Source of the DNA: a virus
Reading direction: 5' to 3' (one strand)
Virus record (IMG/VR): IMGVR_UViG_3300045988_153198
Length of the DNA: 64,000 nucleotides
Shown: positions 1-64,000 of the stretch, one piece after another
Layout of the letters: every line of letters begins with the position of its first letter
Numbering within the stretch: position 1 is the stretch's first letter
Made by a program: the position numbers and the translations under genes
Notes under the pieces: model-generated
The model's database searches: none
Told to the model about the DNA's origin: nothing
What the model saw: the letters and a program-made list of their open reading frames with translations, nothing else

Positions 1-1
1 G

Positions 2-1081
2 AAATCTTCTTGGATTTACAATTTGTTAAATCTTGGTATTGATTGTGGTGAGAAGTTTGGAACAGTATTTTGTGAAATGATGGGCGGTTATTCTGAGGAA
101 CAGGCTGGATTAATTTATGCTCATGGCAAAAAAGAAGATGGTTCTGATGATTTTGAGACACAGATTCAGGTTGCTTGGGAAGATAGATTTAATGATGAGA
201 TTCTTGAGACAGTTGGTGATTTATCATTTTTAACTGTAGGACTTGAAAAGACTGATAAAGGAAGTACATTCTATAAGAAATTCCTTGCCCCTTATGATGC
301 AATCGCATATATCAAAGAGCATCTGGAAGATGGTATGGTAGTAAATGTTAAGGGTACTCTTAAATATTCAAGCTATCAGGATAAGGTTCAGGTCAGAAAA
401 AATGTAACAAGTATTGTACTTAGCAAAGCTGATGATGTTTCCAAGTATGCAGCAAGATTTACACAGTCTGTACTGCTTAATAAGGATTCTGCAAATCTGA
501 AAGATAATTACGATAAGGATAAGGGTGTTATGTATGTGGATGGCATCGTACTTGATTATCTGAAAGAGCTTAATGGGGTTGAAATTAAAGGTCAGTATCC
601 TTATAATAAGCAGTTTGAATATGAGTTCCCTGATATTACCAATCAGAAACAGTGTACAACAATTATGGAAAAGCTGTTTAAGGTTAAGAAAGGAATTAAT
701 CAGGTTACATTTGAAGGCGAATTTATTGAAGGTGGTGCTACAGTGAAGGCTACTCTGGACGATATTCCAGAAGATATTAAAGACCTAATTGCTTGTGGGG
801 TATTCACTGAAGAGGAAGCTCTTGCAAAGTGTTCATCTAATGGCGGTAGAGAACAGAGAATGATTCTTCGTAGACCAATGGTTAAACTGACTGGTGATGA
901 TAAGATTCCAGTTGTACAGAAATTTGAAGAGAAATATCAGGAAGATGATTTAATTCTTGATTATCTTAATGAAACAGTAGAGCAGAATGTAGAAAATGCT
1001 ATGAACGCACCTGAAGCAGATACATCTGCAACAACAGATGGTGGTTCTTCAGCAGATATGGATTGGCTTAACAATCTTTAA
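2..1081 (+). CDS. Replication-module protein, possible OB-fold ssDNA-binding protein; 5' end open at window edge
   Basis: Frame is open from nt 2, with no stop and no RBS before the TTG at 23, so it is probably truncated by the window. OB-fold-like stretch VVNVKGTLKYSSYQDKVQVRKNV. Acidic C-terminal tail ...SSADMDWLNNL. First gene of a helicase/primase/polymerase module. Confidence 0.45.
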   Translation, partial: KSSWIYNLLNLGIDCGEKFGTVFCEMMGGYSEEQAGLIYAHGKKEDGSDDFETQIQVAWEDRFNDEILETVGDLSFLTVGLEKTDKGSTFYKKFLAPYDAIAYIKEHLEDGMVVNVKGTLKYSSYQDKVQVRKNVTSIVLSKADDVSKYAARFTQSVLLNKDSANLKDNYDKDKGVMYVDGIVLDYLKELNGVEIKGQYPYNKQFEYEFPDITNQKQCTTIMEKLFKVKKGINQVTFEGEFIEGGATVKATLDDIPEDIKDLIACGVFTEEEALAKCSSNGGREQRMILRRPMVKLTGDDKIPVVQKFEEKYQEDDLILDYLNETVEQNVENAMNAPEADTSATTDGGSSADMDWLNNL

Positions 1082-1092
1082 AATACAGTATA

Positions 1093-1109
1093 ACTATTAA
1101 GGTTATACA
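1093..1109 (+). promoter_or_regulatory. Recurrent 17-mer ACTATTAAGGTTATACA, copy 1
   Basis: Exact consensus copy, in the direction of transcription. It is followed by a hairpin and the ATG at 1170. One of seven copies in the window. Confidence 0.5.
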
Positions 1110-1114
1110 TTAAC

Positions 1115-1141
1115 AGAGGAGAGATATATGCTCTCTCCTCT
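1115..1141 (+). terminator. Intergenic hairpin (weak terminator or attenuator)
   Basis: AGAGGAGAG (1115-1123) pairs with CTCTCCTCT (1133-1141), followed by TATATT. The U-tract is weak, so it may only be an RNA-stability or attenuator hairpin. Confidence 0.35.
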
Positions 1142-1169
1142 TATATTAAATAAAATTGGAGGATTCGAA

Positions 1170-2330
1170 ATGGCTAAATTCGGAAGAAAAAATCATGTAA
1201 ACTTAGACCCTTTATCATATTCTAGCTGCCTGTTAGGTGAAGCGAAAGTTGGAAAAACAACTCTGGTAAGACAGGTATGTGAAAAGCTTGTAGGTGAAGA
1301 TGGATATATGTTCTTAGAGTTAGGACAGGAGAGAGGTGCAGATGCAATTGAAGGTATTAACCATGTAAACTGCCCTGAATGGAATATGGAATTTGATGAG
1401 CTTACAAACTCTGCTGGTTTTGCAGATGTATGTGAAGATATTATTGAAAACAAATCAACAGAATATGCAGCTCTTAAAGTAGTTGTTTGGGATACATATG
1501 ACCAGCTTATCACTATTGCAGAACAGGAAGCTATTCGTCTTTGGAATAAAGAATGTAGAGAAAATCAGCATCCTGAAAAGTGTACAAAGAGTATCAATGC
1601 TGCTTGGGGTGGCTTTGGTAAAGGAGAAAAGAAGGCTATTGAGCTTATGTTCAATATGAAAGCCGAATTAAAGAAAGTAGGAGTTGAGACATTTGTTATT
1701 GGTCACGTAAAGACGAAAGATGTAACAGATGTTGTTTCAGGAGAAACTTATCAGACACTTACATCTGACCAGCAGCAGAATTATTTCAATGCTCTCAAGA
1801 AAAACCTTCATTTCCTTGGTCTTGCATATATTGACAGAACAATTGCAAAAGAGAAAACAGGTAAGAAAAATATTGTTACCAACAAGGAAGAGGTCAAGAA
1901 TGTTGTCAAAGATGAAAAGAGAAAGATTAAATTTAGAGATGATAACTATGCAGTAGATTCTGGTTCTCGTTTTGCTGATATTGTACCAGAGATTAATCTT
2001 GACCCAGATGAGTTTATCAAGGCAATTACAGATGCTATTTTAGCTGAACAGTCTAAATCTGGTAAGTCTCTTGAGGAAACAAAGGCTGAACAGGCAGCCA
2101 TTGAAAGTAAAAAAGAGGAAAAGGTTGCAGCTATGGAAGAGCAACATAAAACAGAAAAGGAGCTTGATGAAATTATTGCTGAGATTGTTGATTTCTTTAC
2201 AGCTCACAAATCTGACCTTACAGTGATTAAACCTATTATGGATGAGGTTAAATCAATGGGATATGCAAATCCGAAAGAAATTACTTCTGTTGAAGATGCT
2301 AAGAAGATTCTTGCTTTTACCCTTAAATAA
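1170..2330 (+). CDS. P-loop ATPase, AAA_24/Sak4-like replication-recombination ATPase
   Basis: Start moved to ATG 1170 (RBS TTGGAGGA upstream); the ATG at 1128 lies in the hairpin loop. Walker A GEAKVGKTT. Size and context fit phage AAA_24-type ATPases. Confidence 0.6.
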   Translation: MAKFGRKNHVNLDPLSYSSCLLGEAKVGKTTLVRQVCEKLVGEDGYMFLELGQERGADAIEGINHVNCPEWNMEFDELTNSAGFADVCEDIIENKSTEYAALKVVVWDTYDQLITIAEQEAIRLWNKECRENQHPEKCTKSINAAWGGFGKGEKKAIELMFNMKAELKKVGVETFVIGHVKTKDVTDVVSGETYQTLTSDQQQNYFNALKKNLHFLGLAYIDRTIAKEKTGKKNIVTNKEEVKNVVKDEKRKIKFRDDNYAVDSGSRFADIVPEINLDPDEFIKAITDAILAEQSKSGKSLEETKAEQAAIESKKEEKVAAMEEQHKTEKELDEIIAEIVDFFTAHKSDLTVIKPIMDEVKSMGYANPKEITSVEDAKKILAFTLK

Positions 2331-2397
2331 GATTTGCAATTAATATAAATCCCTCACGTTTTACGTGGGGGAAATTTCAAAAATAGGAGTAATAATT

Positions 2398-2865
2398 ATG
2401 GCAAGAACAACACGAAAACATATGTCAAAACAAGAAAAAGCTGACTGGGATGAACTGTATGAATATGTCAGAACAGAGGTTATGGGATATGACCAGAATC
2501 AATCTCTTTCGTCAGAAATGGTATTGAGATTAAAAGGACTACTGAGTAATAAATTTATGGAGAACAATCACATTCAGGATACTGCAAGTTACTCCTATAA
2601 AACAGTATTGAATACATTTAAGTATTGCTCATTAGATATTCAGAGGGGATTGAGTAGTAATTCATTTAGAGATGAAAGACATCGATTCAATTATGTGCTA
2701 AAGATTGTGGAGTCTAATCTCAATACAGTTTATACACGAATGAAAAATGCGGTTAAAGCAGAGGAAAAGACTCAGACAATGGATGTTAAAACTGCGACAC
2801 ATACAGGTGCTTCCTACCAACGTAAAACTAAAGAAACTTCAAGTAATTTAGAAGAGTTATGGTAG
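2398..2865 (+). CDS. Hypothetical replication-module protein
   Basis: ATG 2398 follows RBS AGGAG; the GTG at 2365 sits in a hairpin (CCCTCACG/CGTGGGGG). No domain recognised. C-terminus is ...NLEELW. Confidence 0.5.
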   Translation: MARTTRKHMSKQEKADWDELYEYVRTEVMGYDQNQSLSSEMVLRLKGLLSNKFMENNHIQDTASYSYKTVLNTFKYCSLDIQRGLSSNSFRDERHRFNYVLKIVESNLNTVYTRMKNAVKAEEKTQTMDVKTATHTGASYQRKTKETSSNLEELW

Positions 2866-2875
2866 GAGGTAAGTT

Positions 2876-4375
2876 ATGGCAGAGAAGAATCAAGTAAAAC
2901 TTACCGCATTTGAACAGGAAACAATTGATGCTGCCAAAAAGGTTTTGGAATATAAGATTGCTTCAGAAGCGAATGTTGTGAGTATTTTATATAAAAGTCC
3001 TGATGAAATTTATAATACAAATCTTACTATTGATGATTTCTCAAATAATGTCTGGAGAGTTTACTTTGAAATAGCTCATGAGATTATTTTGACAGAAAAG
3101 AAAAATGCCCTTGATGATATTACTATTGGAGTTTACCTAGAGAAACATCCCAAATTGAAGGCAAAATATACTGAATATGGAGAGTATGACACCATAAGGT
3201 CTGCTATGGAATACATAAAGGTAGAAAACCTACAGGGATATATTCAGGAGCTTAGAAAATGGAAGGCAGTTATTCAGTTATGCAAAAAGGGATTTCCAGT
3301 AAAAGAAAGACTTTCTGATTATGCAGATATGACTGCCGAAGATATTTACAATGAGTATTCTGCTTATTTGAATCATACTTTTGCCAATATTGATAGTGAT
3401 GTAAAATCATATGATATTTGTTATAAAATTCATGATTTAATTGAAAAATTAGATGCTGGAATTGCCATTGGTTTACCATATCATGATATGCCGATTTTGA
3501 GTAAAGAAACAGGCGGTCAATATATGGGGTCAATTACTTTGTTGGGTGGTGTATCTAATGCTGGTAAATCAACAGTAGCACGTTCTACTACAATTCCAAG
3601 TATCATTGAATTAAATGAAAAAATAGTAATTATGGTTAATGAGGATTCTCTTGCAAAATGGCAAAGAGAAATGTTGGTTTGGATTTGTAATAATATTTTC
3701 AAATATGACATTCAGAAGCACGTTGTTAGAGATGGTAAGTATGCACCTGATGTTAAAGCAATGCTTCATAAGGCAGCAGATTGGCTTGAAGAAAAAACTC
3801 AGAATCATATGATTACTGTTATTCCATTTGTTCAATATCAAACAGCAAAAGCAATTAAAGAAATCAGAAAATATGTAGCAATGGGTGTCAAATATTTTGT
3901 TCTTGATACTTTCAAAATGGATGCTGGAAAAGTAAGCGGAAATTCATGGTTGGAAATGCAACAGGCTATGGTAGACATTAAAGATACTGTAAAACAGGAA
4001 GCTTTAAATGTACATATCTTAATTACTTTCCAGTTGGAAAAGGGAAGTTCAGTAATGAGGTATTATACACAAAATAATATTGGACTTGCAAAGAATATTG
4101 TCGATGTAGCATCTACCTGTATTATGATTCGAGATGTTTTTGAAGATGAATATACAGATGAAAAGAGAGCGTTAAAAGTTTACAGATTGGAAGGTAAAAA
4201 TGGGAAATCTAAAATACCTGTCAAACTGGATAAAAATAAACGATACCAAGTATTTTTTATTGTGAAGAATCAGGAAGGAGCAGCAAACCAATTTCAGATA
4301 GTTGCAGAACATGATAAATCAAGGAATATTATCAATGAGGTTGGTATTACAAATATTTCACCCGATGGATTCTAA
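2876..4375 (+). CDS. DnaB-like replicative DNA helicase
   Basis: Walker A GGVSNAGKST, Walker-B-like FVLDTFK and a DnaB-type N-terminal region. Lies directly upstream of the primase. Confidence 0.8.
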   Translation: MAEKNQVKLTAFEQETIDAAKKVLEYKIASEANVVSILYKSPDEIYNTNLTIDDFSNNVWRVYFEIAHEIILTEKKNALDDITIGVYLEKHPKLKAKYTEYGEYDTIRSAMEYIKVENLQGYIQELRKWKAVIQLCKKGFPVKERLSDYADMTAEDIYNEYSAYLNHTFANIDSDVKSYDICYKIHDLIEKLDAGIAIGLPYHDMPILSKETGGQYMGSITLLGGVSNAGKSTVARSTTIPSIIELNEKIVIMVNEDSLAKWQREMLVWICNNIFKYDIQKHVVRDGKYAPDVKAMLHKAADWLEEKTQNHMITVIPFVQYQTAKAIKEIRKYVAMGVKYFVLDTFKMDAGKVSGNSWLEMQQAMVDIKDTVKQEALNVHILITFQLEKGSSVMRYYTQNNIGLAKNIVDVASTCIMIRDVFEDEYTDEKRALKVYRLEGKNGKSKIPVKLDKNKRYQVFFIVKNQEGAANQFQIVAEHDKSRNIINEVGITNISPDGF

Positions 4376-4389
4376 TACGGAGGTGTGTA

Positions 4390-5463
4390 ATGGATACTAT
4401 TTCATTGAAAAAATATATCTATGATAATCAAAAAATTGAATTTGTATTAGATGAGATTGGATGTAAAAACATCAAATATCATGATAATAAAGAGTTTTAT
4501 TCGTGTTCAAACTATAATGGAGATAATGTAGGTGCTGTAAATGTAAAAAATAATCAATATCTAAATGTTGTCAACTGGACAAGACAAAAAGAGTTTGATG
4601 ATAACTCCGATATTATTACATTAGTGGAATATAATAAAAACATTTCTTTTTTGGAAGCTGTTAAATATTTGCATAAGATACTTGGTTTGGATTTCAAATA
4701 TTCCAAACCTATAAAAACTCAAAAAGTTTCCGAACAAAATGTTGCATTAAGTTTTTTAGCAAAACACAGAAGTAGAAAGCGAGTAGATGTATCAAATATT
4801 CAGACAATAGACGAAGATTTGTTAAATGATTATATTCCACTTTTATATATAGGATGGCTAAGAGAGGGTGTAATGCCTTGGACAGCGAAAAAGTTTGGAT
4901 TGGCATATTCATATAAACGAAAAAGGGTAATTATTCCAATGAGATATTGGATTACAGGGGAACTACTTGGTATCAACAGTAGAACAACTGTAGAAAATTA
5001 TGAAGAGTTGGGAATAAAAAAATTCTTCATTACTCCATCATATCAAAAAAGCTTAAATCTGTTTGGATTATATGAAAATTATGATTCAATTCAAAAAGCA
5101 AAACAGGTTACAGTTGTTGAAGCTGAGAAATCTGTATTGAAAAGAGATAGCTTAAATGATTCAACATTGGTTGCTTTAAGTGGACATACAATGTCAGAGG
5201 AACAGGCAGCTATTTTAATTGGTCTAAATGTTGATATTGTAATCGCATTAGACAAAGATGTGCCGATTGAAGAAGTTTGGGATATATGTGAGAAATTTTA
5301 TAACAAGAGAAACGTATATTACATTCAAGACAAATGGGATTTATTGAAAGAAAAAGATAGTCCAGCAGATGCTAAGAATAAAATATACGATTTTCTGATG
5401 AAATATAAGGTTAAATATGATGCGGAGCATCATAGAAAATACCTTAAAAGTTTGCAAAAGTAG
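4390..5463 (+). CDS. Toprim-domain DNA primase
   Basis: Toprim signatures VTVVEAEKS (Glu) and IALDKDV (DxD). Adjacent to the helicase. Confidence 0.7.
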   Translation: MDTISLKKYIYDNQKIEFVLDEIGCKNIKYHDNKEFYSCSNYNGDNVGAVNVKNNQYLNVVNWTRQKEFDDNSDIITLVEYNKNISFLEAVKYLHKILGLDFKYSKPIKTQKVSEQNVALSFLAKHRSRKRVDVSNIQTIDEDLLNDYIPLLYIGWLREGVMPWTAKKFGLAYSYKRKRVIIPMRYWITGELLGINSRTTVENYEELGIKKFFITPSYQKSLNLFGLYENYDSIQKAKQVTVVEAEKSVLKRDSLNDSTLVALSGHTMSEEQAAILIGLNVDIVIALDKDVPIEEVWDICEKFYNKRNVYYIQDKWDLLKEKDSPADAKNKIYDFLMKYKVKYDAEHHRKYLKSLQK

Positions 5464-5472
5464 GAGGTACAT

Positions 5473-6681
5473 ATGGCAAGATTAACAAGTGAAGAACTGC
5501 AAACTCTTATGAAAAATGAGGGAGTCAGTAGAATATGGTCTTGGTCAAAATGGAATTGCTTTCATACAAGTCCATATGAGTATTTTTTGAAGTATATTCT
5601 TCATAAAAAAGAAGATAGAACTGACTGTATTTATACAACAACAGGTGGTATTGCACATGATATTATGGAAAGAAGATATACTGGCAAATTACCATATGAG
5701 CAAATGATAGACGATTTTGAAGATGGTTGGGTTACCGCATTTAATATTGCGGAAATGAAATTCGATAGAAATTCACCTGAAAAAAATGATAAGATTTCTC
5801 AGAAGTATTATGAAAATCTGAAACATTTCTTTATGAATCATACTCCATTAAAATATAAACCTGTTATTGAACAATTTGTGAAAGCCAAAATCGGTGATAA
5901 TTTATTTCAGGGGTATATTGATGTTTGTTTTAAGGATGATGAAGGAAATTTCAATATTTTGGATTGGAAAACAAGCAGCATATATAAAGGCAAAAAGGCT
6001 GAGAATGAGTGCGGTCAGTTAGTTGTATATGCAATTGGTTTAAACCAACAGGGAGTTCCAATGGATAAGATTCATATTTGCTGGAATTTCCTTAAATATG
6101 TTTCTATTCAATATGAACAGGCGAATGGTGCAGTAAAAACCAGAGAGGTTGAGAGATGTAAAATTGGTGAAAGCCTTCAAACAAATGCAAAGATGTGGTT
6201 AAAGAAATTAGGATATACTGACCAAGTAGACGATTATCTTAAACTGCTTTTAGATACAAATGATATTAAATGTTTGCCGAAAGAAGTACAGGAGAAATAT
6301 ATTATTTCTGATTGTTATGTATATGTACCACTGACAGACGAACTTATCAATAGATGGAAAGAAACTATTATTTCCACTATTAATGATATTGAATTAAGAG
6401 AAAAGGATTATGAGGAGACTCATAGCGATAAAGCATTTTGGGATACAGATGAATCTGTTGAAGCTCAGAGTTATTATTTTTCTACGCTTTGTGGCTATTC
6501 TCCAAATTTACATTTACCATATAAAGCATATCTTGAAAGAACAGAAAAAGCTAAAGACGGAGATGTATTTTCTGGTGTTGGTAGTTCTACTGTAGAAAGT
6601 AGTCCAGTAGCACAAACTAATAAGGTTATACATCATAAAGACACTGAAAACGTGGATTTATCATGGCTTGATAATATTTGA
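5473..6681 (+). CDS. PD-(D/E)XK (RecB/Cas4-like) nuclease
   Basis: Motifs GGIAHD, IDVCF...ILDWKTS (D...ExK type) and QLVVYA (QxxxY). C-terminal tail ...VDLSWLDNI. Confidence 0.65.
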   Translation: MARLTSEELQTLMKNEGVSRIWSWSKWNCFHTSPYEYFLKYILHKKEDRTDCIYTTTGGIAHDIMERRYTGKLPYEQMIDDFEDGWVTAFNIAEMKFDRNSPEKNDKISQKYYENLKHFFMNHTPLKYKPVIEQFVKAKIGDNLFQGYIDVCFKDDEGNFNILDWKTSSIYKGKKAENECGQLVVYAIGLNQQGVPMDKIHICWNFLKYVSIQYEQANGAVKTREVERCKIGESLQTNAKMWLKKLGYTDQVDDYLKLLLDTNDIKCLPKEVQEKYIISDCYVYVPLTDELINRWKETIISTINDIELREKDYEETHSDKAFWDTDESVEAQSYYFSTLCGYSPNLHLPYKAYLERTEKAKDGDVFSGVGSSTVESSPVAQTNKVIHHKDTENVDLSWLDNI

Positions 6682-6730
6682 TGCAAAATGGGGAGATGTA
6701 AAAAGCTTTAAATTAAGGCTCTCATTTCCC

Positions 6731-6750
6731 CATAAAAACCAAATTTTATG
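6731..6750. promoter_or_regulatory. AT-rich palindrome CATAAAA-N6-TTTTATG, copy a
   Basis: 7-bp inverted repeat about 25 nt upstream of the polymerase start. Related palindromes occur at 19921-19940 and 31897-31916. Confidence 0.4.
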
Positions 6751-6774
6751 TGCATTTTGAGTGGAGGAAATGTA

Positions 6775-9700
6775 ATGGATAATGTAACACAAAAAACAAT
6801 TCCATACAATGTTCTCAACTATGACAATTACACAGTTTATCATCTACACAGTGATTATTCTAATGCAAATGGATATGCAGATTCCTGTTCTAAGTTTAAA
6901 GAATATATCAAACTTGCAAAGAAGCAAAACATGAAGGCATTAGCCTTTTCAGAACATGGAAATTGCTACGACTGGATAAAGAAAAAACAGGAATGTGATA
7001 AAGCTGGTATCAAATATATTCATGGTGTTGAAATGTATTTGTGTACTGAGCTACAGGACGATGATAGAGGTGGTCATATTGGATTGTATGCAAGGAACTG
7101 GGATGGAGTTCTTGAAATCAATAAATTACTTTCAGTATCTACCTTAAAAGGTAAACTTGAAGATAAAAGCGATAGACATATGTATCATAATCCAAGAATT
7201 TCTTTGAAAGAACTTATGGGTACAAGTGATAATGTTATTATTACCTCTGCCTGTTTAGCATCACCATTAAATAAATGGGATACCGCTGAAAGAAGAGAAG
7301 CTTTTCAGACATTGGTTAAATGGATGGTGAAAAATAAGCATAGATGCTTCTTAGAGGTACAATATCATAATTGTGAAAATCAGAAAATTTACAATAAGAA
7401 AATGTATTTCTATAGCAAGAAAACAGGTATTCCGCTTATTGCTGGTACAGATACACATTCATCCAGTCCATATAAAGCAGAGTGCAGAAAGATTTTACAG
7501 AAATACAAAGATAGCTTTTATGGTGAAGAGGACGAATTTGATTTAACTTGGAAAACATATGAAGAGTTGATTGCTGCATTTAAAGCCCAGAATTGTTTAC
7601 CAGAAGAAGTGTATATGGAAGCTATTAGAAATACTAATGTGCTTGCAGATATGGTAGAAGAATTTACTTTAGATAAAGCATTTAAGTATCCTACATTATA
7701 TGGTGATAATGTAAGAGAACAGTGGAAACAGTTGATTTACACTAACTTTGATGAAAAGTGTAGAAATGGAAAGTTGAAATTACCTTCCAAAATATTGAAA
7801 GAGTGTAATGAATATTTTTCAGAACATCCAATTACACCTACAGATGAGTCCGAAAGAGAAATTTATGAGAACTATAAAGAAAATCTTGAATGGGCGAATA
7901 CACATACTGATGCAGAAATAATTGAACAGTATAAGAAAAAGATTATTGAGGAATTTAAGGTTATGTGTAAGCTTGGTATGGAATCATTTATGATGTTTAT
8001 GTCAGAGTTGATTTCATGGGCTAAAGATAATGATATTCCTTGTGGTACAGGAAGAGGTTCTGTATGTGGTAGTATGATTGCTTTTATTACAAATATTACC
8101 GATGTAGACCCTATGGTGTGGAATACTGTATTTTCACGATTCTGTAATGAAGATAGAATTTCTCTTGGTGATATTGATGTAGACTTTGCTGGTGAGGATA
8201 GAGAAAAAGTTTATGCATATATTATCAAACGATTTACTCCTGAGAAAACAGCTTATATTGCTGCATTTTCAACTTTACAGGATAGAGGATGTATTGATGT
8301 GCTTGCTGGCGGTTTAGGATATAAAGACCTTGATAAAGTAATGGAAATCAAGAACAAATTTGATGAATACTTTTCAAGATATTCCAAAATTGTACAGGAA
8401 GAAGTAAATACTGAGGAACTTGTAGAAAATGGAGAAACCGAAACAGGTTCTATTTCATTTGATAATCACAAAGTATATATGCTTCATATTGCACAAGAAA
8501 AACAGAGAAAACAGCTTGACGTTATCAAAAAATCATATGATAAATTAATTGCAGAAAATCAGGATTTATTCTATTACTTGAATGGTCTGAAAGATACTAT
8601 CGTTGCAAAAGGTACTCATCCAAGTGGTATTATCGGTTCTCCGATTACTTTGGCAGATAATATTGGACTTTTCTATAAGGATGGAGATTCAGAAATGCCT
8701 GTTTCCATTTGTGCAATGAAGGCAGTAGATTCATTGAACTATGTTAAGTTTGATATTCTTGGATTAAAAACAGTAGGTATTATCAAAGATGCTTGTAAAT
8801 ATGCTGGTATTCCATATCCGAAGTCATACGAATTGAATTGGAATGACCCAAAGGTATGGCATAATATGATTACAGCTCAACAGGGAGTATTCCAATTTGA
8901 GGGTGATTATGCTTTCTCATTGTTAAAAGATTTCAAACCAAATACTATCAACCATATGAGTATGGTTAATGCAGCTCTTAGACCTTCAGGAAAATCATAT
9001 AGGGATAGAATGATTGCTGGAGAGCATAATGATAACCCTTCCAAGGAAATTGATGATTTACTTGCAAGTAACAATGGCTATCTTATTTTTCAGGAAGATA
9101 CCATTAAATTCTTGACAGATATTTGTGGTTTTACTGGTTCGGCAGCAGATACTACACGAAGAGCTATTGGTAAAAAGGACAAAGAGTTGTTAAAGCAACA
9201 GCTTCCTAAGATTCTGGAAGGATATTGTAGTCATTCATCACAACCAAGAGTTAAAGCAGAAGCGGAAGCAAAACAATTTGTACAGATTGTACAGGATTCA
9301 TCCGAGTATCAATTTGGATATAATCATTCTACCGCTTATTCTATGAATGGTTATGAGTGTGTGTGGTTGAGAACCTATTATACAATAGAATTTGTTGCTG
9401 CGTATCTTAACAGAGCTGAAAATAAAGATGATACCAATTATGGTATTGAATTGGCAAGAATGAATGACATCAAAATTAAGCCTATTCAGTTTGGCAAATC
9501 TATGGATGAATATGCTATTGAGAGAGAAACAAACTCTATTTATAAAGGTATTGCATCTATAAAATATTGTAATTCCATTATTGCAAAGGAATTGTTAGAG
9601 GTTTCTAAACAAAAGAAATATACGTCATTTATTGATTTGTTAGATGATATTGCGAAAACTTCTGTCAATAATAGACAGTTAAATATTCTGACAGGCTTAG

Positions 9701-10329
9701 ACTTCTTTTCTGAATTTGGTAAAAATAAAAAACTGTTACAGATTATCAAACTTTATAATGGTATTAAAATGAAACCAGAAGGAGCAAAGAGTCCTAAAAC
9801 TATTTTGCCATCATTAAGAACGTGCAGTCAAATCAAAAAAGATAAGTTAGAAAGCTATGCTGAATATGGTTTAACAGAATATCTTGTGAAAAAATATGCT
9901 GGAAAAGAAACTGCAAAACAGTATAGTCAGATTGATAATGTAGGTCTATTGAATGAAATGGCAAATAGAATTGCCGATGAATCAATGTCAATTATGGAAC
10001 AGGTGCGATTTGAAAAAGAATATTTGGAGTATGTTACATATGTAAATCCTAAAATGGCAGATTATTACTATATTGTAGTGGATTACAAGACATACAAAGA
10101 TGAAACCAAACCATATATGACTTTGCGTAATATAAAAACAGGTGAAGAAACAAAAACCCGAATCAAACAAAGTAAAATATACAAACAACAACCATTTGGA
10201 GAGTTTTCAATTTTAAAAATAGAAGGATTCACAATGGATTTTAAAAAGAAATTGATTAACGGACAGTGGACAAGTACAGATGAACAAGAGCCAATTCTTG
10301 AAGAGTACGAAGTAATTAAAAAACAATAA
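6775..10329 (+). CDS. dnaE: DNA polymerase III alpha subunit (DnaE-type, with PHP domain)
   Basis: PHP motifs HLHSDYS, FSEHGN and GTDTHS. Polymerase core motifs GRGSVCGS and GDIDVDF. Start set to ATG 6775 behind RBS GGAGGAAA. Confidence 0.85.
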   Translation: MDNVTQKTIPYNVLNYDNYTVYHLHSDYSNANGYADSCSKFKEYIKLAKKQNMKALAFSEHGNCYDWIKKKQECDKAGIKYIHGVEMYLCTELQDDDRGGHIGLYARNWDGVLEINKLLSVSTLKGKLEDKSDRHMYHNPRISLKELMGTSDNVIITSACLASPLNKWDTAERREAFQTLVKWMVKNKHRCFLEVQYHNCENQKIYNKKMYFYSKKTGIPLIAGTDTHSSSPYKAECRKILQKYKDSFYGEEDEFDLTWKTYEELIAAFKAQNCLPEEVYMEAIRNTNVLADMVEEFTLDKAFKYPTLYGDNVREQWKQLIYTNFDEKCRNGKLKLPSKILKECNEYFSEHPITPTDESEREIYENYKENLEWANTHTDAEIIEQYKKKIIEEFKVMCKLGMESFMMFMSELISWAKDNDIPCGTGRGSVCGSMIAFITNITDVDPMVWNTVFSRFCNEDRISLGDIDVDFAGEDREKVYAYIIKRFTPEKTAYIAAFSTLQDRGCIDVLAGGLGYKDLDKVMEIKNKFDEYFSRYSKIVQEEVNTEELVENGETETGSISFDNHKVYMLHIAQEKQRKQLDVIKKSYDKLIAENQDLFYYLNGLKDTIVAKGTHPSGIIGSPITLADNIGLFYKDGDSEMPVSICAMKAVDSLNYVKFDILGLKTVGIIKDACKYAGIPYPKSYELNWNDPKVWHNMITAQQGVFQFEGDYAFSLLKDFKPNTINHMSMVNAALRPSGKSYRDRMIAGEHNDNPSKEIDDLLASNNGYLIFQEDTIKFLTDICGFTGSAADTTRRAIGKKDKELLKQQLPKILEGYCSHSSQPRVKAEAEAKQFVQIVQDSSEYQFGYNHSTAYSMNGYECVWLRTYYTIEFVAAYLNRAENKDDTNYGIELARMNDIKIKPIQFGKSMDEYAIERETNSIYKGIASIKYCNSIIAKELLEVSKQKKYTSFIDLLDDIAKTSVNNRQLNILTGLDFFSEFGKNKKLLQIIKLYNGIKMKPEGAKSPKTILPSLRTCSQIKKDKLESYAEYGLTEYLVKKYAGKETAKQYSQIDNVGLLNEMANRIADESMSIMEQVRFEKEYLEYVTYVNPKMADYYYIVVDYKTYKDETKPYMTLRNIKTGEETKTRIKQSKIYKQQPFGEFSILKIEGFTMDFKKKLINGQWTSTDEQEPILEEYEVIKKQ

Positions 10330-10345
10330 TAATTAAGGTTATACA
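10329..10345 (+). promoter_or_regulatory. Recurrent 17-mer, copy 2 (ATAATTAAGGTTATACA)
   Basis: 15/17 match to consensus, 21 nt upstream of the ATG at 10366. Confidence 0.5.
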
Positions 10346-10365
10346 CCAAGAAGGGAAATATGTAA

Positions 10366-12747
10366 ATGAGTAAAGAAGAAAAAGAATATAAGTTCTCTGG
10401 AAAAGTAGTTAGATGTACTTATGATACCCCTGATTTTCGTATTTTTGCGTTAGATGTGGATAGTAAAAAGTATCCAGACATAAAGAAGAATAAGTACAAT
10501 AATGTGACGATACTTGGAGAACTGCATGAATTAACTGTAGGAGTTACCTATGAAATTAGTGCTGTTGAGCAGCTAGGCAAATATGGAATGAGTTACAAGG
10601 TGTTGAATATTAAAAGAGATGTTCCAACTACTGAAGAGGATATGTACCTTTTTCTTAGTGAGATTTTAACACCAAATCAGGCAAAAGTTCTTTATGAGAA
10701 TTATCCTGATATTGTTCAGAGAGTAAAAGAAAATCGTTTAGATGATATTGATTTTAATAAACTTAAAGGTATTAAAGAATATACATTTGGAGTAATTAAA
10801 AGAAAAATCATTGAGAACTTTTGCTTGGCAGATTTGGTTGTTGAATTTCAGGGATTTCTCAACCTTTCAATGATTAAAAAGATTTATGCAAAATATACTT
10901 CTATCGAAAAGTTGAAAGAAAAATTGGCACAAGACCCATACAAATGTTTGTGTGGGTTAGCTGGTGTCGGATTTAAAACAGCAGATGGTATTTTATTGGA
11001 TATGGAAAAGGCATCAAAAGCCAATATTGAAAAAGGTAAAAAGCCTATTATAGAATTTAAGAGTGACCTTAGAACCAGTCCAGAACGATGCTTGTCATGT
11101 TTACTTTATATGTTGGAAGAGAATGAGAATAATGGTCATACAAAAATGAATCTGGCAGATTTAAGGGCTGAAATGATGAAATTAGTACCAGCTTGTGCCA
11201 ATCATTTTGTAACTGCGGTAAAAGCAGATGAAATTCATTATAACAAAGATACAATGGATGTGGCTTTAAGTAGAACATATAATCTTGAACATAAGATTGC
11301 TCAGACAATATTATATGTGTTGCATACAAAGAAAGATGAGTGGGATTGTGATATTGAAAAATATAGAACAGTTAATGGTTCAACACTTTCTGATGAGCAG
11401 ATGGGAGCTGTCGCAAATGTATGTAAATACCCAATCAGCATTTTAAATGGTGCTGGTGGTACTGGTAAGAGTTTTAGTACACAGGCAGTAATAAATATGC
11501 TTAAAGACCATCATAAGACATTTAGACTCTTTTCCCCAACAGGAAAGGCTGCAAAGGTACTTGCGGATTATACAAAAGAAAATGCCACTACAATTCATAG
11601 AGGTTTAGGTTATACTCCAATGGGATGGGGATATAATCAGGAACATAAGATTATGTGCGATATTGTAATTATTGATGAGTTTTCAATGGTAGATATTCAG
11701 TTATTTAAAAGAGTAATTGATGCGGTTGATTTTAACACTACCAAATTATTGCTTATTGGCGATAATGCTCAGTTGCCTTCAGTATCATGTGGTAACTTAC
11801 TGCATGACTTTATGGAAACTAAATTAATTCCAACAACCACATTAACAAAGGTATTTAGATATGGTGAAGGGGGCTTAATGAAAGTGGCTACAGATGTTAG
11901 ATTTTGTGAGCCATATTTAACAAGTTCTATGAAGTCTAAAATGACTACTTTTGGAGATAACAAAGACTATACATTTGTTGACCTTCCATCTGAAGTTATT
12001 CCCCAAAATGTTGTAGGGTTGTATAAAAAGCTTTTAGAAAAAGGATATAGTATTGATGATATACAGGTGTTGACTGCAAAAAATGTAGGTGATTGTGGTA
12101 CTATAGTTCTTAATAATATGATTCAGAAAGTAGCAAATCCGAATTATGGAAGCGAAGTATTTATGAAAGTTGGTGACACTACTTATTTTGAAGGCGATTT
12201 GGTAATTCAGAAAGTCAACAACTATAAAGCAGAACTTGATTTACAACATCTTAGCGAATGGGAAAAGGATATGTATTCTGCTTCAGAAGATGTACCAACT
12301 GCTTTTATTGCCAATGGCGAAACTGGTATTGTAAGAGAAATTTATAAATCTTACTGTATCATTGAATTTGATGGTGTATTCGTAAAATATTATCGTGCAG
12401 ATATGCAGATGATAAGTCTGGGATACTCAATTACAATCCATAAGAGTCAGGGTTCGTCCATTAAAATCGTGATTTTATGTACACCTCAGAGCCATATTTA
12501 TATGCTAAATAGTAATTTGCTCTATGTGGGATTAACACGAATGAAAGAAGGTTGTTATCATTTAGGAGCTTTAAACAGCATCAATCAGGCGGTCAAAAAG
12601 AAAGCAAATTTAACAAGACATACTCATATGCAAGAGTTGTTGCTTACAATGCCAGAAGAAGAATATATGGCATTAGAAAAAAGTGAAAAGAAAAAACCAG
12701 AGATAGACGGTACAGAGGAAGATACAGAAGAATTACCTTGGATTTAA
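10366..12747 (+). CDS. RecD-like SF1 DNA helicase
   Basis: SF1 motifs GAGGTGKSF, IIDEFSMVD, IGDNAQLPSV and TIHKSQGS. Acidic tail ...TEELPWI. Confidence 0.8.
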   Translation: MSKEEKEYKFSGKVVRCTYDTPDFRIFALDVDSKKYPDIKKNKYNNVTILGELHELTVGVTYEISAVEQLGKYGMSYKVLNIKRDVPTTEEDMYLFLSEILTPNQAKVLYENYPDIVQRVKENRLDDIDFNKLKGIKEYTFGVIKRKIIENFCLADLVVEFQGFLNLSMIKKIYAKYTSIEKLKEKLAQDPYKCLCGLAGVGFKTADGILLDMEKASKANIEKGKKPIIEFKSDLRTSPERCLSCLLYMLEENENNGHTKMNLADLRAEMMKLVPACANHFVTAVKADEIHYNKDTMDVALSRTYNLEHKIAQTILYVLHTKKDEWDCDIEKYRTVNGSTLSDEQMGAVANVCKYPISILNGAGGTGKSFSTQAVINMLKDHHKTFRLFSPTGKAAKVLADYTKENATTIHRGLGYTPMGWGYNQEHKIMCDIVIIDEFSMVDIQLFKRVIDAVDFNTTKLLLIGDNAQLPSVSCGNLLHDFMETKLIPTTTLTKVFRYGEGGLMKVATDVRFCEPYLTSSMKSKMTTFGDNKDYTFVDLPSEVIPQNVVGLYKKLLEKGYSIDDIQVLTAKNVGDCGTIVLNNMIQKVANPNYGSEVFMKVGDTTYFEGDLVIQKVNNYKAELDLQHLSEWEKDMYSASEDVPTAFIANGETGIVREIYKSYCIIEFDGVFVKYYRADMQMISLGYSITIHKSQGSSIKIVILCTPQSHIYMLNSNLLYVGLTRMKEGCYHLGALNSINQAVKKKANLTRHTHMQELLLTMPEEEYMALEKSEKKKPEIDGTEEDTEELPWI

Positions 12748-12763
12748 AACTACATAAAACTAC

Positions 12764-12792
12764 TTGACATCTATATAATAGTATGGTAAGAT
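12764..12792 (+). promoter_or_regulatory. Sigma-70-type promoter
   Basis: TTGACA (12764-12769), 17 nt, TAAGAT (12787-12792). The 16 nt ATAAAACTACTTGACA is identical to the promoter at 30957-30972. Confidence 0.5.
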
Positions 12793-12829
12793 ATAGGCAA
12801 AACACGAAAAGTGTTTGTTTTCTTACCAT

Positions 12830-12846
12830 ACTATTAAGGTTATACA
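12830..12846 (+). promoter_or_regulatory. Recurrent 17-mer, copy 3 (exact)
   Basis: ACTATTAAGGTTATACA lies directly after a long hairpin (GTATGGTAAGA/TCTTACCATAC, 12781-12831) and 23 nt before the ATG at 12869. Confidence 0.5.
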
Positions 12847-12868
12847 TCAAAATAAGGAGGTGATTATT

Positions 12869-13731
12869 ATGTATTCTATCGAAGTAAAAGATATGGATTT
12901 AGGTCAAATCGCAGAATCAGGACAGTGTTTTAGAATGAATTATATTGGTCAAGGAGCATACTCAATAGTAGCTTTTGGGCGATATGTTGAAGTATCACAA
13001 CATCTAAGCACTGTCATTTTTTCGTGTGATAAAGAAGAGTATGAGGAGATTTGGAAAGAGTATTTTGATATAGATACTGATTATTCAAAAATAAAAGAGG
13101 ATGCAAAATCAGATGAATTTTTGTCTGCTGCAATTCAATATGGTAGTGGTATCCGAATTTTGAAACAGGATTTATGGGAAATGCTTATAACCTTTATTAT
13201 CTCACAAAGAAAAAGTATTCCTAACATTAAAAAATGTGTTGAAACTTTATGTTATAGATATGGGAATCCGATTTCTGGCGAAGGTTTTACTGATAAACCT
13301 ATAAATGAATATGCTTTTCCTACAGCAGAAAGACTTAGCACCGTATCAATAGAGGAGCTGAGAGATTGTGGATTGGGATATAGAGATGTTTATGTGTCTG
13401 AAGCTGCTAAATGGTTTGTAAAAAATATGAGTCTTACAAATGATAAGAAATATGCATATAAAAACGATATTACATATTTGTCTGTATATCCTTATGCAAA
13501 AACCATTTTTACACAGATTACAGGTGTTGGAAACAAGATTGTGAACTGTGTATGCTTATTTGCTTTGCATCAATTAGAAGCTTGTCCTATTGACACACAT
13601 ATGCAACAAATAATTGACAATGTATATAAAGGGATTATGCCTGAATGGATGATTAGTGATAAAGCTGGAATCCTTCAACAGTATGCCTTTTATTATAAGA
13701 AAAATAATTTTATAAAGAAAGCGAGGTATGT

Positions 13732-13735
<4 letters not shown>
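12869..13735 (+). CDS. ogg: 8-oxoguanine DNA glycosylase-like HhH-GPD glycosylase
   Basis: N-terminal SGQCFRMN (Ogg-type GQxFRW). HhH-GPD block ITGVGNKIVNCVCLFAL...PIDTH. Start ATG 12869 follows AAGGAGG. Confidence 0.7.
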
Positions 13736-16334
<2,599 letters not shown>

Positions 16335-16352
16335 TTCCTAAAATTAAGGTAA

Positions 16353-16367
16353 TTCTCGTATAATAAT
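16353..16367 (+). promoter_or_regulatory. Promoter core TTCTCGTATAATAAT upstream of nrdD
   Basis: Canonical TATAAT at 16359-16364. The same 15-mer, followed by GTGG within 1-3 nt, heads the minus-strand cassettes at 31715-31729 and 32408-32422. Confidence 0.55.
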
Positions 16368-16393
16368 AGTGGGCGAAATTATTTTTATATATA

Positions 16394-16410
16394 ACTATTA
16401 AGGTTATACA
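16394..16410 (+). promoter_or_regulatory. Recurrent 17-mer, copy 4 (exact)
   Basis: ACTATTAAGGTTATACA, 37 nt upstream of the nrdD ATG at 16447. Confidence 0.5.
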
Positions 16411-16446
16411 CAAAATGCAAAGCCAGAAAGTGAGGACAACAAATGT

Positions 16447-18693
16447 ATGGTTAGAGCAGTAATTAAACGTGACGGAAGAGAAAACCCTTTCAATTCCGAA
16501 AAAATCTATGTAGCAGTTATGAAGGCTTTTAACGAAAGAGAAAAAAAAGATGGCAATGTAATTTCTGAAAAAGAGGATATTGCAAAACGAATTGCTAAAG
16601 AGATTTCTGAATCGTCAAAAGATAAAATGACTGTCGAAGAGATTCAGGACATTGTAGAAACCAAGTTAATGAAAAGTTCCAGACCAGAAGTTGCAAAAGA
16701 TTATATTCTCTATAGGGATAAGCGAACAGTGGTTCGTGACAGAAAAAACAAATTAGTTCAAAAAGTAATGATAAGAGCTAAATCTCAAATCAATGAACAT
16801 TCAAATGCAAATGTTGACGAAGAGAGTTTTTCTGGAAGAGAGAAAGAAGCATCTGCGGATATTGGAAAAACTATCGCACTTGAATATGAGGGGCTGTCTA
16901 AAGAAGTAGCAGAAGCTCATAAGATTATGTTGATTTATCAACATGACCTTGAAAAAGCAATTTATGGGGTACACAATTGTTTGAATTTATATTTTCAATA
17001 TATTTTTAAACATGGATTTAAAACCAGAAATGGTGATGTAAGACCTCCTAAATCATTTAGTACAGCTTGTCAACTTGTTGCAGTTGCTTTCCAATGTCAA
17101 AGTCAGGTACAGTTTGGCGGTGTTGGAACGATTCATCTCGATTATGATTTAGCACCTTTCGTAAGAATGAGTTTTTCGAAACATTTTAAAGAAGGTTTAA
17201 AGTGGGTTGAGCATGAATCAGAAGAATATATTAATCATGTACCAGATTCAATTGGAATTGAGGACGAAGAAGCTAAGTATCATACGGAAGCATATAAATA
17301 TGCTATGGAAATGCTAGAAAAGGAAGGTTCTCAATCAGCTCAGGGTTTATATCATAATCTCAATACATTGGAATCACGACAGGGTTCACAAGTTCCATTT
17401 ACATCTATCAATCTTGGAAGAGATACAACACCTGAAGGTAGAATGGTAACAAGATGGATGTTAGAAGCAAGTATTGATGGTATTGGCAAATTCCATTTAA
17501 CAAGTATTTTCCCAATTTCTATTTTTCAGTATAAAGTTGGTTGTAATGCAAATAAAGAAGATGCCAATTATGATTTAAAACAACTTGCATTAGAATCTAT
17601 GAGTAAAAGAATCTATCCAAACTGGTGTAATTGTGATTGGTCGCAAGCCCATGAAGATGAAGATAACCCAGATACCTATTTTAGTACGATGGGATGCAGA
17701 ACACTCGTTGGTTATGATAGACATGGACTTGGTTATATCAGACAAGGAAGAGGGAACAATGTACCAAATACAATAATTCTTCCGAAACTTGGAATTGAGT
17801 TTGGTACTTGTTTAGGAAAACGTACAGAACCAGACCTTAAAGGATTTTGGGATGCTTTTGAAGAAACTCTTAAACTTTGTGAAAAGGGGTTACTTGAAAG
17901 ATTTGAAATCATGATTGAACAATCGCCTAAAGCTGCACCTTTTATGTATCAGAATAATACTATTCAGGATGCAAAAGAGTGTAAAGAGAGTGTTTATAAT
18001 GCATTAAAACATAATACACTTGCTATCGGATATATTGGTATAGCCGAAATGTGTGTTGCTTTATTTGGTAAAAATCATGCAGAAGATAAAAAGGTACATG
18101 AATTTGCATTGTCTGTTGTAAAACGAATCAATGAATTTGCAGCAGAAGCATCAGAAAGAAATGACCTTAATTTCAGTTGTTATGCCACTCCAGCCGAAGG
18201 CTTGTGTCGAACAGCATTAAAAGCATTAAGAGAGCAATATGGTGTTATTAAAAATGTAACATCTCATGAGTTTCTTACAAATTCACATCACGTTCCTGTA
18301 TATCAGGAAATATCTATTTATGATAAGTTGCGTGTTGAAGCTCCATTTTGTAAATATCCAACAGGAGGATGTATTACTTATGTAGAGCTTGATAGTACAT
18401 TTGTAAAAAACTTAAAAGCAGTCGAAGATATTATTGATTATGCTTTTAAAGTGTTAGATATTCCATACTTAGCATTTAATTTCCCAATTGATAGTTGTCT
18501 TGATTGCGGTTATCAGGGTGAATTTAATGACTGTTGCCCGATGTGTCATAGCAAACATATTCAACAACTTAGAAGAGTTACAGGGTATTTAACAACAGAT
18601 TGGCACAATTTCAATGATGGAAAACAAGCAGAAGTTCAAGAGCGTGTGAAGAATAGTGCTTATCAGGATTCAAAGGATATTGTTGAATGGTAA
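16447..18693 (+). CDS. nrdD: Anaerobic (class III) ribonucleoside-triphosphate reductase
   Basis: ATP-cone N-terminus (VIKRDGRENPF), C-terminal Cys cluster CLDCGY...CPMCHS and glycyl-radical motif RRVTGYL. Confidence 0.9.
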   Translation: MVRAVIKRDGRENPFNSEKIYVAVMKAFNEREKKDGNVISEKEDIAKRIAKEISESSKDKMTVEEIQDIVETKLMKSSRPEVAKDYILYRDKRTVVRDRKNKLVQKVMIRAKSQINEHSNANVDEESFSGREKEASADIGKTIALEYEGLSKEVAEAHKIMLIYQHDLEKAIYGVHNCLNLYFQYIFKHGFKTRNGDVRPPKSFSTACQLVAVAFQCQSQVQFGGVGTIHLDYDLAPFVRMSFSKHFKEGLKWVEHESEEYINHVPDSIGIEDEEAKYHTEAYKYAMEMLEKEGSQSAQGLYHNLNTLESRQGSQVPFTSINLGRDTTPEGRMVTRWMLEASIDGIGKFHLTSIFPISIFQYKVGCNANKEDANYDLKQLALESMSKRIYPNWCNCDWSQAHEDEDNPDTYFSTMGCRTLVGYDRHGLGYIRQGRGNNVPNTIILPKLGIEFGTCLGKRTEPDLKGFWDAFEETLKLCEKGLLERFEIMIEQSPKAAPFMYQNNTIQDAKECKESVYNALKHNTLAIGYIGIAEMCVALFGKNHAEDKKVHEFALSVVKRINEFAAEASERNDLNFSCYATPAEGLCRTALKALREQYGVIKNVTSHEFLTNSHHVPVYQEISIYDKLRVEAPFCKYPTGGCITYVELDSTFVKNLKAVEDIIDYAFKVLDIPYLAFNFPIDSCLDCGYQGEFNDCCPMCHSKHIQQLRRVTGYLTTDWHNFNDGKQAEVQERVKNSAYQDSKDIVEW

Positions 18694-19181
18694 GACTTGC
18701 TGGTTTTGACTGGGAATCTTTTGCAGATGCAGAAGGGGTTTCATGTGTATTGTTTATTAGTGGTTGCCTTCATAATTGTGAAGGTTGCCACTCACCTCAA
18801 ACACATGATTTCAAATATGGAATAGAAATTACTGATAAAGTAATTGAGCATATAAATTCCGAAATTGACAAAAGACCCTTCCTAAGTGCATTAGTGTTAT
18901 CTGGTGGTGACCCAATGTATTCTGCAAAAGAATTAATACCCATTCTTTCAAAAATCCATATACCAAACAATAATATTTGGTGTTATTCAGGATTCACGCT
19001 CAAAGAAATTCAATCTAATCCTGATATGGCTGCATTGCTGAATCTGTGTACACATTTAGTGGATGGTCAGTTTGAAATTGACAAAAGAGATATAACGCTA
19101 AATTTCAGAGGAAGTAGTAATCAAAATGTTTGGAAGAAAGAAAATAATATATGGGTGAAACAATATGGGAAAGATGATTAA
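18687..19181 (+). CDS. nrdG: Class III RNR activating enzyme (radical SAM)
   Basis: Radical-SAM cluster CLHNCEGC. Overlaps the nrdD stop by 7 nt. Confidence 0.85.
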   Translation: MVRLAGFDWESFADAEGVSCVLFISGCLHNCEGCHSPQTHDFKYGIEITDKVIEHINSEIDKRPFLSALVLSGGDPMYSAKELIPILSKIHIPNNNIWCYSGFTLKEIQSNPDMAALLNLCTHLVDGQFEIDKRDITLNFRGSSNQNVWKKENNIWVKQYGKDD

Positions 19182-19347
19182 CACAGATGAATGTGAGAAA
19201 TGTAAGCATGGAACTATAGATGATTCTAATAAAGCAAGAGTCATGGTAATATGCAAAATCAAAAACAAAAAATACTATTATGGTCAATATATTCCTTGTG
19301 AATATATGGAAAGGAAAAATAAGAATGAAGAGAATTGCGAAATTTGA
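19165..19347 (+). CDS. Small Cys-containing hypothetical protein
   Basis: 60-codon ORF overlapping both neighbours. Contains CEKC and further Cys residues. No strong RBS. Confidence 0.3.
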   Translation: MGKMINTDECEKCKHGTIDDSNKARVMVICKIKNKKYYYGQYIPCEYMERKNKNEENCEI

Positions 19348-19840
19348 AAAGGTATCTTTTGAGGAATTTATGAAAGCCATTGAGGACATTTATCCTGATT
19401 GGGATGAAAATTATATCAGAAGAGTATATGACGATATTGTTCTTCCTAAAAGAGCTACAAGCGGTAGTGCTGGATATGATTTCTTTATGCCTTATAGTGC
19501 AACATTATTTCCAAATGATACTATCAAAGTTCCTACAGGTATTCGTTGCAAAATGGATGATGGATGGGTATTAAAGGCTTATCCTCGCAGCGGTCATGGA
19601 TTTAAGTTTGGAGTTCGTCTGGCTAATACAGTCGGCATTATTGATTCTGATTATTATTATTCAGATAATGAAGGACATATGTTTATGAAACTTGTCAATA
19701 GTGACCCTGTATTATCTAAACCAATTGAATTAAAAGAAGGAACAGCTTTTTGTCAGGGAATCTTCTCAGAATATGGAATTACAGTAGATGATGAAGCTAC
19801 AGCAGTTCGAAATGGTGGATTTGGAAGTACAAGTAAGTAA
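19325..19840 (+). CDS. dut: dUTP diphosphatase
   Basis: dUTPase motifs SGSAGYDF, YPRSGHGFK, GIIDSDYY and RNGGFGSTSK. Start set to the internal ATG at 19325. Confidence 0.85.
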   Translation: MKRIAKFEKVSFEEFMKAIEDIYPDWDENYIRRVYDDIVLPKRATSGSAGYDFFMPYSATLFPNDTIKVPTGIRCKMDDGWVLKAYPRSGHGFKFGVRLANTVGIIDSDYYYSDNEGHMFMKLVNSDPVLSKPIELKEGTAFCQGIFSEYGITVDDEATAVRNGGFGSTSK

Positions 19841-19861
19841 AACAAAAAGTTACTGATAATT

Positions 19862-19914
19862 TAGGCACAATATATAGTATTACATCAAACAATATATTCT
19901 ATATGTTGTGCCTA
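19862..19914 (+). terminator. Long hairpin after dut
   Basis: 16-bp stem TAGGCACAATATATAG / CTATATGTTGTGCCTA (one G-U pair) with a 21-nt loop, followed by TTT. Confidence 0.5.
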
Positions 19915-19920
19915 TTTGCA

Positions 19921-19940
19921 CATAAAATCCAGATTTTATG
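19921..19940. promoter_or_regulatory. AT-rich palindrome CATAAAAT-N4-ATTTTATG, copy b
   Basis: Perfect 8-bp inverted repeat that runs into the GAGG RBS of the ORF at 19951. Flanks match copy c (CACATAAAAT...ATTTTATGAGG). Confidence 0.4.
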
Positions 19941-19950
19941 AGGTGAAAAC

Positions 19951-20106
19951 ATGGATATTTATTATAGTTGTTGTGAAACTTGCGAATACTTATATCATTG
20001 TTTCGGTAATGATGAAGGATATAAAATTATTAATCACGATACATCTTTATATCTTCATCCAGATACATGTATTGACTATTATCCAGAAATAACTTGCAAA
20101 GGATAA
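19951..20106 (+). CDS. Small Cys-rich protein (51 aa, not in ORF track)
   Basis: ATG follows GAGGTG. Translation is MDIYYSCCETCEYLYHCFGNDEGYKIINHDTSLYLHPDTCIDYYPEITCKG. It fills an otherwise empty gap. Confidence 0.45.
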   Translation: MDIYYSCCETCEYLYHCFGNDEGYKIINHDTSLYLHPDTCIDYYPEITCKG

Positions 20107-20113
20107 AATAAAA

Positions 20114-20299
20114 ATGACAACATTAGAATTTAGGAATGAATTAATAAAACGATTGAATCAAAATGCCAATCGGTATCATGGTGGAACTTGTAATGGAAGA
20201 GAATATCCCAATATAGAAACTTTCGATGTGGATGAGGTATATGAAATTATTGATAGAGTATATGAAAATATTTCAGAAGATGTGAGGGTAAACATATGA
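20114..20299 (+). CDS. Hypothetical protein
   Basis: 61-codon ORF whose stop overlaps the next gene start (ATGA). Confidence 0.5.
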   Translation: MTTLEFRNELIKRLNQNANRYHGGTCNGREYPNIETFDVDEVYEIIDRVYENISEDVRVNI

Positions 20300-20559
20300 A
20301 AATATTAGCAATACATAATGACCATATCAAAAAATCAAAACCAGAAAGAGAATATGGTTGTGTTTGTAATAAATGTGGTACAGTATTTATTTTTAAAAGG
20401 TCTGAAGCTTGTATTCCAAGATGTCCTAATCCAAGCCCTAGTCAATGCACAGTTAGATGTCCAAACTCTAGTTGTCAAAATATTATGACATTGGCTCTAT
20501 GTAAGGAATTTAAAACTTCTAAAGATAAAAACGAGTTCAAATACAAATATGATGAGTAA
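20296..20559 (+). CDS. Cys-rich zinc-ribbon-like protein
   Basis: CVCNKCG...CIPRCP...CTVRCPNSSC pattern. Translationally coupled to the upstream gene. Confidence 0.5.
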   Translation: MKILAIHNDHIKKSKPEREYGCVCNKCGTVFIFKRSEACIPRCPNPSPSQCTVRCPNSSCQNIMTLALCKEFKTSKDKNEFKYKYDE

Positions 20560-20569
20560 GGTGAAATAA

Positions 20570-21046
20570 ATGAAGATATGTGTAACTGGTCATAGACCAA
20601 ATAAACTATATGGATATAATCTGTCAGATATACGATGGCAGAAGCTTAAAGAACAATTTAAGACTATTCTTGTGGAGAATGATTGTACAGAAGCAATCAC
20701 AGGTATGGCACTTGGAGTTGATACAGTATTTGCATTAGCTGTGTTAGAACTGAAATCTGACGGATATGATATTAAGTTGCATTGTGCAATTCCATGCAAA
20801 AATCATTCTTGTAAATGGATAAAAGAAAGTGTTGACCAATATAATAACATTCTTGAAAAAGCAGATATTGTGAAGTTGGTTTCCGATGAAGAGTACAAAC
20901 CTTGGTTAATGCAAAAAAGAAATGAATATATGGTTGATTTAGCTGACAAAGTTATTGCTGTATGGGATGGTTCTAAAAGTGGAACTGCTAATTGTGTGAA
21001 ATATGCTGAAAAAACAGGTAAAGGGATTATAAGAATTAACCCTTAA
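20570..21046 (+). CDS. YpsA/DUF1273-like SLOG-family protein
   Basis: Collinear with B. subtilis YpsA-type blocks: VTGHRPNKL, ITGMALGVD, AIPCKNH...W and AVWDGSKSGT. Confidence 0.6.
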   Translation: MKICVTGHRPNKLYGYNLSDIRWQKLKEQFKTILVENDCTEAITGMALGVDTVFALAVLELKSDGYDIKLHCAIPCKNHSCKWIKESVDQYNNILEKADIVKLVSDEEYKPWLMQKRNEYMVDLADKVIAVWDGSKSGTANCVKYAEKTGKGIIRINP

Positions 21047-21067
21047 AAAGAAAAGAGGTGAACACAA

Positions 21068-21469
21068 ATGAAGTGGTTAAAAGAAAAGATTAAACAGTGG
21101 TTAAGAAAAGAAGTATTAAAGGAAGAGATTCAAAAATTAAATCAGGCACAGGCTTGTTACAACAGAGCAAGCTGCTTATATGAGGAGTCTCTTGAAAACA
21201 ATAGAGAGATGCAAAAAATGTTCAATGAGATTACCGATGTGGCAGTAGATGTTAATTTTAAAGAAGAACATTCATGGGCGGTTGTGTGTATCGCTGGTAG
21301 ACCTGAATATGTAAAATTCATTCCTTTGAATAATTCAGATGCCAGAACAGTTATTGAGTTCTTAAAGAATTTTCAATATTCAAAACATATTATTGATAGT
21401 CCATTAAGATTTAGACATATGTTAAGTGATTATTTTTGTGAGGGAAGGAAAAAGAATGGCTCAATATGA
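21068..21469 (+). CDS. Hypothetical protein
   Basis: 133-codon ORF with an RBS (AGAGGTG) upstream. N-terminus predicted to be coiled-coil. Confidence 0.5.
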   Translation: MKWLKEKIKQWLRKEVLKEEIQKLNQAQACYNRASCLYEESLENNREMQKMFNEITDVAVDVNFKEEHSWAVVCIAGRPEYVKFIPLNNSDARTVIEFLKNFQYSKHIIDSPLRFRHMLSDYFCEGRKKNGSI

Positions 21470-21797
21470 TAATAGCGTTTGGAAAGATATAAATGGAACT
21501 GTTCGAAAAATCAGAGAAATGGACACAATGCACTTATGTTTTGTAGCCAAACAATGTGAATGTAGTAAAAACAAAGGATTAATTATAAATAAACTTCCTG
21601 AAATAAGAAAAGAATTGAAGAAAAGAATTTTTCTTAATGAATTTTCTGAAGAAGATTTTCATTTTCATATAGAAGGAATACGTTTGGGATTATATTGTTT
21701 TTATCCTGACGAGGGAGAAACTGGATTAGAAGGATATTATATGGATTTATTGAATCATTATCCAATATTTTATCCTCCCGAAATGATTTTTGGATAG
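21456..21797 (+). CDS. Hypothetical protein
   Basis: Start set to ATG 21456 (MAQYDNS...) behind GGGAAGGAAAAAG. Confidence 0.45.
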   Translation: MAQYDNSVWKDINGTVRKIREMDTMHLCFVAKQCECSKNKGLIINKLPEIRKELKKRIFLNEFSEEDFHFHIEGIRLGLYCFYPDEGETGLEGYYMDLLNHYPIFYPPEMIFG

Positions 21798-21808
21798 GAG
21801 GTATATTT

Positions 21809-22039
21809 GTGAAATCCAAAGAAGAATCAATAAATTTAATAAGTAATTGTTTCAAAGAATTTCCATTAGAATATCAAAATAGCGAACTGCTTATTATATG
21901 TTTTTACGACAATAAAATACATAATATAAGATATAACCCTAAAACAAAAGAAATATCAGAACCTTTACCAGATGTAGATATGTTATATATTATGCCAGAA
22001 CCAAAAGATAAACCTATAACAATAAAGTTTGAAGAATAA
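21809..22039 (+). CDS. Hypothetical protein
   Basis: GTG start behind AGGAGG. 76 codons. Confidence 0.45.
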   Translation: MKSKEESINLISNCFKEFPLEYQNSELLIICFYDNKIHNIRYNPKTKEISEPLPDVDMLYIMPEPKDKPITIKFEE

Positions 22040-22053
22040 GGAGGTATCATTTT

Positions 22054-22404
22054 ATGAACACAGAGAACAAATCATCTGTTCTTGTCATTAAAGACAGAGG
22101 AACAGGGAAAAGCACACAGTTGGTCTATACCAGTGCAGTAACACAGTATCCGATTATTGTACAACGCAGAACCTCAATTATGCATTTGATGGATTTGGCA
22201 AATGAGCTTGGAGTAGTTATTCCTACACCTATGACAGTAGATGATTATAAAGCCAGAGGAAGAATCCGTGAAAACCATATTCTTATTGACGAAGGTTATG
22301 ATTTAATCGGTGAAGCTCTTGATGCTTATATGGGTACTCATGTAGTAGCAGTTACTTTATCAGATAAAATAAAGGAAATGGACAGTATTAGAAGGAGAGT
22401 ATAA
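22054..22404 (+). CDS. Small P-loop-like protein
   Basis: DRGTGKST Walker-A-like motif. RBS AGGAGG upstream. Confidence 0.45.
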   Translation: MNTENKSSVLVIKDRGTGKSTQLVYTSAVTQYPIIVQRRTSIMHLMDLANELGVVIPTPMTVDDYKARGRIRENHILIDEGYDLIGEALDAYMGTHVVAVTLSDKIKEMDSIRRRV

Positions 22405-23093
22405 TGGCAAATCATTATTTAATGAAATATAAAGGTACATACAGAATCCTTCCTGAATTAGACCAAAACACACATGATATTCCTAGAAATAAAAGAGGAG
22501 AAATCATGGAGGGATATGATGATATTTACATTGCTTGCCAGAATGGAAATAAGATTTATACATACGGTCATATGAATGGCAATTCCAAAGTAGTCTGGTT
22601 GACAGCTTATATTCCTTCTATTGGTAGAGGTAGAAACATTAAGAAGGTGTTAGATGAGCAGCAGATTGAATATATCGAATATAGAGAATCTGATATAGAA
22701 GTCGAATTTAGATTTAAAGCAAAGGATATTGATACAATTGCCATTCTTTTAAAGGCAAAAACCAGCGGAGCAAACATAAGTCCATTTAGTGTCAAGAATC
22801 TTCCAAAGGCAAAAAATGTAGAAATACCTTCAGAAGAAATTGAACGATACAAAGCTATTTCAGCTCAGGTTGATAAATCTGATTTACTTATTATCCATAA
22901 GATTACCACTTCCTTTTTAACTGCTGTGCTTGAAAAGAAGTGTAAGAAAAAAGACAAATCGTTTGATGTTAAATCAGATATGAAAAAGTGCCTGATGAGT
23001 AGACAGATAAAAGAATATATCTGGACAAAAGGATTCTGGGATGAATTTCTTTCTTATTTTGAGAAAGAAGTTAAAAAGCATTATAGTAATTAA
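22404..23093 (+). CDS. Hypothetical protein
   Basis: 229-codon ORF coupled to the upstream stop (TAATG). Confidence 0.5.
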   Translation: MANHYLMKYKGTYRILPELDQNTHDIPRNKRGEIMEGYDDIYIACQNGNKIYTYGHMNGNSKVVWLTAYIPSIGRGRNIKKVLDEQQIEYIEYRESDIEVEFRFKAKDIDTIAILLKAKTSGANISPFSVKNLPKAKNVEIPSEEIERYKAISAQVDKSDLLIIHKITTSFLTAVLEKKCKKKDKSFDVKSDMKKCLMSRQIKEYIWTKGFWDEFLSYFEKEVKKHYSN

Positions 23094-23102
23094 GGTTATA
23101 CA
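23086..23102 (+). promoter_or_regulatory. Recurrent 17-mer, copy 5 (GTAATTAAGGTTATACA)
   Basis: Overlaps the stop of the upstream gene and lies 20 nt before the ATG at 23122. Confidence 0.5.
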
Positions 23103-23121
23103 TTGAAAGAAAGGATAAATA

Positions 23122-23292
23122 ATGAAATATACACAATCAGTTGTAACAATTAAAGAAGAGAACAGAATTGTATTTGAGAATACACTAAATAATTATTTGG
23201 AACACGAATATTCTATTGAATCATCTTCTTGTAATTGTAAAACATGGAAAGCAATTTTGATTAAAAATACTGCGAAAGGAAGTGAGAAGTAA
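23122..23292 (+). CDS. Small hypothetical protein (56 aa, not in ORF track)
   Basis: ATG follows AAAGGA. Translation is MKYTQSVVTIKEENRIVFENTLNNYLEHEYSIESSSCNCKTWKAILIKNTAKGSEK. Its stop overlaps the next start (TAATG). Confidence 0.45.
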   Translation: MKYTQSVVTIKEENRIVFENTLNNYLEHEYSIESSSCNCKTWKAILIKNTAKGSEK

Positions 23293-24572
23293 TGAACACA
23301 AATATTTTTGTACCAACTAAAATTAATGTAGGGTTTCAGGAACGTGAAGATACCTATACAGGAAAGTTGGCATATGTAATTTACTTTGATGAAAAAGGTA
23401 AATTACGAAAAGAGACTTCATGGCAAGGCTGGAGAGATGAAAATATTCCAAATGAAATCTATGATAATGAGCCAATGGAAGGATTTGTATTAAATAAGAA
23501 GGTTGGTGGAGATAGATATGGTTGGAATCCTAGACAGACATACACCAGAGTATATGACCCTAGAGGATTTGAGTTTGAAATTACAATTCCAAATCTGTTG
23601 TGGATTTTAGAAAATTGCAACTGTATCAAAGGTAAAGGACTTGAAGGTGAATTTGTTTATGGTTGGGATGGCAAAGAATTAGTTCTTGTACCTGTAGAAT
23701 CTTCGGACTATAAAGAAATTCAGGAAAAGAACAAAGTCATTCATAACAATACATTTATTAAAGCAAGAGATTTGATAATTGGTGCTACATATGAAGATTT
23801 GAATGGTAATCAATATGTATATATGGGGAAATCAAAACCTTGGAAAAATCAGTCAAATTATTATTATCATGAAAGTCATAGTTACTATTATAGTAACAAC
23901 AGAAAAGAAGGATATGAATATCCACTTGATGATACATGGTTAATCAGTAAATGTCGAAGTAGTTATTATAATAAAAATCTTACTTACTATAGAAGTATTC
24001 AAGAAGAAAAGAATGAATTTTTCTTTATTCTTCTTGGAAATCCTAATGCTGAATATAGTTGGTATAGAGAAAATAGAGTAACACATATGAAAGCAATCAC
24101 AAGAAAGTTCACCCATATGGTTCTTGAAAAAAGACCAGATTATCCAGATATGGTTAATCTGTTATATAGCAATGCTGAATATTGTCAAGAAGATTTTGAA
24201 GCAGATAAGCTTATTGATTTACCATATGACAAATTTATTGCTATGGCAGATGCAACAATAGTTAAATCTTTTGAAAGAAATTATAACTATTCTTTTAAAG
24301 TAGGAATAGAAAAAGATGAATTACTTAGTAGTAAAGAAATCTTATATTCAAGAGAAAATAAGAAATGGTACATTTACGAAACCGTTTATGAATCTTATGA
24401 AGAGAAAAAATGGTATTCAAATGAAACAGTAACAAAGACAAGAGAAAAAACAGTTAAAAAATATTTTGATACTATCGAAGAGTGTTATAAATATGTGCAT
24501 CCTGTATATGGAGAGCATTATTTAAAAAATGGATATTTAGAAAAGAGGTATTATTATGGCACAGAAAAATGA
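23292..24572 (+). CDS. Hypothetical protein (426 aa, Tyr/Asn-rich)
   Basis: Long uninterrupted ORF. No domain recognised by eye. Confidence 0.55.
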   Translation: MNTNIFVPTKINVGFQEREDTYTGKLAYVIYFDEKGKLRKETSWQGWRDENIPNEIYDNEPMEGFVLNKKVGGDRYGWNPRQTYTRVYDPRGFEFEITIPNLLWILENCNCIKGKGLEGEFVYGWDGKELVLVPVESSDYKEIQEKNKVIHNNTFIKARDLIIGATYEDLNGNQYVYMGKSKPWKNQSNYYYHESHSYYYSNNRKEGYEYPLDDTWLISKCRSSYYNKNLTYYRSIQEEKNEFFFILLGNPNAEYSWYRENRVTHMKAITRKFTHMVLEKRPDYPDMVNLLYSNAEYCQEDFEADKLIDLPYDKFIAMADATIVKSFERNYNYSFKVGIEKDELLSSKEILYSRENKKWYIYETVYESYEEKKWYSNETVTKTREKTVKKYFDTIEECYKYVHPVYGEHYLKNGYLEKRYYYGTEK

Positions 24573-24963
24573 TGAAAGAATTATGGAACTGAAGAAAACT
24601 ATCGAGAACAAAAGAAAAGAACTTGCATCTAAACCAACAAGATTCAATCCAGTAACTAACTGTTTATTGGTATTGGATAAAGTTACTTATAATTTGCACG
24701 TAGATTCCGATGAAATGTTATTGATTAAACTGAATAGTATTGCATTATCCGCAAAGGATTTAGGAATTTCTACTGCTACATTAGAGATTTCTGGAAGCTC
24801 TTTAGATGATTGGATTGTAGACGTAAAAGCTTATCTTGAAGTTAAAAGCTATAAATCTGAAAAGAAAAAACTGGATATGTTAGAAAAGCAGCTTACAGCT
24901 TTATTATCTGACGATAAGCAGACAGAACTTCAGATTGATAGTCTGGCAGCTATGTTAGAGTAA
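24556..24963 (+). CDS. Hypothetical protein
   Basis: 135-codon ORF overlapping the upstream gene by 17 nt. Confidence 0.5.
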   Translation: MAQKNDERIMELKKTIENKRKELASKPTRFNPVTNCLLVLDKVTYNLHVDSDEMLLIKLNSIALSAKDLGISTATLEISGSSLDDWIVDVKAYLEVKSYKSEKKKLDMLEKQLTALLSDDKQTELQIDSLAAMLE

Positions 24964-24971
24964 AACAGCAA

Positions 24972-24988
24972 ACTATTAAGGTTATATG
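24972..24988 (+). promoter_or_regulatory. Recurrent 17-mer, copy 6 (ACTATTAAGGTTATATG)
   Basis: 15/17 match, 17 nt upstream of the ATG at 25005. Confidence 0.5.
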
Positions 24989-25004
24989 CTAGAGAGGATT
25001 AAAT

Positions 25005-26033
25005 ATGAATATTGAACAGATTAAAGAAAAATTGAAATCAGAAGAATATGATTTCCTTAGAACAGACCCACATTTAGGAAATAATATTATCCTGTTAGGA
25101 TTAGGCGGTTTTCATGCCTATGGTACGAATATTGAAACATCCGACTTAGATGTTCGTGGTTGTGCAATAAATAGCAAAATTGAAATTTTAACAAATGTGA
25201 ATTTTGAACAGTGTTGCAACGAAGCTACAGATACAACTATTTATTCACTCAATAAACTCATTCATTTATTGAGTAATTGCAACCCAAATACAATTGAATT
25301 ACTTGGACTTAAACCCGAACATTATTTATATGTTTCTCCAATTGGTCAGGAACTTTTGGATAATAAAGATTTGTTCCTATCCAAAAGAGCAATTCAATCA
25401 TTTGGTGGTTATGCATATAGTCAATTACGAAGATTGGACAACAAAGCAGCAAGACTTGTAGGACAGTCTGAGAGAGAGAAGCATATCCTTAACAGTATTC
25501 GAAATGCTTCATATGACTTTAAAAATAAGTATTTTCCATTTGATGAAGATTCAATAAAACTTTATATTGATAAATCTCATCAAGAAGAAATGGATACTGA
25601 GATTTATATGGATGTAACACTTTCTCATTATCCACTTAGAGATTATAAATCAATGTGGAGCGAAATGAATAACATTGTAAAAGACTATGCCAAAATAGGA
25701 AAACGAAATAAAAATGCTATTGAGCATGGTAAATTGGCAAAACACATGATGCATTTAATCAGGCTTTATCTTATGGTAATAGATATTCTTGAGAAGAAAG
25801 AAATTATTACTTATAGAGAAAACGACCATGACTTTTTAATGGAAATCAGAAATGGTAAATATCTTGATGTCAACCGTCAGCCTACCGAAGAGTTCTTTTC
25901 TATTGTAGAAAATCTTCAGAAACGATTCGAATATGCAAAACAAAATACGGATTTACCAGACAATCCTGATTATAAACGTATCAATGAATTTATGGCAAGT
26001 GTAAATGAAAGAGTAGTAAGAGGTGAAATTTAA
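25005..26033 (+). CDS. Pol-beta-superfamily nucleotidyltransferase (RlaP/PF10127-like)
   Basis: NTase signature GGFHAYGTNIETSDLDVRG (Gly-rich loop followed by DxD). Length and helical C-terminal half fit the predicted RNA-repair nucleotidyltransferases. Confidence 0.55.
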   Translation: MNIEQIKEKLKSEEYDFLRTDPHLGNNIILLGLGGFHAYGTNIETSDLDVRGCAINSKIEILTNVNFEQCCNEATDTTIYSLNKLIHLLSNCNPNTIELLGLKPEHYLYVSPIGQELLDNKDLFLSKRAIQSFGGYAYSQLRRLDNKAARLVGQSEREKHILNSIRNASYDFKNKYFPFDEDSIKLYIDKSHQEEMDTEIYMDVTLSHYPLRDYKSMWSEMNNIVKDYAKIGKRNKNAIEHGKLAKHMMHLIRLYLMVIDILEKKEIITYRENDHDFLMEIRNGKYLDVNRQPTEEFFSIVENLQKRFEYAKQNTDLPDNPDYKRINEFMASVNERVVRGEI

Positions 26034-26851
26034 TGGCACTAATAGGAGCAATTATTGGAGATATTATTGGAAGTCGATTTGAATTTCCAGACCAAAGACC
26101 AGAAACATTAGATTGGGAACATTGTCCACTTTTCAATGGTTACTTGAATGAATTTACCGATGATACTGTATTGGCTATTGCGACTAAATATGCAATTGAC
26201 CATTATAAAGGTAATTTTGGAAAAGCCTATAAAGAGTTTGGCAGAAAATTCCCAGATGTGGGATATGGTGATATGTTCTTTAAATGGTTGAACAATAAAA
26301 TCACTGATTATAAATCAACTGGAAATGGTTCAGCTATGAGAGTTGCATATATAGGAGATATAGTACACGACATTAATTCTGTCATAGCATTGTCCAAGAG
26401 TTCTGCAATATGCACACATAATACAGAAGGTGGTATTACAGGAGCTTGTATGACTGCATCTGCTATTGCAATGGCAAATTCAGGATATAGTAAAAATGAT
26501 ATTCTAAATATTTGTCAACTGACCTACAAAGGTAAATTATATGATGGTACACAAACAATGGAAGAACTTCAAAAATCATATGTTTGGAGTGACAGATGTG
26601 AATTAACTGTACCAGTAGCAATCCAGTGTTTTATTGAAAGTCATGATTATGAGAGCTGTATGAGAAATTGTCTAAGTTTACATTGTGATATGGATACTAT
26701 GTGTTGCATATCAGGAGGTATTGCAGAAGCCTATTATAAAACAACAGGATTAGATAATAAGAAAATCCTCAAAACATATTTACCACCATATTTATACAAA
26801 TGTATTGAGGATATTGTTGAAAAAGAGGAGAAAACAGATGATTGCAAGTGA
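26033..26851 (+). CDS. ADP-ribosylglycohydrolase family protein
   Basis: GAIIGDIIGSRFEF near the N-terminus, then GNGSAMR, then C-terminal DTMCCISGGIAEAYY. This pattern is typical of the DraG/ARH fold. Confidence 0.7.
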   Translation: MALIGAIIGDIIGSRFEFPDQRPETLDWEHCPLFNGYLNEFTDDTVLAIATKYAIDHYKGNFGKAYKEFGRKFPDVGYGDMFFKWLNNKITDYKSTGNGSAMRVAYIGDIVHDINSVIALSKSSAICTHNTEGGITGACMTASAIAMANSGYSKNDILNICQLTYKGKLYDGTQTMEELQKSYVWSDRCELTVPVAIQCFIESHDYESCMRNCLSLHCDMDTMCCISGGIAEAYYKTTGLDNKKILKTYLPPYLYKCIEDIVEKEEKTDDCK

Positions 26852-28280
26852 TAGAGGGTATATGACATTTAATAATGCCATGATTCCTGAAGGAGCAAAA
26901 TACCTCATCTATATTCTTACAAAATACGGAAGATTTCAGGCTTATTTGGTTGGTGGTTGTGTGAGGGATATGTGTATGAATCGTATCCCTCATGACTGGG
27001 ATATTACCACAAATGCTACACCAAACGAAATGATTTCTATTATAGAAACTATTTGTAAAAGAGATGAGAGAAATATTCAGATTGTTCTAACAGGACTAAA
27101 ACATGGAACAGTTACTTTTGTACTTGATGGTGAAGGATATGAAATAACAACCTTTAGAAATGATGGTAAATATTCCGATAATCGTAGACCAGACAAAGTA
27201 ACATTTACAAACAATCTTCTTGAAGATTTATCCAGAAGAGACTTTACAATCAATACAATTACATACAACCAATATATCGGATTTCAGGATTTTTATGATG
27301 GAATAAAAGATATAAGAAATAAAATAATTTGTTGTGTTGGAAATCCCCAAGAGAGATTTAAAGAAGATGGTTTGAGAATACTTAGAGCTATAAGATTTGC
27401 AGCTCAATTAAAATTTATAATTGAAGAAAATACATCTCAGGCAATACATAGTGAAAGGGAATTACTTGATAATATCTCTCAGGAACGTATTTCACAGGAA
27501 TTGTCAAAAATTCTTATGAGTGAGAATTGTGGCAATGAAGTATTAAGAGAATATGCGGATGTAATTTATCAGATAATTCCTGAGATTAAGCCTATGATTG
27601 GCTTTAAACAAAATAATCCATATCATTTATATGATGTCTGGGAACATACATTACATTGCATGGATGATGTTACTTCAGATACAGATTTAATTACCAGATT
27701 GGCTATTTTCCTTCATGACATAGGAAAGCCAAACAATTATGTTGAAGATGAAAATGGCATTGGTCATTTTTATGGTCATGCACATTCATCATATGCTATT
27801 GCTCAAGAAGTTTTAAAAAGACTTCGCTATAGCAATGATATTGTTGAATCAGTATCACAATTAATTGATTGTCATGATGTTACTTTAACTCCGACTAAAG
27901 CAGCAGTAAAAAGACTGTTGAATAAATTGGGCGAAAAGCAATTAAGAAGATTGCTTGTTTTAAGAACACATGATATTAAAGGTCAATCATCCAAAGATAT
28001 AGAATTGAGACTTGAAAAGGTATATAAAGTATCAGAAATTTTAGACTGGATAGTTGAACAATCAGAATGTTTTCAATTAAAAGACCTTGCTATCAATGGC
28101 AGAGATTTAATAGAAATCGGTATTCCAGAAGGGAAGCTAATAGGTAAAATACTGAATCTTTGTTTGGCATATGTTATTGATGGAACTGTTGATAACACTA
28201 GAGAAGAATTATTCAAAGTGGCGAATATGTTATTTACCACCAATCCAACATTATATACAGGAGGACGAACTAATGACTAA
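26838..28280 (+). CDS. cca: tRNA nucleotidyltransferase (CCA-adding enzyme) with HD domain
   Basis: Head-domain motifs GGCVRD, HDWDITT and RRDFTIN. HD motif LHDIGK. Start ATG 26838 follows AGAGGAG. Confidence 0.8.
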   Translation: MIASDRGYMTFNNAMIPEGAKYLIYILTKYGRFQAYLVGGCVRDMCMNRIPHDWDITTNATPNEMISIIETICKRDERNIQIVLTGLKHGTVTFVLDGEGYEITTFRNDGKYSDNRRPDKVTFTNNLLEDLSRRDFTINTITYNQYIGFQDFYDGIKDIRNKIICCVGNPQERFKEDGLRILRAIRFAAQLKFIIEENTSQAIHSERELLDNISQERISQELSKILMSENCGNEVLREYADVIYQIIPEIKPMIGFKQNNPYHLYDVWEHTLHCMDDVTSDTDLITRLAIFLHDIGKPNNYVEDENGIGHFYGHAHSSYAIAQEVLKRLRYSNDIVESVSQLIDCHDVTLTPTKAAVKRLLNKLGEKQLRRLLVLRTHDIKGQSSKDIELRLEKVYKVSEILDWIVEQSECFQLKDLAINGRDLIEIGIPEGKLIGKILNLCLAYVIDGTVDNTREELFKVANMLFTTNPTLYTGGRTND

Positions 28281-29124
28281 AGCAGATAGATATTTAGGAC
28301 ACGAAATATGTGATATTCTTTCAGAGGGATATAAAGACGTTAATCCCAGACCAAAATATGCGGATGGAACACCAGCCCATACAATTTCAATTAATCAGGT
28401 AATGAGAAAATATGATTTATCAAAAGGTGAATTTCCTATTTGCACTCTCAGACCGATGGCTTGGAAAACAGCTATCAGAGAAATCTTTACAATCTATCAG
28501 AAACCCACGAATGTTATTTCTGAAATGGAAGAAATGGGAGTATCATGGTGGTCACCTTGGAACATTGGAGATGGTACAATTGGTCAAAGATACGGAGCTA
28601 CTGTTAAAAGATATGACCTTGTAAATAAACTTATCAATGATATTAAAACAGACCCTTATGGCAGAAGAAAAATTATGTCTCTTTGGCAAGAAACAGATTT
28701 AGCAGAAACAGAAGGTCTTGCTCCATGTGCTTTCCTTACAATGTGGAATGTTAGAGGAGAATATCTTGATATGACACTCATTCAAAGAAGTGGAGATATG
28801 CTTACTGCATCTGGAGCTGGAGGAATGAATGAAATTCAGTATGCAGCATTGCTCATGATGATTGCAAGACATACAGGATATAAAGCTGGTGTATTTTGCC
28901 ATTTTGTACAAAATGAGCAGATTTATGACCGTCATGAAGAACAGGCAATAGAAATTTTTAATAGATTTAAAAAATTACTTGTTCATGAAGAGGATGAAAT
29001 AATTCGTCCAGAATTGATACTTAATCCAGAAAAGAATAATTTTTATGATTTTATCATTGAAGATTTTACCTTATTGGATTATGAGCCAATTCGCCCTCAA
29101 TTAAAACTTGATTTGGGTATTTAG
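28273..29124 (+). CDS. thyA: Thymidylate synthase (ThyA family)
   Basis: Catalytic LAPC, QRSGDM and NEIQYAAL (Asn at the dUMP-specificity position). Start ATG 28273 overlaps the cca stop. Confidence 0.8.
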   Translation: MTKADRYLGHEICDILSEGYKDVNPRPKYADGTPAHTISINQVMRKYDLSKGEFPICTLRPMAWKTAIREIFTIYQKPTNVISEMEEMGVSWWSPWNIGDGTIGQRYGATVKRYDLVNKLINDIKTDPYGRRKIMSLWQETDLAETEGLAPCAFLTMWNVRGEYLDMTLIQRSGDMLTASGAGGMNEIQYAALLMMIARHTGYKAGVFCHFVQNEQIYDRHEEQAIEIFNRFKKLLVHEEDEIIRPELILNPEKNNFYDFIIEDFTLLDYEPIRPQLKLDLGI

Positions 29125-29148
29125 GATAATATAAGGAGAGGAATAACA

Positions 29149-29382
29149 TTGAAAAATACAAAATGTAATCGTTGTGATAAAGTAAACAATTACAAGAAAA
29201 AATGTGAAAAATATAAAGCAAAATATAAAATAGCAAAATCTGGTTTATCAGACGAAGAAAGAGAAACAATTATTGAATTGATTTGCAATGAACAAATCAA
29301 ACATATGATTGCTAAAAACGAATATGAATCTGATAGATATAATGCCTTAGAGCAACTGAAGGCAAAAATAAGAATTGTATAG
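29149..29382 (+). CDS. Hypothetical protein
   Basis: TTG start behind a strong RBS (TAAGGAGAGG). 77 codons. Confidence 0.45.
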   Translation: MKNTKCNRCDKVNNYKKKCEKYKAKYKIAKSGLSDEERETIIELICNEQIKHMIAKNEYESDRYNALEQLKAKIRIV

Positions 29383-29391
29383 GAGGATACT

Positions 29392-30132
29392 ATGATAGCA
29401 GCAGTAGTGTGTGTAGATAAAAATTTTGGCATTGGTAATAAAGGAGAATTATTAGTTAATATTCCAGAAGATATGAAATTATTCAAAAAAATTACTTCTA
29501 ACGGTGCTGTAATTATGGGAAGAAAAACATGGGATTCTTTACCTAAGAAACCACTTCCTGATAGAACCAACATCATTATCACTAGAAAATGTAAGAAAAA
29601 TCCAAAGGTTCAAAAAGATGGTACAATTCATTCCAATATGAAATGCATCAAAGCTTGGTTAGCTCAAAAGGATGTAATTGATAACAATAATGGTATTTAT
29701 ATTATTGGTGGTGGACAGATTTATTCAGAGCTTTTAAATTCTTGTGAACGTGTATATATTACTAAGGTATTTACAGAATCAGATGCAGATACATACTTCC
29801 CTAATATTGATGAAAAACCAGAATGGGAATTAACAGAAACATCTGAGATTAAAGAGCATAAGGGAATACAGTATCAATTTTGTGTTTATGACAGATGCGA
29901 TTATGTAATCACAAATACACAAACTCCTAAAAACTCTAATACTGCAAATGGGTTTGATTTGGTAGTAACAGTAAAAGCTTTTAATGGATATAAAACAGTT
30001 GTTGTTCAGGTAGATAAAGATAACAAGGTAAATGTATTTGCAGACACATGGGAATATCTTCACAATGAAAAAAATCTTATGAAATTTATTGACAAAGTAC
30101 AAGCATTTGAGAAGGAGAAAAACAATGGATAA
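29392..30132 (+). CDS. folA: Dihydrofolate reductase with C-terminal extension
   Basis: DHFR blocks [45 protein letters not shown] and IIGGGQIY. About 80 extra C-terminal residues. Confidence 0.8.
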
Positions 30133-30439
30133 TAACAGTAGATTAAAAGTTGGTGATATTGTTCAACATTTCAAAAGAGAATTTTTAAAAGGTAGCTGGG
30201 TGGATTCATCCAGCAAATACCTTTATAAAATCATTGGATTTGCTCAACATTCAGAAACAAAAGAAAAGTTAGTTGTTTATCAGGCATTATATAAAGATGA
30301 AAAGTCAGGTGTTAATTTTGGATTATATGTAAGACCTTACGATATGTTTATGAGTGAAGTTGACCATTATAAATATCCAGAAATTAAACAGAAGTATAGA
30401 TTTGAAATATTTCATACAAAAGAGGAGGTAAGTCAATGA
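30125..30439 (+). CDS. DUF1653-like protein
   Basis: HFKREF...[23 protein letters not shown]...YVRPYDMF matches the DUF1653 pattern. Start ATG 30125 follows GAAGGAG. Confidence 0.55.
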
Positions 30440-30960
30440 TTGTATTAGTCGGTGAAAGTGCCAGTGGTAAATCAAGTATTGAAAAAAATTTGGTTGACAA
30501 TTATGGTTATAAAAAAATTGTATCATACACTACAAGACAACCAAGACAGGGAGAAGTTGATGGTATTGACTATCATTATATTTCTGAATCTCAATTTTCA
30601 AATCTGCAAAAAGAAGAGTTTTTTGCAGAGATTGGGGAATACAATGGATGGCATTATGGTACTGCAAAAAATGATTGCACATCTGATAAAGTGGCAGTAG
30701 TAACACCACATGGATTACGTCAACTTAAAAAGATTCCCAATCTGGATATTCGTGCTTTTTACATCAATGTACCTCGTAGAGATAGACTGATTAAAATTCT
30801 TCAAAGAGGTGATAATATTGAAGAAGCATATCGCAGAAGTTTGTCAGATGTTGGTCAGTTTGATGGTATTGCCGATGAGGTAGATTACATTATTGACAAT
30901 AAAGCTTATAGTAAAACTATTGAGCAAATGTCAAAAATTGTACTATCTCATCTATCATAA
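30436..30960 (+). CDS. Guanylate-kinase-like (d)NMP kinase
   Basis: P-loop GESASGKSS and guanylate-kinase block [20 protein letters not shown]. Confidence 0.7.
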
Positions 30961-30966
30961 AACTAC

Positions 30967-30995
30967 TTGACAACTACAAGAGATGACCTTATAAT
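30967..30995 (+). promoter_or_regulatory. Consensus sigma-70-type promoter
   Basis: TTGACA (30967-30972), exactly 17 nt, TATAAT (30990-30995). Shares ATAAAACTACTTGACA with the promoter at 12753-12769. Confidence 0.65.
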
Positions 30996-31002
30996 ATAAA
31001 AC

Positions 31003-31278
31003 AACAAGGTTATCTCCATGTCACAGGGCAAACCCGATTATCCAGTTTTAGGGCAAAAAAGCTATCCAGTTTGATTGTTTAACTAGCTTCGCTAGATGCT
31101 CAACTAGATAGAAAGTTTCAGCCAGTGAAAAATCTAAATTCACGTAAAAAAGCGTGAAAGTGTCCAAGCATAAGAATTGACCTTGTTGGTCTGATAGAGA
31201 TAATACTTCAAGAATAACTTCTCAATAAAGAGATAACTTCTCATAGTATATGCTCATCAGACTTACAAGGTCTTTTTT
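31003..31278 (+). ncRNA. Candidate ~275-nt non-coding transcript
   Basis: Bounded by the consensus promoter and a long stem: GACCTTGT-TG-GTCTGAT (31179-31195) pairs with ATCAGAC-TT-ACAAGGTC (31256-31272), followed by TTTTTT (31273-31278). The longest ORF is 18 codons with no RBS. Internal hairpins are CTAGC-ttc-GCTAG and CACG-N8-CGTG. Confidence 0.4.
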
Positions 31279-31363
31279 GTTACATCAAATTATATTTGTT
31301 ACACAATTTGCTTGTACGGTCAAAAGAATGACCTTGTAACCTATAATGAATTTCTTACAACCA

Positions 31364-31405
31364 ACAAAAAATGGGAACATCCTACTGCGAATAGGAAGCT
31401 CCCAT
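31364..31405 (-). terminator. Terminator of the first mini-cassette
   Basis: Hairpin ATGGGA..TCCTA / TAGGA..TCCCAT (31371-31405), followed on the minus strand by TTTTTGT. Confidence 0.45.
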
Positions 31406-31418
31406 CATTGAAAAAGTA

Positions 31419-31634
31419 TTATTTTATCCTGTTAATAAGTAAAGGATTATACATCAAAATTTCATTAAGAGTTATGGCTTTGGAAATTTCCATATACTCA
31501 AAAAATGAAACAGGACAAAATTCAATAACCTTACCTGATTGACAGGTAATAGTTAGAGAGTTGCTTTCCCAGTTTATTGCCTGAATTAGTGTTGGGTTCG
31601 GGCTTGTGTGAACTGGACTTGTAAGAATATTCAT
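31419..31634 (-). CDS. Small protein, paralogue of 32076-32255 (KTSC-like pattern)
   Basis: RBS AAAGAGGTGA. Has its own promoter and terminator. Shares the pattern I.W....N.L.......G.V......VSF..Y with the second cassette. Confidence 0.55.
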   Translation of the reverse strand: MNILTSPVHTSPNPTLIQAINWESNSLTITCQSGKVIEFCPVSFFEYMEISKAITLNEILMYNPLLINRIK

Positions 31635-31714
31635 AATATCACCTCTTTCCTCTGCACAGTATTAATCTGTTATATAAGTGTTGCAGCCTGTTATTGGTAC
31701 TAACAGACCACAAT

Positions 31715-31729
31715 ATTATTATACGAGAA
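31715..31729 (-). promoter_or_regulatory. Promoter core TTCTCGTATAATAAT (minus strand)
   Basis: Plus strand reads ATTATTATACGAGAA. About 75 nt upstream of the ATG at 31634. Confidence 0.55.
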
Positions 31730-31783
31730 TAGTAGAAAAAAGAGGAACTGATAAATGGTTACAGGGTCTTTTTTGTTAATATA

Positions 31784-31887
31784 GGCTTAAAACAGGCTAT
31801 TATAGGCTATTACAGGCTTAAAAGGGCTATTGGCAGCAGTTTTTGATAATTGGAGAAATACCTTGTTTTAAGGGCTTTCAAGGGTCT
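31784..31887. repeat. Helically phased repeat array (AGGCTTAAAA / AGGCTATTA units)
   Basis: GGCT cores at 31784, 31795, 31805, 31815 and 31825 (spacing 11, 10, 10, 10). Two degenerate copies, AAGGGCTTTC and AAGGGTCTTG, lie at 31870-31889. Confidence 0.6.
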
Positions 31888-31896
31888 TGATTTACA

Positions 31897-31916
31897 CATA
31901 AAATACGAATTTTATG
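31897..31916. promoter_or_regulatory. AT-rich palindrome CATAAAAT-N4-ATTTTATG, copy c
   Basis: Perfect 8-bp inverted repeat with the same flanks as copy b (CACATAAAAT...ATTTTATGAGG). Lies 10 nt from the transposon-end-like repeats. Confidence 0.4.
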
Positions 31917-31926
31917 AGGAACAAAA

Positions 31927-31987
31927 ACTCTGATAAGCACATTCTGATAAAGAATAACCTCTGATAATTTGATAATGTGACCGTCTA
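31927..31987 (-). mobile_element. Tn7-like transposon end copy (left-end-like), facing away from the tns genes
   Basis: Three inverted copies of the end motif start at 31927, 31941 and 31958 (CTCTGATAAG, TTCTGATAAA, CCTCTGATAA). The reverse complement of 31958-31987, TAGACGGTCACATTATCAAATTATCAGAGG, matches 32581-32610 at 27/30. Confidence 0.6.
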
Positions 31988-32019
31988 ATATAGATACGCA
32001 ACTATAACAGACACGCTAC

Positions 32020-32053
32020 AAAAAGAAAAGACTACTCTAGTGCAAGTAGAGTA
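32020..32053 (-). terminator. Terminator of the second mini-cassette
   Basis: Stem TACTCTA (32033-32039) / TAGAGTA (32047-32053), followed on the minus strand by CTTTTCTTTTT. Confidence 0.5.
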
Positions 32054-32075
32054 ACCCCTTCAAAGATTAAAAACA

Positions 32076-32255
32076 TTACAGAGAAACAGCACGTTTCTCA
32101 ATAAGCTTTAACAATTTTGGATTATCTTTTACAAGTAAATAATTTGCAAAGGATACACCAGTAATCTTAGAAACATGACCATTAGAAGATGCAACTTCTA
32201 AGGTATTATCAGGCTTCCAAGTAATGTTGGTAGACTTATTGAAATTAATATCCAT
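32076..32255 (-). CDS. Small protein, paralogue of 31419-31634
   Basis: Start set to ATG 32255 (MDINFNKS...) behind GGGAGGTG; the track start at 32264 is a GTG. Has its own promoter, a ~130-nt leader and a terminator. Confidence 0.55.
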   Translation of the reverse strand: MDINFNKSTNITWKPDNTLEVASSNGHVSKITGVSFANYLLVKDNPKLLKLIEKRAVSL

Positions 32256-32407
32256 AACGAACACCTCCCTTCTGTATAGGGTTGTATAGTAAAGCTCTGG
32301 TGGGAGAGCTGAACTAACTTAAACAGAACTAACCTAGACAGAACTTTCTGTAAGCAACTCTTAGGCAGAGGAAATTTGATGGTAGGACATCAAAAAATCC
32401 TCCACTT

Positions 32408-32422
32408 ATTATTATACGAGAA
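32408..32422 (-). promoter_or_regulatory. Promoter core TTCTCGTATAATAAT (minus strand)
   Basis: Plus strand reads ATTATTATACGAGAA, preceded by CCACTT, as at the other two copies. Confidence 0.55.
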
Positions 32423-32580
32423 ATCGTATGAAAGTAGGAAGTAATTAGCCTAATAGGAACTGCTTACAGGTTGAGAATACCTAAGACTGGACTAGGGGAG
32501 GGTGGTGGGAGAGGTAAGTAGTGTTAGCGTAAATCTGAAAGCGAACAGCTTTAAGAAATCAATCTGAAAGCGTAAATCGG

Positions 32581-32698
32581 TAGACAGTCATATTATCAAG
32601 TTATCAGAGGAGTAGGTTATCAGAGGTGTAACTTATCAGAGGGATACTGATGTAATTCATCAGAGGTGCAACTTGTCAGAAGTGCAACTTATCAGAGG
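32581..32698 (+). mobile_element. Tn7-like transposon end adjacent to tnsA (right-end-like)
   Basis: 30-nt tip TAGACAGTCATATTATCAAGTTATCAGAGG, then head-to-tail ~16-nt units (consensus TGCAACTTATCAGAGG) ending at 32610, 32626, 32642, 32666, 32682 and 32698. Confidence 0.7.
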
Positions 32699-32844
32699 TA
32701 AGGATATAGAGAATTATCTCCAAAATTCAAAAGTGGATACGACAGTTGATAGGGTAAGGTCTAAAAGTAAAGAGGATAGAACTTTTGCCTTAAAACTGAA
32801 TAATCACTTTTGCCCTATGACATAGAGTATTTGCTATTATCCAT

Positions 32845-33026
32845 TTTTGGGAAACTCATAAATCAAGACAAAACCTCTGAAAACCCAGTAAAATCAATAC
32901 TTTTAAGCAATTCCCCATTTTCCCAGAAATAATGTTTTTGGGAAGAAAAATCCCCAAAAATACGTTTTTGGGAGATTCAATCTGTTTTTGGGAACAATTT
33001 TGGGAAGTGTTACCCCATTCTGGGAA
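32845..33026 (+). promoter_or_regulatory. TTTTGGGAA repeat array upstream of tnsA
   Basis: Direct copies at 32845, 32936, 32966, 32986, 32998 and 33018 (the last is TTCTGGGAA). Inverted copies at 32920-32929 and 32951-32960. Ends 26 nt before the tnsA ATG. Confidence 0.5.
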
Positions 33027-33051
33027 TTGCCAAATATCAGGAGGTGCTGCT

Positions 33052-33396
33052 ATGCGTAAGAAAGGTTACAAGGGAAGATGTGAAAAGAAGAATTTAAGTA
33101 AAAGTCAGGAAGTATGCAGAACATACGATGCAATACAATCCAACTATGCAGATATTCTTCAGAATGACAACAACATACAGGAAATCAGATGCAATGTGTT
33201 GTTAGACGGTTTATCAGAAGGAGCTTATACCTCAGACTTTGTTTGTGTCAAATCAGATGGAGATTTGATGGTCAGGGAATGTGTTTTTAGAAAGTTTCTC
33301 ACAAAGCCTATGACAGTAAAGCTTCTGGATGCTTCAAGAGATTACTGGTTAAATCATGGTGTATCAGATTGGGGGATGGTCATTGATGAAGAATAG
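33052..33396 (+). CDS. tnsA: TnsA-like endonuclease, N-terminal-domain-only (114 aa)
   Basis: ATG 33052 follows CAGGAGGTG. AYTSDFVCV...GDLMVRECVFRK resembles the TnsA YTPDF...EVK core. The canonical Lys position is not obviously conserved. Confidence 0.55.
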   Translation: MRKKGYKGRCEKKNLSKSQEVCRTYDAIQSNYADILQNDNNIQEIRCNVLLDGLSEGAYTSDFVCVKSDGDLMVRECVFRKFLTKPMTVKLLDASRDYWLNHGVSDWGMVIDEE

Positions 33397-35233
33397 ATTA
33401 CAAAAGAAAATTACAAAGAATCAGCTATTACAGAATGATACTCAGCTTATAAGGGTTTTGGATATAGAAGCCTACAGAGTATTTGTCATTGACTGTATCA
33501 AAAAAACTATGCCAGTCTGGACAGATGCAGAATCATTAAAAGATTATCTTCCATGTTCTGAAGATACATTACAGGAAATCACAGATACTATTCTGATTGA
33601 CCTTGATAATTTAGATTCAGAAGGAAGAAAGACAGCATATGAAAGATATACAATGATTGCCCCTTTGCTGCCTTTTGTATCAGACCAGAAAAAACGAAAA
33701 GAACTGATAAACAGCCTTGCAAATATAAACTCAGTCAGCAAACAGACAATCAGATACTACCTCTGCTTATATCTGGTTTATCAGAATATATCTATACTTA
33801 TACGCAAGCAGAGTGTGAAAGAAAGCGTTTTATCTCAGGATGAGAAGAATATGAGGTGGGCTTTAAACAAGTTCTTTTATACCAAGCACAAGAACAGTTT
33901 GCCTGTGGCATATACGCTATTACTGAAAGAAAAATATTGTGATTCACTAGGAAATCTGCTGCCTGAATATCCTTCATTTTATCAGTTCCGATACTTCTAC
34001 AGAAGAACAAAAAAGATGCAGACCTATTATATTTCAAGAGATGGGTTGAAGGACTACCAAAAAAATAACAGACCGCTGCTAGGGGATGGAATACAAGAAT
34101 ATGCTTCGTCTGTAGGTATGGGAATGTTAGATGCGACTGTGTGTGATATTTACCTTATCAATGAAGCTGGTAATTTGGTAGGCAGACCGATATTGACAGC
34201 TTGCATAGATGCCTATAGTTCTTTATGTTGTGGTTATTCTCTGTCATGGGAAGGCGGTGTGTATTCTCTCAGAGGATTGATGTTAAATATCATTTCAGAT
34301 AAACAGAAGTGGTGTAGTCAATACGGTATCAGTATTAAGAAATCACAGTGGGATGCAGACAAGCTCCCAGCAATCTTTGTAACTGATATGGGTTCTGAAT
34401 ATAAATCTGAGAACTTTGAACAGATAACAGAACTAGGAGTAACTGTGGTAAATCTTCCATCTTACAGACCCGAACTGAAAGGAGCTGTGGAGAAATTTTT
34501 TGATTTAGTACAGAATACCTACAAGCCATATTTGAAGGGAAAAGGTGTAATAGAGCCAGATTATCAAGAGAGAGGTTCGCATGATTACAGGAAGGATGCT
34601 TGCCTTACTATGGTAGATTTTGAAAAGGTCATTCTCCGATGTATCATTTATTATAACTCACAGAGGATTATAGAAAATTTCCCATATACTGAAGGAATGA
34701 TACAGAATCAGATTCAGCCATTTGCAAGCAATATCTGGGAATGGGGAAAGACACAGATAGGGGCTAATTTGATTACAGTTGATAAAGAACAGATTGTATT
34801 GACCCTTCTTCCAAGGATTACAGGTAAGTTCTCCAGATTTGGACTCAGAGTAAACAAAATGCGGTATAAGCATGAGAATTTCACAGAAAAATATCTTGCT
34901 GGTGGAGAGGTAACAGTTGCCTACAATCCAGATGATGTATCAGCGGTATGGTTGATTGACAATGGTTCTTATATTCGATTTGACTTAATAGAAAGCCGAT
35001 ATAAGGGCAAGGAATTATCAGATGTAGAAATAATGCAGAAAGGTCAGAAAGAGCTTGTAAAGGCTGCTACAGCAGATAATATACAGGCACAGATTAACCT
35101 TGCACAGTCTATAGAAATCATTGCTGCATCTGTAAATAATCCTGATAAGGTCAATATAAAATCTATCAGGAATACCAGACAGAGAGAACAGACAAAGAAT
35201 CATATTGATTATATTAGGGGGATTGAAGCATGA
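33386..35233 (+). CDS. tnsB: TnsB/TniA-type DDE transposase
   Basis: DDE context MLDATVCDIY, FVTDMGSEYKS and PELKGAVEKFF, with a Mu-transposase-like C-terminal region. ATG 33386 overlaps the tnsA stop. Confidence 0.8.
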   Translation: MKNRLQKKITKNQLLQNDTQLIRVLDIEAYRVFVIDCIKKTMPVWTDAESLKDYLPCSEDTLQEITDTILIDLDNLDSEGRKTAYERYTMIAPLLPFVSDQKKRKELINSLANINSVSKQTIRYYLCLYLVYQNISILIRKQSVKESVLSQDEKNMRWALNKFFYTKHKNSLPVAYTLLLKEKYCDSLGNLLPEYPSFYQFRYFYRRTKKMQTYYISRDGLKDYQKNNRPLLGDGIQEYASSVGMGMLDATVCDIYLINEAGNLVGRPILTACIDAYSSLCCGYSLSWEGGVYSLRGLMLNIISDKQKWCSQYGISIKKSQWDADKLPAIFVTDMGSEYKSENFEQITELGVTVVNLPSYRPELKGAVEKFFDLVQNTYKPYLKGKGVIEPDYQERGSHDYRKDACLTMVDFEKVILRCIIYYNSQRIIENFPYTEGMIQNQIQPFASNIWEWGKTQIGANLITVDKEQIVLTLLPRITGKFSRFGLRVNKMRYKHENFTEKYLAGGEVTVAYNPDDVSAVWLIDNGSYIRFDLIESRYKGKELSDVEIMQKGQKELVKAATADNIQAQINLAQSIEIIAASVNNPDKVNIKSIRNTRQREQTKNHIDYIRGIEA

Positions 35234-36474
35234 TTGATTTTACAACGAAACTTCCAGAAATGAAATCAGGGAATGAACTTATATGTGCATTATCTATCAT
35301 TCCTGAATATGATGAAACCATATGCCAGCAGAACCAAGCAGTTAGATTAATGGCATTATCAGACCTGTACCAGATATATGTACCATCTCAGATGAGTATT
35401 GAAATCTATAATAAATTGTATCTTGCCTTGCTTCGTTCTATGCAAAAGAAAGGCTCTCAGATGGCTATAAAACAAAGATATGAGAACTATAAGGCAATGC
35501 AGCAGCAATCTTATAGCGGTATTCTGGGCGGTTCTGATTCATTCACAATTATCGGTACTTCAGGAATAGGTAAATCCTCTGCCATCAGCAGAGCTATATC
35601 CTTGATTACTGAAAATCGTATCATAGAAACAGACAAGCCATATACAAAGATTATCCCATGCCTGATTGTACAGTGTCCGTTTGATTCTTCAGTAAAAGGC
35701 TTGCTATTGGAAATCCTCAGAAAAGTAGATGAAGAACTGGGAACAGACCATTATATTCATGCAGTAAAATCCAGAGCTTCTACAACAGATATGCTTATAG
35801 GTGCGGTCAGCTCTATTGCATTAAATAATATTGGTATGCTGGTAGTAGATGAGATACAGAATGTTGTCAACTCCAAGAATGGAAAGAGCCTGATAGGTGC
35901 ATTGACTCAACTTATCAATAATTCGGGTATCTCTATTTGCATGGTGGGTACTCCTGAAAGTACAGTGTTTTTTGAACAGGCTATGCAGCTTGCAAGGCGG
36001 TCTGTAGGACTACAATATACAACTATGAAATATGATGAGTATTTCCAGAGCTTCTGCAAAGTGATTTTTAAATATCAATTTTTAAAAAATCATACAGAGA
36101 TAACCGCTGCTATTACAGAATGGCTATATGAACATTCTGCTGGTGTGGTTTCTGTTGTGGTATCTCTGATTCATGATGCACAGGAAATAGCAATTCTTAC
36201 AGGGAAAGAGGTTTTAAATCTGGATACTCTGAATGAAGCATACCAACAGAGATTAACATTGCTTCATGGATATATACAGCCCTCTGTGATTCAGAATAAA
36301 CCGACAACCAAAAAGAAAAAGACTGCTGCCAGTGTCAAAAAGAATCAGATACAGAGCCAGCCCAAACAGGAAAGATATTCTATCACTGAAATTGCAGAAA
36401 GAGCCAAAGCTGAGAATTTGGATGTAGTAGAATTGTTGAAAGAAGTTTATACCGTTATTGAGGTGGCAATATGA
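35230..36474 (+). CDS. tnsC: TnsC/TniB-type AAA+ ATPase
   Basis: Walker A GTSGIGKSS and Walker B LVVDEIQN. Start overlaps the tnsB stop (ATGA). Confidence 0.75.
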   Translation: MIDFTTKLPEMKSGNELICALSIIPEYDETICQQNQAVRLMALSDLYQIYVPSQMSIEIYNKLYLALLRSMQKKGSQMAIKQRYENYKAMQQQSYSGILGGSDSFTIIGTSGIGKSSAISRAISLITENRIIETDKPYTKIIPCLIVQCPFDSSVKGLLLEILRKVDEELGTDHYIHAVKSRASTTDMLIGAVSSIALNNIGMLVVDEIQNVVNSKNGKSLIGALTQLINNSGISICMVGTPESTVFFEQAMQLARRSVGLQYTTMKYDEYFQSFCKVIFKYQFLKNHTEITAAITEWLYEHSAGVVSVVVSLIHDAQEIAILTGKEVLNLDTLNEAYQQRLTLLHGYIQPSVIQNKPTTKKKKTAASVKKNQIQSQPKQERYSITEIAERAKAENLDVVELLKEVYTVIEVAI

Positions 36475-37823
36475 TAACATACCTTCCTGAAATATATCCA
36501 GATGAGCTTGTATATAGTTGGTTTTGTCGGTATGCAATCCATTCAGGATATACGTCACATAAACGAGTATTACAGGAGTTGTACTGTAAAAAATCAGATA
36601 CACCGATTAAAGAATTTATTGGTAATCTCAATCCTGAAGCAAGAGAATGTATTGATAAAATGTATCCGTTGAGGGATTTAGTATTAAATCACACCATGTA
36701 TCCTCAGTATGCCAGATTCATTCCATTGGAACAAAAGAAGGATGCTTTATATAAATTGTGTTATGAGAATTGTGATGCACACCATTTATTTGCAGTTCTT
36801 CCAAGGTGTGAGAAAGAACGCTACTTGAAATATTGTCCTGTATGTGCAAGTGAGGACAGACAGAGATATGGGGAAACATATTGGCACAGAAAACACCAAA
36901 TAAGGAATATGGGGATTTGTCCAAAACATAAGTGTAAGCTTCAGGACTCCAGCGTTTCAGCTAAAAGTATGAATATATATAATTTCTCTGCTGCTGAGAT
37001 TGCTATTCCTGATTCGGAAGAATATATACCTGTTGATAATCCTTTACAGATAAGATTTGCAGAGTACACAGAACAGGTTTTTGATACTCCTGTAGATTTT
37101 GAAAAGGATGTTCCACTCAGCACTATGTTGTATTATGCCATGAAGAATACAAAATATATGAAATCAACAGGAAGATGTCGATACATGACAAAGTTTGTTT
37201 CTGACATGACACGCTTTTATGAACAAATCGAACTGAATGAGATTGCCAGTATCGGAAGGATTCAAAGGACTTTGTTATCTGGGGAAAGATACGATTTTTC
37301 TCTTACCTGTCAGATTGGTTTCTTTCTGAATATGACATCTGAAGATTTGACTGCTCCTCAGTTATCGGAAGAACAGATAAAGATAGAAGAGGAAAGCCAT
37401 TATATCAAGGGAAAGACTACACCAGATTGGGAAGAATATGACAACAAAATGTCTCTTATCTTGGAACAGGTTGCAGAAGATATTTATAGCGGTGCTGCTG
37501 ATAGCATGGGAAAGCCTGAAAAGGTAACTGAGAAATTTATATGTAGGATACTGGGAATAAAGCAGCACCAACTTGAGAATATGCCTAAAAGCAGAGCTGT
37601 ATTAGAGAGATATTCAGAATCATATCCTGAATCATGGGCTAGAAAATTGGTATGGGCTTATGAGTGGCTTGAGAACAATGAGGAAGATGTATTTTACTGG
37701 AAACATCTCAGGAAACTCACAGGAGTTAAGAAAGAGCATTTTGATGAGATTATTCCATACCTTAAAAAGTATGCAGATGAGTATGAAGTGAAAAATATCA
37801 TAAAAATAGTTATGGGAGAGTAA
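36471..37823 (+). CDS. tniQ: TniQ-family target-selection protein
   Basis: N-terminal YPDELVYSWFCRY and zinc-ribbon CPVCASEDRQRYGETYWHRKHQIRNMGICPKHKCKL are typical of TniQ/TnsD N-terminal domains. Start overlaps the tnsC stop. Confidence 0.75.
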   Translation: MITYLPEIYPDELVYSWFCRYAIHSGYTSHKRVLQELYCKKSDTPIKEFIGNLNPEARECIDKMYPLRDLVLNHTMYPQYARFIPLEQKKDALYKLCYENCDAHHLFAVLPRCEKERYLKYCPVCASEDRQRYGETYWHRKHQIRNMGICPKHKCKLQDSSVSAKSMNIYNFSAAEIAIPDSEEYIPVDNPLQIRFAEYTEQVFDTPVDFEKDVPLSTMLYYAMKNTKYMKSTGRCRYMTKFVSDMTRFYEQIELNEIASIGRIQRTLLSGERYDFSLTCQIGFFLNMTSEDLTAPQLSEEQIKIEEESHYIKGKTTPDWEEYDNKMSLILEQVAEDIYSGAADSMGKPEKVTEKFICRILGIKQHQLENMPKSRAVLERYSESYPESWARKLVWAYEWLENNEEDVFYWKHLRKLTGVKKEHFDEIIPYLKKYADEYEVKNIIKIVMGE

Positions 37824-37895
37824 TCTTAATTCTTCTTGTTTTAATAAAGCTATGATATACTTATAAGCATACGAATTAAAACAAAGGAGAGTACC

Positions 37896-38597
37896 ATGAG
37901 TTTAAAAAATAAAGAAAAGATTTCGATAATAGTTCCTATTATTGTATGTATATTGTGTTTATGTTCATGTTCTAAGAAAACACCTGATGAAAAATTGACT
38001 GATAGTTTCTTAGAGTACAGTTTGGGGAAAACTGATGGTAAATTTAATAGAGTATTTACAACATCCAACGGAACAGAAATGGTAGTGTCTGAATTACAAA
38101 AAGAAGATGCAACTTCTCCAAAAGTGATTTTATCTGTTGATATTGGAAACACCGATTTTAAAAATCAAATATATCAGTGGATAACATCTCCTGTCAATGT
38201 GCGTATGGATGATTACAGAGAATGTGCGGAAATGGTCATAAAATATGCCAAAAATGAAAACTGGGATAATGACTATTATTTATATGTCAATACCAGAAAT
38301 ATTTATGGAAGTTGTGATATTGTCTATGACTATGAGAAAGATATGATTTATATACCAAATGCAGAAAATACCTATAAAGAAATGTATGAGCAGTTTGGTA
38401 CATTCTATACGAAAGATATTACTGAAGCAGACAACGGTTCTGATTTCATAATTAACAATAATTTAGGATATTGGCAACATAACGAATTGGAAACAAAAGA
38501 TGCAACCTCATATAGCATATTTCTTCATGATGGGAAATTTTCAGAATATGAAAAAGATAAGTCTACTGTATATAGTAGAGATGATGTAAGCGAATAA
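37896..38597 (+). CDS. Putative lipoprotein
   Basis: Signal peptide with lipobox-like LCLCSC|SKK. RBS AAAGGAGAG. Possible extended -10 (TGATATACT, 37853-37861). Confidence 0.55.
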   Translation: MSLKNKEKISIIVPIIVCILCLCSCSKKTPDEKLTDSFLEYSLGKTDGKFNRVFTTSNGTEMVVSELQKEDATSPKVILSVDIGNTDFKNQIYQWITSPVNVRMDDYRECAEMVIKYAKNENWDNDYYLYVNTRNIYGSCDIVYDYEKDMIYIPNAENTYKEMYEQFGTFYTKDITEADNGSDFIINNNLGYWQHNELETKDATSYSIFLHDGKFSEYEKDKSTVYSRDDVSE

Positions 38598-38612
38598 AAA
38601 ATCGTAAAAAAT

Positions 38613-38639
38613 AAGGGTGTAGCTTAATGCTACACCCTT
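38613..38639. terminator. Bidirectional terminator between convergent genes
   Basis: AAGGGTGTAGC (38613-38623) / GCTACACCCTT (38629-38639) with loop TTAAT. The minus-strand side has a T-rich tract. Confidence 0.65.
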
Positions 38640-38642
38640 AAA

Positions 38643-38948
38643 TTATTCTTTCTTGCTTTCACAAAATTTATGATGGTCAATTACCAAATCTATAGCATAC
38701 ACCTTCTTATTGGTGTTTTTATCCACATATGAACTTTTCTTGATTTTACCATTTACGAGTATTTTCATACCTTTATGCAAATATTTTCTTGCAAATTCAG
38801 CTTCTTTTCCAAAAGCAACACAATCAAGGAAATCAACTTTAGATTCCTTACCAAAAGGATTATCTACAGCCAAACAATATCTAACTACATTTTCACTTTT
38901 TGATTCTGGTTCATCTGTTAATCTCCCAGCTAATACAAACATATTCAT
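38643..38948 (-). CDS. ssb: Single-stranded DNA-binding protein, OB-fold only (no acidic tail)
   Basis: FVLAGRLTDEPE, YCLAV, DFLDCVAFGKEAEFARKYLHKGMKILVNGKI and SSYVDK align with bacterial SSB core blocks. Confidence 0.7.
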   Translation of the reverse strand: MNMFVLAGRLTDEPESKSENVVRYCLAVDNPFGKESKVDFLDCVAFGKEAEFARKYLHKGMKILVNGKIKKSSYVDKNTNKKVYAIDLVIDHHKFCESKKE

Positions 38949-38970
38949 CCAATCTGTTCCTCACATTTCT

Positions 38971-39003
38971 AAATAATAAAAAGGGGAAGATTACTCTTCC
39001 CCT
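38971..39003 (-). terminator. Rho-independent terminator closing the late operon
   Basis: Minus strand reads AGGGGAAGA-GTAA-TCTTCCCCT followed by TTTTTATTATTT. Confidence 0.7.
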
Positions 39004-39026
39004 AAACAGTGATAATCGAATACAAA

Positions 39027-39146
39027 TTAATATTCGTATCCAATCTCTTTCAGGTATGCTTCTACCTTCGGTTTCAGTTTCTTCGGAACATCATCAATAG
39101 TAATTTTCTCCATAATGATTTCACTAGCATACAGTCTTACTAACAT
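39027..39146 (-). CDS. XkdX-like small phage protein, copy 2 (39 aa)
   Basis: Internal ATG 39146 follows AAGGAGG. Translation is MLVRLYASEIIMEKITIDDVPKKLKPKVEAYLKEIGYEY. The track ORF is over-extended to a TTG at 39320. Confidence 0.55.
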   Translation of the reverse strand: MLVRLYASEIIMEKITIDDVPKKLKPKVEAYLKEIGYEY

Positions 39147-39222
39147 AGCAATTTCCTCCTTTAAATGAAAAATTAATAGTATATAAATAAAAAGAGAAGC
39201 AAACATATTGTTCACCTCTCTT

Positions 39223-39357
39223 TTATTTATCTGAATTTTCAGTATTCTGTTTATCAAGTTCTGCCTGAACTTCTTTCTGTAATTTTGTTGGAACATCATC
39301 AATAGTGATTTCACCAGCAATAATTTCGTTTAAGTATAATTTCACAAGCATTTTCAT
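39223..39357 (-). CDS. XkdX-like small phage protein, copy 1 (44 aa, not in ORF track)
   Basis: ATG 39357 follows TAAGGAGG. Translation is MKMLVKLYLNEIIAGEITIDDVPTKLQKEVQAELDKQNTENSDK. Paralogous to the next gene. Confidence 0.55.
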   Translation of the reverse strand: MKMLVKLYLNEIIAGEITIDDVPTKLQKEVQAELDKQNTENSDK

Positions 39358-39369
39358 AATGATACCTCC

Positions 39370-39750
39370 TTATGCAAATACCACATCTGCAATTTCCATA
39401 ATGCAACCTTTAAGCATCTCATTATCACTTGATAAGGAACGATTTTCATTTAAAAGATATTCAATCTTTTCCTTGTCACTTAATTCTACTGGGAGTTCTG
39501 CATCTTTTTTTGCATACTCAATCCAAGTATCGAGATTGCTTTTAATTTCTTCGAGTAAACCAGTACGATATTTTAACTCAAAACGATATGAGTCATATTC
39601 GTAATATTCGGTTGTAGTTTCTTCATCACCCATAGACATTGTTTTTGTTAATGTATCTGAGATATTTGTATTGATAATAACGTCACACAGTCCAGCACTT
39701 GTTCTTTCAATAATGACTGATTCTGGTCTTTGATTGCTTTCTGCTCTCAT
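39370..39750 (-). CDS. Acidic hypothetical phage protein
   Basis: ATG 39750 follows AAGGAGG. The start and RBS lie inside the last 44 nt of the RT gene. Confidence 0.5.
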   Translation of the reverse strand: MRAESNQRPESVIIERTSAGLCDVIINTNISDTLTKTMSMGDEETTTEYYEYDSYRFELKYRTGLLEEIKSNLDTWIEYAKKDAELPVELSDKEKIEYLLNENRSLSSDNEMLKGCIMEIADVVFA

Positions 39751-40849
39751 TTGCTACGACCTCCTTTAAAATTTTTATATTCACATTCTTTAGATATTTC
39801 ATATAAAAGAAATGTGAATCTGTATATTTAATAGTTCCTACATAAGAAAGACATCCAGCACATAAAGAAAAAGATAGCTTTTGGTGATTGGCTATCTTTT
39901 TGGATGCTTTATTATATTTTCTTCTAATTCGTAAAGAGGTTGCTCTACGAATTTCAATGTGGTCACGATAAAATTTATACCCCATAAAGTCAAGAAATCT
40001 TCCACGATGGATAGGTTTACCAACTTTTTGACTAGCCTTTTTATCAATATAGTCTAATCTAAATACTTGCCAGTTACTTTTGATTTCCAAACCAAGAGTA
40101 GCACAATATTTATCTAACTCACGTTTTACACGATGCAGTTCCTTTTTGTTTTTACCAAAAATACAACCATCATCCATATAAAAAATACAATACTTCACAC
40201 GAAGTTCTTCTTTTAAATAGTGACACACATAACTAATAACAAAATTACATAGCCATTGAGATGTAACACTACCAATAGGAAGCCCATCATCATAACTGTA
40301 AAGAATTGTTTCTGCTAACCATAATACCTTTTTGTTACGAATTTTTCTTTTCAATAAATCCATAACAATATCAGGCTTGATATGTTGATAGCATTTCTTA
40401 AAATCTATTTTCAGACAATACTTAGTATTTTTATGGTCAGTTTCCATCCATCTCTTTACAAATTTCCTTCCGTATGTACCACCACGATTAGGAATACTTG
40501 CACATTGATGAACATAAAATTGCTTCATAAAAATATCTTCGCAAGCCAATACAAAAATCCAATGATATATCTGAGATAACATACTTGTTGAAGCAATATC
40601 CCTTATCTTATGAGTAGATGTATCATATACTTGTGATACATGGTATTCATCAGGCTTTCGTTTTTCTAAAATTAAACTTCTTTGAATACGCTCTGCTAGA
40701 TAAGCAATTTTTATTTCAATAGTATCTCCCTTACACCAGTTTATTAAATTCTTTGTTTCTGCCCTATGCCACTTGCCTTCCAGAGCTTTATAAATAGCAG
40801 CAATTATGAAATTAATATCTGTAATATCTTTAGTCACATAAGATTTCAT
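39707..40849 (-). CDS. DGR reverse transcriptase
   Basis: RT motifs include LPIGSVTSQWLCNF (the DGR-type [I/L]GxxxSQ) and IFYMDDG (YxDD). Start set to the first ATG after the TR (40849, MKSYVTKD...). Confidence 0.85.
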   Translation of the reverse strand: MKSYVTKDITDINFIIAAIYKALEGKWHRAETKNLINWCKGDTIEIKIAYLAERIQRSLILEKRKPDEYHVSQVYDTSTHKIRDIASTSMLSQIYHWIFVLACEDIFMKQFYVHQCASIPNRGGTYGRKFVKRWMETDHKNTKYCLKIDFKKCYQHIKPDIVMDLLKRKIRNKKVLWLAETILYSYDDGLPIGSVTSQWLCNFVISYVCHYLKEELRVKYCIFYMDDGCIFGKNKKELHRVKRELDKYCATLGLEIKSNWQVFRLDYIDKKASQKVGKPIHRGRFLDFMGYKFYRDHIEIRRATSLRIRRKYNKASKKIANHQKLSFSLCAGCLSYVGTIKYTDSHFFYMKYLKNVNIKILKEVVANESRKQSKTRISHY

Positions 40850-41012
40850 TAAGTTCTTTCTTAATCTCAAAGATGTTTGAATAAAATAATATTCTACTAA
40901 CCTCTGCTGCACCGATGAATTTTTACCAAGCGGTATGGCAAGCCTACTCAATTTGAACTCCAAACTGGTAGGTAGATTGTGTATTAAGATTTTATGAAAA
41001 TTATTAAGAAGT

Positions 41013-41125
41013 GCGAGCAGCAATATTCCACCACGCATTACCGACATCGTTGTTGCAATTCCAATAGACAAGCCCATCGTTAGCACCGTTATTCAAATTA
41101 CCGCCAACGTACACGACACGCAGCC
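41013..41125 (-). repeat. DGR template repeat (TR)
   Basis: 113 bp, 98/113 identical to 41493-41605. In the target frame it encodes GGNLNNGANDGLVYWNCNNDVGNAWWNIAAR, with nine AAY codons. Confidence 0.9.
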
Positions 41126-41230
41126 ACCGCAATACACAAAATCCCGACAAATAAATTACCATCAATCATGTTTTTATAATTGAATCTAGTGCAATAATCA
41201 AGTTACTTTTTAATGTGTTCAAAAATAATA

Positions 41231-41290
41231 GGAGAGATGTTCGTCTTAGTACCGCCAACACTTTACTAATCCGTTTCACAACATCTCTCC
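41231..41290 (-). other. Structured element between VR and TR
   Basis: Perfect 11-bp stem GGAGAGATGTT / AACATCTCTCC with an inner 6-bp stem TTAGTA / TACTAA. The loop contains TACCGCCAAC, identical to TR positions 41100-41109. Followed on the minus strand by TATTATTTTT. Confidence 0.5.
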
Positions 41291-41445
41291 TAAATCTTCT
41301 AATCACCAAATTCAAAAACTTAAAATCCTTATTTTATCCTAGAGATTAATTTTCTCCTTTTCTATATTTTTTTGTAATTCAACTTCTTAATAAATTAACA
41401 TTGAATCTGCTATTTAGTATGATATTGTATCTGCTTTTAATAATA

Positions 41446-41466
41446 CTGGGGGTTGGTCACCCCCAG
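41446..41466 (-). other. GC-rich hairpin just downstream of VR (candidate DGR target-recognition hairpin)
   Basis: CTGGGGGT-TGGTC-ACCCCCAG, 9-29 nt past the fibre stop codon. It sits in an otherwise AT-rich spacer and has no counterpart next to the TR. Confidence 0.6.
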
Positions 41467-41474
41467 ACCCCCAC

Positions 41475-43328
41475 CTACGCAGTATAGGAAAGGCGAGCAG
41501 CAATAATCCACCCCGCACTACCGACAGCGCTGCTGCAATTCCAAAAGACAAACCCAGCGAGAGCACCGTTAGGCAAACCACCGCCAACGTACACGACACG
41601 CAGCCCTGTGTTCTTCCAGTAATAATCGCAGAAATACTGGTTGGACGCACCACCGACAACAATCGGCAAACGCACGTATGGATGCTCCGCATCCCATCCG
41701 AGTTCCTTCGTCCATCCTTCGGATGAACAATTGACATAGCCAATCTGTTCATAATCTGAAGTAATAGAATTTGCAAACTTAGTTGGGTCTTTGCACACAT
41801 ATGTCTGATAATCCTGAATTAACACATCAGCCATAATAGACCACTGATTACCCCACAAATCCTCAATGTATCTATAACGCATCTGATATTTACCAGAAGT
41901 ATTTGACACCGCACTACCAGAAGGAGTAATAACAGAATCAGACCCACCAGAGAACCAACAACGAGAAGAAATATAATTTCCAACTGCTACATTAACAGCA
42001 GCTCCATCAAATACAATTGCTTTATTAGAAGCATCATATGTTTCAATAGAGGTAATTCTTCTATTGTTTGCAATCTCAGAACCATTCTTTGTTGAACCAA
42101 TAACAATTGTTTGACCAACAACATAGTTAGCTGCAATATCATTAGCACAAATAAATTTGTTTCCATTTGTTGTAGCAACAGTAACGACATCATTTGCATT
42201 ATCATATCTCATATAAGCTGCACCATACATAACATCCTGAGAGTTACGTGTTGCAAATTCTACATAGAATAACAACTCATTAATCTGTCTATCTTTTGTT
42301 GTTTCGATATGATAATTCGTACCAAGCTTACTTCTAAGTAATGACTTATAACCATCATAAGAACGACTAAGCATAGTATTAATACCACTATATGATACTG
42401 GATTACCAGAAGCATCCAGACCAATTTTATAACATGGATAATAATAAGTATCCATTACAGAACCATCCAGATTAACAAATCTTTCAGGAATTTCATAACC
42501 ATCAAGGTGCTGGTCAGAAATCCAAATTTCATAGTATGTATCAGTAAATACATATTTGTAATAGAATAAATGTCTTTCTGCATATACATTTCCATTAGAA
42601 CCATCGACTGCAAAATTTGGCTCACCTTCTACAGCAGTAACAACAAAATTTTTTCCATCCCAATGTCCATTTACTCTACGAGATTTCCAAGGCATAAGAT
42701 AATCAAAATCATTATATGCATCTACTGTATCTGTACCTACATTTGCCACTAATCCAATAGCATCACCTAAACGCTCACCTTTTGGATTAGAACCAGCGGT
42801 ATAAAGTGGAAAACGTACACCCCATTCTTTTGGACGATTAGTGGACAACACTTTTAACATAGCTTCGATTTTATTTGAACTATATGTTGTGCCAGCACCA
42901 GCCTTACTATCATTAATTCCAATTTTTTCTGCCACAATAGCTTCCGCAGCAGCAGCAGCGTTATTTGCTCTCTCTGTAGCAGTAGTGGCATTACCACTTA
43001 AAATTTCTATTTTATTGGTAAAACCATCGACAATTCCTTTAGCTTTTTCATATTCTGCAATACATTTTGCTACTTCAGCTTTCGCCAAAGTTACCTGTTC
43101 TGTAGCAGTATTGATATTTGTCTGTGAACTTGTATTTAATTCTTCAATCTTCTTCAACTGAAATACATAGCCAAGATTCTTCCAAGGGGTAGAACCATCA
43201 CCTAATTTCATATTGATATAGCCATCTGTAGTACGCTCTAAAGCTGGTTCATTTAAAGCTAAGATTCTATTTGAAGATTCCCAGTTGGCAGTTGTATCAG
43301 TTTTCAACGTAATAGTTGATGTTGCCAT
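41475..43328 (-). CDS. Tail fibre / receptor-binding protein, DGR target
   Basis: Mtd_N-like N-terminus (TDTTANWESSNRILALNEPALE...KLGDGSTPWKNLGY). C-terminal lectin-like VR ...GGGLPNGALAGFVFWNCSSAVGSAGWIIAARLSYTA. Confidence 0.85.
   Translation of the reverse strand: MATSTITLKTDTTANWESSNRILALNEPALERTTDGYINMKLGDGSTPWKNLGYVFQLKKIEELNTSSQTNINTATEQVTLAKAEVAKCIAEYEKAKGIVDGFTNKIEILSGNATTATERANNAAAAAEAIVAEKIGINDSKAGAGTTYSSNKIEAMLKVLSTNRPKEWGVRFPLYTAGSNPKGERLGDAIGLVANVGTDTVDAYNDFDYLMPWKSRRVNGHWDGKNFVVTAVEGEPNFAVDGSNGNVYAERHLFYYKYVFTDTYYEIWISDQHLDGYEIPERFVNLDGSVMDTYYYPCYKIGLDASGNPVSYSGINTMLSRSYDGYKSLLRSKLGTNYHIETTKDRQINELLFYVEFATRNSQDVMYGAAYMRYDNANDVVTVATTNGNKFICANDIAANYVVGQTIVIGSTKNGSEIANNRRITSIETYDASNKAIVFDGAAVNVAVGNYISSRCWFSGGSDSVITPSGSAVSNTSGKYQMRYRYIEDLWGNQWSIMADVLIQDYQTYVCKDPTKFANSITSDYEQIGYVNCSSEGWTKELGWDAEHPYVRLPIVVGGASNQYFCDYYWKNTGLRVVYVGGGLPNGALAGFVFWNCSSAVGSAGWIIAARLSYTA
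41493..41605 (-). repeat. DGR variable repeat (VR)
   Basis: C-terminal 38 codons of the fibre, ending 5 codons before the stop. 15 differences from the TR, 13 of them at TR adenines on the coding strand. Confidence 0.9.
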
Positions 43329-43348
43329 AAAATCACTCCTCTCTATAA

Positions 43349-43549
43349 TTAATCAATTGCAGTACCGCCATTGATTTTTTGCTTATCAATAGAGATAGCA
43401 TCTCCAGCATCAATATAGATTCCTGTATCAATGGAAAACGCATCTCCAGCTAACAAATTGAAATAAGTTTCAGGTGAAATAGAAGAGAGGATTGCATTTC
43501 CAAACATTCCACCCGAAAACATATTACAGTCATTTGAAAATAAACCCAT
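43349..43549 (-). CDS. Small hypothetical tail-module protein
   Basis: 66 codons. Repeats LAGDAFSID / IDAGDAISID / INGGTAID. Confidence 0.45.
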   Translation of the reverse strand: MGLFSNDCNMFSGGMFGNAILSSISPETYFNLLAGDAFSIDTGIYIDAGDAISIDKQKINGGTAID

Positions 43550-43563
43550 AACTTATTCCTCTC

Positions 43564-43848
43564 TTAATACATATAAATGATATTTACATCTGAATCTGTC
43601 TCAAATACAAGATTAGTAATCTGAACATAATCGAGTCCAAATTCCAACATTCCAGTAGAAGGCATAGTGATGTCAACATCATTTACAGTTACCTTTGTTT
43701 TGGCTGGTGCTTCAATAGCGATTTTTCTTACAGTGTTAAAATCAAACTGTGGATGTTTAACCTTTTCTGCTTCTTTGAATACATCAACCATATTTACATT
43801 TGCTGTAGCAGTTCCATAAAAAGAACCAAAATGTACTTTTGAAACCAT
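43564..43848 (-). CDS. Hypothetical tail-module protein
   Basis: 94 codons. RBS GGAGGAAAA upstream. Confidence 0.5.
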   Translation of the reverse strand: MVSKVHFGSFYGTATANVNMVDVFKEAEKVKHPQFDFNTVRKIAIEAPAKTKVTVNDVDITMPSTGMLEFGLDYVQITNLVFETDSDVNIIYMY

Positions 43849-43860
43849 ATATTTTCCTCC

Positions 43861-44451
43861 TTAATTCAATATACTTAGAGCATTTCCAGCATCTAATTTA
43901 TAAGGGTCAACAGTAGTAGCGTTACCACCATCAATATTTTGCACATCAAAACTTGTGGCATTACCAGCAGCTATATTTAAAACCAATCCTTCTTTTGCAG
44001 AATTAATTTCATCCAAATAACTCTGAATTTCTTTTAGCATTTGTTGTGTTGCCTGAATTAAAGAGTTGTTTACTAACTCATCAATCTCTTCACGAATTTG
44101 AACTACATGAGCTTCAGATGCAGAAATTGTAATTTCTGCTTCCTGTATATTTTTTAGTGAATCCGCAAATGATTGAGATGTTTGCTTCCATGTTGAAGAA
44201 AAAGAATCATAGAGATTCTTGGTATTTAGATAAGCATTATAAGTATTGATATATGTTTGATTAACTAAATCATAATCAAAGCTATAACCCAAATCATTCC
44301 AAGGTGTTTTTCCATCACCGATTTTTAATTTCCAAGGAGAAGCAGATTGTTGAGCTACCTCAACCGCAATCTCTCTTTCTTCTAATATAGGATTTGATTT
44401 TTTCCAGTTTTCTGCTGTATCTCCACGAATACGAATTTTAATATAAGCCAT
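43861..44451 (-). CDS. Short tail fibre with Mtd_N-like N-terminus
   Basis: Start set to ATG 44451 (MAYIKIRIRGDTAENWKKSNPIL...KIGDGKTPWNDLGY) behind GGAGGT. Confidence 0.6.
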   Translation of the reverse strand: MAYIKIRIRGDTAENWKKSNPILEEREIAVEVAQQSASPWKLKIGDGKTPWNDLGYSFDYDLVNQTYINTYNAYLNTKNLYDSFSSTWKQTSQSFADSLKNIQEAEITISASEAHVVQIREEIDELVNNSLIQATQQMLKEIQSYLDEINSAKEGLVLNIAAGNATSFDVQNIDGGNATTVDPYKLDAGNALSILN

Positions 44452-44470
44452 AATTACCTCCATCTTATAT

Positions 44471-44503
44471 AAAAAGAGAGTTGCCATAATAATGACAACC
44501 CTC
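44471..44503 (-). terminator. Imperfect terminator after the giant fibre gene
   Basis: 9/11-bp stem (GAGAGTTGCCA / TGACAACCCTC on the plus strand), followed on the minus strand by TTTTTATATAAG. Confidence 0.45.
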
Positions 44504-44518
44504 TAGTTTTAATGAAAA

Positions 44519-47500
44519 TTATCTTGCATAAATGTCCAAATTCTTAGTCCAGTTTGTAGACACAGCATTGGCAGCAGCATAGTTGCTTAATTTTGAACAA
44601 TTGTACAATGCACCAAAATAACCAGTTGTATCAGATACAATGGCACTAAATGTGTTACCATCCCAGAAAAATGGAACAGTACCAGAGATGTTAGAACATC
44701 TATAAAATAATGCACCAATGTATTTCAACTTGGTATTCTTCAGCTCTCCATGTAAGAATCCTGAAGAAACAGATGAGATATTTGTAAATGCGAACATACC
44801 ATATGCATTAACAAGAGTATTAATACAGTTAATCATAAATGTATTAGTAATTGCTCCTGTTAAATTATCAATACCATAGAACGCTTCATTAGCATATTGT
44901 AATGCGGTCTGTTTTGCAAATAAATTCTGTGGAATACTACAAGCTGGTAATTTAAAACATTCTCTAAATATAGCAGCAATAGTAGTAAGAGCCACACATT
45001 TTGCAAACATATCAGATGCACAAATATAATCTACATCTAATGATTCATCATGATAGGCTGCATTTAATCCACGACACTTTCTAAACATACCAGAAATATC
45101 TTTCAATTCAGTATATTTATCAGTGATACTTGAAGTATAGAATATATCGTCAGGAATACCGCCTGTAAGTCCTTCACAATCATAAAATAGATAGGAAGCA
45201 CTTTTTAATTTAAGACAATCTGCCAAAAATCCTTTCTGTGTAATATTTCCTGACTCATCTTTACTTCCTGTTGGCAATTCTCCACTAAGTTCTAAGCATC
45301 CCCAGAACATATAAGAAACATCTTCCAATGTCTCTCTACATGAATTAAATAAGGATACAGGAATAGAACCCTGAAGTAATGCACAATTATAAAACAGATA
45401 TGAAGTATCTTTTAAAGAAATACATCCATCAAATAATCCTGTAGGAATAGTAAATGAATGATTACTATTAGAACCAAAGAATTGTTTTACTGTTTGTAAT
45501 TTTATACAATCTTTAAACAATTCTTTTTTAATTCCAACCATAACAGAATTATCTAAATCCGTACCACTTAACAAAGTACAGTTATCGAACATATAAGAAG
45601 CATCAATAATGTTATTCTTACATGGTTCGAAAATAGATATTATTTTTCCATTGACTTCTTTATATGGAATACAACCTTTCAATCCTTTACAATAACGGAA
45701 AGCATTAGATACATTCTGAAGTAATGGATTTCCATTAAACATATTAATTGATAAGCTGTTAGTATATTCTTTTTCTACACCGTTCTCTCTATAATAGCAA
45801 TATTTTAATGCTTCATTATTTGTACCAGAACTATGATAGAACAAATAACTTGCATCCAATAAGTTAGGAAGAGTGGCGAGAAAATCTTCAAAATATCCCT
45901 CTATTTTAGTATTACCAAAGAATCCATATAAAGTATAACGATAAGAACTCATTGGCAGATTATCTGTAATAGCTTGTCCAATTTGTTTTAAATTACTTGC
46001 ACCAATAAAGAAATCACTTTGTACATCGCCAGTTAAAGCTGTGCAATCATAGAACATTGATTTTGCAGCAGTAAGATAAGGTAATTCATTATCGTCTGAT
46101 TCTTTCACTCTAAATAACCGACTTGGCAATCCAGTTATCTTTGAACAACCAGCAAATACACCATTTGCAGTAGTCAACAATACATTTTTTGCAAAGAAAC
46201 CATTAGGTACATTTCCAGTAAGAGCTGCACAACCATAAAACATATAAGAAGCATCTTTTAAATTTACTAATGGGTCTAACATACCAGATAATCCATTTGT
46301 ATTAATCAATTTTATACAATTATGAAACATTGCATAAGTTGATGTAATGTTTGGAGTATTAGCAAAGATATTACAATTAGAATGAATAAAATTAACCAGA
46401 TTTGTACATTCACCAAACATTCTTGAAACATCAACCAAACTAACTGCTTTTTCAAATACATTCTGGTCAATAGAAACTAAATCTCTACAAACATAGAACA
46501 TATAAGAAGCATTTTGAAGTTTTGTCAGATTATCAAATAATGCTTTAGGAATCTTGGTTAATTTATTACTAATAAATGCACATGAAGCAGTAGTAATATT
46601 TGGCGTGTGTGCAAACAAATCACTAGGTATTGTCTGCTCAGTTTTACATCCCCACATAAGGTCATTAATATTCTTCAGACTTTCATCACAAGCATATAAA
46701 ACCTTTCTTGCCATAGCATATGTAGGTGTTCCACCATTACCACCATTTACATAGAACAAATAAGATATATCTGTAACACCAGCAAAATCAAATGTTAGAT
46801 TGTTAATATCTGTCAAGACATAACAATATCTAAATAAATATCTTGCCAATGATGTACATTTTAAATATCCTGTTACTCTCTGTAAAGAGTTACAACCATC
46901 AAATAATGCATCCATATTTGAAGTTACATAATTAATATTTTCAATTGCTTTGATGCTTGTACAGTTCTGAAATGAAATAGATGAAAGTTTAGATAATTGT
47001 TTCATATCACACTTTCTATCTGATTCAGCAATTTCCGCAGAACCATACTGAATAGAAATAATACTTGAACTTCGAATGTTAAGGGTTTCCAGTACATTCC
47101 AAAGTTGAGCATTACATTCTTCATCTGTTAAATTAGGATTATTGGCTTTCAAAGCAGCAACTCTATTTGCTTCATCCTGAGAAATATATTTTGGCAAACG
47201 AATATTTTTCAAAGAAGTTGAATTGCTTACATCCAATTTTTTCAATTTATACAGAGTATATAAATGCAAATCATTCATCATAGAACCATTATTGTTTGAC
47301 ATTAATAACTGATAAATATTAGGACAATTTGTTAATTCAAATGTTTCCAATACTTTACAATTACTTACATCAACACTTTGTAAATTCTTACAATTGATTG
47401 CATTAAAGATAACCACAGGTGAACCAGATAAAGACACATTTTTAATTGCAGAACAAGAATCAATAATATATTCTGTAATACTATTGCATCCATCAATATT

Positions 47501-50500
47501 CACTTCGGTTAAAAATTCAAGTGATTTAAAATATAAATTCTTAATACTTGATTTTGATAAAATAGCGGTTTGTAAATTGCTACCTTCTGCAAAGTTGACA
47601 GTTACTATTTTAGTATTTGTAATATCCAATTTTTGAATATTTTTACATCCTGTCAAATCCAAGACCTGACCACCATTAGCAGTACCAAGTTGAACAGAAC
47701 CACTACAATTCAATTCTCTAAGATATTTATTGTTACCTAAGATTAATCTACTCATACGAGATGAACCAGACAAATCAAGTTTTAAAATCTTTGTAGCATT
47801 TGCAATCGTCAAATCACGAATATTCAAATCTTCAAGTTTATTAAGTAATTGAATACCTCCAGCAGCACTAATAGTAATTTCCTTATCGGTTGCTTTTACA
47901 GGGAACGTAAATAATGTACCTTGCACTTCTCGTTTTGTATCAGGGTCAATATAAGTTGAGTTCTGTGATACATATGCAGTAATAATAGCATCACGACCAG
48001 AACCAACACTAATAGTTACATACTGAGGAGTATAGGTTAATATACCAATATAAGCTTTTAATGTACTAGCTTCATCTTTGGATTCTTCTGTATTACCTGT
48101 TAATAAATAAGCATCGGTACGTAATGAAATTTCTCCATTGATAGAATTAGTGTTATCTTCAGAATATCTATAATCAAAAATAGTATCGCAAAAATCAAGA
48201 CGTTGAGAAATCCATTGTTTAAATCTTTGCAATCTATTTCCATGTAACATTTTTAAATATTCTGTATTCGTTGCAGATGTTTGAGTAAGATATTTTGCAG
48301 CCATATCTTTATTATAGAAAATCTCACCGATTAAATCAGTTGTGTGAGCTTTATAGTATTTCATAATATAATCTACATCATAAACCGATTTCCTTAAATT
48401 TTGATAAAGCTTTTTCAACTCTTCACTATATTCTTTAGCAAAAGTATTCCAGAATTTTGAGGTTTTGGTATTGTAAGAAGCATATCTCAATTCTGTTAAA
48501 CTATTTGTTGAATAATCAGCAAATGTACCTGTAGCAACAGTAGGAGAAAGGGCTGGAATCATTTCTGCATCAACACCAATACTTTCAGTACCAGTATTTG
48601 CCAAGCCAGCTTGTGTATCCATATCATAAGGACGCACATACCATTTCTTACCATCCCATGTATCCCACATTGAGTTTTTACCAGCATTATCTACTTGACC
48701 AAACACTACCATTTGTAAATAATAAGCAGCAGCATATGTAAAGTCAAAATGCTCTGTGAAATATTCTTTAAAGGTATTATTATTTACTGCATCAGAAACA
48801 CCATTAATCATATCTCTTAATGCACCATAAGCCAGTTCTAAATCATGTTCTGTTGGATTTTCTTTATCTTCCAACTCTGAATAATCATATCTTGCTTCAA
48901 AATCGGCACTAACATAATCATATTCACTATAACTTGCCTGAAATTCGTCAAATGTTTTATAAGTGACAGCCTTTCCTTCAGGAGTTGCTTTAAAATCTTC
49001 CATAGAAAATGCATTTGCAGAAAGTCCATGTGATTTTAAATATGCTACATACGCTTCTTCATAACAATCTTCTACATAATAATTATATACGTTTCTAATT
49101 GATTCACTCAGTTTATAAAAACAACCAGCAGTATCAGAAGCGTTTGCTGTTCCTTCAAAGCTTTGACATTTGTTCTTAATTGGATTACCTTCTTCGTCAG
49201 TAAATTGTTGTCCATTTGAATCTGTTACTTTTACATCAAATCCCAATGTCTTTCCCTTTTTATCAATATTGAACATATATGAACCGACAAGAGTTAATTT
49301 TGATGTATCTTTTTCATCATCTGTATAATAAACAATAACTGGAAATCCATCAATCGCATCTTTATAACCATTTGCTTTTGCTGGACTCTGACCACCTAAA
49401 ATAGTAATTAAATCATTATAGAATTTTGCTGTAGGTGTATTATTAAGATGAGAGCTTTCCATATAATCACATTTAAGAGTAAATGTATTTTCCTTTTCCC
49501 AATCATCTTTCATTTGTACTTTAAGTTTAGAAGTATGTGCTTCGTCAGCATACAATTTTAACTTATAATTCTTTACAGGATATTGCAAAGAAGAAGTACC
49601 CTGAAGAAATACAGAAACATTCTCCCATACAGTAATTGTTCCATCTGGATTCTGAATTTCAACTACACATTCAACATATGTTTTGTTGGATGTTGCTTTA
49701 TCAGTAATAGAGTTAAGAACTTCAAAATTACTGTTATTTTCGATATTTTTTCTTTTGAATGTAATAACTGGAAGCTTATTGGTTGTTATATCATTTTTCT
49801 CTTTTAATGCATTTTGTTCTGTTAAATCATAGATAGATGAAATATAGTTCTGAAGAACCTGACTAGAATCCAAATAATGATTGTAAAGTCTAATCATTTT
49901 AATTTCACATTCACCAAAATATGATGGGATGTTTTGAACCAATGATGCATTTAACATCAGTGGATAAGCATTTCCTAAAGAATCCAAGAACTTATCATTT
50001 GTTAATGCAGTAACAGAACATAAAACACCATTGATATAAATTCTCATAGTAGGAATTGGATTCATATTTTCAATATTTGTCAAACCAACCTTTTCAAGAC
50101 TACGAATATTTCTATCAATAACAAATGTAGCGTGTACCCACTCATCTTCAGCAAAACCAAGATTTGTATTCTGAGAAGATGAACCAATATATAAATCTTC
50201 ATGTGTTACTGAAAAACCAGCGGTGTTTGTATCAACACCTTTCTGACAAGTGACAACTCTTGCTTTCATTTCTCCTACACATCTTGTTCTAAAAACAAGC
50301 TCAAGAGAATATCCTTCAGTACCATCATTAAATCCAGCTAAAGGGCAATATCTTTCGCCAGTATTCTTATTTATCATTTCACCATAAGAATTACCAGTAA
50401 ACTTCAACATCATTTCGCCAGATTCAGAATCACTCAATGATTCATCTACGTGTTTCCAACCATTTGTATTATAGTTTAAATCATGCAGTTTGATTTGATA

Positions 50501-52174
50501 CTGTGAATATTCCGAAACTTTGTTATTCCACTGGTCTGGATTTTCGACATTATTTCTCATATCATTTGCATCAAACCACGCAATCAGATTCTCCATAACA
50601 GGAGTAACACCGTCATAACTAGCTGCTTCAACTGTAAAATATCCCTCGGCAGTATCTACAGATGATTTCTGACTATCCAAAGTATATGACTTCATAGAAT
50701 ATTTATATGTACCAGCAGCAAGCTTACCAACAAACCAGTATGATGTAACACCAACTGTAGATTGCACACCAGCGTCAGGTGTTTTTGCATATTCAGTCAA
50801 AGTTTCATTAGAAGCACCATAGTTTGAAACCTTGTATAATGTACCTTTCATTAATAATAATGAAGTATTTTTACCACTTACACGATAAGGAATACTAAGA
50901 TACATATTTGTATTGATTCCATTCGGGTCTAACTCTGATACAATAGAAATTTCTCCATTTGACAAAACATTGATAGAATATGATAATGCTGAAGAAACCA
51001 ATGTATTTCCAGAAGCATCATCAATACTTGTTCCTGTATATGCCTGTAAAGTAATTGTATATGTTCCACGTTTCTTTAATCCAACATACCAAGTTCCTGT
51101 TTTTGCATAACTACCTGTATTGATAATTTCTTGAGAAGAAGTGCCATCATCCTTCATAATACGGCATAGGATTTTTACAACCTGAGAAGTATCACTACAC
51201 TTTACAGAGTATGGCACATTAATAGCAGTTGTTTCCTCAAAAACTGTATTATTAATAATAGAACCAAAGGTACTTGTTAATGTCAGACCTCCGCATACTA
51301 CTGTAAATAACAAATCTTCTGGAGCAGCAATTCCAAGATAGTCTGCACCACTAATTCTATATGTAGAAGTTCCTTCTGTAGTCAGAGTTCCTAAATCAAT
51401 GGCAATCGTACCTTTAGGAGAAGTAATTGTTTTAAGTAAAACATTGTCTTTATAAACTCTCAGTGTACAATCACCATAGGTTGTAGATGTAAAACGAACA
51501 AAAATAATTGCATTATCGCCAACACTATAATAAATTTTCTTTCCTTGTGGGAAATCAGAAGTATATGAAAGCTCTGGAACATTACCTCCACCACCGCCTG
51601 AACCACTAGAGAAAATTTCCCATCCAGTATTATCAATAGTACCAATTAACTGATATGTTTTATTGTTATTTGAATCCTCATCGTCTGTAACAACAACTAA
51701 CATACCAATTCTTCTATCGGACTCTAAAATAGCATCACGTTCTTCGATAGTGTCAACAATCTTTAAATACCCACTATCCTTTTTTAATCGTTCAAATACT
51801 CTTTCAAGATAAGCAGAAGAGTAAGTAGTGCTTGCACTTGACTCCACATCATTAATACCAATTTTGTCTGCAATAATACCATTTACCGCAGCAATAGCAT
51901 CCTGAATCTGTTGCAACTGAGTATTTGTTGTAGATTCGACATATTCAACTAATTCTGTCAATTGTTTTATATTCAAATCATATTTTTCAATTGTTGTCTG
52001 TAGAGCATTAATATCAATAACACAAGTTAAATCTTTCCATTTGGTTTTTCCATCACCAAATTTAATCATAAACTTGTCTGTACAAAATGACATTTCGCCT
52101 TCTTTAAGAACAGGATTTACCTTTTCCCAATTAGCTTTTGTGTCTCTACGGATTCTAATACTAACACAAGCCAT
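44519..52174 (-). CDS. Giant multidomain tail fibre / receptor-binding protein (2551 aa)
   Basis: Mtd_N-like N-terminus (IRRDTKANWEKVNPVL...KFGDGKTKWKDL). LamG-like region at ~49870-50420. CotH-like region at ~48200-49650 (GTSSLQYPVKNYKLKL, GKNSMWDTWDGKKWYVRPYDMD). Classical LRRs at ~47000-47850. Long BspA-type LRR array at ~44560-46950. Confidence 0.8.
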   Translation of the reverse strand: MACVSIRIRRDTKANWEKVNPVLKEGEMSFCTDKFMIKFGDGKTKWKDLTCVIDINALQTTIEKYDLNIKQLTELVEYVESTTNTQLQQIQDAIAAVNGIIADKIGINDVESSASTTYSSAYLERVFERLKKDSGYLKIVDTIEERDAILESDRRIGMLVVVTDDEDSNNNKTYQLIGTIDNTGWEIFSSGSGGGGGNVPELSYTSDFPQGKKIYYSVGDNAIIFVRFTSTTYGDCTLRVYKDNVLLKTITSPKGTIAIDLGTLTTEGTSTYRISGADYLGIAAPEDLLFTVVCGGLTLTSTFGSIINNTVFEETTAINVPYSVKCSDTSQVVKILCRIMKDDGTSSQEIINTGSYAKTGTWYVGLKKRGTYTITLQAYTGTSIDDASGNTLVSSALSYSINVLSNGEISIVSELDPNGINTNMYLSIPYRVSGKNTSLLLMKGTLYKVSNYGASNETLTEYAKTPDAGVQSTVGVTSYWFVGKLAAGTYKYSMKSYTLDSQKSSVDTAEGYFTVEAASYDGVTPVMENLIAWFDANDMRNNVENPDQWNNKVSEYSQYQIKLHDLNYNTNGWKHVDESLSDSESGEMMLKFTGNSYGEMINKNTGERYCPLAGFNDGTEGYSLELVFRTRCVGEMKARVVTCQKGVDTNTAGFSVTHEDLYIGSSSQNTNLGFAEDEWVHATFVIDRNIRSLEKVGLTNIENMNPIPTMRIYINGVLCSVTALTNDKFLDSLGNAYPLMLNASLVQNIPSYFGECEIKMIRLYNHYLDSSQVLQNYISSIYDLTEQNALKEKNDITTNKLPVITFKRKNIENNSNFEVLNSITDKATSNKTYVECVVEIQNPDGTITVWENVSVFLQGTSSLQYPVKNYKLKLYADEAHTSKLKVQMKDDWEKENTFTLKCDYMESSHLNNTPTAKFYNDLITILGGQSPAKANGYKDAIDGFPVIVYYTDDEKDTSKLTLVGSYMFNIDKKGKTLGFDVKVTDSNGQQFTDEEGNPIKNKCQSFEGTANASDTAGCFYKLSESIRNVYNYYVEDCYEEAYVAYLKSHGLSANAFSMEDFKATPEGKAVTYKTFDEFQASYSEYDYVSADFEARYDYSELEDKENPTEHDLELAYGALRDMINGVSDAVNNNTFKEYFTEHFDFTYAAAYYLQMVVFGQVDNAGKNSMWDTWDGKKWYVRPYDMDTQAGLANTGTESIGVDAEMIPALSPTVATGTFADYSTNSLTELRYASYNTKTSKFWNTFAKEYSEELKKLYQNLRKSVYDVDYIMKYYKAHTTDLIGEIFYNKDMAAKYLTQTSATNTEYLKMLHGNRLQRFKQWISQRLDFCDTIFDYRYSEDNTNSINGEISLRTDAYLLTGNTEESKDEASTLKAYIGILTYTPQYVTISVGSGRDAIITAYVSQNSTYIDPDTKREVQGTLFTFPVKATDKEITISAAGGIQLLNKLEDLNIRDLTIANATKILKLDLSGSSRMSRLILGNNKYLRELNCSGSVQLGTANGGQVLDLTGCKNIQKLDITNTKIVTVNFAEGSNLQTAILSKSSIKNLYFKSLEFLTEVNIDGCNSITEYIIDSCSAIKNVSLSGSPVVIFNAINCKNLQSVDVSNCKVLETFELTNCPNIYQLLMSNNNGSMMNDLHLYTLYKLKKLDVSNSTSLKNIRLPKYISQDEANRVAALKANNPNLTDEECNAQLWNVLETLNIRSSSIISIQYGSAEIAESDRKCDMKQLSKLSSISFQNCTSIKAIENINYVTSNMDALFDGCNSLQRVTGYLKCTSLARYLFRYCYVLTDINNLTFDFAGVTDISYLFYVNGGNGGTPTYAMARKVLYACDESLKNINDLMWGCKTEQTIPSDLFAHTPNITTASCAFISNKLTKIPKALFDNLTKLQNASYMFYVCRDLVSIDQNVFEKAVSLVDVSRMFGECTNLVNFIHSNCNIFANTPNITSTYAMFHNCIKLINTNGLSGMLDPLVNLKDASYMFYGCAALTGNVPNGFFAKNVLLTTANGVFAGCSKITGLPSRLFRVKESDDNELPYLTAAKSMFYDCTALTGDVQSDFFIGASNLKQIGQAITDNLPMSSYRYTLYGFFGNTKIEGYFEDFLATLPNLLDASYLFYHSSGTNNEALKYCYYRENGVEKEYTNSLSINMFNGNPLLQNVSNAFRYCKGLKGCIPYKEVNGKIISIFEPCKNNIIDASYMFDNCTLLSGTDLDNSVMVGIKKELFKDCIKLQTVKQFFGSNSNHSFTIPTGLFDGCISLKDTSYLFYNCALLQGSIPVSLFNSCRETLEDVSYMFWGCLELSGELPTGSKDESGNITQKGFLADCLKLKSASYLFYDCEGLTGGIPDDIFYTSSITDKYTELKDISGMFRKCRGLNAAYHDESLDVDYICASDMFAKCVALTTIAAIFRECFKLPACSIPQNLFAKQTALQYANEAFYGIDNLTGAITNTFMINCINTLVNAYGMFAFTNISSVSSGFLHGELKNTKLKYIGALFYRCSNISGTVPFFWDGNTFSAIVSDTTGYFGALYNCSKLSNYAAANAVSTNWTKNLDIYAR

Positions 52175-52188
52175 ATTTTCACCTTCCT

Positions 52189-52881
52189 TTATCCATTATT
52201 ATTTTCACAATTTCCACCATCAATCTGGAACATATAATCAGGATTTGTATAAGCATTGCCACCATCAATGTCATATAGCAAACCATCGACAGTTTCTTTT
52301 GCTTTTAATGTTTCAGAGGTAGCCTTTTCACATTCCTGTGTTTGGTCTTTGCAAGCCTGAATAGCAGCAGCAGTAGATACCTGTCTATTTGTTTCGTTCT
52401 CTATTCTTTGATTTTCATTTGAAATACGTGTATTCTCATTTGATACACGTATTGCTTCAGCATTTTTTACTTCTTCATGGAATTGATGTACTTCTGCAAT
52501 CAAATCCTCAATGTACACAACATTTAGATTATCTACATACTCAAAATCTGTAGGTTGTGGTTTAGGTCTTACAGGTATTCTAATTACATCAACTGTTTTT
52601 CCACTTTTTTCTTTTTCATTATTTGTTCCTTTATATAAATAAACGTAAGCAGTAATAGTGTATGGTTCTCTCAATAGAGTATTTGGAACATCAACCGTAA
52701 TCACTCCATCTTTTAATACAGACTTTACTCCTAATGCACGTTCACTATTCTTGTTACAAAAATGAAAAATTGGTGCTATATCAAAATCAGAATCCTCAAT
52801 TATAAGTGATTGGTTAGTATCCCATTGAGTTAAACTTGTTACAATATCACCATTTGAATCCAAACAAGTTACTTCGTACAT
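52189..52881 (-). CDS. Baseplate/fibre-associated protein (BppU-like N-terminus)
   Basis: N-terminal beta-rich region, central coiled coil and C-terminal IDGGNA repeats. Sits directly upstream of the giant fibre. Confidence 0.45.
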   Translation of the reverse strand: MYEVTCLDSNGDIVTSLTQWDTNQSLIIEDSDFDIAPIFHFCNKNSERALGVKSVLKDGVITVDVPNTLLREPYTITAYVYLYKGTNNEKEKSGKTVDVIRIPVRPKPQPTDFEYVDNLNVVYIEDLIAEVHQFHEEVKNAEAIRVSNENTRISNENQRIENETNRQVSTAAAIQACKDQTQECEKATSETLKAKETVDGLLYDIDGGNAYTNPDYMFQIDGGNCENNNG

Positions 52882-52921
52882 ACACTTTTCCTCCTTTTTT
52901 CGTTCTTTTCGTATTTAAAAT

Positions 52922-52942
52922 CACCCCTCATATAGAGGGGTG
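52922..52942 (-). terminator. Hairpin terminator
   Basis: CACCCCTC / GAGGGGTG stem with a 5-nt loop, followed on the minus strand by ATTTTAAAT. Confidence 0.5.
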
Positions 52943-52948
52943 TGCCAA

Positions 52949-53275
52949 TTAATTTTCATTTCTTTTATCAGGTCTTTTTGTTGGTAAACTCATGAATTTC
53001 TCATGAATATCATCCATAACACCATTCGCACCAAGCCCATGATATTGCTTCCAACAGTTTTCAAAATTTTCTCTTGCATAAATTGGAGCATATTCTTTTT
53101 CGCTCCATCGGTTATAATCGTTAATCATTTGACTTCTAAGCAGTGCTTGAAGTCCATATTTGACAGCTTTCGTTTCTTCGTCATTCTTTTTTAACTTCTT
53201 ATAAATCCAACCGCATACAGTAAATAATGAAGGCACTCCCAAAAGACATAGAATTTGATAAAATGTCAATGTCAT
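52949..53275 (-). CDS. Membrane-anchored small protein (holin-like candidate)
   Basis: N-terminal TM segment ILCLLGVPSLFTVCGWIY followed by a charged soluble domain. Directly follows the endolysin. Confidence 0.4.
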   Translation of the reverse strand: MTLTFYQILCLLGVPSLFTVCGWIYKKLKKNDEETKAVKYGLQALLRSQMINDYNRWSEKEYAPIYARENFENCWKQYHGLGANGVMDDIHEKFMSLPTKRPDKRNEN

Positions 53276-53302
53276 ATAGACTTCCTCCTAATATAAAAAT
53301 TA

Positions 53303-53324
53303 GAGGGTGAATATATTCACCCTC
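53303..53324 (-). terminator. Palindromic hairpin terminator
   Basis: GAGGGTGAAT-AT-ATTCACCCTC, followed on the minus strand by TAATTTTTAT. Confidence 0.55.
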
Positions 53325-53331
53325 CGATAAG

Positions 53332-53348
53332 AGTATAACCTTAACAGT
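53332..53348 (-). promoter_or_regulatory. Recurrent 17-mer, copy 7 (minus strand, ACTGTTAAGGTTATACT)
   Basis: 15/17 match. Oriented with minus-strand transcription and touches the endolysin stop. As at copy 1, a hairpin follows it before the next gene. Confidence 0.5.
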
Positions 53349-55084
53349 TACGCTCGTTTAAGATATTTGCTTGATACGAAACCTGTAATTGTTCCATACT
53401 GTACTAAATACCAGTTTGTTCCATTTACAGCAGTATAATATCCATAGCAATGTACAGTTCCACCACAAGGAATAGTAGTGATAACTTTAAAGCTTGTGCC
53501 AGCACCAGTTCTGAGATTTAATGCATCAGTTGTTTTATATGTACCAGCATAAGCAGATTTTTTAGATTCTGCATAAGATAATTTGTTTGATGAAGATGCA
53601 TTAGAGGAATTAGATGTAGATTCCTTTTTTACATATCCAGAATGAACAAATCCATACTTACCGTTATATTTAATATAATACCAAACAGAACCATCAGAAG
53701 CTTTCTGAGAAGCACATACACCAATTCTAGTTCCTTTCTTTAAAGGACTAAATGAACAAGTTTTGTTTTTTGTTCCAGCCCATGTTCTCACATTTAACTC
53801 ATCTGTTGTAATGCCATACCACTGTACAGTTTTACTTAATGTACCACTGGTTTGAGTATTATTAGATGGAGTAGAAGGAGCTGCTGGAGTAGAAGTATTT
53901 CCAGAAGAGCTGCTACTTGTTGCTTTACTTGAATATTTCGGTAAACAGAATCCTCTAATATATCTACCATTTACCGCAATTTCACGATATGCAACACGAT
54001 TATTTCTATTTCCTTCAATAACAGTAATTGTATTTCCACTAACAGAAACTACAATACCTACATGGTCTGGATAACCTGTACAATCTCCAGCACCATTATC
54101 ATTCCAGTAATACATAATAATATCGCCAACTTTAGGTACATAAGCATCGTTTTCTTCCCAACGACCAAGTTTACGATATAACTCAATCATTGCTCCACAA
54201 CCACACTCAGTTGGCATAATATCAGTTAATCCGCACTGAATTGAAATAAAGCTGACAAATGTTGCACACCAAGCATCGGTATAAGTTACTTTATAACTTC
54301 TTGCCAATGGTTTATGTGCATTATATCCATCAATAATTTTTCTGTGAGAACCATCTGCTTCATTACAACCTAAATACTTCTTAGCTGTTTCGACAACTTT
54401 CTGTCTCAATTCATTTTCCGTCATAGTCTTACCTCCTGTAGTATTTGATGTTGAAGAAGTATGTAAATACTTCTTCAGTGAGTTGTAAACCATTTTCTGC
54501 CTTGATTTATATGCACCCACCTGATTACCTGTATCGGTTTGGCAAGCTGCATACAAATTGTCTAATGTATAAGGTTTCCTTGTTTTTGCGACAACTCTCT
54601 TCATTGCGGATAAACCACCTTGATGTCTAAAATTAGCACACATCATTTGTGCTGCCACATCGGTAACACCTAATGTTGCTGCTTCATCAATGTATTTCTG
54701 CATCTGAGAATCAATTAAAGAATCCTGACATTTAATGCCTACATTAGAACTGATAATTTTCTGAATACATTTAGCTTTTGCAGACCTTTTTGATAGCTTA
54801 TAAGTAGACCAATCTTTTGAATCCAAATCACTTCCAATACCAGCAGTATCTAATTTCTTAAACAAAGCTGAATCAGTAGTGCGAATAAGTTTCAAAAGTC
54901 TTTGGGCTTCAGTTGCATACCAAGCACCGCCACCAATTGTAATTGCGTGTTCTGAAGAAGAATTAGTATATGCTTCTGTGAAATCGTCATAACGAACACC
55001 GCCATATACCTGTCCTCCAGTTTCTACCGCATAAATGATTTTTCTAATTACTTCTTTTTGTGCATTTGTAAGATTTACAGACAT
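53348..55084 (-). CDS. Multidomain endolysin (uncharacterised N-terminal domain, CHAP/NlpC-P60 domain, two SH3b-like domains)
   Basis: CHAP-type Cys/His context DAWCATFVSF and HVGIVVSVSGNTITVIEGN. Two C-terminal SH3-like repeats (LNVRTWAG..., LNLRTGAG...). Confidence 0.8.
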   Translation of the reverse strand: MSVNLTNAQKEVIRKIIYAVETGGQVYGGVRYDDFTEAYTNSSSEHAITIGGGAWYATEAQRLLKLIRTTDSALFKKLDTAGIGSDLDSKDWSTYKLSKRSAKAKCIQKIISSNVGIKCQDSLIDSQMQKYIDEAATLGVTDVAAQMMCANFRHQGGLSAMKRVVAKTRKPYTLDNLYAACQTDTGNQVGAYKSRQKMVYNSLKKYLHTSSTSNTTGGKTMTENELRQKVVETAKKYLGCNEADGSHRKIIDGYNAHKPLARSYKVTYTDAWCATFVSFISIQCGLTDIMPTECGCGAMIELYRKLGRWEENDAYVPKVGDIIMYYWNDNGAGDCTGYPDHVGIVVSVSGNTITVIEGNRNNRVAYREIAVNGRYIRGFCLPKYSSKATSSSSSGNTSTPAAPSTPSNNTQTSGTLSKTVQWYGITTDELNVRTWAGTKNKTCSFSPLKKGTRIGVCASQKASDGSVWYYIKYNGKYGFVHSGYVKKESTSNSSNASSSNKLSYAESKKSAYAGTYKTTDALNLRTGAGTSFKVITTIPCGGTVHCYGYYTAVNGTNWYLVQYGTITGFVSSKYLKRA

Positions 55085-55112
55085 AACAATCCTCCTTTAA
55101 CACAATAAAAAA

Positions 55113-55137
55113 GGACGATGCTTTATCAGCACCATCC
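55113..55137 (-). terminator. Rho-independent terminator
   Basis: Minus strand reads GGATGGTGCT-GATAA-AGCATCGTCC followed by TTTTTTATT. Confidence 0.55.
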
Positions 55138-55158
55138 TCTTAAAACTGTTATTTTATG

Positions 55159-55551
55159 TTACTTACCAGAAGCTTTGTTGCTATCAATTACTTTTCTGAG
55201 TTCAACCAAAGCATCATCAATTGCATCATCAATGTATTTTGTCAATTCTGTCTGGTCAACAACTTTTGACAAAATAGGATATTCTTTATAAATTTCTGCA
55301 ATTACCTGAGAACGCTTAATACTTCCAGCTTTATTCCATTCTTCATAATCAACTTCTGCATCAGAAATCTTTTTAAGAATAACCTGTTTAATCTGAGCTT
55401 TAGCAATTTTAATTTTTTCATCATCACTTTTACTCAAATAGTCCTGTGTTTTCTTTACAATACCAACAATCAAACCAGCACACACCAGAATAGTAGTCCA
55501 GTTATCATTGATAATATTAAGAAAATTTTGTAATCCTGTAAGAAAATTCAT
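55159..55551 (-). CDS. Holin candidate (LL-H-like: one N-terminal TM and a long charged tail)
   Basis: TM segment WTTILVCAGLIVGIV. Lies immediately upstream of the endolysin. Confidence 0.5.
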   Translation of the reverse strand: MNFLTGLQNFLNIINDNWTTILVCAGLIVGIVKKTQDYLSKSDDEKIKIAKAQIKQVILKKISDAEVDYEEWNKAGSIKRSQVIAEIYKEYPILSKVVDQTELTKYIDDAIDDALVELRKVIDSNKASGK

Positions 55552-55563
55552 ATATAAATCCTC

Positions 55564-55971
55564 CTATCCTTGAGCATCAGAAGAACTTGATTCTTCTGAA
55601 TTATTTTGACTATTCTCAATATCCAATTGAGCCATAGCGGTTTCATACACAATTCCACCAGATGTATTTTCAGCTTTAGATTTACTGTAGTACCCCCAAA
55701 TAATAGGAGCTAAAGCTACAGGAATACCAATTAATACATACATAGAACTTGTATCCATAAGTTTTAACATTGCGTATTCACAGAATATTACAATTTCAAC
55801 ACATAATAGAATAATTCCCAAGAGAACAATTTTACTCATAGAAAAAGTTTTCTTCTTAGGCTTACCCTTTTTTCGTTCTTCTTTTAATTCTGCTTTTCGC
55901 TTTTTGGTTAAATTTGCTGCCCTGATTCTTTTCATCTGAGCATTAAATTCTTTTTCTGAAAGATATTTCAT
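55564..55971 (-). CDS. Two-TM membrane protein (second holin/antiholin candidate)
   Basis: Start set to ATG 55971 behind AAGGTGG. TM segments IVLLGIILLCVEIVIFC and VLIGIPVALAPIIWGYY. Confidence 0.45.
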   Translation of the reverse strand: MKYLSEKEFNAQMKRIRAANLTKKRKAELKEERKKGKPKKKTFSMSKIVLLGIILLCVEIVIFCEYAMLKLMDTSSMYVLIGIPVALAPIIWGYYSKSKAENTSGGIVYETAMAQLDIENSQNNSEESSSSDAQG

Positions 55972-55985
55972 TGGAATCACCACCT

Positions 55986-56222
55986 TTAACTTTCAGACTT
56001 GTCCTTTTCAATATCCTTATCTAAATCTTCCTGTTCTTTTGCAATAGCCTGTTCATACTGAAGTTTATCAATTTCATACTGCCTTTTTGAAGCAGCATGA
56101 GCTTCCTGTAAAAATGTACTTAAAATAGGCTCTATTACAAAAGGTGGAAGTCCAGATGTATTAATAATTTCTGCCAACTTTGTTTTGGTTTCTTCTATAA
56201 CCAATGTAACAGGTTTTTTCAT
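55986..56222 (-). CDS. Hypothetical protein
   Basis: 78 codons between Tal and the lysis genes. Confidence 0.45.
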   Translation of the reverse strand: MKKPVTLVIEETKTKLAEIINTSGLPPFVIEPILSTFLQEAHAASKRQYEIDKLQYEQAIAKEQEDLDKDIEKDKSES

Positions 56223-56239
56223 ATTGTCACCTCGCCTTA

Positions 56240-59200
56240 TTATTTGCCTTCTAATTTTTTGATTCTATTTTCTAAATCATCCAATTTATCTTCAACGTCT
56301 ATTTTATTTCGTCCAATAACTAATCGACTAGGTATTTTTACTCGACCAAATCTTAAAGAACCAAATTCAGATGCGGATGATTCTGTTAATAGTGTATTTG
56401 ATTCTTTGCCTATTACTAATTCAAAATAATGTGAACCAACTGCACCATCATACAGATTAAGATACATAAGCTTACTATATGAATCAATTCCATAACTATT
56501 AACATAAAAATAAATACTATCCTGTACTTTAAAATCCGTTGCGGTTATTTCTCCCATAACAACCGCACCATTGGAATATAACTTACCATCATGACCAACT
56601 CTGAACTTTGCATCAGAACCATCAGCTAAACTACCTCCAGCATAAAAAGCCATTGCAATACCAGATGAACCGATTCCTGAATATAAATTATTTTTATCTT
56701 TATATCTCAAATATCCGTTTCCAATATCCCAATTAGCAATTTTACCCTTTGATGAATATAACTCTCCATAGATAATTGCATTACTAGCTTGTAACAATCC
56801 TATTGAAGAAACCGAAAATCCTGTTGCACCATCTGAAGGTGTTTTACCAATTGTTCCATCAGTTTTTATATAAGCATCTAAACTTGGTGTTCCTTCCAAA
56901 TCAGAATATTTTCCGCTAAAAGCAACATCTGATAATCCACTGATATGTTCTGCATTAATTTCTGTATCATCCAAAAGAGTTAATTTTGTAGCAGTTATTT
57001 CACCAACAACTACTAAATTTCCAGATTTATCAAATGATAATACATTTCCATCTTTATTTTTTATATTAAAAATGGAACTTGCATTTGGGTTAATAGATAC
57101 AGTATCAACACCATTCGTCACCTGAAATCCGTTATTATCAAAAGTAAGATTTCCACTTTCATTATAAATTCCCAATTCTTTTCCAAGCAATAATCGTCCA
57201 ATAACCACTTCAGCATTAATACCATAAGCATTTTTTAATTCGCCTGTAATTGGGTCATTATAATAAAAATTACCGATTGCTGTCTTGGTAGTTTCCCAAT
57301 CATCATCAGTAATAGCAAGAGTAGAATTAATGATTTTTAACTGAGTCTTATCATAAGAATCGGTTATATCATTATACCTTCTGAATAGCATACCATGTTC
57401 ATCCCAAGTTTGAGTTTGATTATCTGCACCGCCAACAATCTTTGTATTTGTTGCATCTAATCCATTTTCAAACCATGATTTAAGTACATTATTACTATTT
57501 TCTCCTTGTGCTGCTTGCCTTTTGACTGAATCATAAGAAGTAGCCATAGAAGATGCTTTTGATAAAACATCTTGTATATCGGTTATACCAGAAGGAATTT
57601 TGGTTACATCCGAAAACTGAACAGAAGATAATTTTTCAAAATCATCAAAATCTATTTCATATTCTAATAAGCGTAATTTATAAACAGTATCATCTACTTG
57701 TACTCTAATCCAGTTTCCAACCTCAAAATGTTTTCTTAGAGGTTTAAATTTCTCTATTGTCAAAATATTTTTTAACGAAGCAGAAATTGAATGTTGTAGT
57801 TCTGCTGATTTATAAATTTCTTTATTTGCAACCTCAATAAATTCTAATGCCTTTTTAAATAACTCTACATTGCTCAATCCATCAGAAACATAATTGTCAT
57901 TTGAATATTTATCATCTCTTCTAAAAGAACAAAATTCTAACCATAAATTTTCTCCTAAATATTTTTGAAAATTAAGAGTATCTTGAATTTTATTTTTTTC
58001 TTTTAAAAGTAAAGTTTGAAATCCATCGGTTTTTAAAACACTATTCTCATCATATACTCCCAAAACAGAATCAATTTCTTTCTGTCTAACTGACATTTCA
58101 GCTTCAATTGCTTTTAGCTTATTAAAATATGGAGTATATAAATCACTGTACAAATTTGGTGTTTTTCCTGACCAAGTTTTTGAATCTGCAACACCTTGTT
58201 CAATCAAAATATCAATACAAGATTGACAAGCATCATGAAAACTATTCAAGGTATCGAGACAATATTTTTTTAATTCAGAACAAAAATCATTGTATTCTTT
58301 TTTGAATACTCCAGAAATACTCACATCTTCTGTATTCCCCTTATTAAGAGATTTTTCGATTTTTTGTTGTACATAAGTTTTATAATCATCATTCACAACA
58401 ATAGATACGGTATCACTTATTGCTGTATCTTCTTCATCAGAATAATTTGTGACTACAAAATTACCAGTCCAAACCTGATTCCATCTTTCAGAAGATAAGC
58501 TTGAAGTATTTACTTTTACTCTATATCTTGAATCAACGACTATTTTTGCCATTGCTAATACTACGTTATCAGCAGTAGCAACAGAAATATTACTTATATC
58601 CGAAACCGCAACAGGAGATATATTAGCTACTGTAAGTAATTTTGCTTGTTCGGCAGCAGTAGTATCACCCATTTTTGAATCAGGCATAAGCATTGACTTT
58701 AAATAACCACCCATATCAACTGTGTCATAATAGGCGGTCATAAGAGCAGAATATCCCTTAATAGGAATAGAAACTTCTTGTAAATCAGAATTGTATTTCT
58801 GATATTTTTTAACCAATGTATTGTATTGAGAAATATATGAACTATCAATTGATGCAACATAATCTGATTGATATGTCTGATATAAAGTATTATAAGATTC
58901 AATCTTTTCTAATAATTCATCTGACATATCTTCTTTTACATCATCTGAAAAATACCATATATAATCAGTTCCATTTGGATTGCAGTTTCTTATAGTGGCG
59001 GTCATTAAATCGTCACCAGCTTCAAGCTTAAAACAGTTTTTTACAGAATCAGTATCCGTTGTAAACTGAATATCTGCTCCACATTCATCTGAAGAAATAA
59101 AAATAGATGTATCTATACCATATCCTTCATTAATGTTTGTACTTTTACATTTAGGACAACTACCTGTAAATTCACCCCTATATCCACACTGATTACAATT

Positions 59201-59851
59201 TGATTCCAAATCATAAACAGCAATAGTTCTTAATATATTTCCATTTTCATCTGAAGCAGAATCAAATACAAACAAACAACCAATTTCTTCAGCAATTTGT
59301 TGTAATGCATCATAAATAGAAACACCATCAAAAGAAAATGTTCTTTGTATATTTGCGATTGTAGAATCTACATGAGTTATTTTATAATGCGGTGCTTTCT
59401 CTAATATACGATGTAAAAGAGAAGCTTCGGGATTTTTCTCTCTATATAATACTGTAGGAATTTTATAATCATCTCTAGCAATATCATCTTCTGTATTGAT
59501 TTCAATTGTATATAGTTGTATTTGAGACAATTCTGCTTGTCCAAGTCGAGTGCAATATACGGTTTTTACTGTTTCATTCGATTCATCCAACTCAACTCTT
59601 AATTGAAACCATATATCTTGTTCTTGCCACCAAGCTAATCGGAAATCTTTTATCTTATTCCATAAATGATTCTTTTTCCCATTAAGATATTTATTTACAT
59701 TAAAAGTAATTTCTGCTGCGTCTTTCATAGAATCTTTAATAGAAATTCCAGATGCAACAATTAATCCTAATTTCTTTCCTGTTTTTGTTGCCAGAATAAG
59801 AGTTGGATTTTCAGGACGATTAGTGGTATCAAAACGTATTTTCATTCCCAT
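56240..59851 (-). CDS. Tail-associated lysin-like / tail tip protein (Tal)
   Basis: 1203 aa, directly after Dit. N-terminal region resembles prophage tail endopeptidase-type proteins. Contains an inserted Cys4 ribbon CNQCGY...CPKC. Confidence 0.6.
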   Translation of the reverse strand: MGMKIRFDTTNRPENPTLILATKTGKKLGLIVASGISIKDSMKDAAEITFNVNKYLNGKKNHLWNKIKDFRLAWWQEQDIWFQLRVELDESNETVKTVYCTRLGQAELSQIQLYTIEINTEDDIARDDYKIPTVLYREKNPEASLLHRILEKAPHYKITHVDSTIANIQRTFSFDGVSIYDALQQIAEEIGCLFVFDSASDENGNILRTIAVYDLESNCNQCGYRGEFTGSCPKCKSTNINEGYGIDTSIFISSDECGADIQFTTDTDSVKNCFKLEAGDDLMTATIRNCNPNGTDYIWYFSDDVKEDMSDELLEKIESYNTLYQTYQSDYVASIDSSYISQYNTLVKKYQKYNSDLQEVSIPIKGYSALMTAYYDTVDMGGYLKSMLMPDSKMGDTTAAEQAKLLTVANISPVAVSDISNISVATADNVVLAMAKIVVDSRYRVKVNTSSLSSERWNQVWTGNFVVTNYSDEEDTAISDTVSIVVNDDYKTYVQQKIEKSLNKGNTEDVSISGVFKKEYNDFCSELKKYCLDTLNSFHDACQSCIDILIEQGVADSKTWSGKTPNLYSDLYTPYFNKLKAIEAEMSVRQKEIDSVLGVYDENSVLKTDGFQTLLLKEKNKIQDTLNFQKYLGENLWLEFCSFRRDDKYSNDNYVSDGLSNVELFKKALEFIEVANKEIYKSAELQHSISASLKNILTIEKFKPLRKHFEVGNWIRVQVDDTVYKLRLLEYEIDFDDFEKLSSVQFSDVTKIPSGITDIQDVLSKASSMATSYDSVKRQAAQGENSNNVLKSWFENGLDATNTKIVGGADNQTQTWDEHGMLFRRYNDITDSYDKTQLKIINSTLAITDDDWETTKTAIGNFYYNDPITGELKNAYGINAEVVIGRLLLGKELGIYNESGNLTFDNNGFQVTNGVDTVSINPNASSIFNIKNKDGNVLSFDKSGNLVVVGEITATKLTLLDDTEINAEHISGLSDVAFSGKYSDLEGTPSLDAYIKTDGTIGKTPSDGATGFSVSSIGLLQASNAIIYGELYSSKGKIANWDIGNGYLRYKDKNNLYSGIGSSGIAMAFYAGGSLADGSDAKFRVGHDGKLYSNGAVVMGEITATDFKVQDSIYFYVNSYGIDSYSKLMYLNLYDGAVGSHYFELVIGKESNTLLTESSASEFGSLRFGRVKIPSRLVIGRNKIDVEDKLDDLENRIKKLEGK

Positions 59852-59863
59852 AACTAATCCTCC

Positions 59864-60658
59864 TTAAAAACTCATTTTAACAACAGGCGAATATTTCAAC
59901 TTAATAGTACATGGAAGTGAGATAGTTAAATCATTTTTCTTATACTTGAATGTATTTGCAATACGAAAAAACACCCAGTTAAAATCATTCTCTAAATGAT
60001 GAGATGAGATAGAAGATGAGATTACTGGATAATCTAATTTGATAACCTCTCCAACAATGCAATTTTTAATTACCATTGTTCTATCCTCAATGGCATTATA
60101 AATACTCAACGTGCCAGCTTCATTTATTGTAATTTCTGTTTCTGGATAAATAAAACCTTCTTCATCTGATATATCATGAATAGTTTTCTTGCCATTTTTA
60201 ATCAGGTTTTTTACAATAATCTGTCTTGGTTCACGCAAAGCAAAAGGTCTATTGGTTGTTACTGCAAGTTCAAGTCCATATACTTTTCCATTTAGTTCAA
60301 TACGACTTACATTAAAACTTGCTTCAAAATATAAATCCAAATAATCACCATCAAGAAATTTGAGTTTATGAAATTCTTTTCTATTCAACCAACTCATTAA
60401 ATCTCTCAATTCTTTAAAAGGTATTTCCATATCATCTCCTAAACATGGATTTTTACAAATTTGAATAGTGGTTTCTAAACATTCGCCATATTCACTACTT
60501 GTTTGTTCATATTTAGAACCATTCAATGTAGAAGTTGTATTGAAGGTTATTTGTGAACCATTGGATACAGTTTGTGAACTTTCAGCATCAAACTGACAGA
60601 TTATATAACCCATATCACTTAAACACAAACCATCATATTCAAAATCATACGATTTCAC
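59864..60658 (-). CDS. Distal tail protein (Dit)
   Basis: Its position between the tape measure and Tal, and its size, fit Dit. Start tentatively moved to GTG 60658 behind GGAGGTG; the track start is a TTG at 60673. Confidence 0.55.
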   Translation of the reverse strand: MKSYDFEYDGLCLSDMGYIICQFDAESSQTVSNGSQITFNTTSTLNGSKYEQTSSEYGECLETTIQICKNPCLGDDMEIPFKELRDLMSWLNRKEFHKLKFLDGDYLDLYFEASFNVSRIELNGKVYGLELAVTTNRPFALREPRQIIVKNLIKNGKKTIHDISDEEGFIYPETEITINEAGTLSIYNAIEDRTMVIKNCIVGEVIKLDYPVISSSISSHHLENDFNWVFFRIANTFKYKKNDLTISLPCTIKLKYSPVVKMSF

Positions 60659-60681
60659 ACATATCACCTCCAATTTAATTT

Positions 60682-60999
60682 TTATCTTAATAACAACCTA
60701 ATCAATCTCCACTTACCTTTAAAAACAGTTTGATTCATAACCATTTTCATTTGTCTCAAATCTTCGATTAAACGAGTGTATTCTTCTCGTCTTTCACTTA
60801 AATCATCAATTACCTCATATAATTCAGTTCGAATATCTGTAATAGAATCAATAAGTTCAGTACGTTTTTCACTGTCAATCTCCAATTCAGAAATAGAAGA
60901 TTTCAATTTCTCAATTTCATCAAGTTGTCGCAATACAATCTTTTTTTGTGTTTCATATTTTTTTTCATACCTGTTTGTTTTTCTTCGATTCTTCTTCAT
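60682..60999 (-). CDS. Small coiled-coil protein
   Basis: Start set to ATG 60999 (MKKNRRKTNRY...) behind AAGGTGG. Confidence 0.45.
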   Translation of the reverse strand: MKKNRRKTNRYEKKYETQKKIVLRQLDEIEKLKSSISELEIDSEKRTELIDSITDIRTELYEVIDDLSERREEYTRLIEDLRQMKMVMNQTVFKGKWRLIRLLLR

Positions 61000-61069
61000 A
61001 TAAACCACCTTACAAAAATAGGGTTGCACACAATATAGTGGCAACCCATTTACAAAATACTATATATTG

Positions 61070-64000
61070 CTATCTTATTGCATTTCGTTTAGATAAAGAA
61101 CTTTTTCCAGCAACTCTATCAATAGTCATAGATAAAATCAGCTTTTCAAAATTCTTATCCTTTTGCATTTCACGTAAAAGTTGTTCGTAATTTTTGATAT
61201 TAGGGAAACTAAATACAACACTTTCCAAATTCTGATTATATACATTCTGAGAAGAACCATTGTTAGGTATATTTTGTGTAGCACCTAAATCAAGATTATC
61301 ACGAATAAAATCAGAAGGATTATTAGCCATATTCCAAATATTTCCACTTGCTTCATGATTCAAAACACTTCCCTTTTTGGCAATAGGAGTAAGAATAGCA
61401 CCATCAGACTTTCTAATAATGTATTCTTCCTTATTACCTTCCTGAGTCCATGCAAGTTCACTATTCGGCAAGTTTTTAACACCAGTTGCATATCCACTAA
61501 TCTGACTCAATTTCAACCAACCCAAGTCACCAGAGCCAAGTCTTTTACCTGTACTAATATGATATGGATATGGAGAACCCTTGTGTATTTTTGTAATGTA
61601 AACACTTCCTCCTCGATTGTGAGAACCATGTCTACCTCCACCATAAGAATCTTCATAATAGATACCACTATTGTACTTAACCTTATCACCAACTTCAGCT
61701 TTACCATTTCCAGAACCAGTTTTAGGTGTGGATGGCTTAGAAGGAGTAGATGGCTTAGAAGGAGTAGTGGATGGTTTAGATTGTGGTGAATTTGCAGCAG
61801 ATAAAGAAGCTGCTGATTGAGCTTTAGTATTAGCAAGTGTATTCAATTGTCCAATCATAGTAGCCAAATTGGTATTTATCATTCCAATCGCACTATTAAC
61901 AGTGGTTGCAGCAGATGAAATACCATTTTGAATATTTTGACCATAAGTTGTCAACACAGTTGTTATTTTAGTAGAATTTGTATCCCAAATGGTAGTCATA
62001 GACTCCGACAGGGTATAACCAACAGAATCAGCTTTCTCAGACAAAGTGGTACTAATTGTACCAGCATTAGTATTAATTTGTCCTATCATATCTGTGATTA
62101 ACGCATCCAGATTATCCAATCTTTGATTAAGAATAGTCTCATATTCATTATATAAATCATCCAATAATTGTTTCTGGTCAGAAATATATTTATCATACTG
62201 AGTATCTTCCAAATCACTCTTGGCATCCTCAAGAGAAACTTTTAATTTCTGAATTTTGGCTTTTGTTTCCTCGGAATCATCACCTTCATAAGCAGACATT
62301 TGTTTCTCAATAGAAGCTATTTCTTTTGTTTGTTCTGCAACCTTTTTCTGATAATCATACAAATCTTTTTGTCTATCCAAAGCATCTGTATATTTATCAA
62401 TCAATTCCTGTAAGGCATCTAATTCTAATTCAATACCTTCTTTTACCATATCTCGGATAGCTTCTTTTTCATCTTCAGCAGCAAGAATCATTTCCTGTTG
62501 CAATTCAAGAAGCTCCTGTCTACGTTGAGCGAGGTCTTGATTATATGGGTCTTTTGCAAGGTCTTTATCTATTTTCGCTATTTCTTGAGCATACTTATCA
62601 GCTTGAGCCATATACACATTGTAATTTACACCATGTAAACCCATAGTTGATTTCCCTTCATTCGTCAATTGTCCTTTATCATCATAAAGTTTATCATTCT
62701 CCATCAAATTGATTAAGAAATCTGCTTCGGTTGTGATATAGGAAATACGTTCTTGAAGAAGGTCAAATACTTGCCAATCAACTTCTCTGATAGATTTATT
62801 CAATTCAAGAACAGTTGTATTTGCCTGTTCAATAGATAAAGTAACTTCATCAATTTGATTTACCATTTCATACCATGCTTCAGAACCCTGTTTAATAGTT
62901 CCACTATTCACACCATTCTGAAGGGCGGTAAGTAAGTTGGCTTTTTCATTTTGAAGTTCTTTGATATTTTTCTTTTCCGCACTAATCTGTGCTTTATAAT
63001 AATTAGCACTTGTAATATATCCTTTTGCTTCTGATTGACTTATATACTCATCTAACATACTCTTTTCATGGTCAATAACACCAAGTATGCCTTCATATTT
63101 GGTTGCTACATTATCAAAAGCAGTTTTGTATAATTCTGCTTGTGTCTCTTTTAATTCCTCAATGGCATCTTTACAATCCAAAGCCTTTTCATACCATTCC
63201 TGATATTCCTTAATTTTATCTTGTAAGTTTTTATCTGAAATAGTATCAATATCAACTTTGCCTTCACGTACTTTTTTAGCCCAATCCGCAGATAATCCAA
63301 CAGATTTTGCCTGTTGAATATATCTATTGTAACCTTTTGACTGCAAATCTATTTCATTACCAATTTCAGAAATCTGACTTTTCAATGCAGAATTACGAGT
63401 ACCCCAAGATTTATATACGCTACTTGCCTTTAAATCTAAACGTGAAATAGCACGTTCCAATCTATCAATAGCAGTCTCAATCCAATCAAATGTTTCTTTA
63501 TCATCTTTTGAAGATGAAGAAGATGAACTACTTGATTTTCCACCCGAAGAACCACCGCCAGATTTGGAACTACCTCTACCACCACCACCAGATGTAGTAT
63601 GTTTAGTCTTTCCACCACTGGTAAATCTACCAGAACCACTTGAGAAAGCAGTACCTTCAGCTAAAGCTTTTCCTCTACCCGTACCATGAGTTATTTTTCC
63701 TTTTTCGAAAATTTCTTTTGTTTGGGCTGCATTAAAAATAATGTCACCTTTTTGATATTTAAAAAACTCAGCAGATTTATCACCAATTGTAAAGAATTTA
63801 CCATTCCTTACAACTAATTCCTGACCAAGTTCACCACCTAAAGCAACACCATTTTCTTTTGTACCCCAGTCACCTTGAGCAAAAGCAGTACCATTTGCAT
63901 GAGCTGTTCCATCTACACCAGCCACCTTTTTTGTGACAGTAGTAGCGGTAACAGTTTTGCTATATAATGAATCAATGGCAGACTTTAATGAACGAACCGC
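61070..64000 (-). CDS. Tail tape measure protein, 5' end beyond the window
   Basis: Frame stays open from 63925 to the window edge, with no in-frame stop. Long coiled-coil region, Gly/Ser-rich and Pro/Ser/Thr-rich linkers. Lies upstream of Dit and Tal. Confidence 0.75.
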   Translation of the reverse strand, partial: AVRSLKSAIDSLYSKTVTATTVTKKVAGVDGTAHANGTAFAQGDWGTKENGVALGGELGQELVVRNGKFFTIGDKSAEFFKYQKGDIIFNAAQTKEIFEKGKITHGTGRGKALAEGTAFSSGSGRFTSGGKTKHTTSGGGGRGSSKSGGGSSGGKSSSSSSSSSKDDKETFDWIETAIDRLERAISRLDLKASSVYKSWGTRNSALKSQISEIGNEIDLQSKGYNRYIQQAKSVGLSADWAKKVREGKVDIDTISDKNLQDKIKEYQEWYEKALDCKDAIEELKETQAELYKTAFDNVATKYEGILGVIDHEKSMLDEYISQSEAKGYITSANYYKAQISAEKKNIKELQNEKANLLTALQNGVNSGTIKQGSEAWYEMVNQIDEVTLSIEQANTTVLELNKSIREVDWQVFDLLQERISYITTEADFLINLMENDKLYDDKGQLTNEGKSTMGLHGVNYNVYMAQADKYAQEIAKIDKDLAKDPYNQDLAQRRQELLELQQEMILAAEDEKEAIRDMVKEGIELELDALQELIDKYTDALDRQKDLYDYQKKVAEQTKEIASIEKQMSAYEGDDSEETKAKIQKLKVSLEDAKSDLEDTQYDKYISDQKQLLDDLYNEYETILNQRLDNLDALITDMIGQINTNAGTISTTLSEKADSVGYTLSESMTTIWDTNSTKITTVLTTYGQNIQNGISSAATTVNSAIGMINTNLATMIGQLNTLANTKAQSAASLSAANSPQSKPSTTPSKPSTPSKPSTPKTGSGNGKAEVGDKVKYNSGIYYEDSYGGGRHGSHNRGGSVYITKIHKGSPYPYHISTGKRLGSGDLGWLKLSQISGYATGVKNLPNSELAWTQEGNKEEYIIRKSDGAILTPIAKKGSVLNHEASGNIWNMANNPSDFIRDNLDLGATQNIPNNGSSQNVYNQNLESVVFSFPNIKNYEQLLREMQKDKNFEKLILSMTIDRVAGKSSLSKRNAIR

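Follow-up and report, generated by a model that had tools for sequence, protein, structure and literature searches.

The window analyzed here is a 64,000-nucleotide stretch of DNA from a virus (IMG/VR record IMGVR_UViG_3300045988_153198). It contains an operon of four open reading frames for a Tn7-like transposition system, all on the plus strand. The stop codon of each gene overlaps the start of the next, and the translational coupling proposed in an earlier note on this DNA was thus confirmed at every junction. The genes of the operon and those that follow it are:

33052–33396, plus strand: tnsA-like gene, 114 aa, with the TnsA N-terminal fold, no C-terminal domain, and a catalytic set that is not kept
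33356–35233, plus strand: tnsB, DDE transposase (the start used by the gene callers, 33386, gives 615 aa)
35230–36474, plus strand: tnsC/tniB, AAA+ regulator, assigned from Pfam matches
36471–37823, plus strand: tniQ, 450 aa, predicted target selector of the ppdK type from Pfam and TniQ identities
37896–38597: lipoprotein gene
38643–38948: SSB gene

The family assignments made in the earlier note were upheld by profile and structure searches. Pfam matches were obtained for TnsB (Mu-transpos_C, PF09299, 1.4e-8), TnsC/TniB (TniB, 6.8e-14; AAA_22, 1.5e-12), and TniQ (TniQ, 2.1e-18). TnsB matched the Tn7 TnsB structure (PDB 7pik) at 3e-41 and is closest to Tn7 TnsB among the solved transposases; its DDE residues (D259, D344, and E379) are invariant across 5 relatives. 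The 114-aa TnsA-like protein had no Pfam match of its own, and the TnsA-like N-terminal domain (PF08722) was matched through family members only (18 of 28; best E 2.6e-6). The AlphaFold model of the protein gave TnsA (1t0f and 1f1z) as the best matches, with a probability of 1.00 and a TM score of 0.63–0.64.

The TnsA-like fold is thus retained, but the nuclease function that the earlier note attached to it is doubtful. When the 114-aa protein was mapped onto Tn7 TnsA, D62 corresponded to D114, E76 to Q130, V78 to K132, and S95 to E149. The catalytic Lys132 of TnsA is therefore replaced by Val and Glu149 by Ser, as checked against the Tn7 TnsA sequence, and the position of E63 appears to be occupied by Gln29, judged by eye. 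The catalytic set of TnsA (E63, D114, and K132) is not reproduced, and the C-terminal domain is missing. The endonuclease activity of this protein (TnsA′) appears to have been lost, as judged from an alignment of low hhalign probability (2.4%) together with the fold similarity. Lysine migration is known among PD-(D/E)xK enzymes.

A motif, TTATCAGAGG, is repeated upstream of the operon in 16-nt units. With at most one mismatch, 15 matches were found in the window versus 5.4 expected, and none of 100 shuffles reached 15. Five of these matches are clustered at 32601–32698 with a spacing of 16 nt. The array was previously taken to be a multi-site transposon end. The repeats are real, but they do not mark an end of the tns system. 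An inverted partner that matches the 30-mer of the array at 27 of 30 bases lies upstream, at 31958–31987, and a search of the window gave no matching copy beyond tniQ. The array is also missing from the sibling operon copies L014 and L001, whose homology to the window does not begin until 32773. It belongs to a cassette with the following parts:

31927–32698: array-bearing cassette, in which inverted arrays of the TTATCAGAGG unit (31927–31987 and 32581–32698) flank 593 bp
32076–32264, minus strand: ORF of 62 aa

This cassette of ~0.8 kb is missing from L014 and was also found within units that occur without tns genes (L130 and L138, below). In phage strains L104–L106, these inverted 30-mers are spaced ~1.7 kb apart.

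By sequence, the true ends of the tns system are two 49-nt arms with TGT and ACA tips, which lie in the following arrangement:

30967–30995, plus strand: perfect-consensus promoter, TTGACA-17 nt-TATAAT, 23 nt before the TGT tip and reading into the unit
31019–31067, plus strand: arm A3, 49 nt, 5′-TGT tip at 31019, two GGGCAA sites ~23 nt apart, "TTATCC" type
31068–32773: spacer, the cargo of the putative mini-transposon, hypervariable in phage strains
31213–31841, minus strand: cassette with an ORF of 71 aa (31419–31634, minus strand)
32774–32822, minus strand: arm A2, 49 nt, ACA-3′ tip at 32822, two sites, "TTATTC" type
32823–33051, plus strand: operon leader with GTTTTTGGGAA repeats and palindromes, with arm-adjacent counterparts in relatives

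The segment at 31019–31067 is the inverted partner of 32783–32823 (41 nt, 85% identity, E 0.001), and the two GGGCAA sites in each arm are putative TnsB sites. The arms enclose a gene-poor unit of 1.8 kb (31019–32822). A transposon with the operon between its two ends, as had been supposed, was not found: both tips (31019 and 32822) are upstream of the operon, which starts 230 nt outside the ACA tip, so that the genes-between-ends arrangement of Tn7-like elements is absent. No further arm of the TGT/ACA kind was found elsewhere in the window, the ~26 kb on the right of tniQ included. An arm pair was located 500–750 nt upstream of tnsB in 34 genome loci; in these, the outer arm begins precisely with TGT, next to unrelated DNA. 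The promoter scored 12/12 in a promoter scan, and L044, L036, L018, and L005 have the same motif on the inner side of the left-end arm, 22–24 nt away from the tip. By this comparison the left arm of the window is of the inner left-end type. Since the promoter precedes the TGT tip by 23 nt, as in these four relatives, both arms have the phage DNA on their cargo or backbone side. Leader-type repeats (GTTTTTGGG or GTTTTTAGGAA) follow the arm in every relative examined, and the leader repeats and palindromes probably represent promoter and operator sites.

The boundaries of the unit are also apparent in other assemblies. The homology of the siblings L001, L014, and L015 to the window begins at 32773, the edge of A2. 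Four phage contigs stop 55, 30, 29, and 29 nt after the TGT tip, and ten contigs begin 55–141 nt before the ACA tip, near common assembler k-mer sizes. From contig ends at such distances, the assembly graphs fork at both tips. The distance from the guanylate kinase gene to the tnsA-like gene varies from 1.5 to 4.2 kb across phage strains. Parts of the spacer are 86% identical to the spacer of L014, a chromosomal sibling, and 95–98% identical to solo units at ppdK. The cassette with the 71-aa ORF, which has no Pfam match, is missing from strain L112 and from L014; L104 and some solo units, L123 among them, carry it at 94–98% identity.

The module is phage-borne, as the earlier note had stated. 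At least 20 contigs (up to 123–139 kb) that come from different samples represent the gut phage of ~130 kb and share one gene order. In every phage contig seen, this order is guanylate kinase, promoter, A3, spacer, A2, tns, and SSB, and all strains seen retain the four operon ORFs in intact, coupled form. The operon lies at the junction of the plus-strand early genes and the minus-strand late genes, beside the DGR, in agreement with the earlier map. The phage has genes of its own for a DNA polymerase III alpha subunit, a helicase, a ligase, and NrdD, a replication gene set that fits a lytic lifestyle. The 64-kb window yielded no resolvase, integrase, or repressor. The expectation that a CRISPR/Cas partner is absent was correct: there are no cas domains in the genes neighboring the operon and no CRISPR-like array within 28–44 kb, and the cas genes with an array or guide beside tns that define a CRISPR-associated transposon are not present. 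Contigs of the L005 type (182–217 kb) share synteny with the window at dUTPase, ThyA, and DHFR, at ~50–60% amino acid identity. The TnsB proteins are 59% identical, similar to the divergence of the phage genes, and by this measure the association of tns with the phage is old.

The unit also occurs alone, without tns genes, in gut metagenomes, usually a few bases past the stop codon of ppdK. Perfect 5-bp duplications flank the solo units L138 (CATAT) and L144 (TGTTG), both at ppdK, as well as L120/L131 (TATAA), L121 (AAATT, twice), and L125 (GACAA). The sequences of these relatives, rather than the copy in the window itself, thus show that the unit is mobile by itself and makes 5-bp target duplications. 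The terminal 30 nt of A2 are identical to the ACA arms of L120/L131 and L125. In 13 metagenome loci, the 3′ end of ppdK is joined, at five or more different offsets, to an arm that is identical to A3 over 39 nt; none of the ppdK-arm loci continues into tns or phage genes. The spacers of the ppdK solo units match cassettes of the window at 95–98% identity. Solo units end exactly at TGT and ACA, and the tips in the window thus point at phage DNA.

Insertion in the relatives is specific for site and orientation. The tip is 5–18 nt past the stop codon of ppdK in 20 loci and 7–8 nt past the stop codon of guaA in 7 loci. By our own arithmetic, the tips at ppdK fall at a constant 25–27 nt beyond the conserved AAQAAI codons. 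The copy in the phage does not occupy a site of this kind. The TniQ of the window is 92% identical to that of L014, an element at ppdK, 52–58% identical to those of 16 other ppdK-site elements, and ~30% identical to those of guaA-site elements. TnsB and TnsC are ~63–68% identical to those of the window in both groups alike. The TniQ type co-varies with the ppdK or guaA site in 22 elements, and tniQ modules have been swapped in L018 and L002, which pair a window-like TnsB with a guaA-type TniQ. These comparisons show that the relatives insert at a short, fixed spacing past ppdK or guaA and that the TniQ type tracks the gene used. By homology, the TniQ of the window is predicted to recognize the 3′ end of ppdK. 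No description of ppdK or guaA as attachment genes was found in the literature searched.

Chromosomal relatives with tns genes have a copy of the unit on either side, the two in direct orientation, as in a cointegrate; this rests on three right-hand units (L044, L036/L027, and L018). In L044 the second unit lies 10 kb downstream in direct orientation, with A1 matching A3, A2 matching A4, and outer flanks of ATTTT and ATTTC. In L036 two units lie tip to tip, and the L018 contig spans A2 to A3. The promoter-A3 and A2-operon junctions are conserved family-wide. The close siblings L018, L014, and L015 encode a serine resolvase, and the Pfam annotation of the window's genes gave none; no res site was identified either. 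Catalytic mutants of tnsA are reported to transpose replicatively, and Tn7-like elements that lack tnsA typically to gain resolvases (Benler et al. 2021, PMC8649781). The sibling resolvases and these findings support a replicative pathway. The operon is 94% identical at the nucleotide level to those of L014 and L015 over exactly 32773–37810, which by sequence shows recent exchange with the chromosomal siblings. Since this homology ends at 37810, the lipoprotein and SSB genes are not shared with L014 and L015.

We propose, with a probability of about 0.5, that the locus is the donor configuration of a mini-transposon with its helper operon, for copy-in insertion at ppdK of the unit and possibly of the whole phage. 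It would belong to a Tn7-like family specific to Bacillota. Its first piece would be the non-autonomous mini-transposon at 31019–32822, with two putative TnsB sites in each arm, and its second the helper operon tnsA′-tnsB-tnsC-tniQ (33052–37823) immediately outside the ACA tip. The neighboring unit would be the substrate of TnsB, TnsC, and TniQ made by the phage, which would target it to the 3′ end of the host ppdK. Because TnsA′ has lost the catalytic Lys and Glu of TnsA, the 5′ strands would stay uncut and transposition would be copy-in (replicative). With a circular phage donor, the product would be a cointegrate of the order ppdK, unit, tns, phage, and unit; with a concatemer, an identical cointegrate would arise if A3 of one genome copy were paired with A2 of the next. 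The two unit copies would then recombine, freeing a phage circle with one unit and leaving a solo unit at ppdK. The question raised in the earlier note, whether the phage is a vehicle for the transposon, is thereby recast: the module is phage-borne, but the evidence suggests a role beyond that of a vehicle. The phage would be the donor backbone or cargo, and the part shown to be mobile is the small adjacent unit.

Some observations run against this model. The contigs include no integrated phage, and the ppdK-arm loci never reach tns or phage genes. Direct transposition of the unit alone would explain the solo units equally well. The replication gene set of lytic type and the lack of a resolvase, integrase, or repressor in the window also count against the model, as do the low alignment probability behind the loss of TnsA′ activity, the lysine migration known in such enzymes, and the small number of right-hand units. 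The spacer has grown to 1.7 kb via inserted cassettes, which might impair the ends.

It is possible, though on the unlikely side, that the phage never integrates and that its TnsA′, TnsB, TnsC, and TniQ only launch the 1.8-kb unit with its small cargo genes into the host ppdK during infection. Such an insertion could serve to mark or modify the host, to occupy the attachment site, or to confer target immunity of the Tn7 type. Solo units at ppdK that bear cassettes of the phage type and are flanked by perfect 5-bp duplications, a spacer that acts like variable cargo, replication genes like those of large lytic phages, and the absence of an integrated phage among the contigs seen are all in keeping with this. 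However, simple insertion needs 5′ strand cleavage, and TnsA′ is without the canonical Lys and Glu; the chromosomal tns relatives have the two-unit cointegrate architecture; and the family-wide conservation of the A2-operon and promoter-A3 junctions suggests that the unit is not excised from the donor. A passenger with no function for the phage, in which the segment from the promoter through A3, spacer, and A2 to tns was captured by recombination from an excised or circular element, is improbable. The 94% identity to L014/L015 indicates recent exchange, and the swapped tniQ modules of L018 and L002 are compatible with capture, but the four ORFs are intact and coupled in all strains seen, L005-type phages retain the arrangement, with a divergence like that of core genes, and both arms are identical to arms of transposed copies.

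The two remaining explanations are contradicted by the ends themselves. An ordinary Tn7-like transposon within the phage, with its left end at 32581–32698 and its right end beyond tniQ, is very improbable: the array is statistically real and does resemble a multi-site end, but its partner is upstream with no match to the right, sibling operon copies lack it, and the target duplications place the real ends at the TGT/ACA arms. Even less credible is a Mu-like transposable phage bounded as a whole by two ends, in which the DNA between the facing arms would be host flank or an assembly joint. The arms do lie side by side on a seemingly circular map, and many contigs break there. Nevertheless, the tips point away from the enclosed spacer into phage DNA, solo units end exactly at TGT/ACA, the spacer consists of conserved phage and element DNA rather than random host sequence, and TnsB is nearer to Tn7 TnsB than to other solved transposases.

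The proposed donor configuration resembles Tn7 and Tn7-like elements that use TnsD/TniQ and attTn7-type sites in its TnsB, TnsC, and TniQ homologues and TnsA-fold protein, in the 5′-TGT...ACA-3′ ends with repeated subterminal sites, in the 5-bp target duplication, and in the fixed orientation and distance past the 3′ end of a conserved gene. It differs in that the phage operon is outside the segment bounded by the ends, in the 114-aa TnsA′ without Lys132, Glu149, and the C-terminal domain, in the attachment genes ppdK and guaA, and in the two direct copies of a complete mini-element that flank the gene-bearing element. Replicative transposition and cointegrates are likewise expected for Tn5053/Tn402 (tniABQR) and type V-K CRISPR-associated transposons, Tn7-like elements that have no active TnsA, and the serine resolvase of L014, L015, and L018 is comparable to TniR of Tn5053. 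In contrast to these elements, a TnsA-fold protein is kept here, no resolvase was found in the window, and a long TniQ targets the 3′ end of a gene rather than res sites or the target of a guide RNA. In mechanism only, the arrangement is similar to the translocatable units and pseudo-compound transposons of IS26, where direct repeats of a mobile unit flank a passenger, the free form is a circle with one unit and the passenger, and the integrated form is a cointegrate. The enzymes are unrelated, and the IS26 transposase gene is inside the repeated unit, whereas here it is in the passenger. Transposable phages such as Mu also rely on a DDE transposase (MuA/TnsB family) and an AAA+ partner (MuB/TnsC family) and have replicative transposition in their pathway. 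The genome described here is not bounded by ends, which instead enclose the 1.8-kb unit; the phage has its own replisome; and TniQ gives site-specific targeting. As in mini-Tn7 vectors and MITE-like non-autonomous elements, two ends and their cargo would be mobilized by proteins encoded outside, but this system is natural and its helper operon is permanently adjacent in cis on the phage. No description of an operon outside its own ends on a phage was found in the literature searched.

If the proposed donor configuration is correct, the unit and the operon would stand in for the attP site and integrase gene of an ordinary temperate phage, and the phage may plant a 1.8-kb segment, perhaps itself, beside the host ppdK.

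The operon is composed of four plus-strand open reading frames that overlap stop to start throughout:

33052-33396, plus strand, tnsA-like ORF (114 aa), TnsA fold; its stop overlaps the next start
33356 or 33386 to 35233, plus strand, tnsB ORF, Mu-transpos_C (Pfam)
35230-36474, plus strand, tnsC/tniB ORF, TniB/AAA_22 (Pfam)
36471-37823, plus strand, tniQ ORF, TniQ (Pfam)

The earlier note had assigned these genes to the TnsA-like, TnsB, TnsC, and TniQ families, and this assignment was upheld by the Pfam matches, by the match of the second ORF to the solved Tn7 TnsB (7pik, 3e-41), and by the results for the relatives and the predicted fold of the 114-aa protein. The DDE residues of TnsB (D259, D344, and E379) are invariant among relatives; an exact look-up of the window TnsB returned no record. 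The 114-aa protein itself had no match in Pfam or NCBIfam, and single-sequence and profile searches against PDB sequences gave nothing meaningful. Only two approaches were informative, a Pfam scan across the family and the fold search. In the former, 18 of 28 diverse relatives matched PF08722 (TnsA-like N-terminal domain); in the latter, the AlphaFold model (pLDDT 75.5, pTM 0.71) had as its best structural matches the TnsA entries 1t0f and 1f1z (probability 1.00, TM 0.63-0.64).

The family profile of the 114-aa protein was aligned to Tn7 TnsA, using a sequence that is 100% identical to annotated plasmid records. The equivalent residues (114-aa protein and Tn7 TnsA, respectively) were determined to be D62 and D114, E76 and Q130, V78 and K132, and S95 and E149. 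Lys132 is thus replaced by Val78 and Glu149 by Ser95, and the catalytic lysine and one glutamate are lost. Judged from this alignment, the protein (TnsA') appears to be a TnsA fold that lacks the C-terminal domain as well as these two residues. The term nuclease domain used in the earlier note is therefore doubtful, and the substitutions suggest that TnsA' has lost its nuclease activity.

The left end of the transposon had previously been placed at the TTATCAGAGG array at 32581-32698. The array is not random: with at most one mismatch there are 15 matches to TTATCAGAGG in the window against 5.4 expected, a number reached in 0 of 100 shuffles, and five of these lie at 32601-32698 with a periodicity of 16 nt. 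The 30-nt "tip" of the array has an inverted copy (27 of 30 bases) upstream at 31958-31987 and no copy to the right of tniQ. The homology to the window of L001 (the same phage, 96% identity) and of L014 and L015 (chromosomal or non-phage copies of the operon, 94% identical in nucleotide sequence and with no difference in the 114-aa protein) begins only at 32773, and L014 lacks the array. The array is therefore not the end of the tns system; it is part of a cassette at approximately 31927-32698 within the variable region. With its partner upstream and no array in the sibling copies, its identification as a transposon end was ruled out. An exact search of IMG/VR with the 30-mer gave no match, and for 30800-33200 Rfam returned only chance-level matches.

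The ends are instead formed by a pair of arms. The segments 32783-32823 and 31018-31058 are inverted copies of each other (41 nt, 85% identity), and both arms read outward as TGTCA(C/T)AGGGCAAA...GGCAAA, a 5'-TGT tip with two sites about 23 nt apart. The left arm is denoted A3 (TGT tip at 31019) and the right arm A2 (ACA-3' tip at 32822). A scan limited to one genome per species found 165 relatives of TnsB in Bacillota, including Lachnospiraceae, Oscillospiraceae, Sporomusa, Pelosinus, and Megamonas. Eighty loci were fetched, and in 34 of these tnsB is preceded at 500-750 nt by the same arm pair, whose members are about 200 nt apart. The outer arm starts with TGT in every case and abuts unrelated DNA. 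Between the inner arm and the operon there is, without exception, a conserved leader with TGGTGATATT ahead of GTTTTTGGG repeats. The ends of this Tn7-like family fold back on themselves.

In the window, the leader (32823-33051) runs from the ACA tip to the tnsA-like gene and contains many GTTTTTGGGAA repeats and palindromes, such as CCCAAAAATACGTTTTTGGG. Equivalents of these repeats are conserved family-wide, and they are likely to be operator sites for autoregulation. The spacer of about 200 nt in chromosomal units (L044, ~9430-9450; L036) contains a strong bidirectional terminator hairpin. It also includes ATCACCATGGAGTAGGGGCA, a degenerate sequence that resembles a third arm and is possibly an additional site for TnsB or a remnant of nesting.

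Metagenomes were scanned with a pattern covering both arm types, and 39 loci were returned. In 13 of these, the 3' end of ppdK (the pyruvate phosphate dikinase gene) runs directly into an arm that matches the left arm of the window without mismatch over 39 nt, and the offset of the junction takes at least five values. The DNA inside the ppdK-joined copies is 95-98% identical to the spacer cassettes of the window, TTATCAGAGG arrays included. Several contigs have both arms, no tns genes, and perfect 5-bp duplications at the flanks:

Target duplications of solo units (units without tns genes)
L138: CATAT duplication, 3.9 kb, at ppdK
L120/L131: TATAA duplication, 2.86 kb
L121: AAATT duplication, two tandem units
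L144: TGTTG duplication, at ppdK
L125: GACAA duplication

The ACA arms of L120, L131, and L125 share 30 identical nt with the right arm of the window. From the solo copies, their duplications, and these arm identities, it follows that 31019-32822 is a competent-looking non-autonomous mini-transposon with the operon lying immediately beyond its ACA tip. This unit is mobile and generates target duplications of 5 bp. The target duplication anticipated in the earlier note was thus observed, around solo units; the layout it described, with the genes within the ends, was not, since the arms enclose 31019-32822. The target duplications show that the arm pair forms a transposon, and its reading as an invertible switch or a simple regulatory inverted repeat was therefore set aside. 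As a practical warning, the nearest repeat array can mislead the annotation of transposon ends; the comparison of sibling copies and the target duplications were decisive here.

In many left arms the first three bases are TAT and not TGT (L014, arm at 58-95; L120, L121, L125, L137, and L144). The target duplications at these arms are still perfect, and TAT tips are either tolerated or were mutated after insertion. Tandem arrays are found at attachment sites (L121, L136, L137, L036, and the right flank of L138/L130), in which units lie tip to tip, separated by 4-5 nt of target sequence. A degenerate old arm (TGTTAAGGGGCAAAGCG...) follows a solo unit at ppdK.

The TTATCAGAGG arrays (31927-31987 and 32581-32698) and the 30-nt inverted repeat are present in all of the phage strains examined (L104-L106 and L112) and in solo units. 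The two 30-mers are separated by 0.6 to 1.7 kb with differing small ORFs, and this segment may be a nested mobile cassette, a stretch able to invert, or a group of sites bound by proteins. The small ORFs of the unit, at 31419-31634 (minus strand, 71 aa) and 32076-32264 (minus strand, 62 aa), are paralogue-like; a 73-aa counterpart in the related phage contig L105 (12597-12818) has a weak match to the KTSC domain. These small ORFs are carried with the mini-transposon into host chromosomes.

The outer TGT tip was found 5-18 nt past the ppdK stop codon in 20 loci and 7-8 nt past the guaA stop codon in 7 loci. Arithmetic on the ppdK loci places the tip a constant 25-27 nt downstream of the conserved AAQAAI codons. 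TniQ is 52-92% identical to that of the window in ppdK-site elements and about 30% identical in guaA-site elements; TnsB and TnsC are equally distant from those of the window in both groups. The type of TniQ thus correlates with the attachment gene, and on the basis of this grouping the TniQ of the window is predicted to be a ppdK-type selector. The question raised earlier of what TniQ recognizes is answered to this extent, by homology. The literature searched contained no description of ppdK or guaA as attachment sites.

The target selector is also swapped as a module: L018 and L002, whose TnsB proteins are 94% and 84% identical to that of the window, respectively, have a TniQ of the guaA type that is only about 31% identical. 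In the contigs L005-L010 (182-217 kb), the tniQ ORF (13079-13891) encodes only 270 aa, of which only the first 162 align with the TniQ of the window; the C-terminal part may be lost or split, and targeting there may be different or defunct. Besides ppdK, three other recurrent flanks abut the arm: ...GAATGATCAGGACT (L124, L126, L140, and L152-155), ...GAGTTTGAATAACGGACA (L129, L134, and L141), and ...AATGAAAATTAATT (L127 and L150). These may be further attachment genes or the inner flanks of other elements.

The elements that carry tns genes have a two-unit architecture. In L044, from Anaerotruncus, ppdK is followed by a unit, the tns genes with 5 kb of cargo, and a second unit in direct orientation. 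The two spacers are co-oriented, arm A1 matches A3 and A2 matches A4, and the outer flanks are ATTTT and ATTTC. In L036 two elements meet tip to tip, the first through its right unit and the second through its left unit, and the contig of L018 spans A2 to A3. This layout is exactly that of a cointegrate from copy-in transposition of the unit out of a circular donor carrying the tns genes. A conserved promoter (TTGCAA or TTGACA, 17 nt, TATAAT) lies in the inner flank of the right-hand unit, 22-24 nt before the TGT tip. A perfect form of this promoter is found in the window at 30967-30995, and it is also present in L005-type contigs. The single unit of the phage is therefore the hybrid A3-spacer-A2 expected of a free, resolved donor, with the phage DNA in the place of backbone or cargo. 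At both tips, contigs from independent assemblies are interrupted: ten begin 55, 55, 76, 76, 77, 89, 100, 116, 118, and 141 nt before the ACA tip, and four phage contigs stop 55, 30, 29, and 29 nt past the TGT tip. Most of these distances are at or near common assembler k-mer sizes, and we infer that the assembly graph branches precisely at the tips, producing these contig ends.

The same order recurs in phage contigs of 123-139 kb sampled on several continents: guanylate kinase, promoter, A3, a spacer region (1.5-4.2 kb), A2, and tnsA'BCQ, followed by a variable small gene and then by SSB and a DGR on the other strand. In line with the replisome attributed to the phage in the earlier note, PolIII-alpha, a RecD-like helicase, and a ligase are encoded, together with NrdD/G, dUTPase, ThyA, and DHFR. 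The L005-type contigs (182-217 kb) retain the synteny of dUTPase, ThyA, and DHFR at about 50-60% amino-acid identity, and their TnsB is 59% identical; from this agreement, the association of operon and phage is old. The operon recombines with chromosomal copies, as seen in the tract of homology between the window and L014 (32773 to 37810) and in the exchanged tniQ modules of L018 and L002. No nucleotide match to the window was found among INPHARED annotated phages, and the only INPHARED protein matches were to TniA at about 21% identity, in Acinetobacter records. The DGR (39707-43328, minus strand), likewise noted earlier, adjoins the module; in it, a reverse transcriptase gene (RVT_1) lies next to a 617-aa target gene, followed by Mtd_N-type tail proteins. 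Breaks around 41.5 kb in several assemblies presumably fall at the template and variable repeats of the DGR.

Our tentative proposal, to which we assign a probability of roughly 0.3, is that large (~125-215 kb) phages of gut Clostridia use a Tn7-family integration module. TniQ would direct the module to the 3' end of ppdK, TnsB and TnsC with a dead TnsA would copy in the attP-like unit, and the phage would reside as a cointegrate between two units and be excised by their recombination. The phage TnsB, TnsC, and TniQ would act on the adjacent unit and, without a working TnsA, the reaction would be copy-in. Tn7 tnsA mutants are reported to transpose replicatively (copy-in), and a resolvase is typically acquired by Tn7-like elements that lack tnsA (PMC8649781). 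Serine resolvases are present in the siblings L014, L015, and L018. A circular donor would yield a cointegrate that integrates the phage, and recombination between the two units would reverse the integration and leave a solo unit. A concatemer would lead to an identical product if A3 of one genome copy paired with A2 of the following copy.

According to the main rival explanation, ppdK receives the unit alone and the phage itself does not integrate. Unit-only delivery and phage integration are both compatible with the available data; no host-flanked phage was found among the loci probed with guanylate kinase and the lipoprotein or among the ppdK-arm loci. A model in which the whole phage is a Mu-like transposon with facing ends was ruled out, both by the chromosomal outer arm, which starts with TGT against ppdK or guaA, and by the solo units, which end exactly at TGT and ACA with target duplications. 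The phage system differs from Mu in the orientation of the ends. It shares with the Tn7 family the proteins, the ends, the target duplication, and the logic of the attachment site, and is a member of that family, although it departs from two textbook features of Tn7, an active TnsA and genes between the ends. The cointegrates are a mechanistic likeness to Tn5053 and type V-K systems, and the one-repeat circle versus the integrated form between two direct copies resembles the translocatable units of IS26.

Tn7-like systems are known as chromosomal and plasmid transposons. The literature searched contained no description of a phage-borne Tn7-like operon of this kind, nor of this family from Clostridia and Negativicutes, with its ppdK and guaA sites and a short TnsA-like protein without the catalytic lysine. 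The family occurs as solo mini-elements and as cointegrate-shaped structures, and is a natural test case for the interplay of TnsA loss, cointegrates, and resolvases. As a possible tool for genome engineering of gut Firmicutes, it is compact and guided by protein, its mini-donor and helper operon can be separated, and it could accommodate very large passengers. The complete, conserved operon in large phages represents a new phage use of a Tn7-like system, with the phage as donor backbone, and links phage biology to integrase-free site-specific transposition. If the proposal is correct, this would be a natural system with transposase genes outside the transposon ends and a third kind of phage integration, beside integrases and Mu-type transposition.

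Follow-up and report, generated by a model that had tools for sequence, protein, structure and literature searches.

A probable accessory-less diversity-generating retroelement at the tail-fibre locus of a large uncultured gut-type phage

A 64,000-nt stretch of viral DNA (the window, from a genome of ~130 kb) carries a tail-fibre gene, two repeats and a reverse transcriptase (RT) gene in close succession, which raises the question of whether these parts form a diversity-generating retroelement (DGR) and whether that element is complete, as the initial annotation had proposed. Both 113-nt repeats were found where they had been reported, with the template repeat (TR) at 41013-41125 and the variable repeat (VR) at 41493-41605, on the minus strand and offset by exactly 480 nt. 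The 15 reported mismatches were likewise recovered at their positions. Thirteen are T on the plus strand, corresponding to A on the TR coding strand, and the two exceptions, at 41033 and 41072, are coding T>G and C>T changes, respectively. Given that 23 of the 113 TR nucleotides are adenines, 13 or more of 15 mismatches would coincide with A sites by chance with p = 2.6e-9 (hypergeometric). All 23 adenines occupy codon position 1 or 2 in the VR frame, and they are distributed over 14 codons (nine AAY, two GAT, two TAY and one ATT). The translations, including the nine AAY Asn codons of the TR, were also correct; the TR encodes a peptide ending in GGNLNNGANDGLVYWNCNNDVGNAWWNIAAR, whereas the VR spans target codons 575-612 and is followed by five codons (LSYTA) before the stop at 41475-41477. 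One correction is required, as weak TR/VR homology runs 8 nt further 3′, to 41005/41485 (121 nt, 85%). No third VR-like copy was found within the 64-kb window.

Natural variation was assessed in 55 loci (54 related loci plus the window). A TR/VR pair was recovered in 43 of these, with 458 mismatches at A versus 14 elsewhere. Two related genomes, L001 and L002, are 96.6% and 98.5% identical to the window. Their TRs differ from that of the window at one and three positions, respectively, whereas their VRs differ at 14-20 sites (20 in L001 and 17 in L002), mostly at TR-A sites. TR changes at non-adenine positions reappear in the VR of the same genome (G>T in L001; TGG>AAC in L002, with GAC in the VR). 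A recurrent TGG>GGG change was also noted. Because unrelated VRs occur in genomes that are only 1.5-3.4% diverged, and because TR changes are already present in the VR, homing appears to have occurred within the timescale of strain divergence. Among 112 natural target proteins, the entropy peaks coincide exactly with the 14 TR-adenine codons; 1,562 of 1,568 residues at these codons (99.6%) belong to the set allowed by A-to-N substitution, and K, E, Q, M and W are never found at AAY codons. Within the 81% group, all 101 C termini are distinct (101/101), versus 48 distinct N-terminal parts. The expectation that variation would track TR adenines is thus borne out in natural relatives: only TR-adenine codons vary, and they do so in accordance with the A-to-N rule. 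These observations show that the element has been active in nature, a reading that extends to the copy in the window through comparison between genomes.

The gene that is rewritten (41475..43328, minus strand) encodes a 617-aa tail-fibre protein, matching phrog_5302 'tail protein' (6e-45) and phrog_17147 (1e-49), and is the last in a run of fibre genes that comprises a 2,551-aa protein, a 208-aa protein, two small ORFs and the target. More than 110 natural homologues share 77-97% identity. The proposed Mtd_N-like N terminus (residues 8-47; 43188..43307, minus strand) stands in part. PHROG tail-fibre N-terminal families match it (7e-6 to 4e-11), whereas the Pfam match to PF18454 is weak (E 0.0015; 18.9 bits, below the 26.3 cut-off); the 208-aa neighbour (43861-44487) clears that cut-off, with 31.9 bits (1.3e-7). 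The C-terminal 338 residues (41478..42491, minus strand) were predicted to form a receptor-binding module with a C-type-lectin fold of the FGE subtype and an inserted beta domain (AlphaFold2 with 58 diverse homologues; pLDDT 96.4, pTM 0.91). The best Foldseek match in the PDB is TaqVP of a Thermus aquaticus prophage DGR (5VF4, E 3.4e-8), and a profile search gave the same structure (5vf4_A, E 3.9e-12) with the VR stretch included. Structural neighbours in BFVD are gut-phage and crAss-like tail fibres, with gut-phage tail-collar fibres matching at TM 0.91; the family comprises 1,885 clusters at 50% identity, and no Pfam model matches the module. By both model and profile, the C terminus is a C-type-lectin-type DGR variable domain, in line with the lectin-like fold that had been expected. 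TaqVP has an FGE-subtype fold with inserts and places its VR on the last strands, and its DGR is similar in genetic structure to that of Bordetella phage (PMC6328139). It is the closest solved relative of the module by profile and fold, but the TM-score is just ~0.45 because the inserts differ. Furthermore, TaqVP (381 aa) consists of one domain and is monomeric, whereas the module studied here caps a 617-aa fibre that also has a coiled coil and an Mtd_N-like N terminus.

The ORF downstream of the TR (39707..40849, minus strand) encodes a 380-aa DGR RT (RVT_1, 4e-16; phrog_1423, 7e-81) and contains LPIGSVTSQ and YMDD, as claimed. Its best PDB match is the Bordetella phage DGR RT (bRT; 8ub7_A, E 1.9e-12), with the catalytic Asp, IGSxTSQ and YMDD aligned. 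It shares I-G-x-x-x-S-Q with bRT, whereas the aligned group II intron RT has Q-G-x-x-x-S-P, which bears out its assignment to the DGR type. Translation almost certainly starts at ATG 40849 rather than at GTG 41086 inside the TR (a 459-aa ORF), because the homologues are 380-381 aa long. Separating the TR from the RT is a 163-nt spacer RNA region (40850..41012, minus strand; direct reading and alignment to L003/L004), which includes a hairpin of varying length at ~40945-40975. It also contains a structured RNA, RT-18 (Rfam RF03021; 40854..40935, minus strand), which ends at the RT ribosome-binding site and scores 56.2 bits (E 2.9e-8), above the gathering score of 41.3. All 13 related loci that were scanned have RT-18 at the equivalent place (14/14 with the window). 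The TR-RT gap of BPP-1 is occupied likewise, by RT-10, the only such RNA that Weinberg et al. 2017 linked to a DGR, the others having been speculated upon (PMC5737381). Here, RT-18 lies inside bona fide DGR cassettes at all of these loci, and its role is putatively in priming or RT binding.

Three further non-coding elements, all on the minus strand, may take part in priming and homing. Directly 5′ of the TR, the segment UUGUGUAUU (41131..41139) is complementary to spacer positions 40977-40985 (RNAduplex) and is a candidate counterpart of the BPP-1 'cPRT Stop' duplex (bioRxiv 10.1101/2023.10.23.563531). Helices between the upstream segment and the spacer were found in all six RT families, with differing sequences; those of L007 and L010 are significant (15 bp, p ~0.001) and that of the window is weak (p ~0.06). 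A template:primer duplex was also sought at the locus, and none was identified. At the other end of the homology, a putative IMH region (41485..41503) consists of the invariant VR 3′ end (TTGCTGCTCGC) and 8 nt over which, on the alignment, the VR (CTTTCCTA) and the TR (ACTTCTTA) diverge; its function would be analogous to that of BPP-1 IMH/IMH* (PMC5758913, PMC3240598). A GC-rich hairpin with an 8-bp stem, CTGGGGGT-GACCA-ACCCCCAG (41446..41466; RNA fold and hairpin scan), follows 26 nt past the end of homology and 8 nt past the stop codon. Given the precedent of a hairpin after the BPP-1 VR (PMC3240598), it is a candidate DGR target-recognition hairpin or cruciform, and it may also be a terminator. 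A TGGGGG...CCCCCA hairpin occupies the equivalent site in the window, L003, L006, L007 and L049, whose RTs are 31-71% identical and which represent five of six RT families; L010, of the sixth family, has a different, AT-richer hairpin there.

The ~320 nt separating VR and TR (41126..41445, minus strand) are non-coding. Their sole ORF, of 49 aa with a TTG start, is not conserved in L003, the three-frame translations are stop-rich, and no recognisable Avd gene or remnant was found there. This VR-TR spacer shares islands of conservation with L003 and L004, including a stem formed by GAGAGATGTT (41280-41289) and AACATCTCTC (41232-41241; minus strand; direct reading and repeat search), whose arms read GAATAT/ATATTC at the aligned place in those two loci. 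Its loop contains a 10-nt match to the TR (GTTGGCGGTA, 41250-41259).

Could the repeats instead be an ordinary duplication, with the TR a decaying partial copy of the fibre 3′ end and the tip varying by positive selection or recombination? The TR does lie inside a 53-aa ORF (41004-41165), and hypervariable tail-fibre tips are common. However, point mutation or recombination would not confine the differences to the adenines of one copy, as is seen both here (p = 2.6e-9) and across the 43 loci (458 versus 14), and would leave the A-to-N restriction unexplained; moreover, the conserved copy is the non-coding one, and it is adjoined by a conserved RNA and by an RT bearing DGR motifs. The confinement to adenines and the residue set refute a duplication in practice, leaving it a negligible probability. 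A DGR that was once active but is now inert in the window genome, its VR differences being inherited history, would fit with the two non-adenine TR/VR differences, with the failure to find Avd and with the fact that activity of this copy is read from between-genome comparison rather than from reads of one population. Such a fossil is nonetheless very unlikely, as the RT reading frame is unbroken and retains every catalytic motif, the TR, RT-18 and hairpin are conserved, and genomes so little diverged carry unrelated VRs into which TR point changes have already been copied.

A more serious alternative is that the cassette is incomplete, with the DGR relying on Avd or a functional equivalent supplied from another part of the phage genome or by the host. 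Sequence conservation among Avd proteins is poor, DGR components are able to work in trans (PMC5758913), bRT without Avd is inactive (bioRxiv 10.1101/2023.10.23.563531), and the visible sequence is 64 kb of ~130 kb. Pfam searches (E <= 0.01) of 40 small ORFs from the window and of 36 ORFs next to five related families detected no Avd homologue, a distribution that indicates the known accessory-less architecture. All six RT families, in quite different phages (contigs of 30-170 kb), lack Avd within ~6 kb, and four have a VR-TR spacing of 190-257 nt, too short to accommodate the gene. Furthermore, Wu et al. 2018 found no distant avd for avd-less DGRs; their survey places 29% of DGRs in the class that has no accessory gene, and it proposes Avd-independent homing (PMC5758913). 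Dependence on a remote Avd is thus unlikely, and the element is probably Avd independent. Completeness holds for an accessory-less architecture, but not by the Bordetella paradigm, in which Avd is essential. An acidic ORF (126 aa, pI 4.4; 39370..39750, minus strand), conserved in L001-L004, shares its first 44 nt with the end of the RT gene; it may be an accessory gene or just an ordinary phage gene. At 51 of 55 loci, the 3′ end of the RT is overlapped by a small acidic ORF, but hhalign does not support homology across families (probability 0.4%), and no Pfam or PHROG match was found for the 126-aa protein. It resembles CH1, whose genes encode small, acidic proteins of 160-169 aa and are restricted to avd-less DGRs (PMC5758913), but it is shorter, and homology was not demonstrated on testing. 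A TniA/B/Q module adjoins the locus.

Taken together, the adenine signature, RT, lectin fold and natural variation favour a DGR of accessory-less target-TR-RT architecture in a large, uncultured, low-GC gut-type phage, with a probability of roughly 0.93. With the BPP-1 DGR (mtd-avd-TR-brt) it shares a tail-fibre target with the VR at the extreme 3′ end, a TR directly upstream of the RT, adenine-specific differences in AAY codons, the RT catalytic Asp, IGxxxSQ and YMDD, a structured TR-RT spacer RNA and a GC-rich 8-bp hairpin past the VR (PMC3240598). By contrast, it lacks avd, its spacer RNA is RT-18 rather than RT-10, its hairpin loop has 5 nt (GACCA) rather than the 4-nt GRNA of BPP-1-type phage DGRs, RT identity is low, and its lectin domain, which contains a large inserted beta domain, resembles TaqVP and matches Mtd only weakly (1yu4, E 0.11); the phage itself is large, low in GC and of gut type. 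In gene organisation, on one strand and without avd, HRDC or MSL, it resembles the DGRs of Architecture A1 and of avd-less Lineage 3 of Wu et al. 2018; Lineage 3A was reported from Bacteroides and relatives (PMC5758913). An uncultured phage, a tail-fibre target, a C-terminal lectin-type VR and activity visible as population variation are also features of human-gut phage DGRs (Hankyphage, PMC6199706; crAss-like LMMB, PMC7290462; viral clades of Roux et al. 2021, PMC8144416). Among 50,697 GenBank phage records, there was no nucleotide match and the best protein match was 32%; relatives were found only in IMG/VR and metagenome contigs.

By homology to BPP-1, the transcript would span the 113-nt TR together with the 163-nt spacer and its RT-18 structure. 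The adjacent RT would bind this transcript and reverse transcribe it, probably priming in cis from the spacer RNA and copying template adenines unfaithfully, and the cDNA would replace the homologous VR at the 3′ end of the fibre gene. Direction would be set by the diverging IMH-like 3′ ends and the GC hairpin just past the VR, whose role in homing is suggested by the same analogy. Fourteen codons on the predicted ligand-binding face of the TaqVP-like domain would thereby be rewritten, allowing about 4e13 protein variants. This kind of element is already well known, and the locus is a clean, evidently active example of the Avd-less minority type. Diversification of the fibre tip presumably alters receptor and host specificity, and thus would affect the host range of the phage.

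The initial annotation had described a diversity-generating retroelement (DGR) built on two 113-nt minus-strand copies lying exactly 480 nt apart, the template repeat (TR) at 41013-41125 and, ahead of it in gene order, the variable repeat (VR) at 41493-41605, and both the coordinates and the spacing were confirmed. The 15 TR/VR mismatches also fall at exactly the positions it listed, and 13 of them are coding-strand adenines in the RT-proximal copy. Given 23 adenines in the 113-nt TR, the probability that at least 13 of 15 mismatches lie on adenine sites is 2.6e-9. The remaining two mismatches replace Trp606 with Gly (T>G on the coding strand, at 41033) and Leu593 with Phe (C>T on the coding strand, at 41072). 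As expected of a DGR, the VR lies at the 3′ end of a coding target, the 617-aa tail-fibre open reading frame (ORF) at 41475-43328 (minus strand), and ends five codons ahead of its stop, whereas the AAY-rich TR carries nine AAY Asn codons and has 23 of 23 adenines at codon position 1 or 2 of the same frame. A third TR/VR copy or a second VR was not found within the 64-kb window.

The same adenine-specific differences that mark the window as a DGR recur in related loci. When the window is added to the 54 IMG/VR loci that encode relatives of the reverse transcriptase (RT), 43 of the 55 yield a TR/VR pair, and over these 43 loci 458 mismatches were located at template adenines versus 14 elsewhere. 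Over 8-13 kb, the window shares 96.6% identity with the contig of locus L001 and 98.5% with that of L002. Relative to the window, the templates of these two contigs carry 1 and 3 differences and their VRs 20 and 17, most of them at adenine sites. In L001, a non-adenine template change, G>T, is found in both TR and VR; in L002, the TR reads AAC in place of TGG, and the corresponding VR codon is GAC. Because these non-adenine template changes are mirrored in the VR of the same genome, information has passed from template to VR after the window, L001 and L002 strains split.

An alignment was also made of 112 natural target proteins with 77-97% identity to that of the window. The entropy maxima coincide exactly with the 14 adenine-containing codons, and 1562 of the 1568 residues at these codons (99.6%) are reachable by changing A to any base. 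GAT codons give rise to D, A, G or V only, and AAY codons never to K, E, Q, M or W. In the largest subgroup, all of the C-termini are distinct (101/101), versus 48 distinct N-terminal parts. The expectation that population variation would be confined to TR adenines was borne out by comparing genomes and proteins, which exhibit hypervariation at TR-adenine positions with a constant TR, rather than reads from one population. With near-identical genomes, more than 100 protein variants and TR point changes visibly propagating to the VR, the window represents an unusually clean natural example of a DGR.

Variation was also observed at one adenine-free codon. The TGG>GGG change (Trp606Gly; TR 41033, VR 41513) is present in the window and in loci L003 and L004, at about TR position 96 in the latter two, that is, in three of the six close loci (window and L001-L005). 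Gly occupies residue 606 in 18 of the 112 natural proteins, whereas the other adenine-free VR codons vary in at most 2% of them, lineage-specific TR differences aside. Half of the non-adenine mismatches in the clade (7/14) are T>G, and four of those seven occur in a TGG context. The recurrent TGG>GGG change might reflect selection or site-specific misincorporation, which the sequences do not tell apart.

The RT ORF (39707-40849, minus strand) is best read from the ATG at 40849 as a 380-aa protein, because close homologues are 380-381 aa long and a longer, GTG-initiated ORF would cross the template. The protein matches RVT_1 (Pfam) and phrog_1423 at 7e-81. Its best PDB match is 8ub7_A, with an E value of 1.9e-12 versus 2.4e-5 for the group II intron RT GsI-IIC, in agreement with the original assignment to DGR rather than group II intron RTs. 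Chain 8ub7_A was identified as bRT, the RT of the Bordetella phage BPP-1 DGR, because D138, I181, G182, Q187 and D215/D216 are numbered as in the bRT cryo-EM paper (bioRxiv 10.1101/2023.10.23.563531). Common to bRT and the window RT are the catalytic Asp, IGxxxSQ and YMDD: IGSVTSQ aligns to I181-Q187, YMDD aligns to 213-216 and the catalytic Asp is aligned as well. At the place where the window RT has IGxxxSQ, the aligned group II intron RT has QGxxxSP. The best NCBIfam matches (group II intron RT/maturase, retron St85 RT and Drt3a) were all far under their cut-offs. By sequence and profile matching, the protein exhibits the palm [I/L/V]GxxxSQ and YxDD motifs of DGR-type RTs and is closer to these enzymes than to group II intron or retron RTs.

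The target matches PHROG tail-protein families. Pfam searches of the target and of its C-terminus gave no match even at E 10, apart from a sub-threshold Mtd_N (PF18454) at the N-terminus (18.9 bits, E 0.0015; Pfam cut-off, 26.3). Two fibre genes lie upstream, at 43861-44487 (minus strand, 208 aa) and 44519-52174 (minus strand, a 2551-aa giant). A putatively Mtd_N-like N-terminus of roughly 50 aa seems to be common to all three proteins, scoring 31.9 bits in the neighbouring 208-aa fibre protein, and a VR is present only in the last of these genes.

The C-terminal part of the target belongs to a much larger group. An exhaustive search with the last 338 aa (41478-42491, minus strand) returned 1885 clusters at 50% identity with E <= 1e-3, 748 of them with E <= 1e-10, and the module is joined to varied fibre N-termini, including BppU_N, collagen and tail-collar. 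PDB searches with the single target sequence and with a shallow alignment (A1) returned nothing. Only a profile of diverse representatives, 58 in number and drawn from these clusters, matched TaqVP (PDB 5VF4; E 3.9e-12), the C-type-lectin variable protein of a Thermus aquaticus prophage DGR (PMC6328139), in an alignment that takes in the TaqVP variable region. AlphaFold2, supplied with the same 58-sequence alignment, produced a model with a pLDDT of 96.4, for which TaqVP was the sole significant fold in a Foldseek search of the PDB (E 3.4e-8); the Mtd structure 1yu4 was a weak match (E 0.11). In BFVD, the structural neighbours are fibres of human-gut phages, annotated as 'tail collar fibre' proteins (TM up to 0.91), along with TvpA-like and FGE-like entries. 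With TaqVP ranked first by both profile HMM and Foldseek, the C-type-lectin fold anticipated for the fibre C-terminus is upheld, and the model suggests that the variable residues are displayed on a lectin scaffold. No Pfam model covers this 338-aa TaqVP-like lectin module, a very large family that merits a family model of its own.

The window appears to derive from a large, low-GC phage. Relatives are found on IMG/VR contigs of 130-170 kb, and the window itself combines a plus-strand nucleotide-metabolism and replication block with a minus-strand tail module. Among GenBank phages, megablast matched the 5-kb region to none, and the best tblastn matches of the target, unannotated phage contigs from human faeces, were no more than 32% identical. 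Because a scan of 185,579 species genomes revealed no relative of the RT, assignment to a host or prophage is not possible. Within the tail module, a 578-aa CHAP + SH3 protein (53348-55084, minus strand) resembles tail-associated peptidoglycan hydrolases, a hint that the host may be Gram-positive.

Several neighbouring features were recorded. Consecutive genes at 33356-37823 (plus strand), encoding a TniA-like protein with a Mu-transposase C-terminal domain (625 aa), TniB (414 aa) and TniQ (450 aa), make up a transposition module like that of Tn7/Tn5053 elements within the phage genome. This module lies about 1.9 kb from the DGR cassette on the opposite strand, has a GC content of 0.36-0.38 versus 0.30-0.32, and recurs in L001, a related contig. 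Immediately past the DGR lie an SSB-family protein and small CD1375-like/XkdX-like ORFs (38643-38948 and 39027-39320, both minus strand; Pfam SSB, 3.6e-19), the latter containing a 45-nt direct repeat (39078-39122 / 39283-39327). In L010, a distantly related phage locus, a stretch some 2 kb past the DGR strongly matches Rfam FuFi-1 RNA (8998-9158, minus strand; 124.6 bits).

Potential cis elements were identified on both sides of the template. A GC-rich hairpin at 41446-41466, with an 8-bp stem containing 6 GC pairs, begins 8 nt past the stop codon and 26 nt past the VR, the position shortly downstream of the VR at which DGRs carry such inverted repeats. The TGGGGG...CCCCCA hairpin after the VR is kept in five of six RT families, the RTs of which are just 31-71% identical to that of the window. 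Its loop in the window is 5 nt, in contrast to the 4-nt GRNA loop of BPP-1-type hairpins. At their 3′ ends, TR and VR have TTGCTGCTCGC in common, beyond which they diverge (CTTTCCTA versus ACTTCTTA), a putative counterpart of IMH/IMH*, the BPP-1 directionality elements; a long (GC)14-type element like that of BPP-1 is lacking. Between the template and the RT start, at 40854-40935, a full-length match (model 1-84) to the Rfam family RT-18 (RF03021) scored 56.2 bits, exceeding the gathering score of 41.3. RT-18 occupies the same place in 13 of 13 related loci scanned, which ties this hitherto orphan 'RT-associated' motif to DGR cassettes. In addition, a helix can form between the spacer and the stretch immediately 5′ of the template in all six families, with differing sequences; the helix is 15 bp in L007 and L010 (p about 0.001) and 9 bp in the window (p about 0.06), and it recalls the BPP-1 'cPRT Stop' duplex. 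No convincing candidate emerged for a BPP-1-like primer:template duplex involving the TR 3′ end and the spacer, and a promoter scan was uninformative (10 sites versus 11.3 expected).

Between VR and TR, the segment 41232-41289 (minus strand) contains a 10-bp inverted repeat, GAGAGATGTT / AACATCTCTC, the loop of which holds a 10-nt match to the TR, GTTGGCGGTA. Because the arms at the aligned place in L003 and L004 are exchanged for GAATAT/ATATTC, this inverted repeat is suggestive of a conserved stem. A conserved AAAGGAGAAAATT at about 41354-41366 is followed by no ORF.

Avd (PF05635), the accessory protein of BPP-1-type DGRs, was found neither among 40 small ORFs of the 64-kb window nor among 36 ORFs around five related families. 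The 320-nt VR-TR gap contains no conserved ORF, and its three-frame translation has no recognisable avd remnant; a 49-aa basic ORF in this spacer was discarded, as it is not conserved in L003. In L006, L007, L010 and L049, there is no room for avd because the VR-TR spacing is only 190-257 nt. Avd occurs in 74% of DGRs and is hence not universal. The window DGR is an example of the accessory-less Architecture A of Wu et al., which makes up 29% of DGRs in that study, in which Avd-independent homing was proposed (PMC5758913). It is a known variant rather than a new kind, accessory-less cassettes having been on record since 2018 (PMC5758913). Tens of thousands of DGRs are on record, many of them on the tail fibres of gut phages, where they are thoroughly catalogued (PMC8144416), and as a DGR the element is expected.

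An acidic ORF at 39370-39750 (minus strand; 126 aa, pI 4.4) starts 44 nt ahead of the RT stop. In 51 of the 55 loci of this avd-less clade, a comparable ORF (99-180 aa, pI 4.3-4.7) starts within the RT gene, 12-100 nt short of its stop codon, for example at L003:7103-7489, L007:7112-7654, L010:6918-7226 and L049:4109-4576, and in some loci it is followed by an XkdX gene. The N-termini appear similar by eye across families, but hhalign did not support between-family homology (probability 0.4%). No Pfam or PHROG family matched the ORF, and identification as XkdW or another family was abandoned when Pfam gave no assignment. It may be an accessory gene, for which the acidic accessory gene CH1 of Wu et al. 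is a precedent, or a plain phage tail-module gene.

By homology with BPP-1 (PMC5758913, PMC6182149, PMC3240598, bioRxiv 10.1101/2023.10.23.563531), a transcript containing the template and the 163-nt spacer would be bound by the RT, cDNA synthesis would be primed from the spacer RNA, and adenines would be copied unfaithfully. The cDNA would then substitute for the VR; the diverging 3′ ends would determine the direction of this step, and the DNA hairpin its efficiency. This would randomise the 14 codons, for residues on the ligand-binding face of the fibre-tip lectin domain, with a computed protein repertoire of about 3.9e13. The roles that we infer for RT-18, the hairpin and the upstream:spacer helix would all support this BPP-1-like picture. 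However, bRT is inactive without Avd (bioRxiv 10.1101/2023.10.23.563531). A tentative reading, to which we assign a probability of roughly 0.3, is that this phage DGR clade works without Avd and that RT-18 alone sets template and primer on the RT, via a helix with the segment 5′ of the TR, possibly helped by the acidic protein translationally coupled to the RT.

The TR, the 163-nt spacer with RT-18, the 380-aa RT and the VR-side hairpin form a compact candidate set for engineering. It could serve to test if certain DGR RTs can dispense with Avd, a point of relevance to DGR-based directed-evolution tools. If the proposal is true, the Avd-less clade would represent a mechanistically distinct, minimal form of mutagenic retrohoming.
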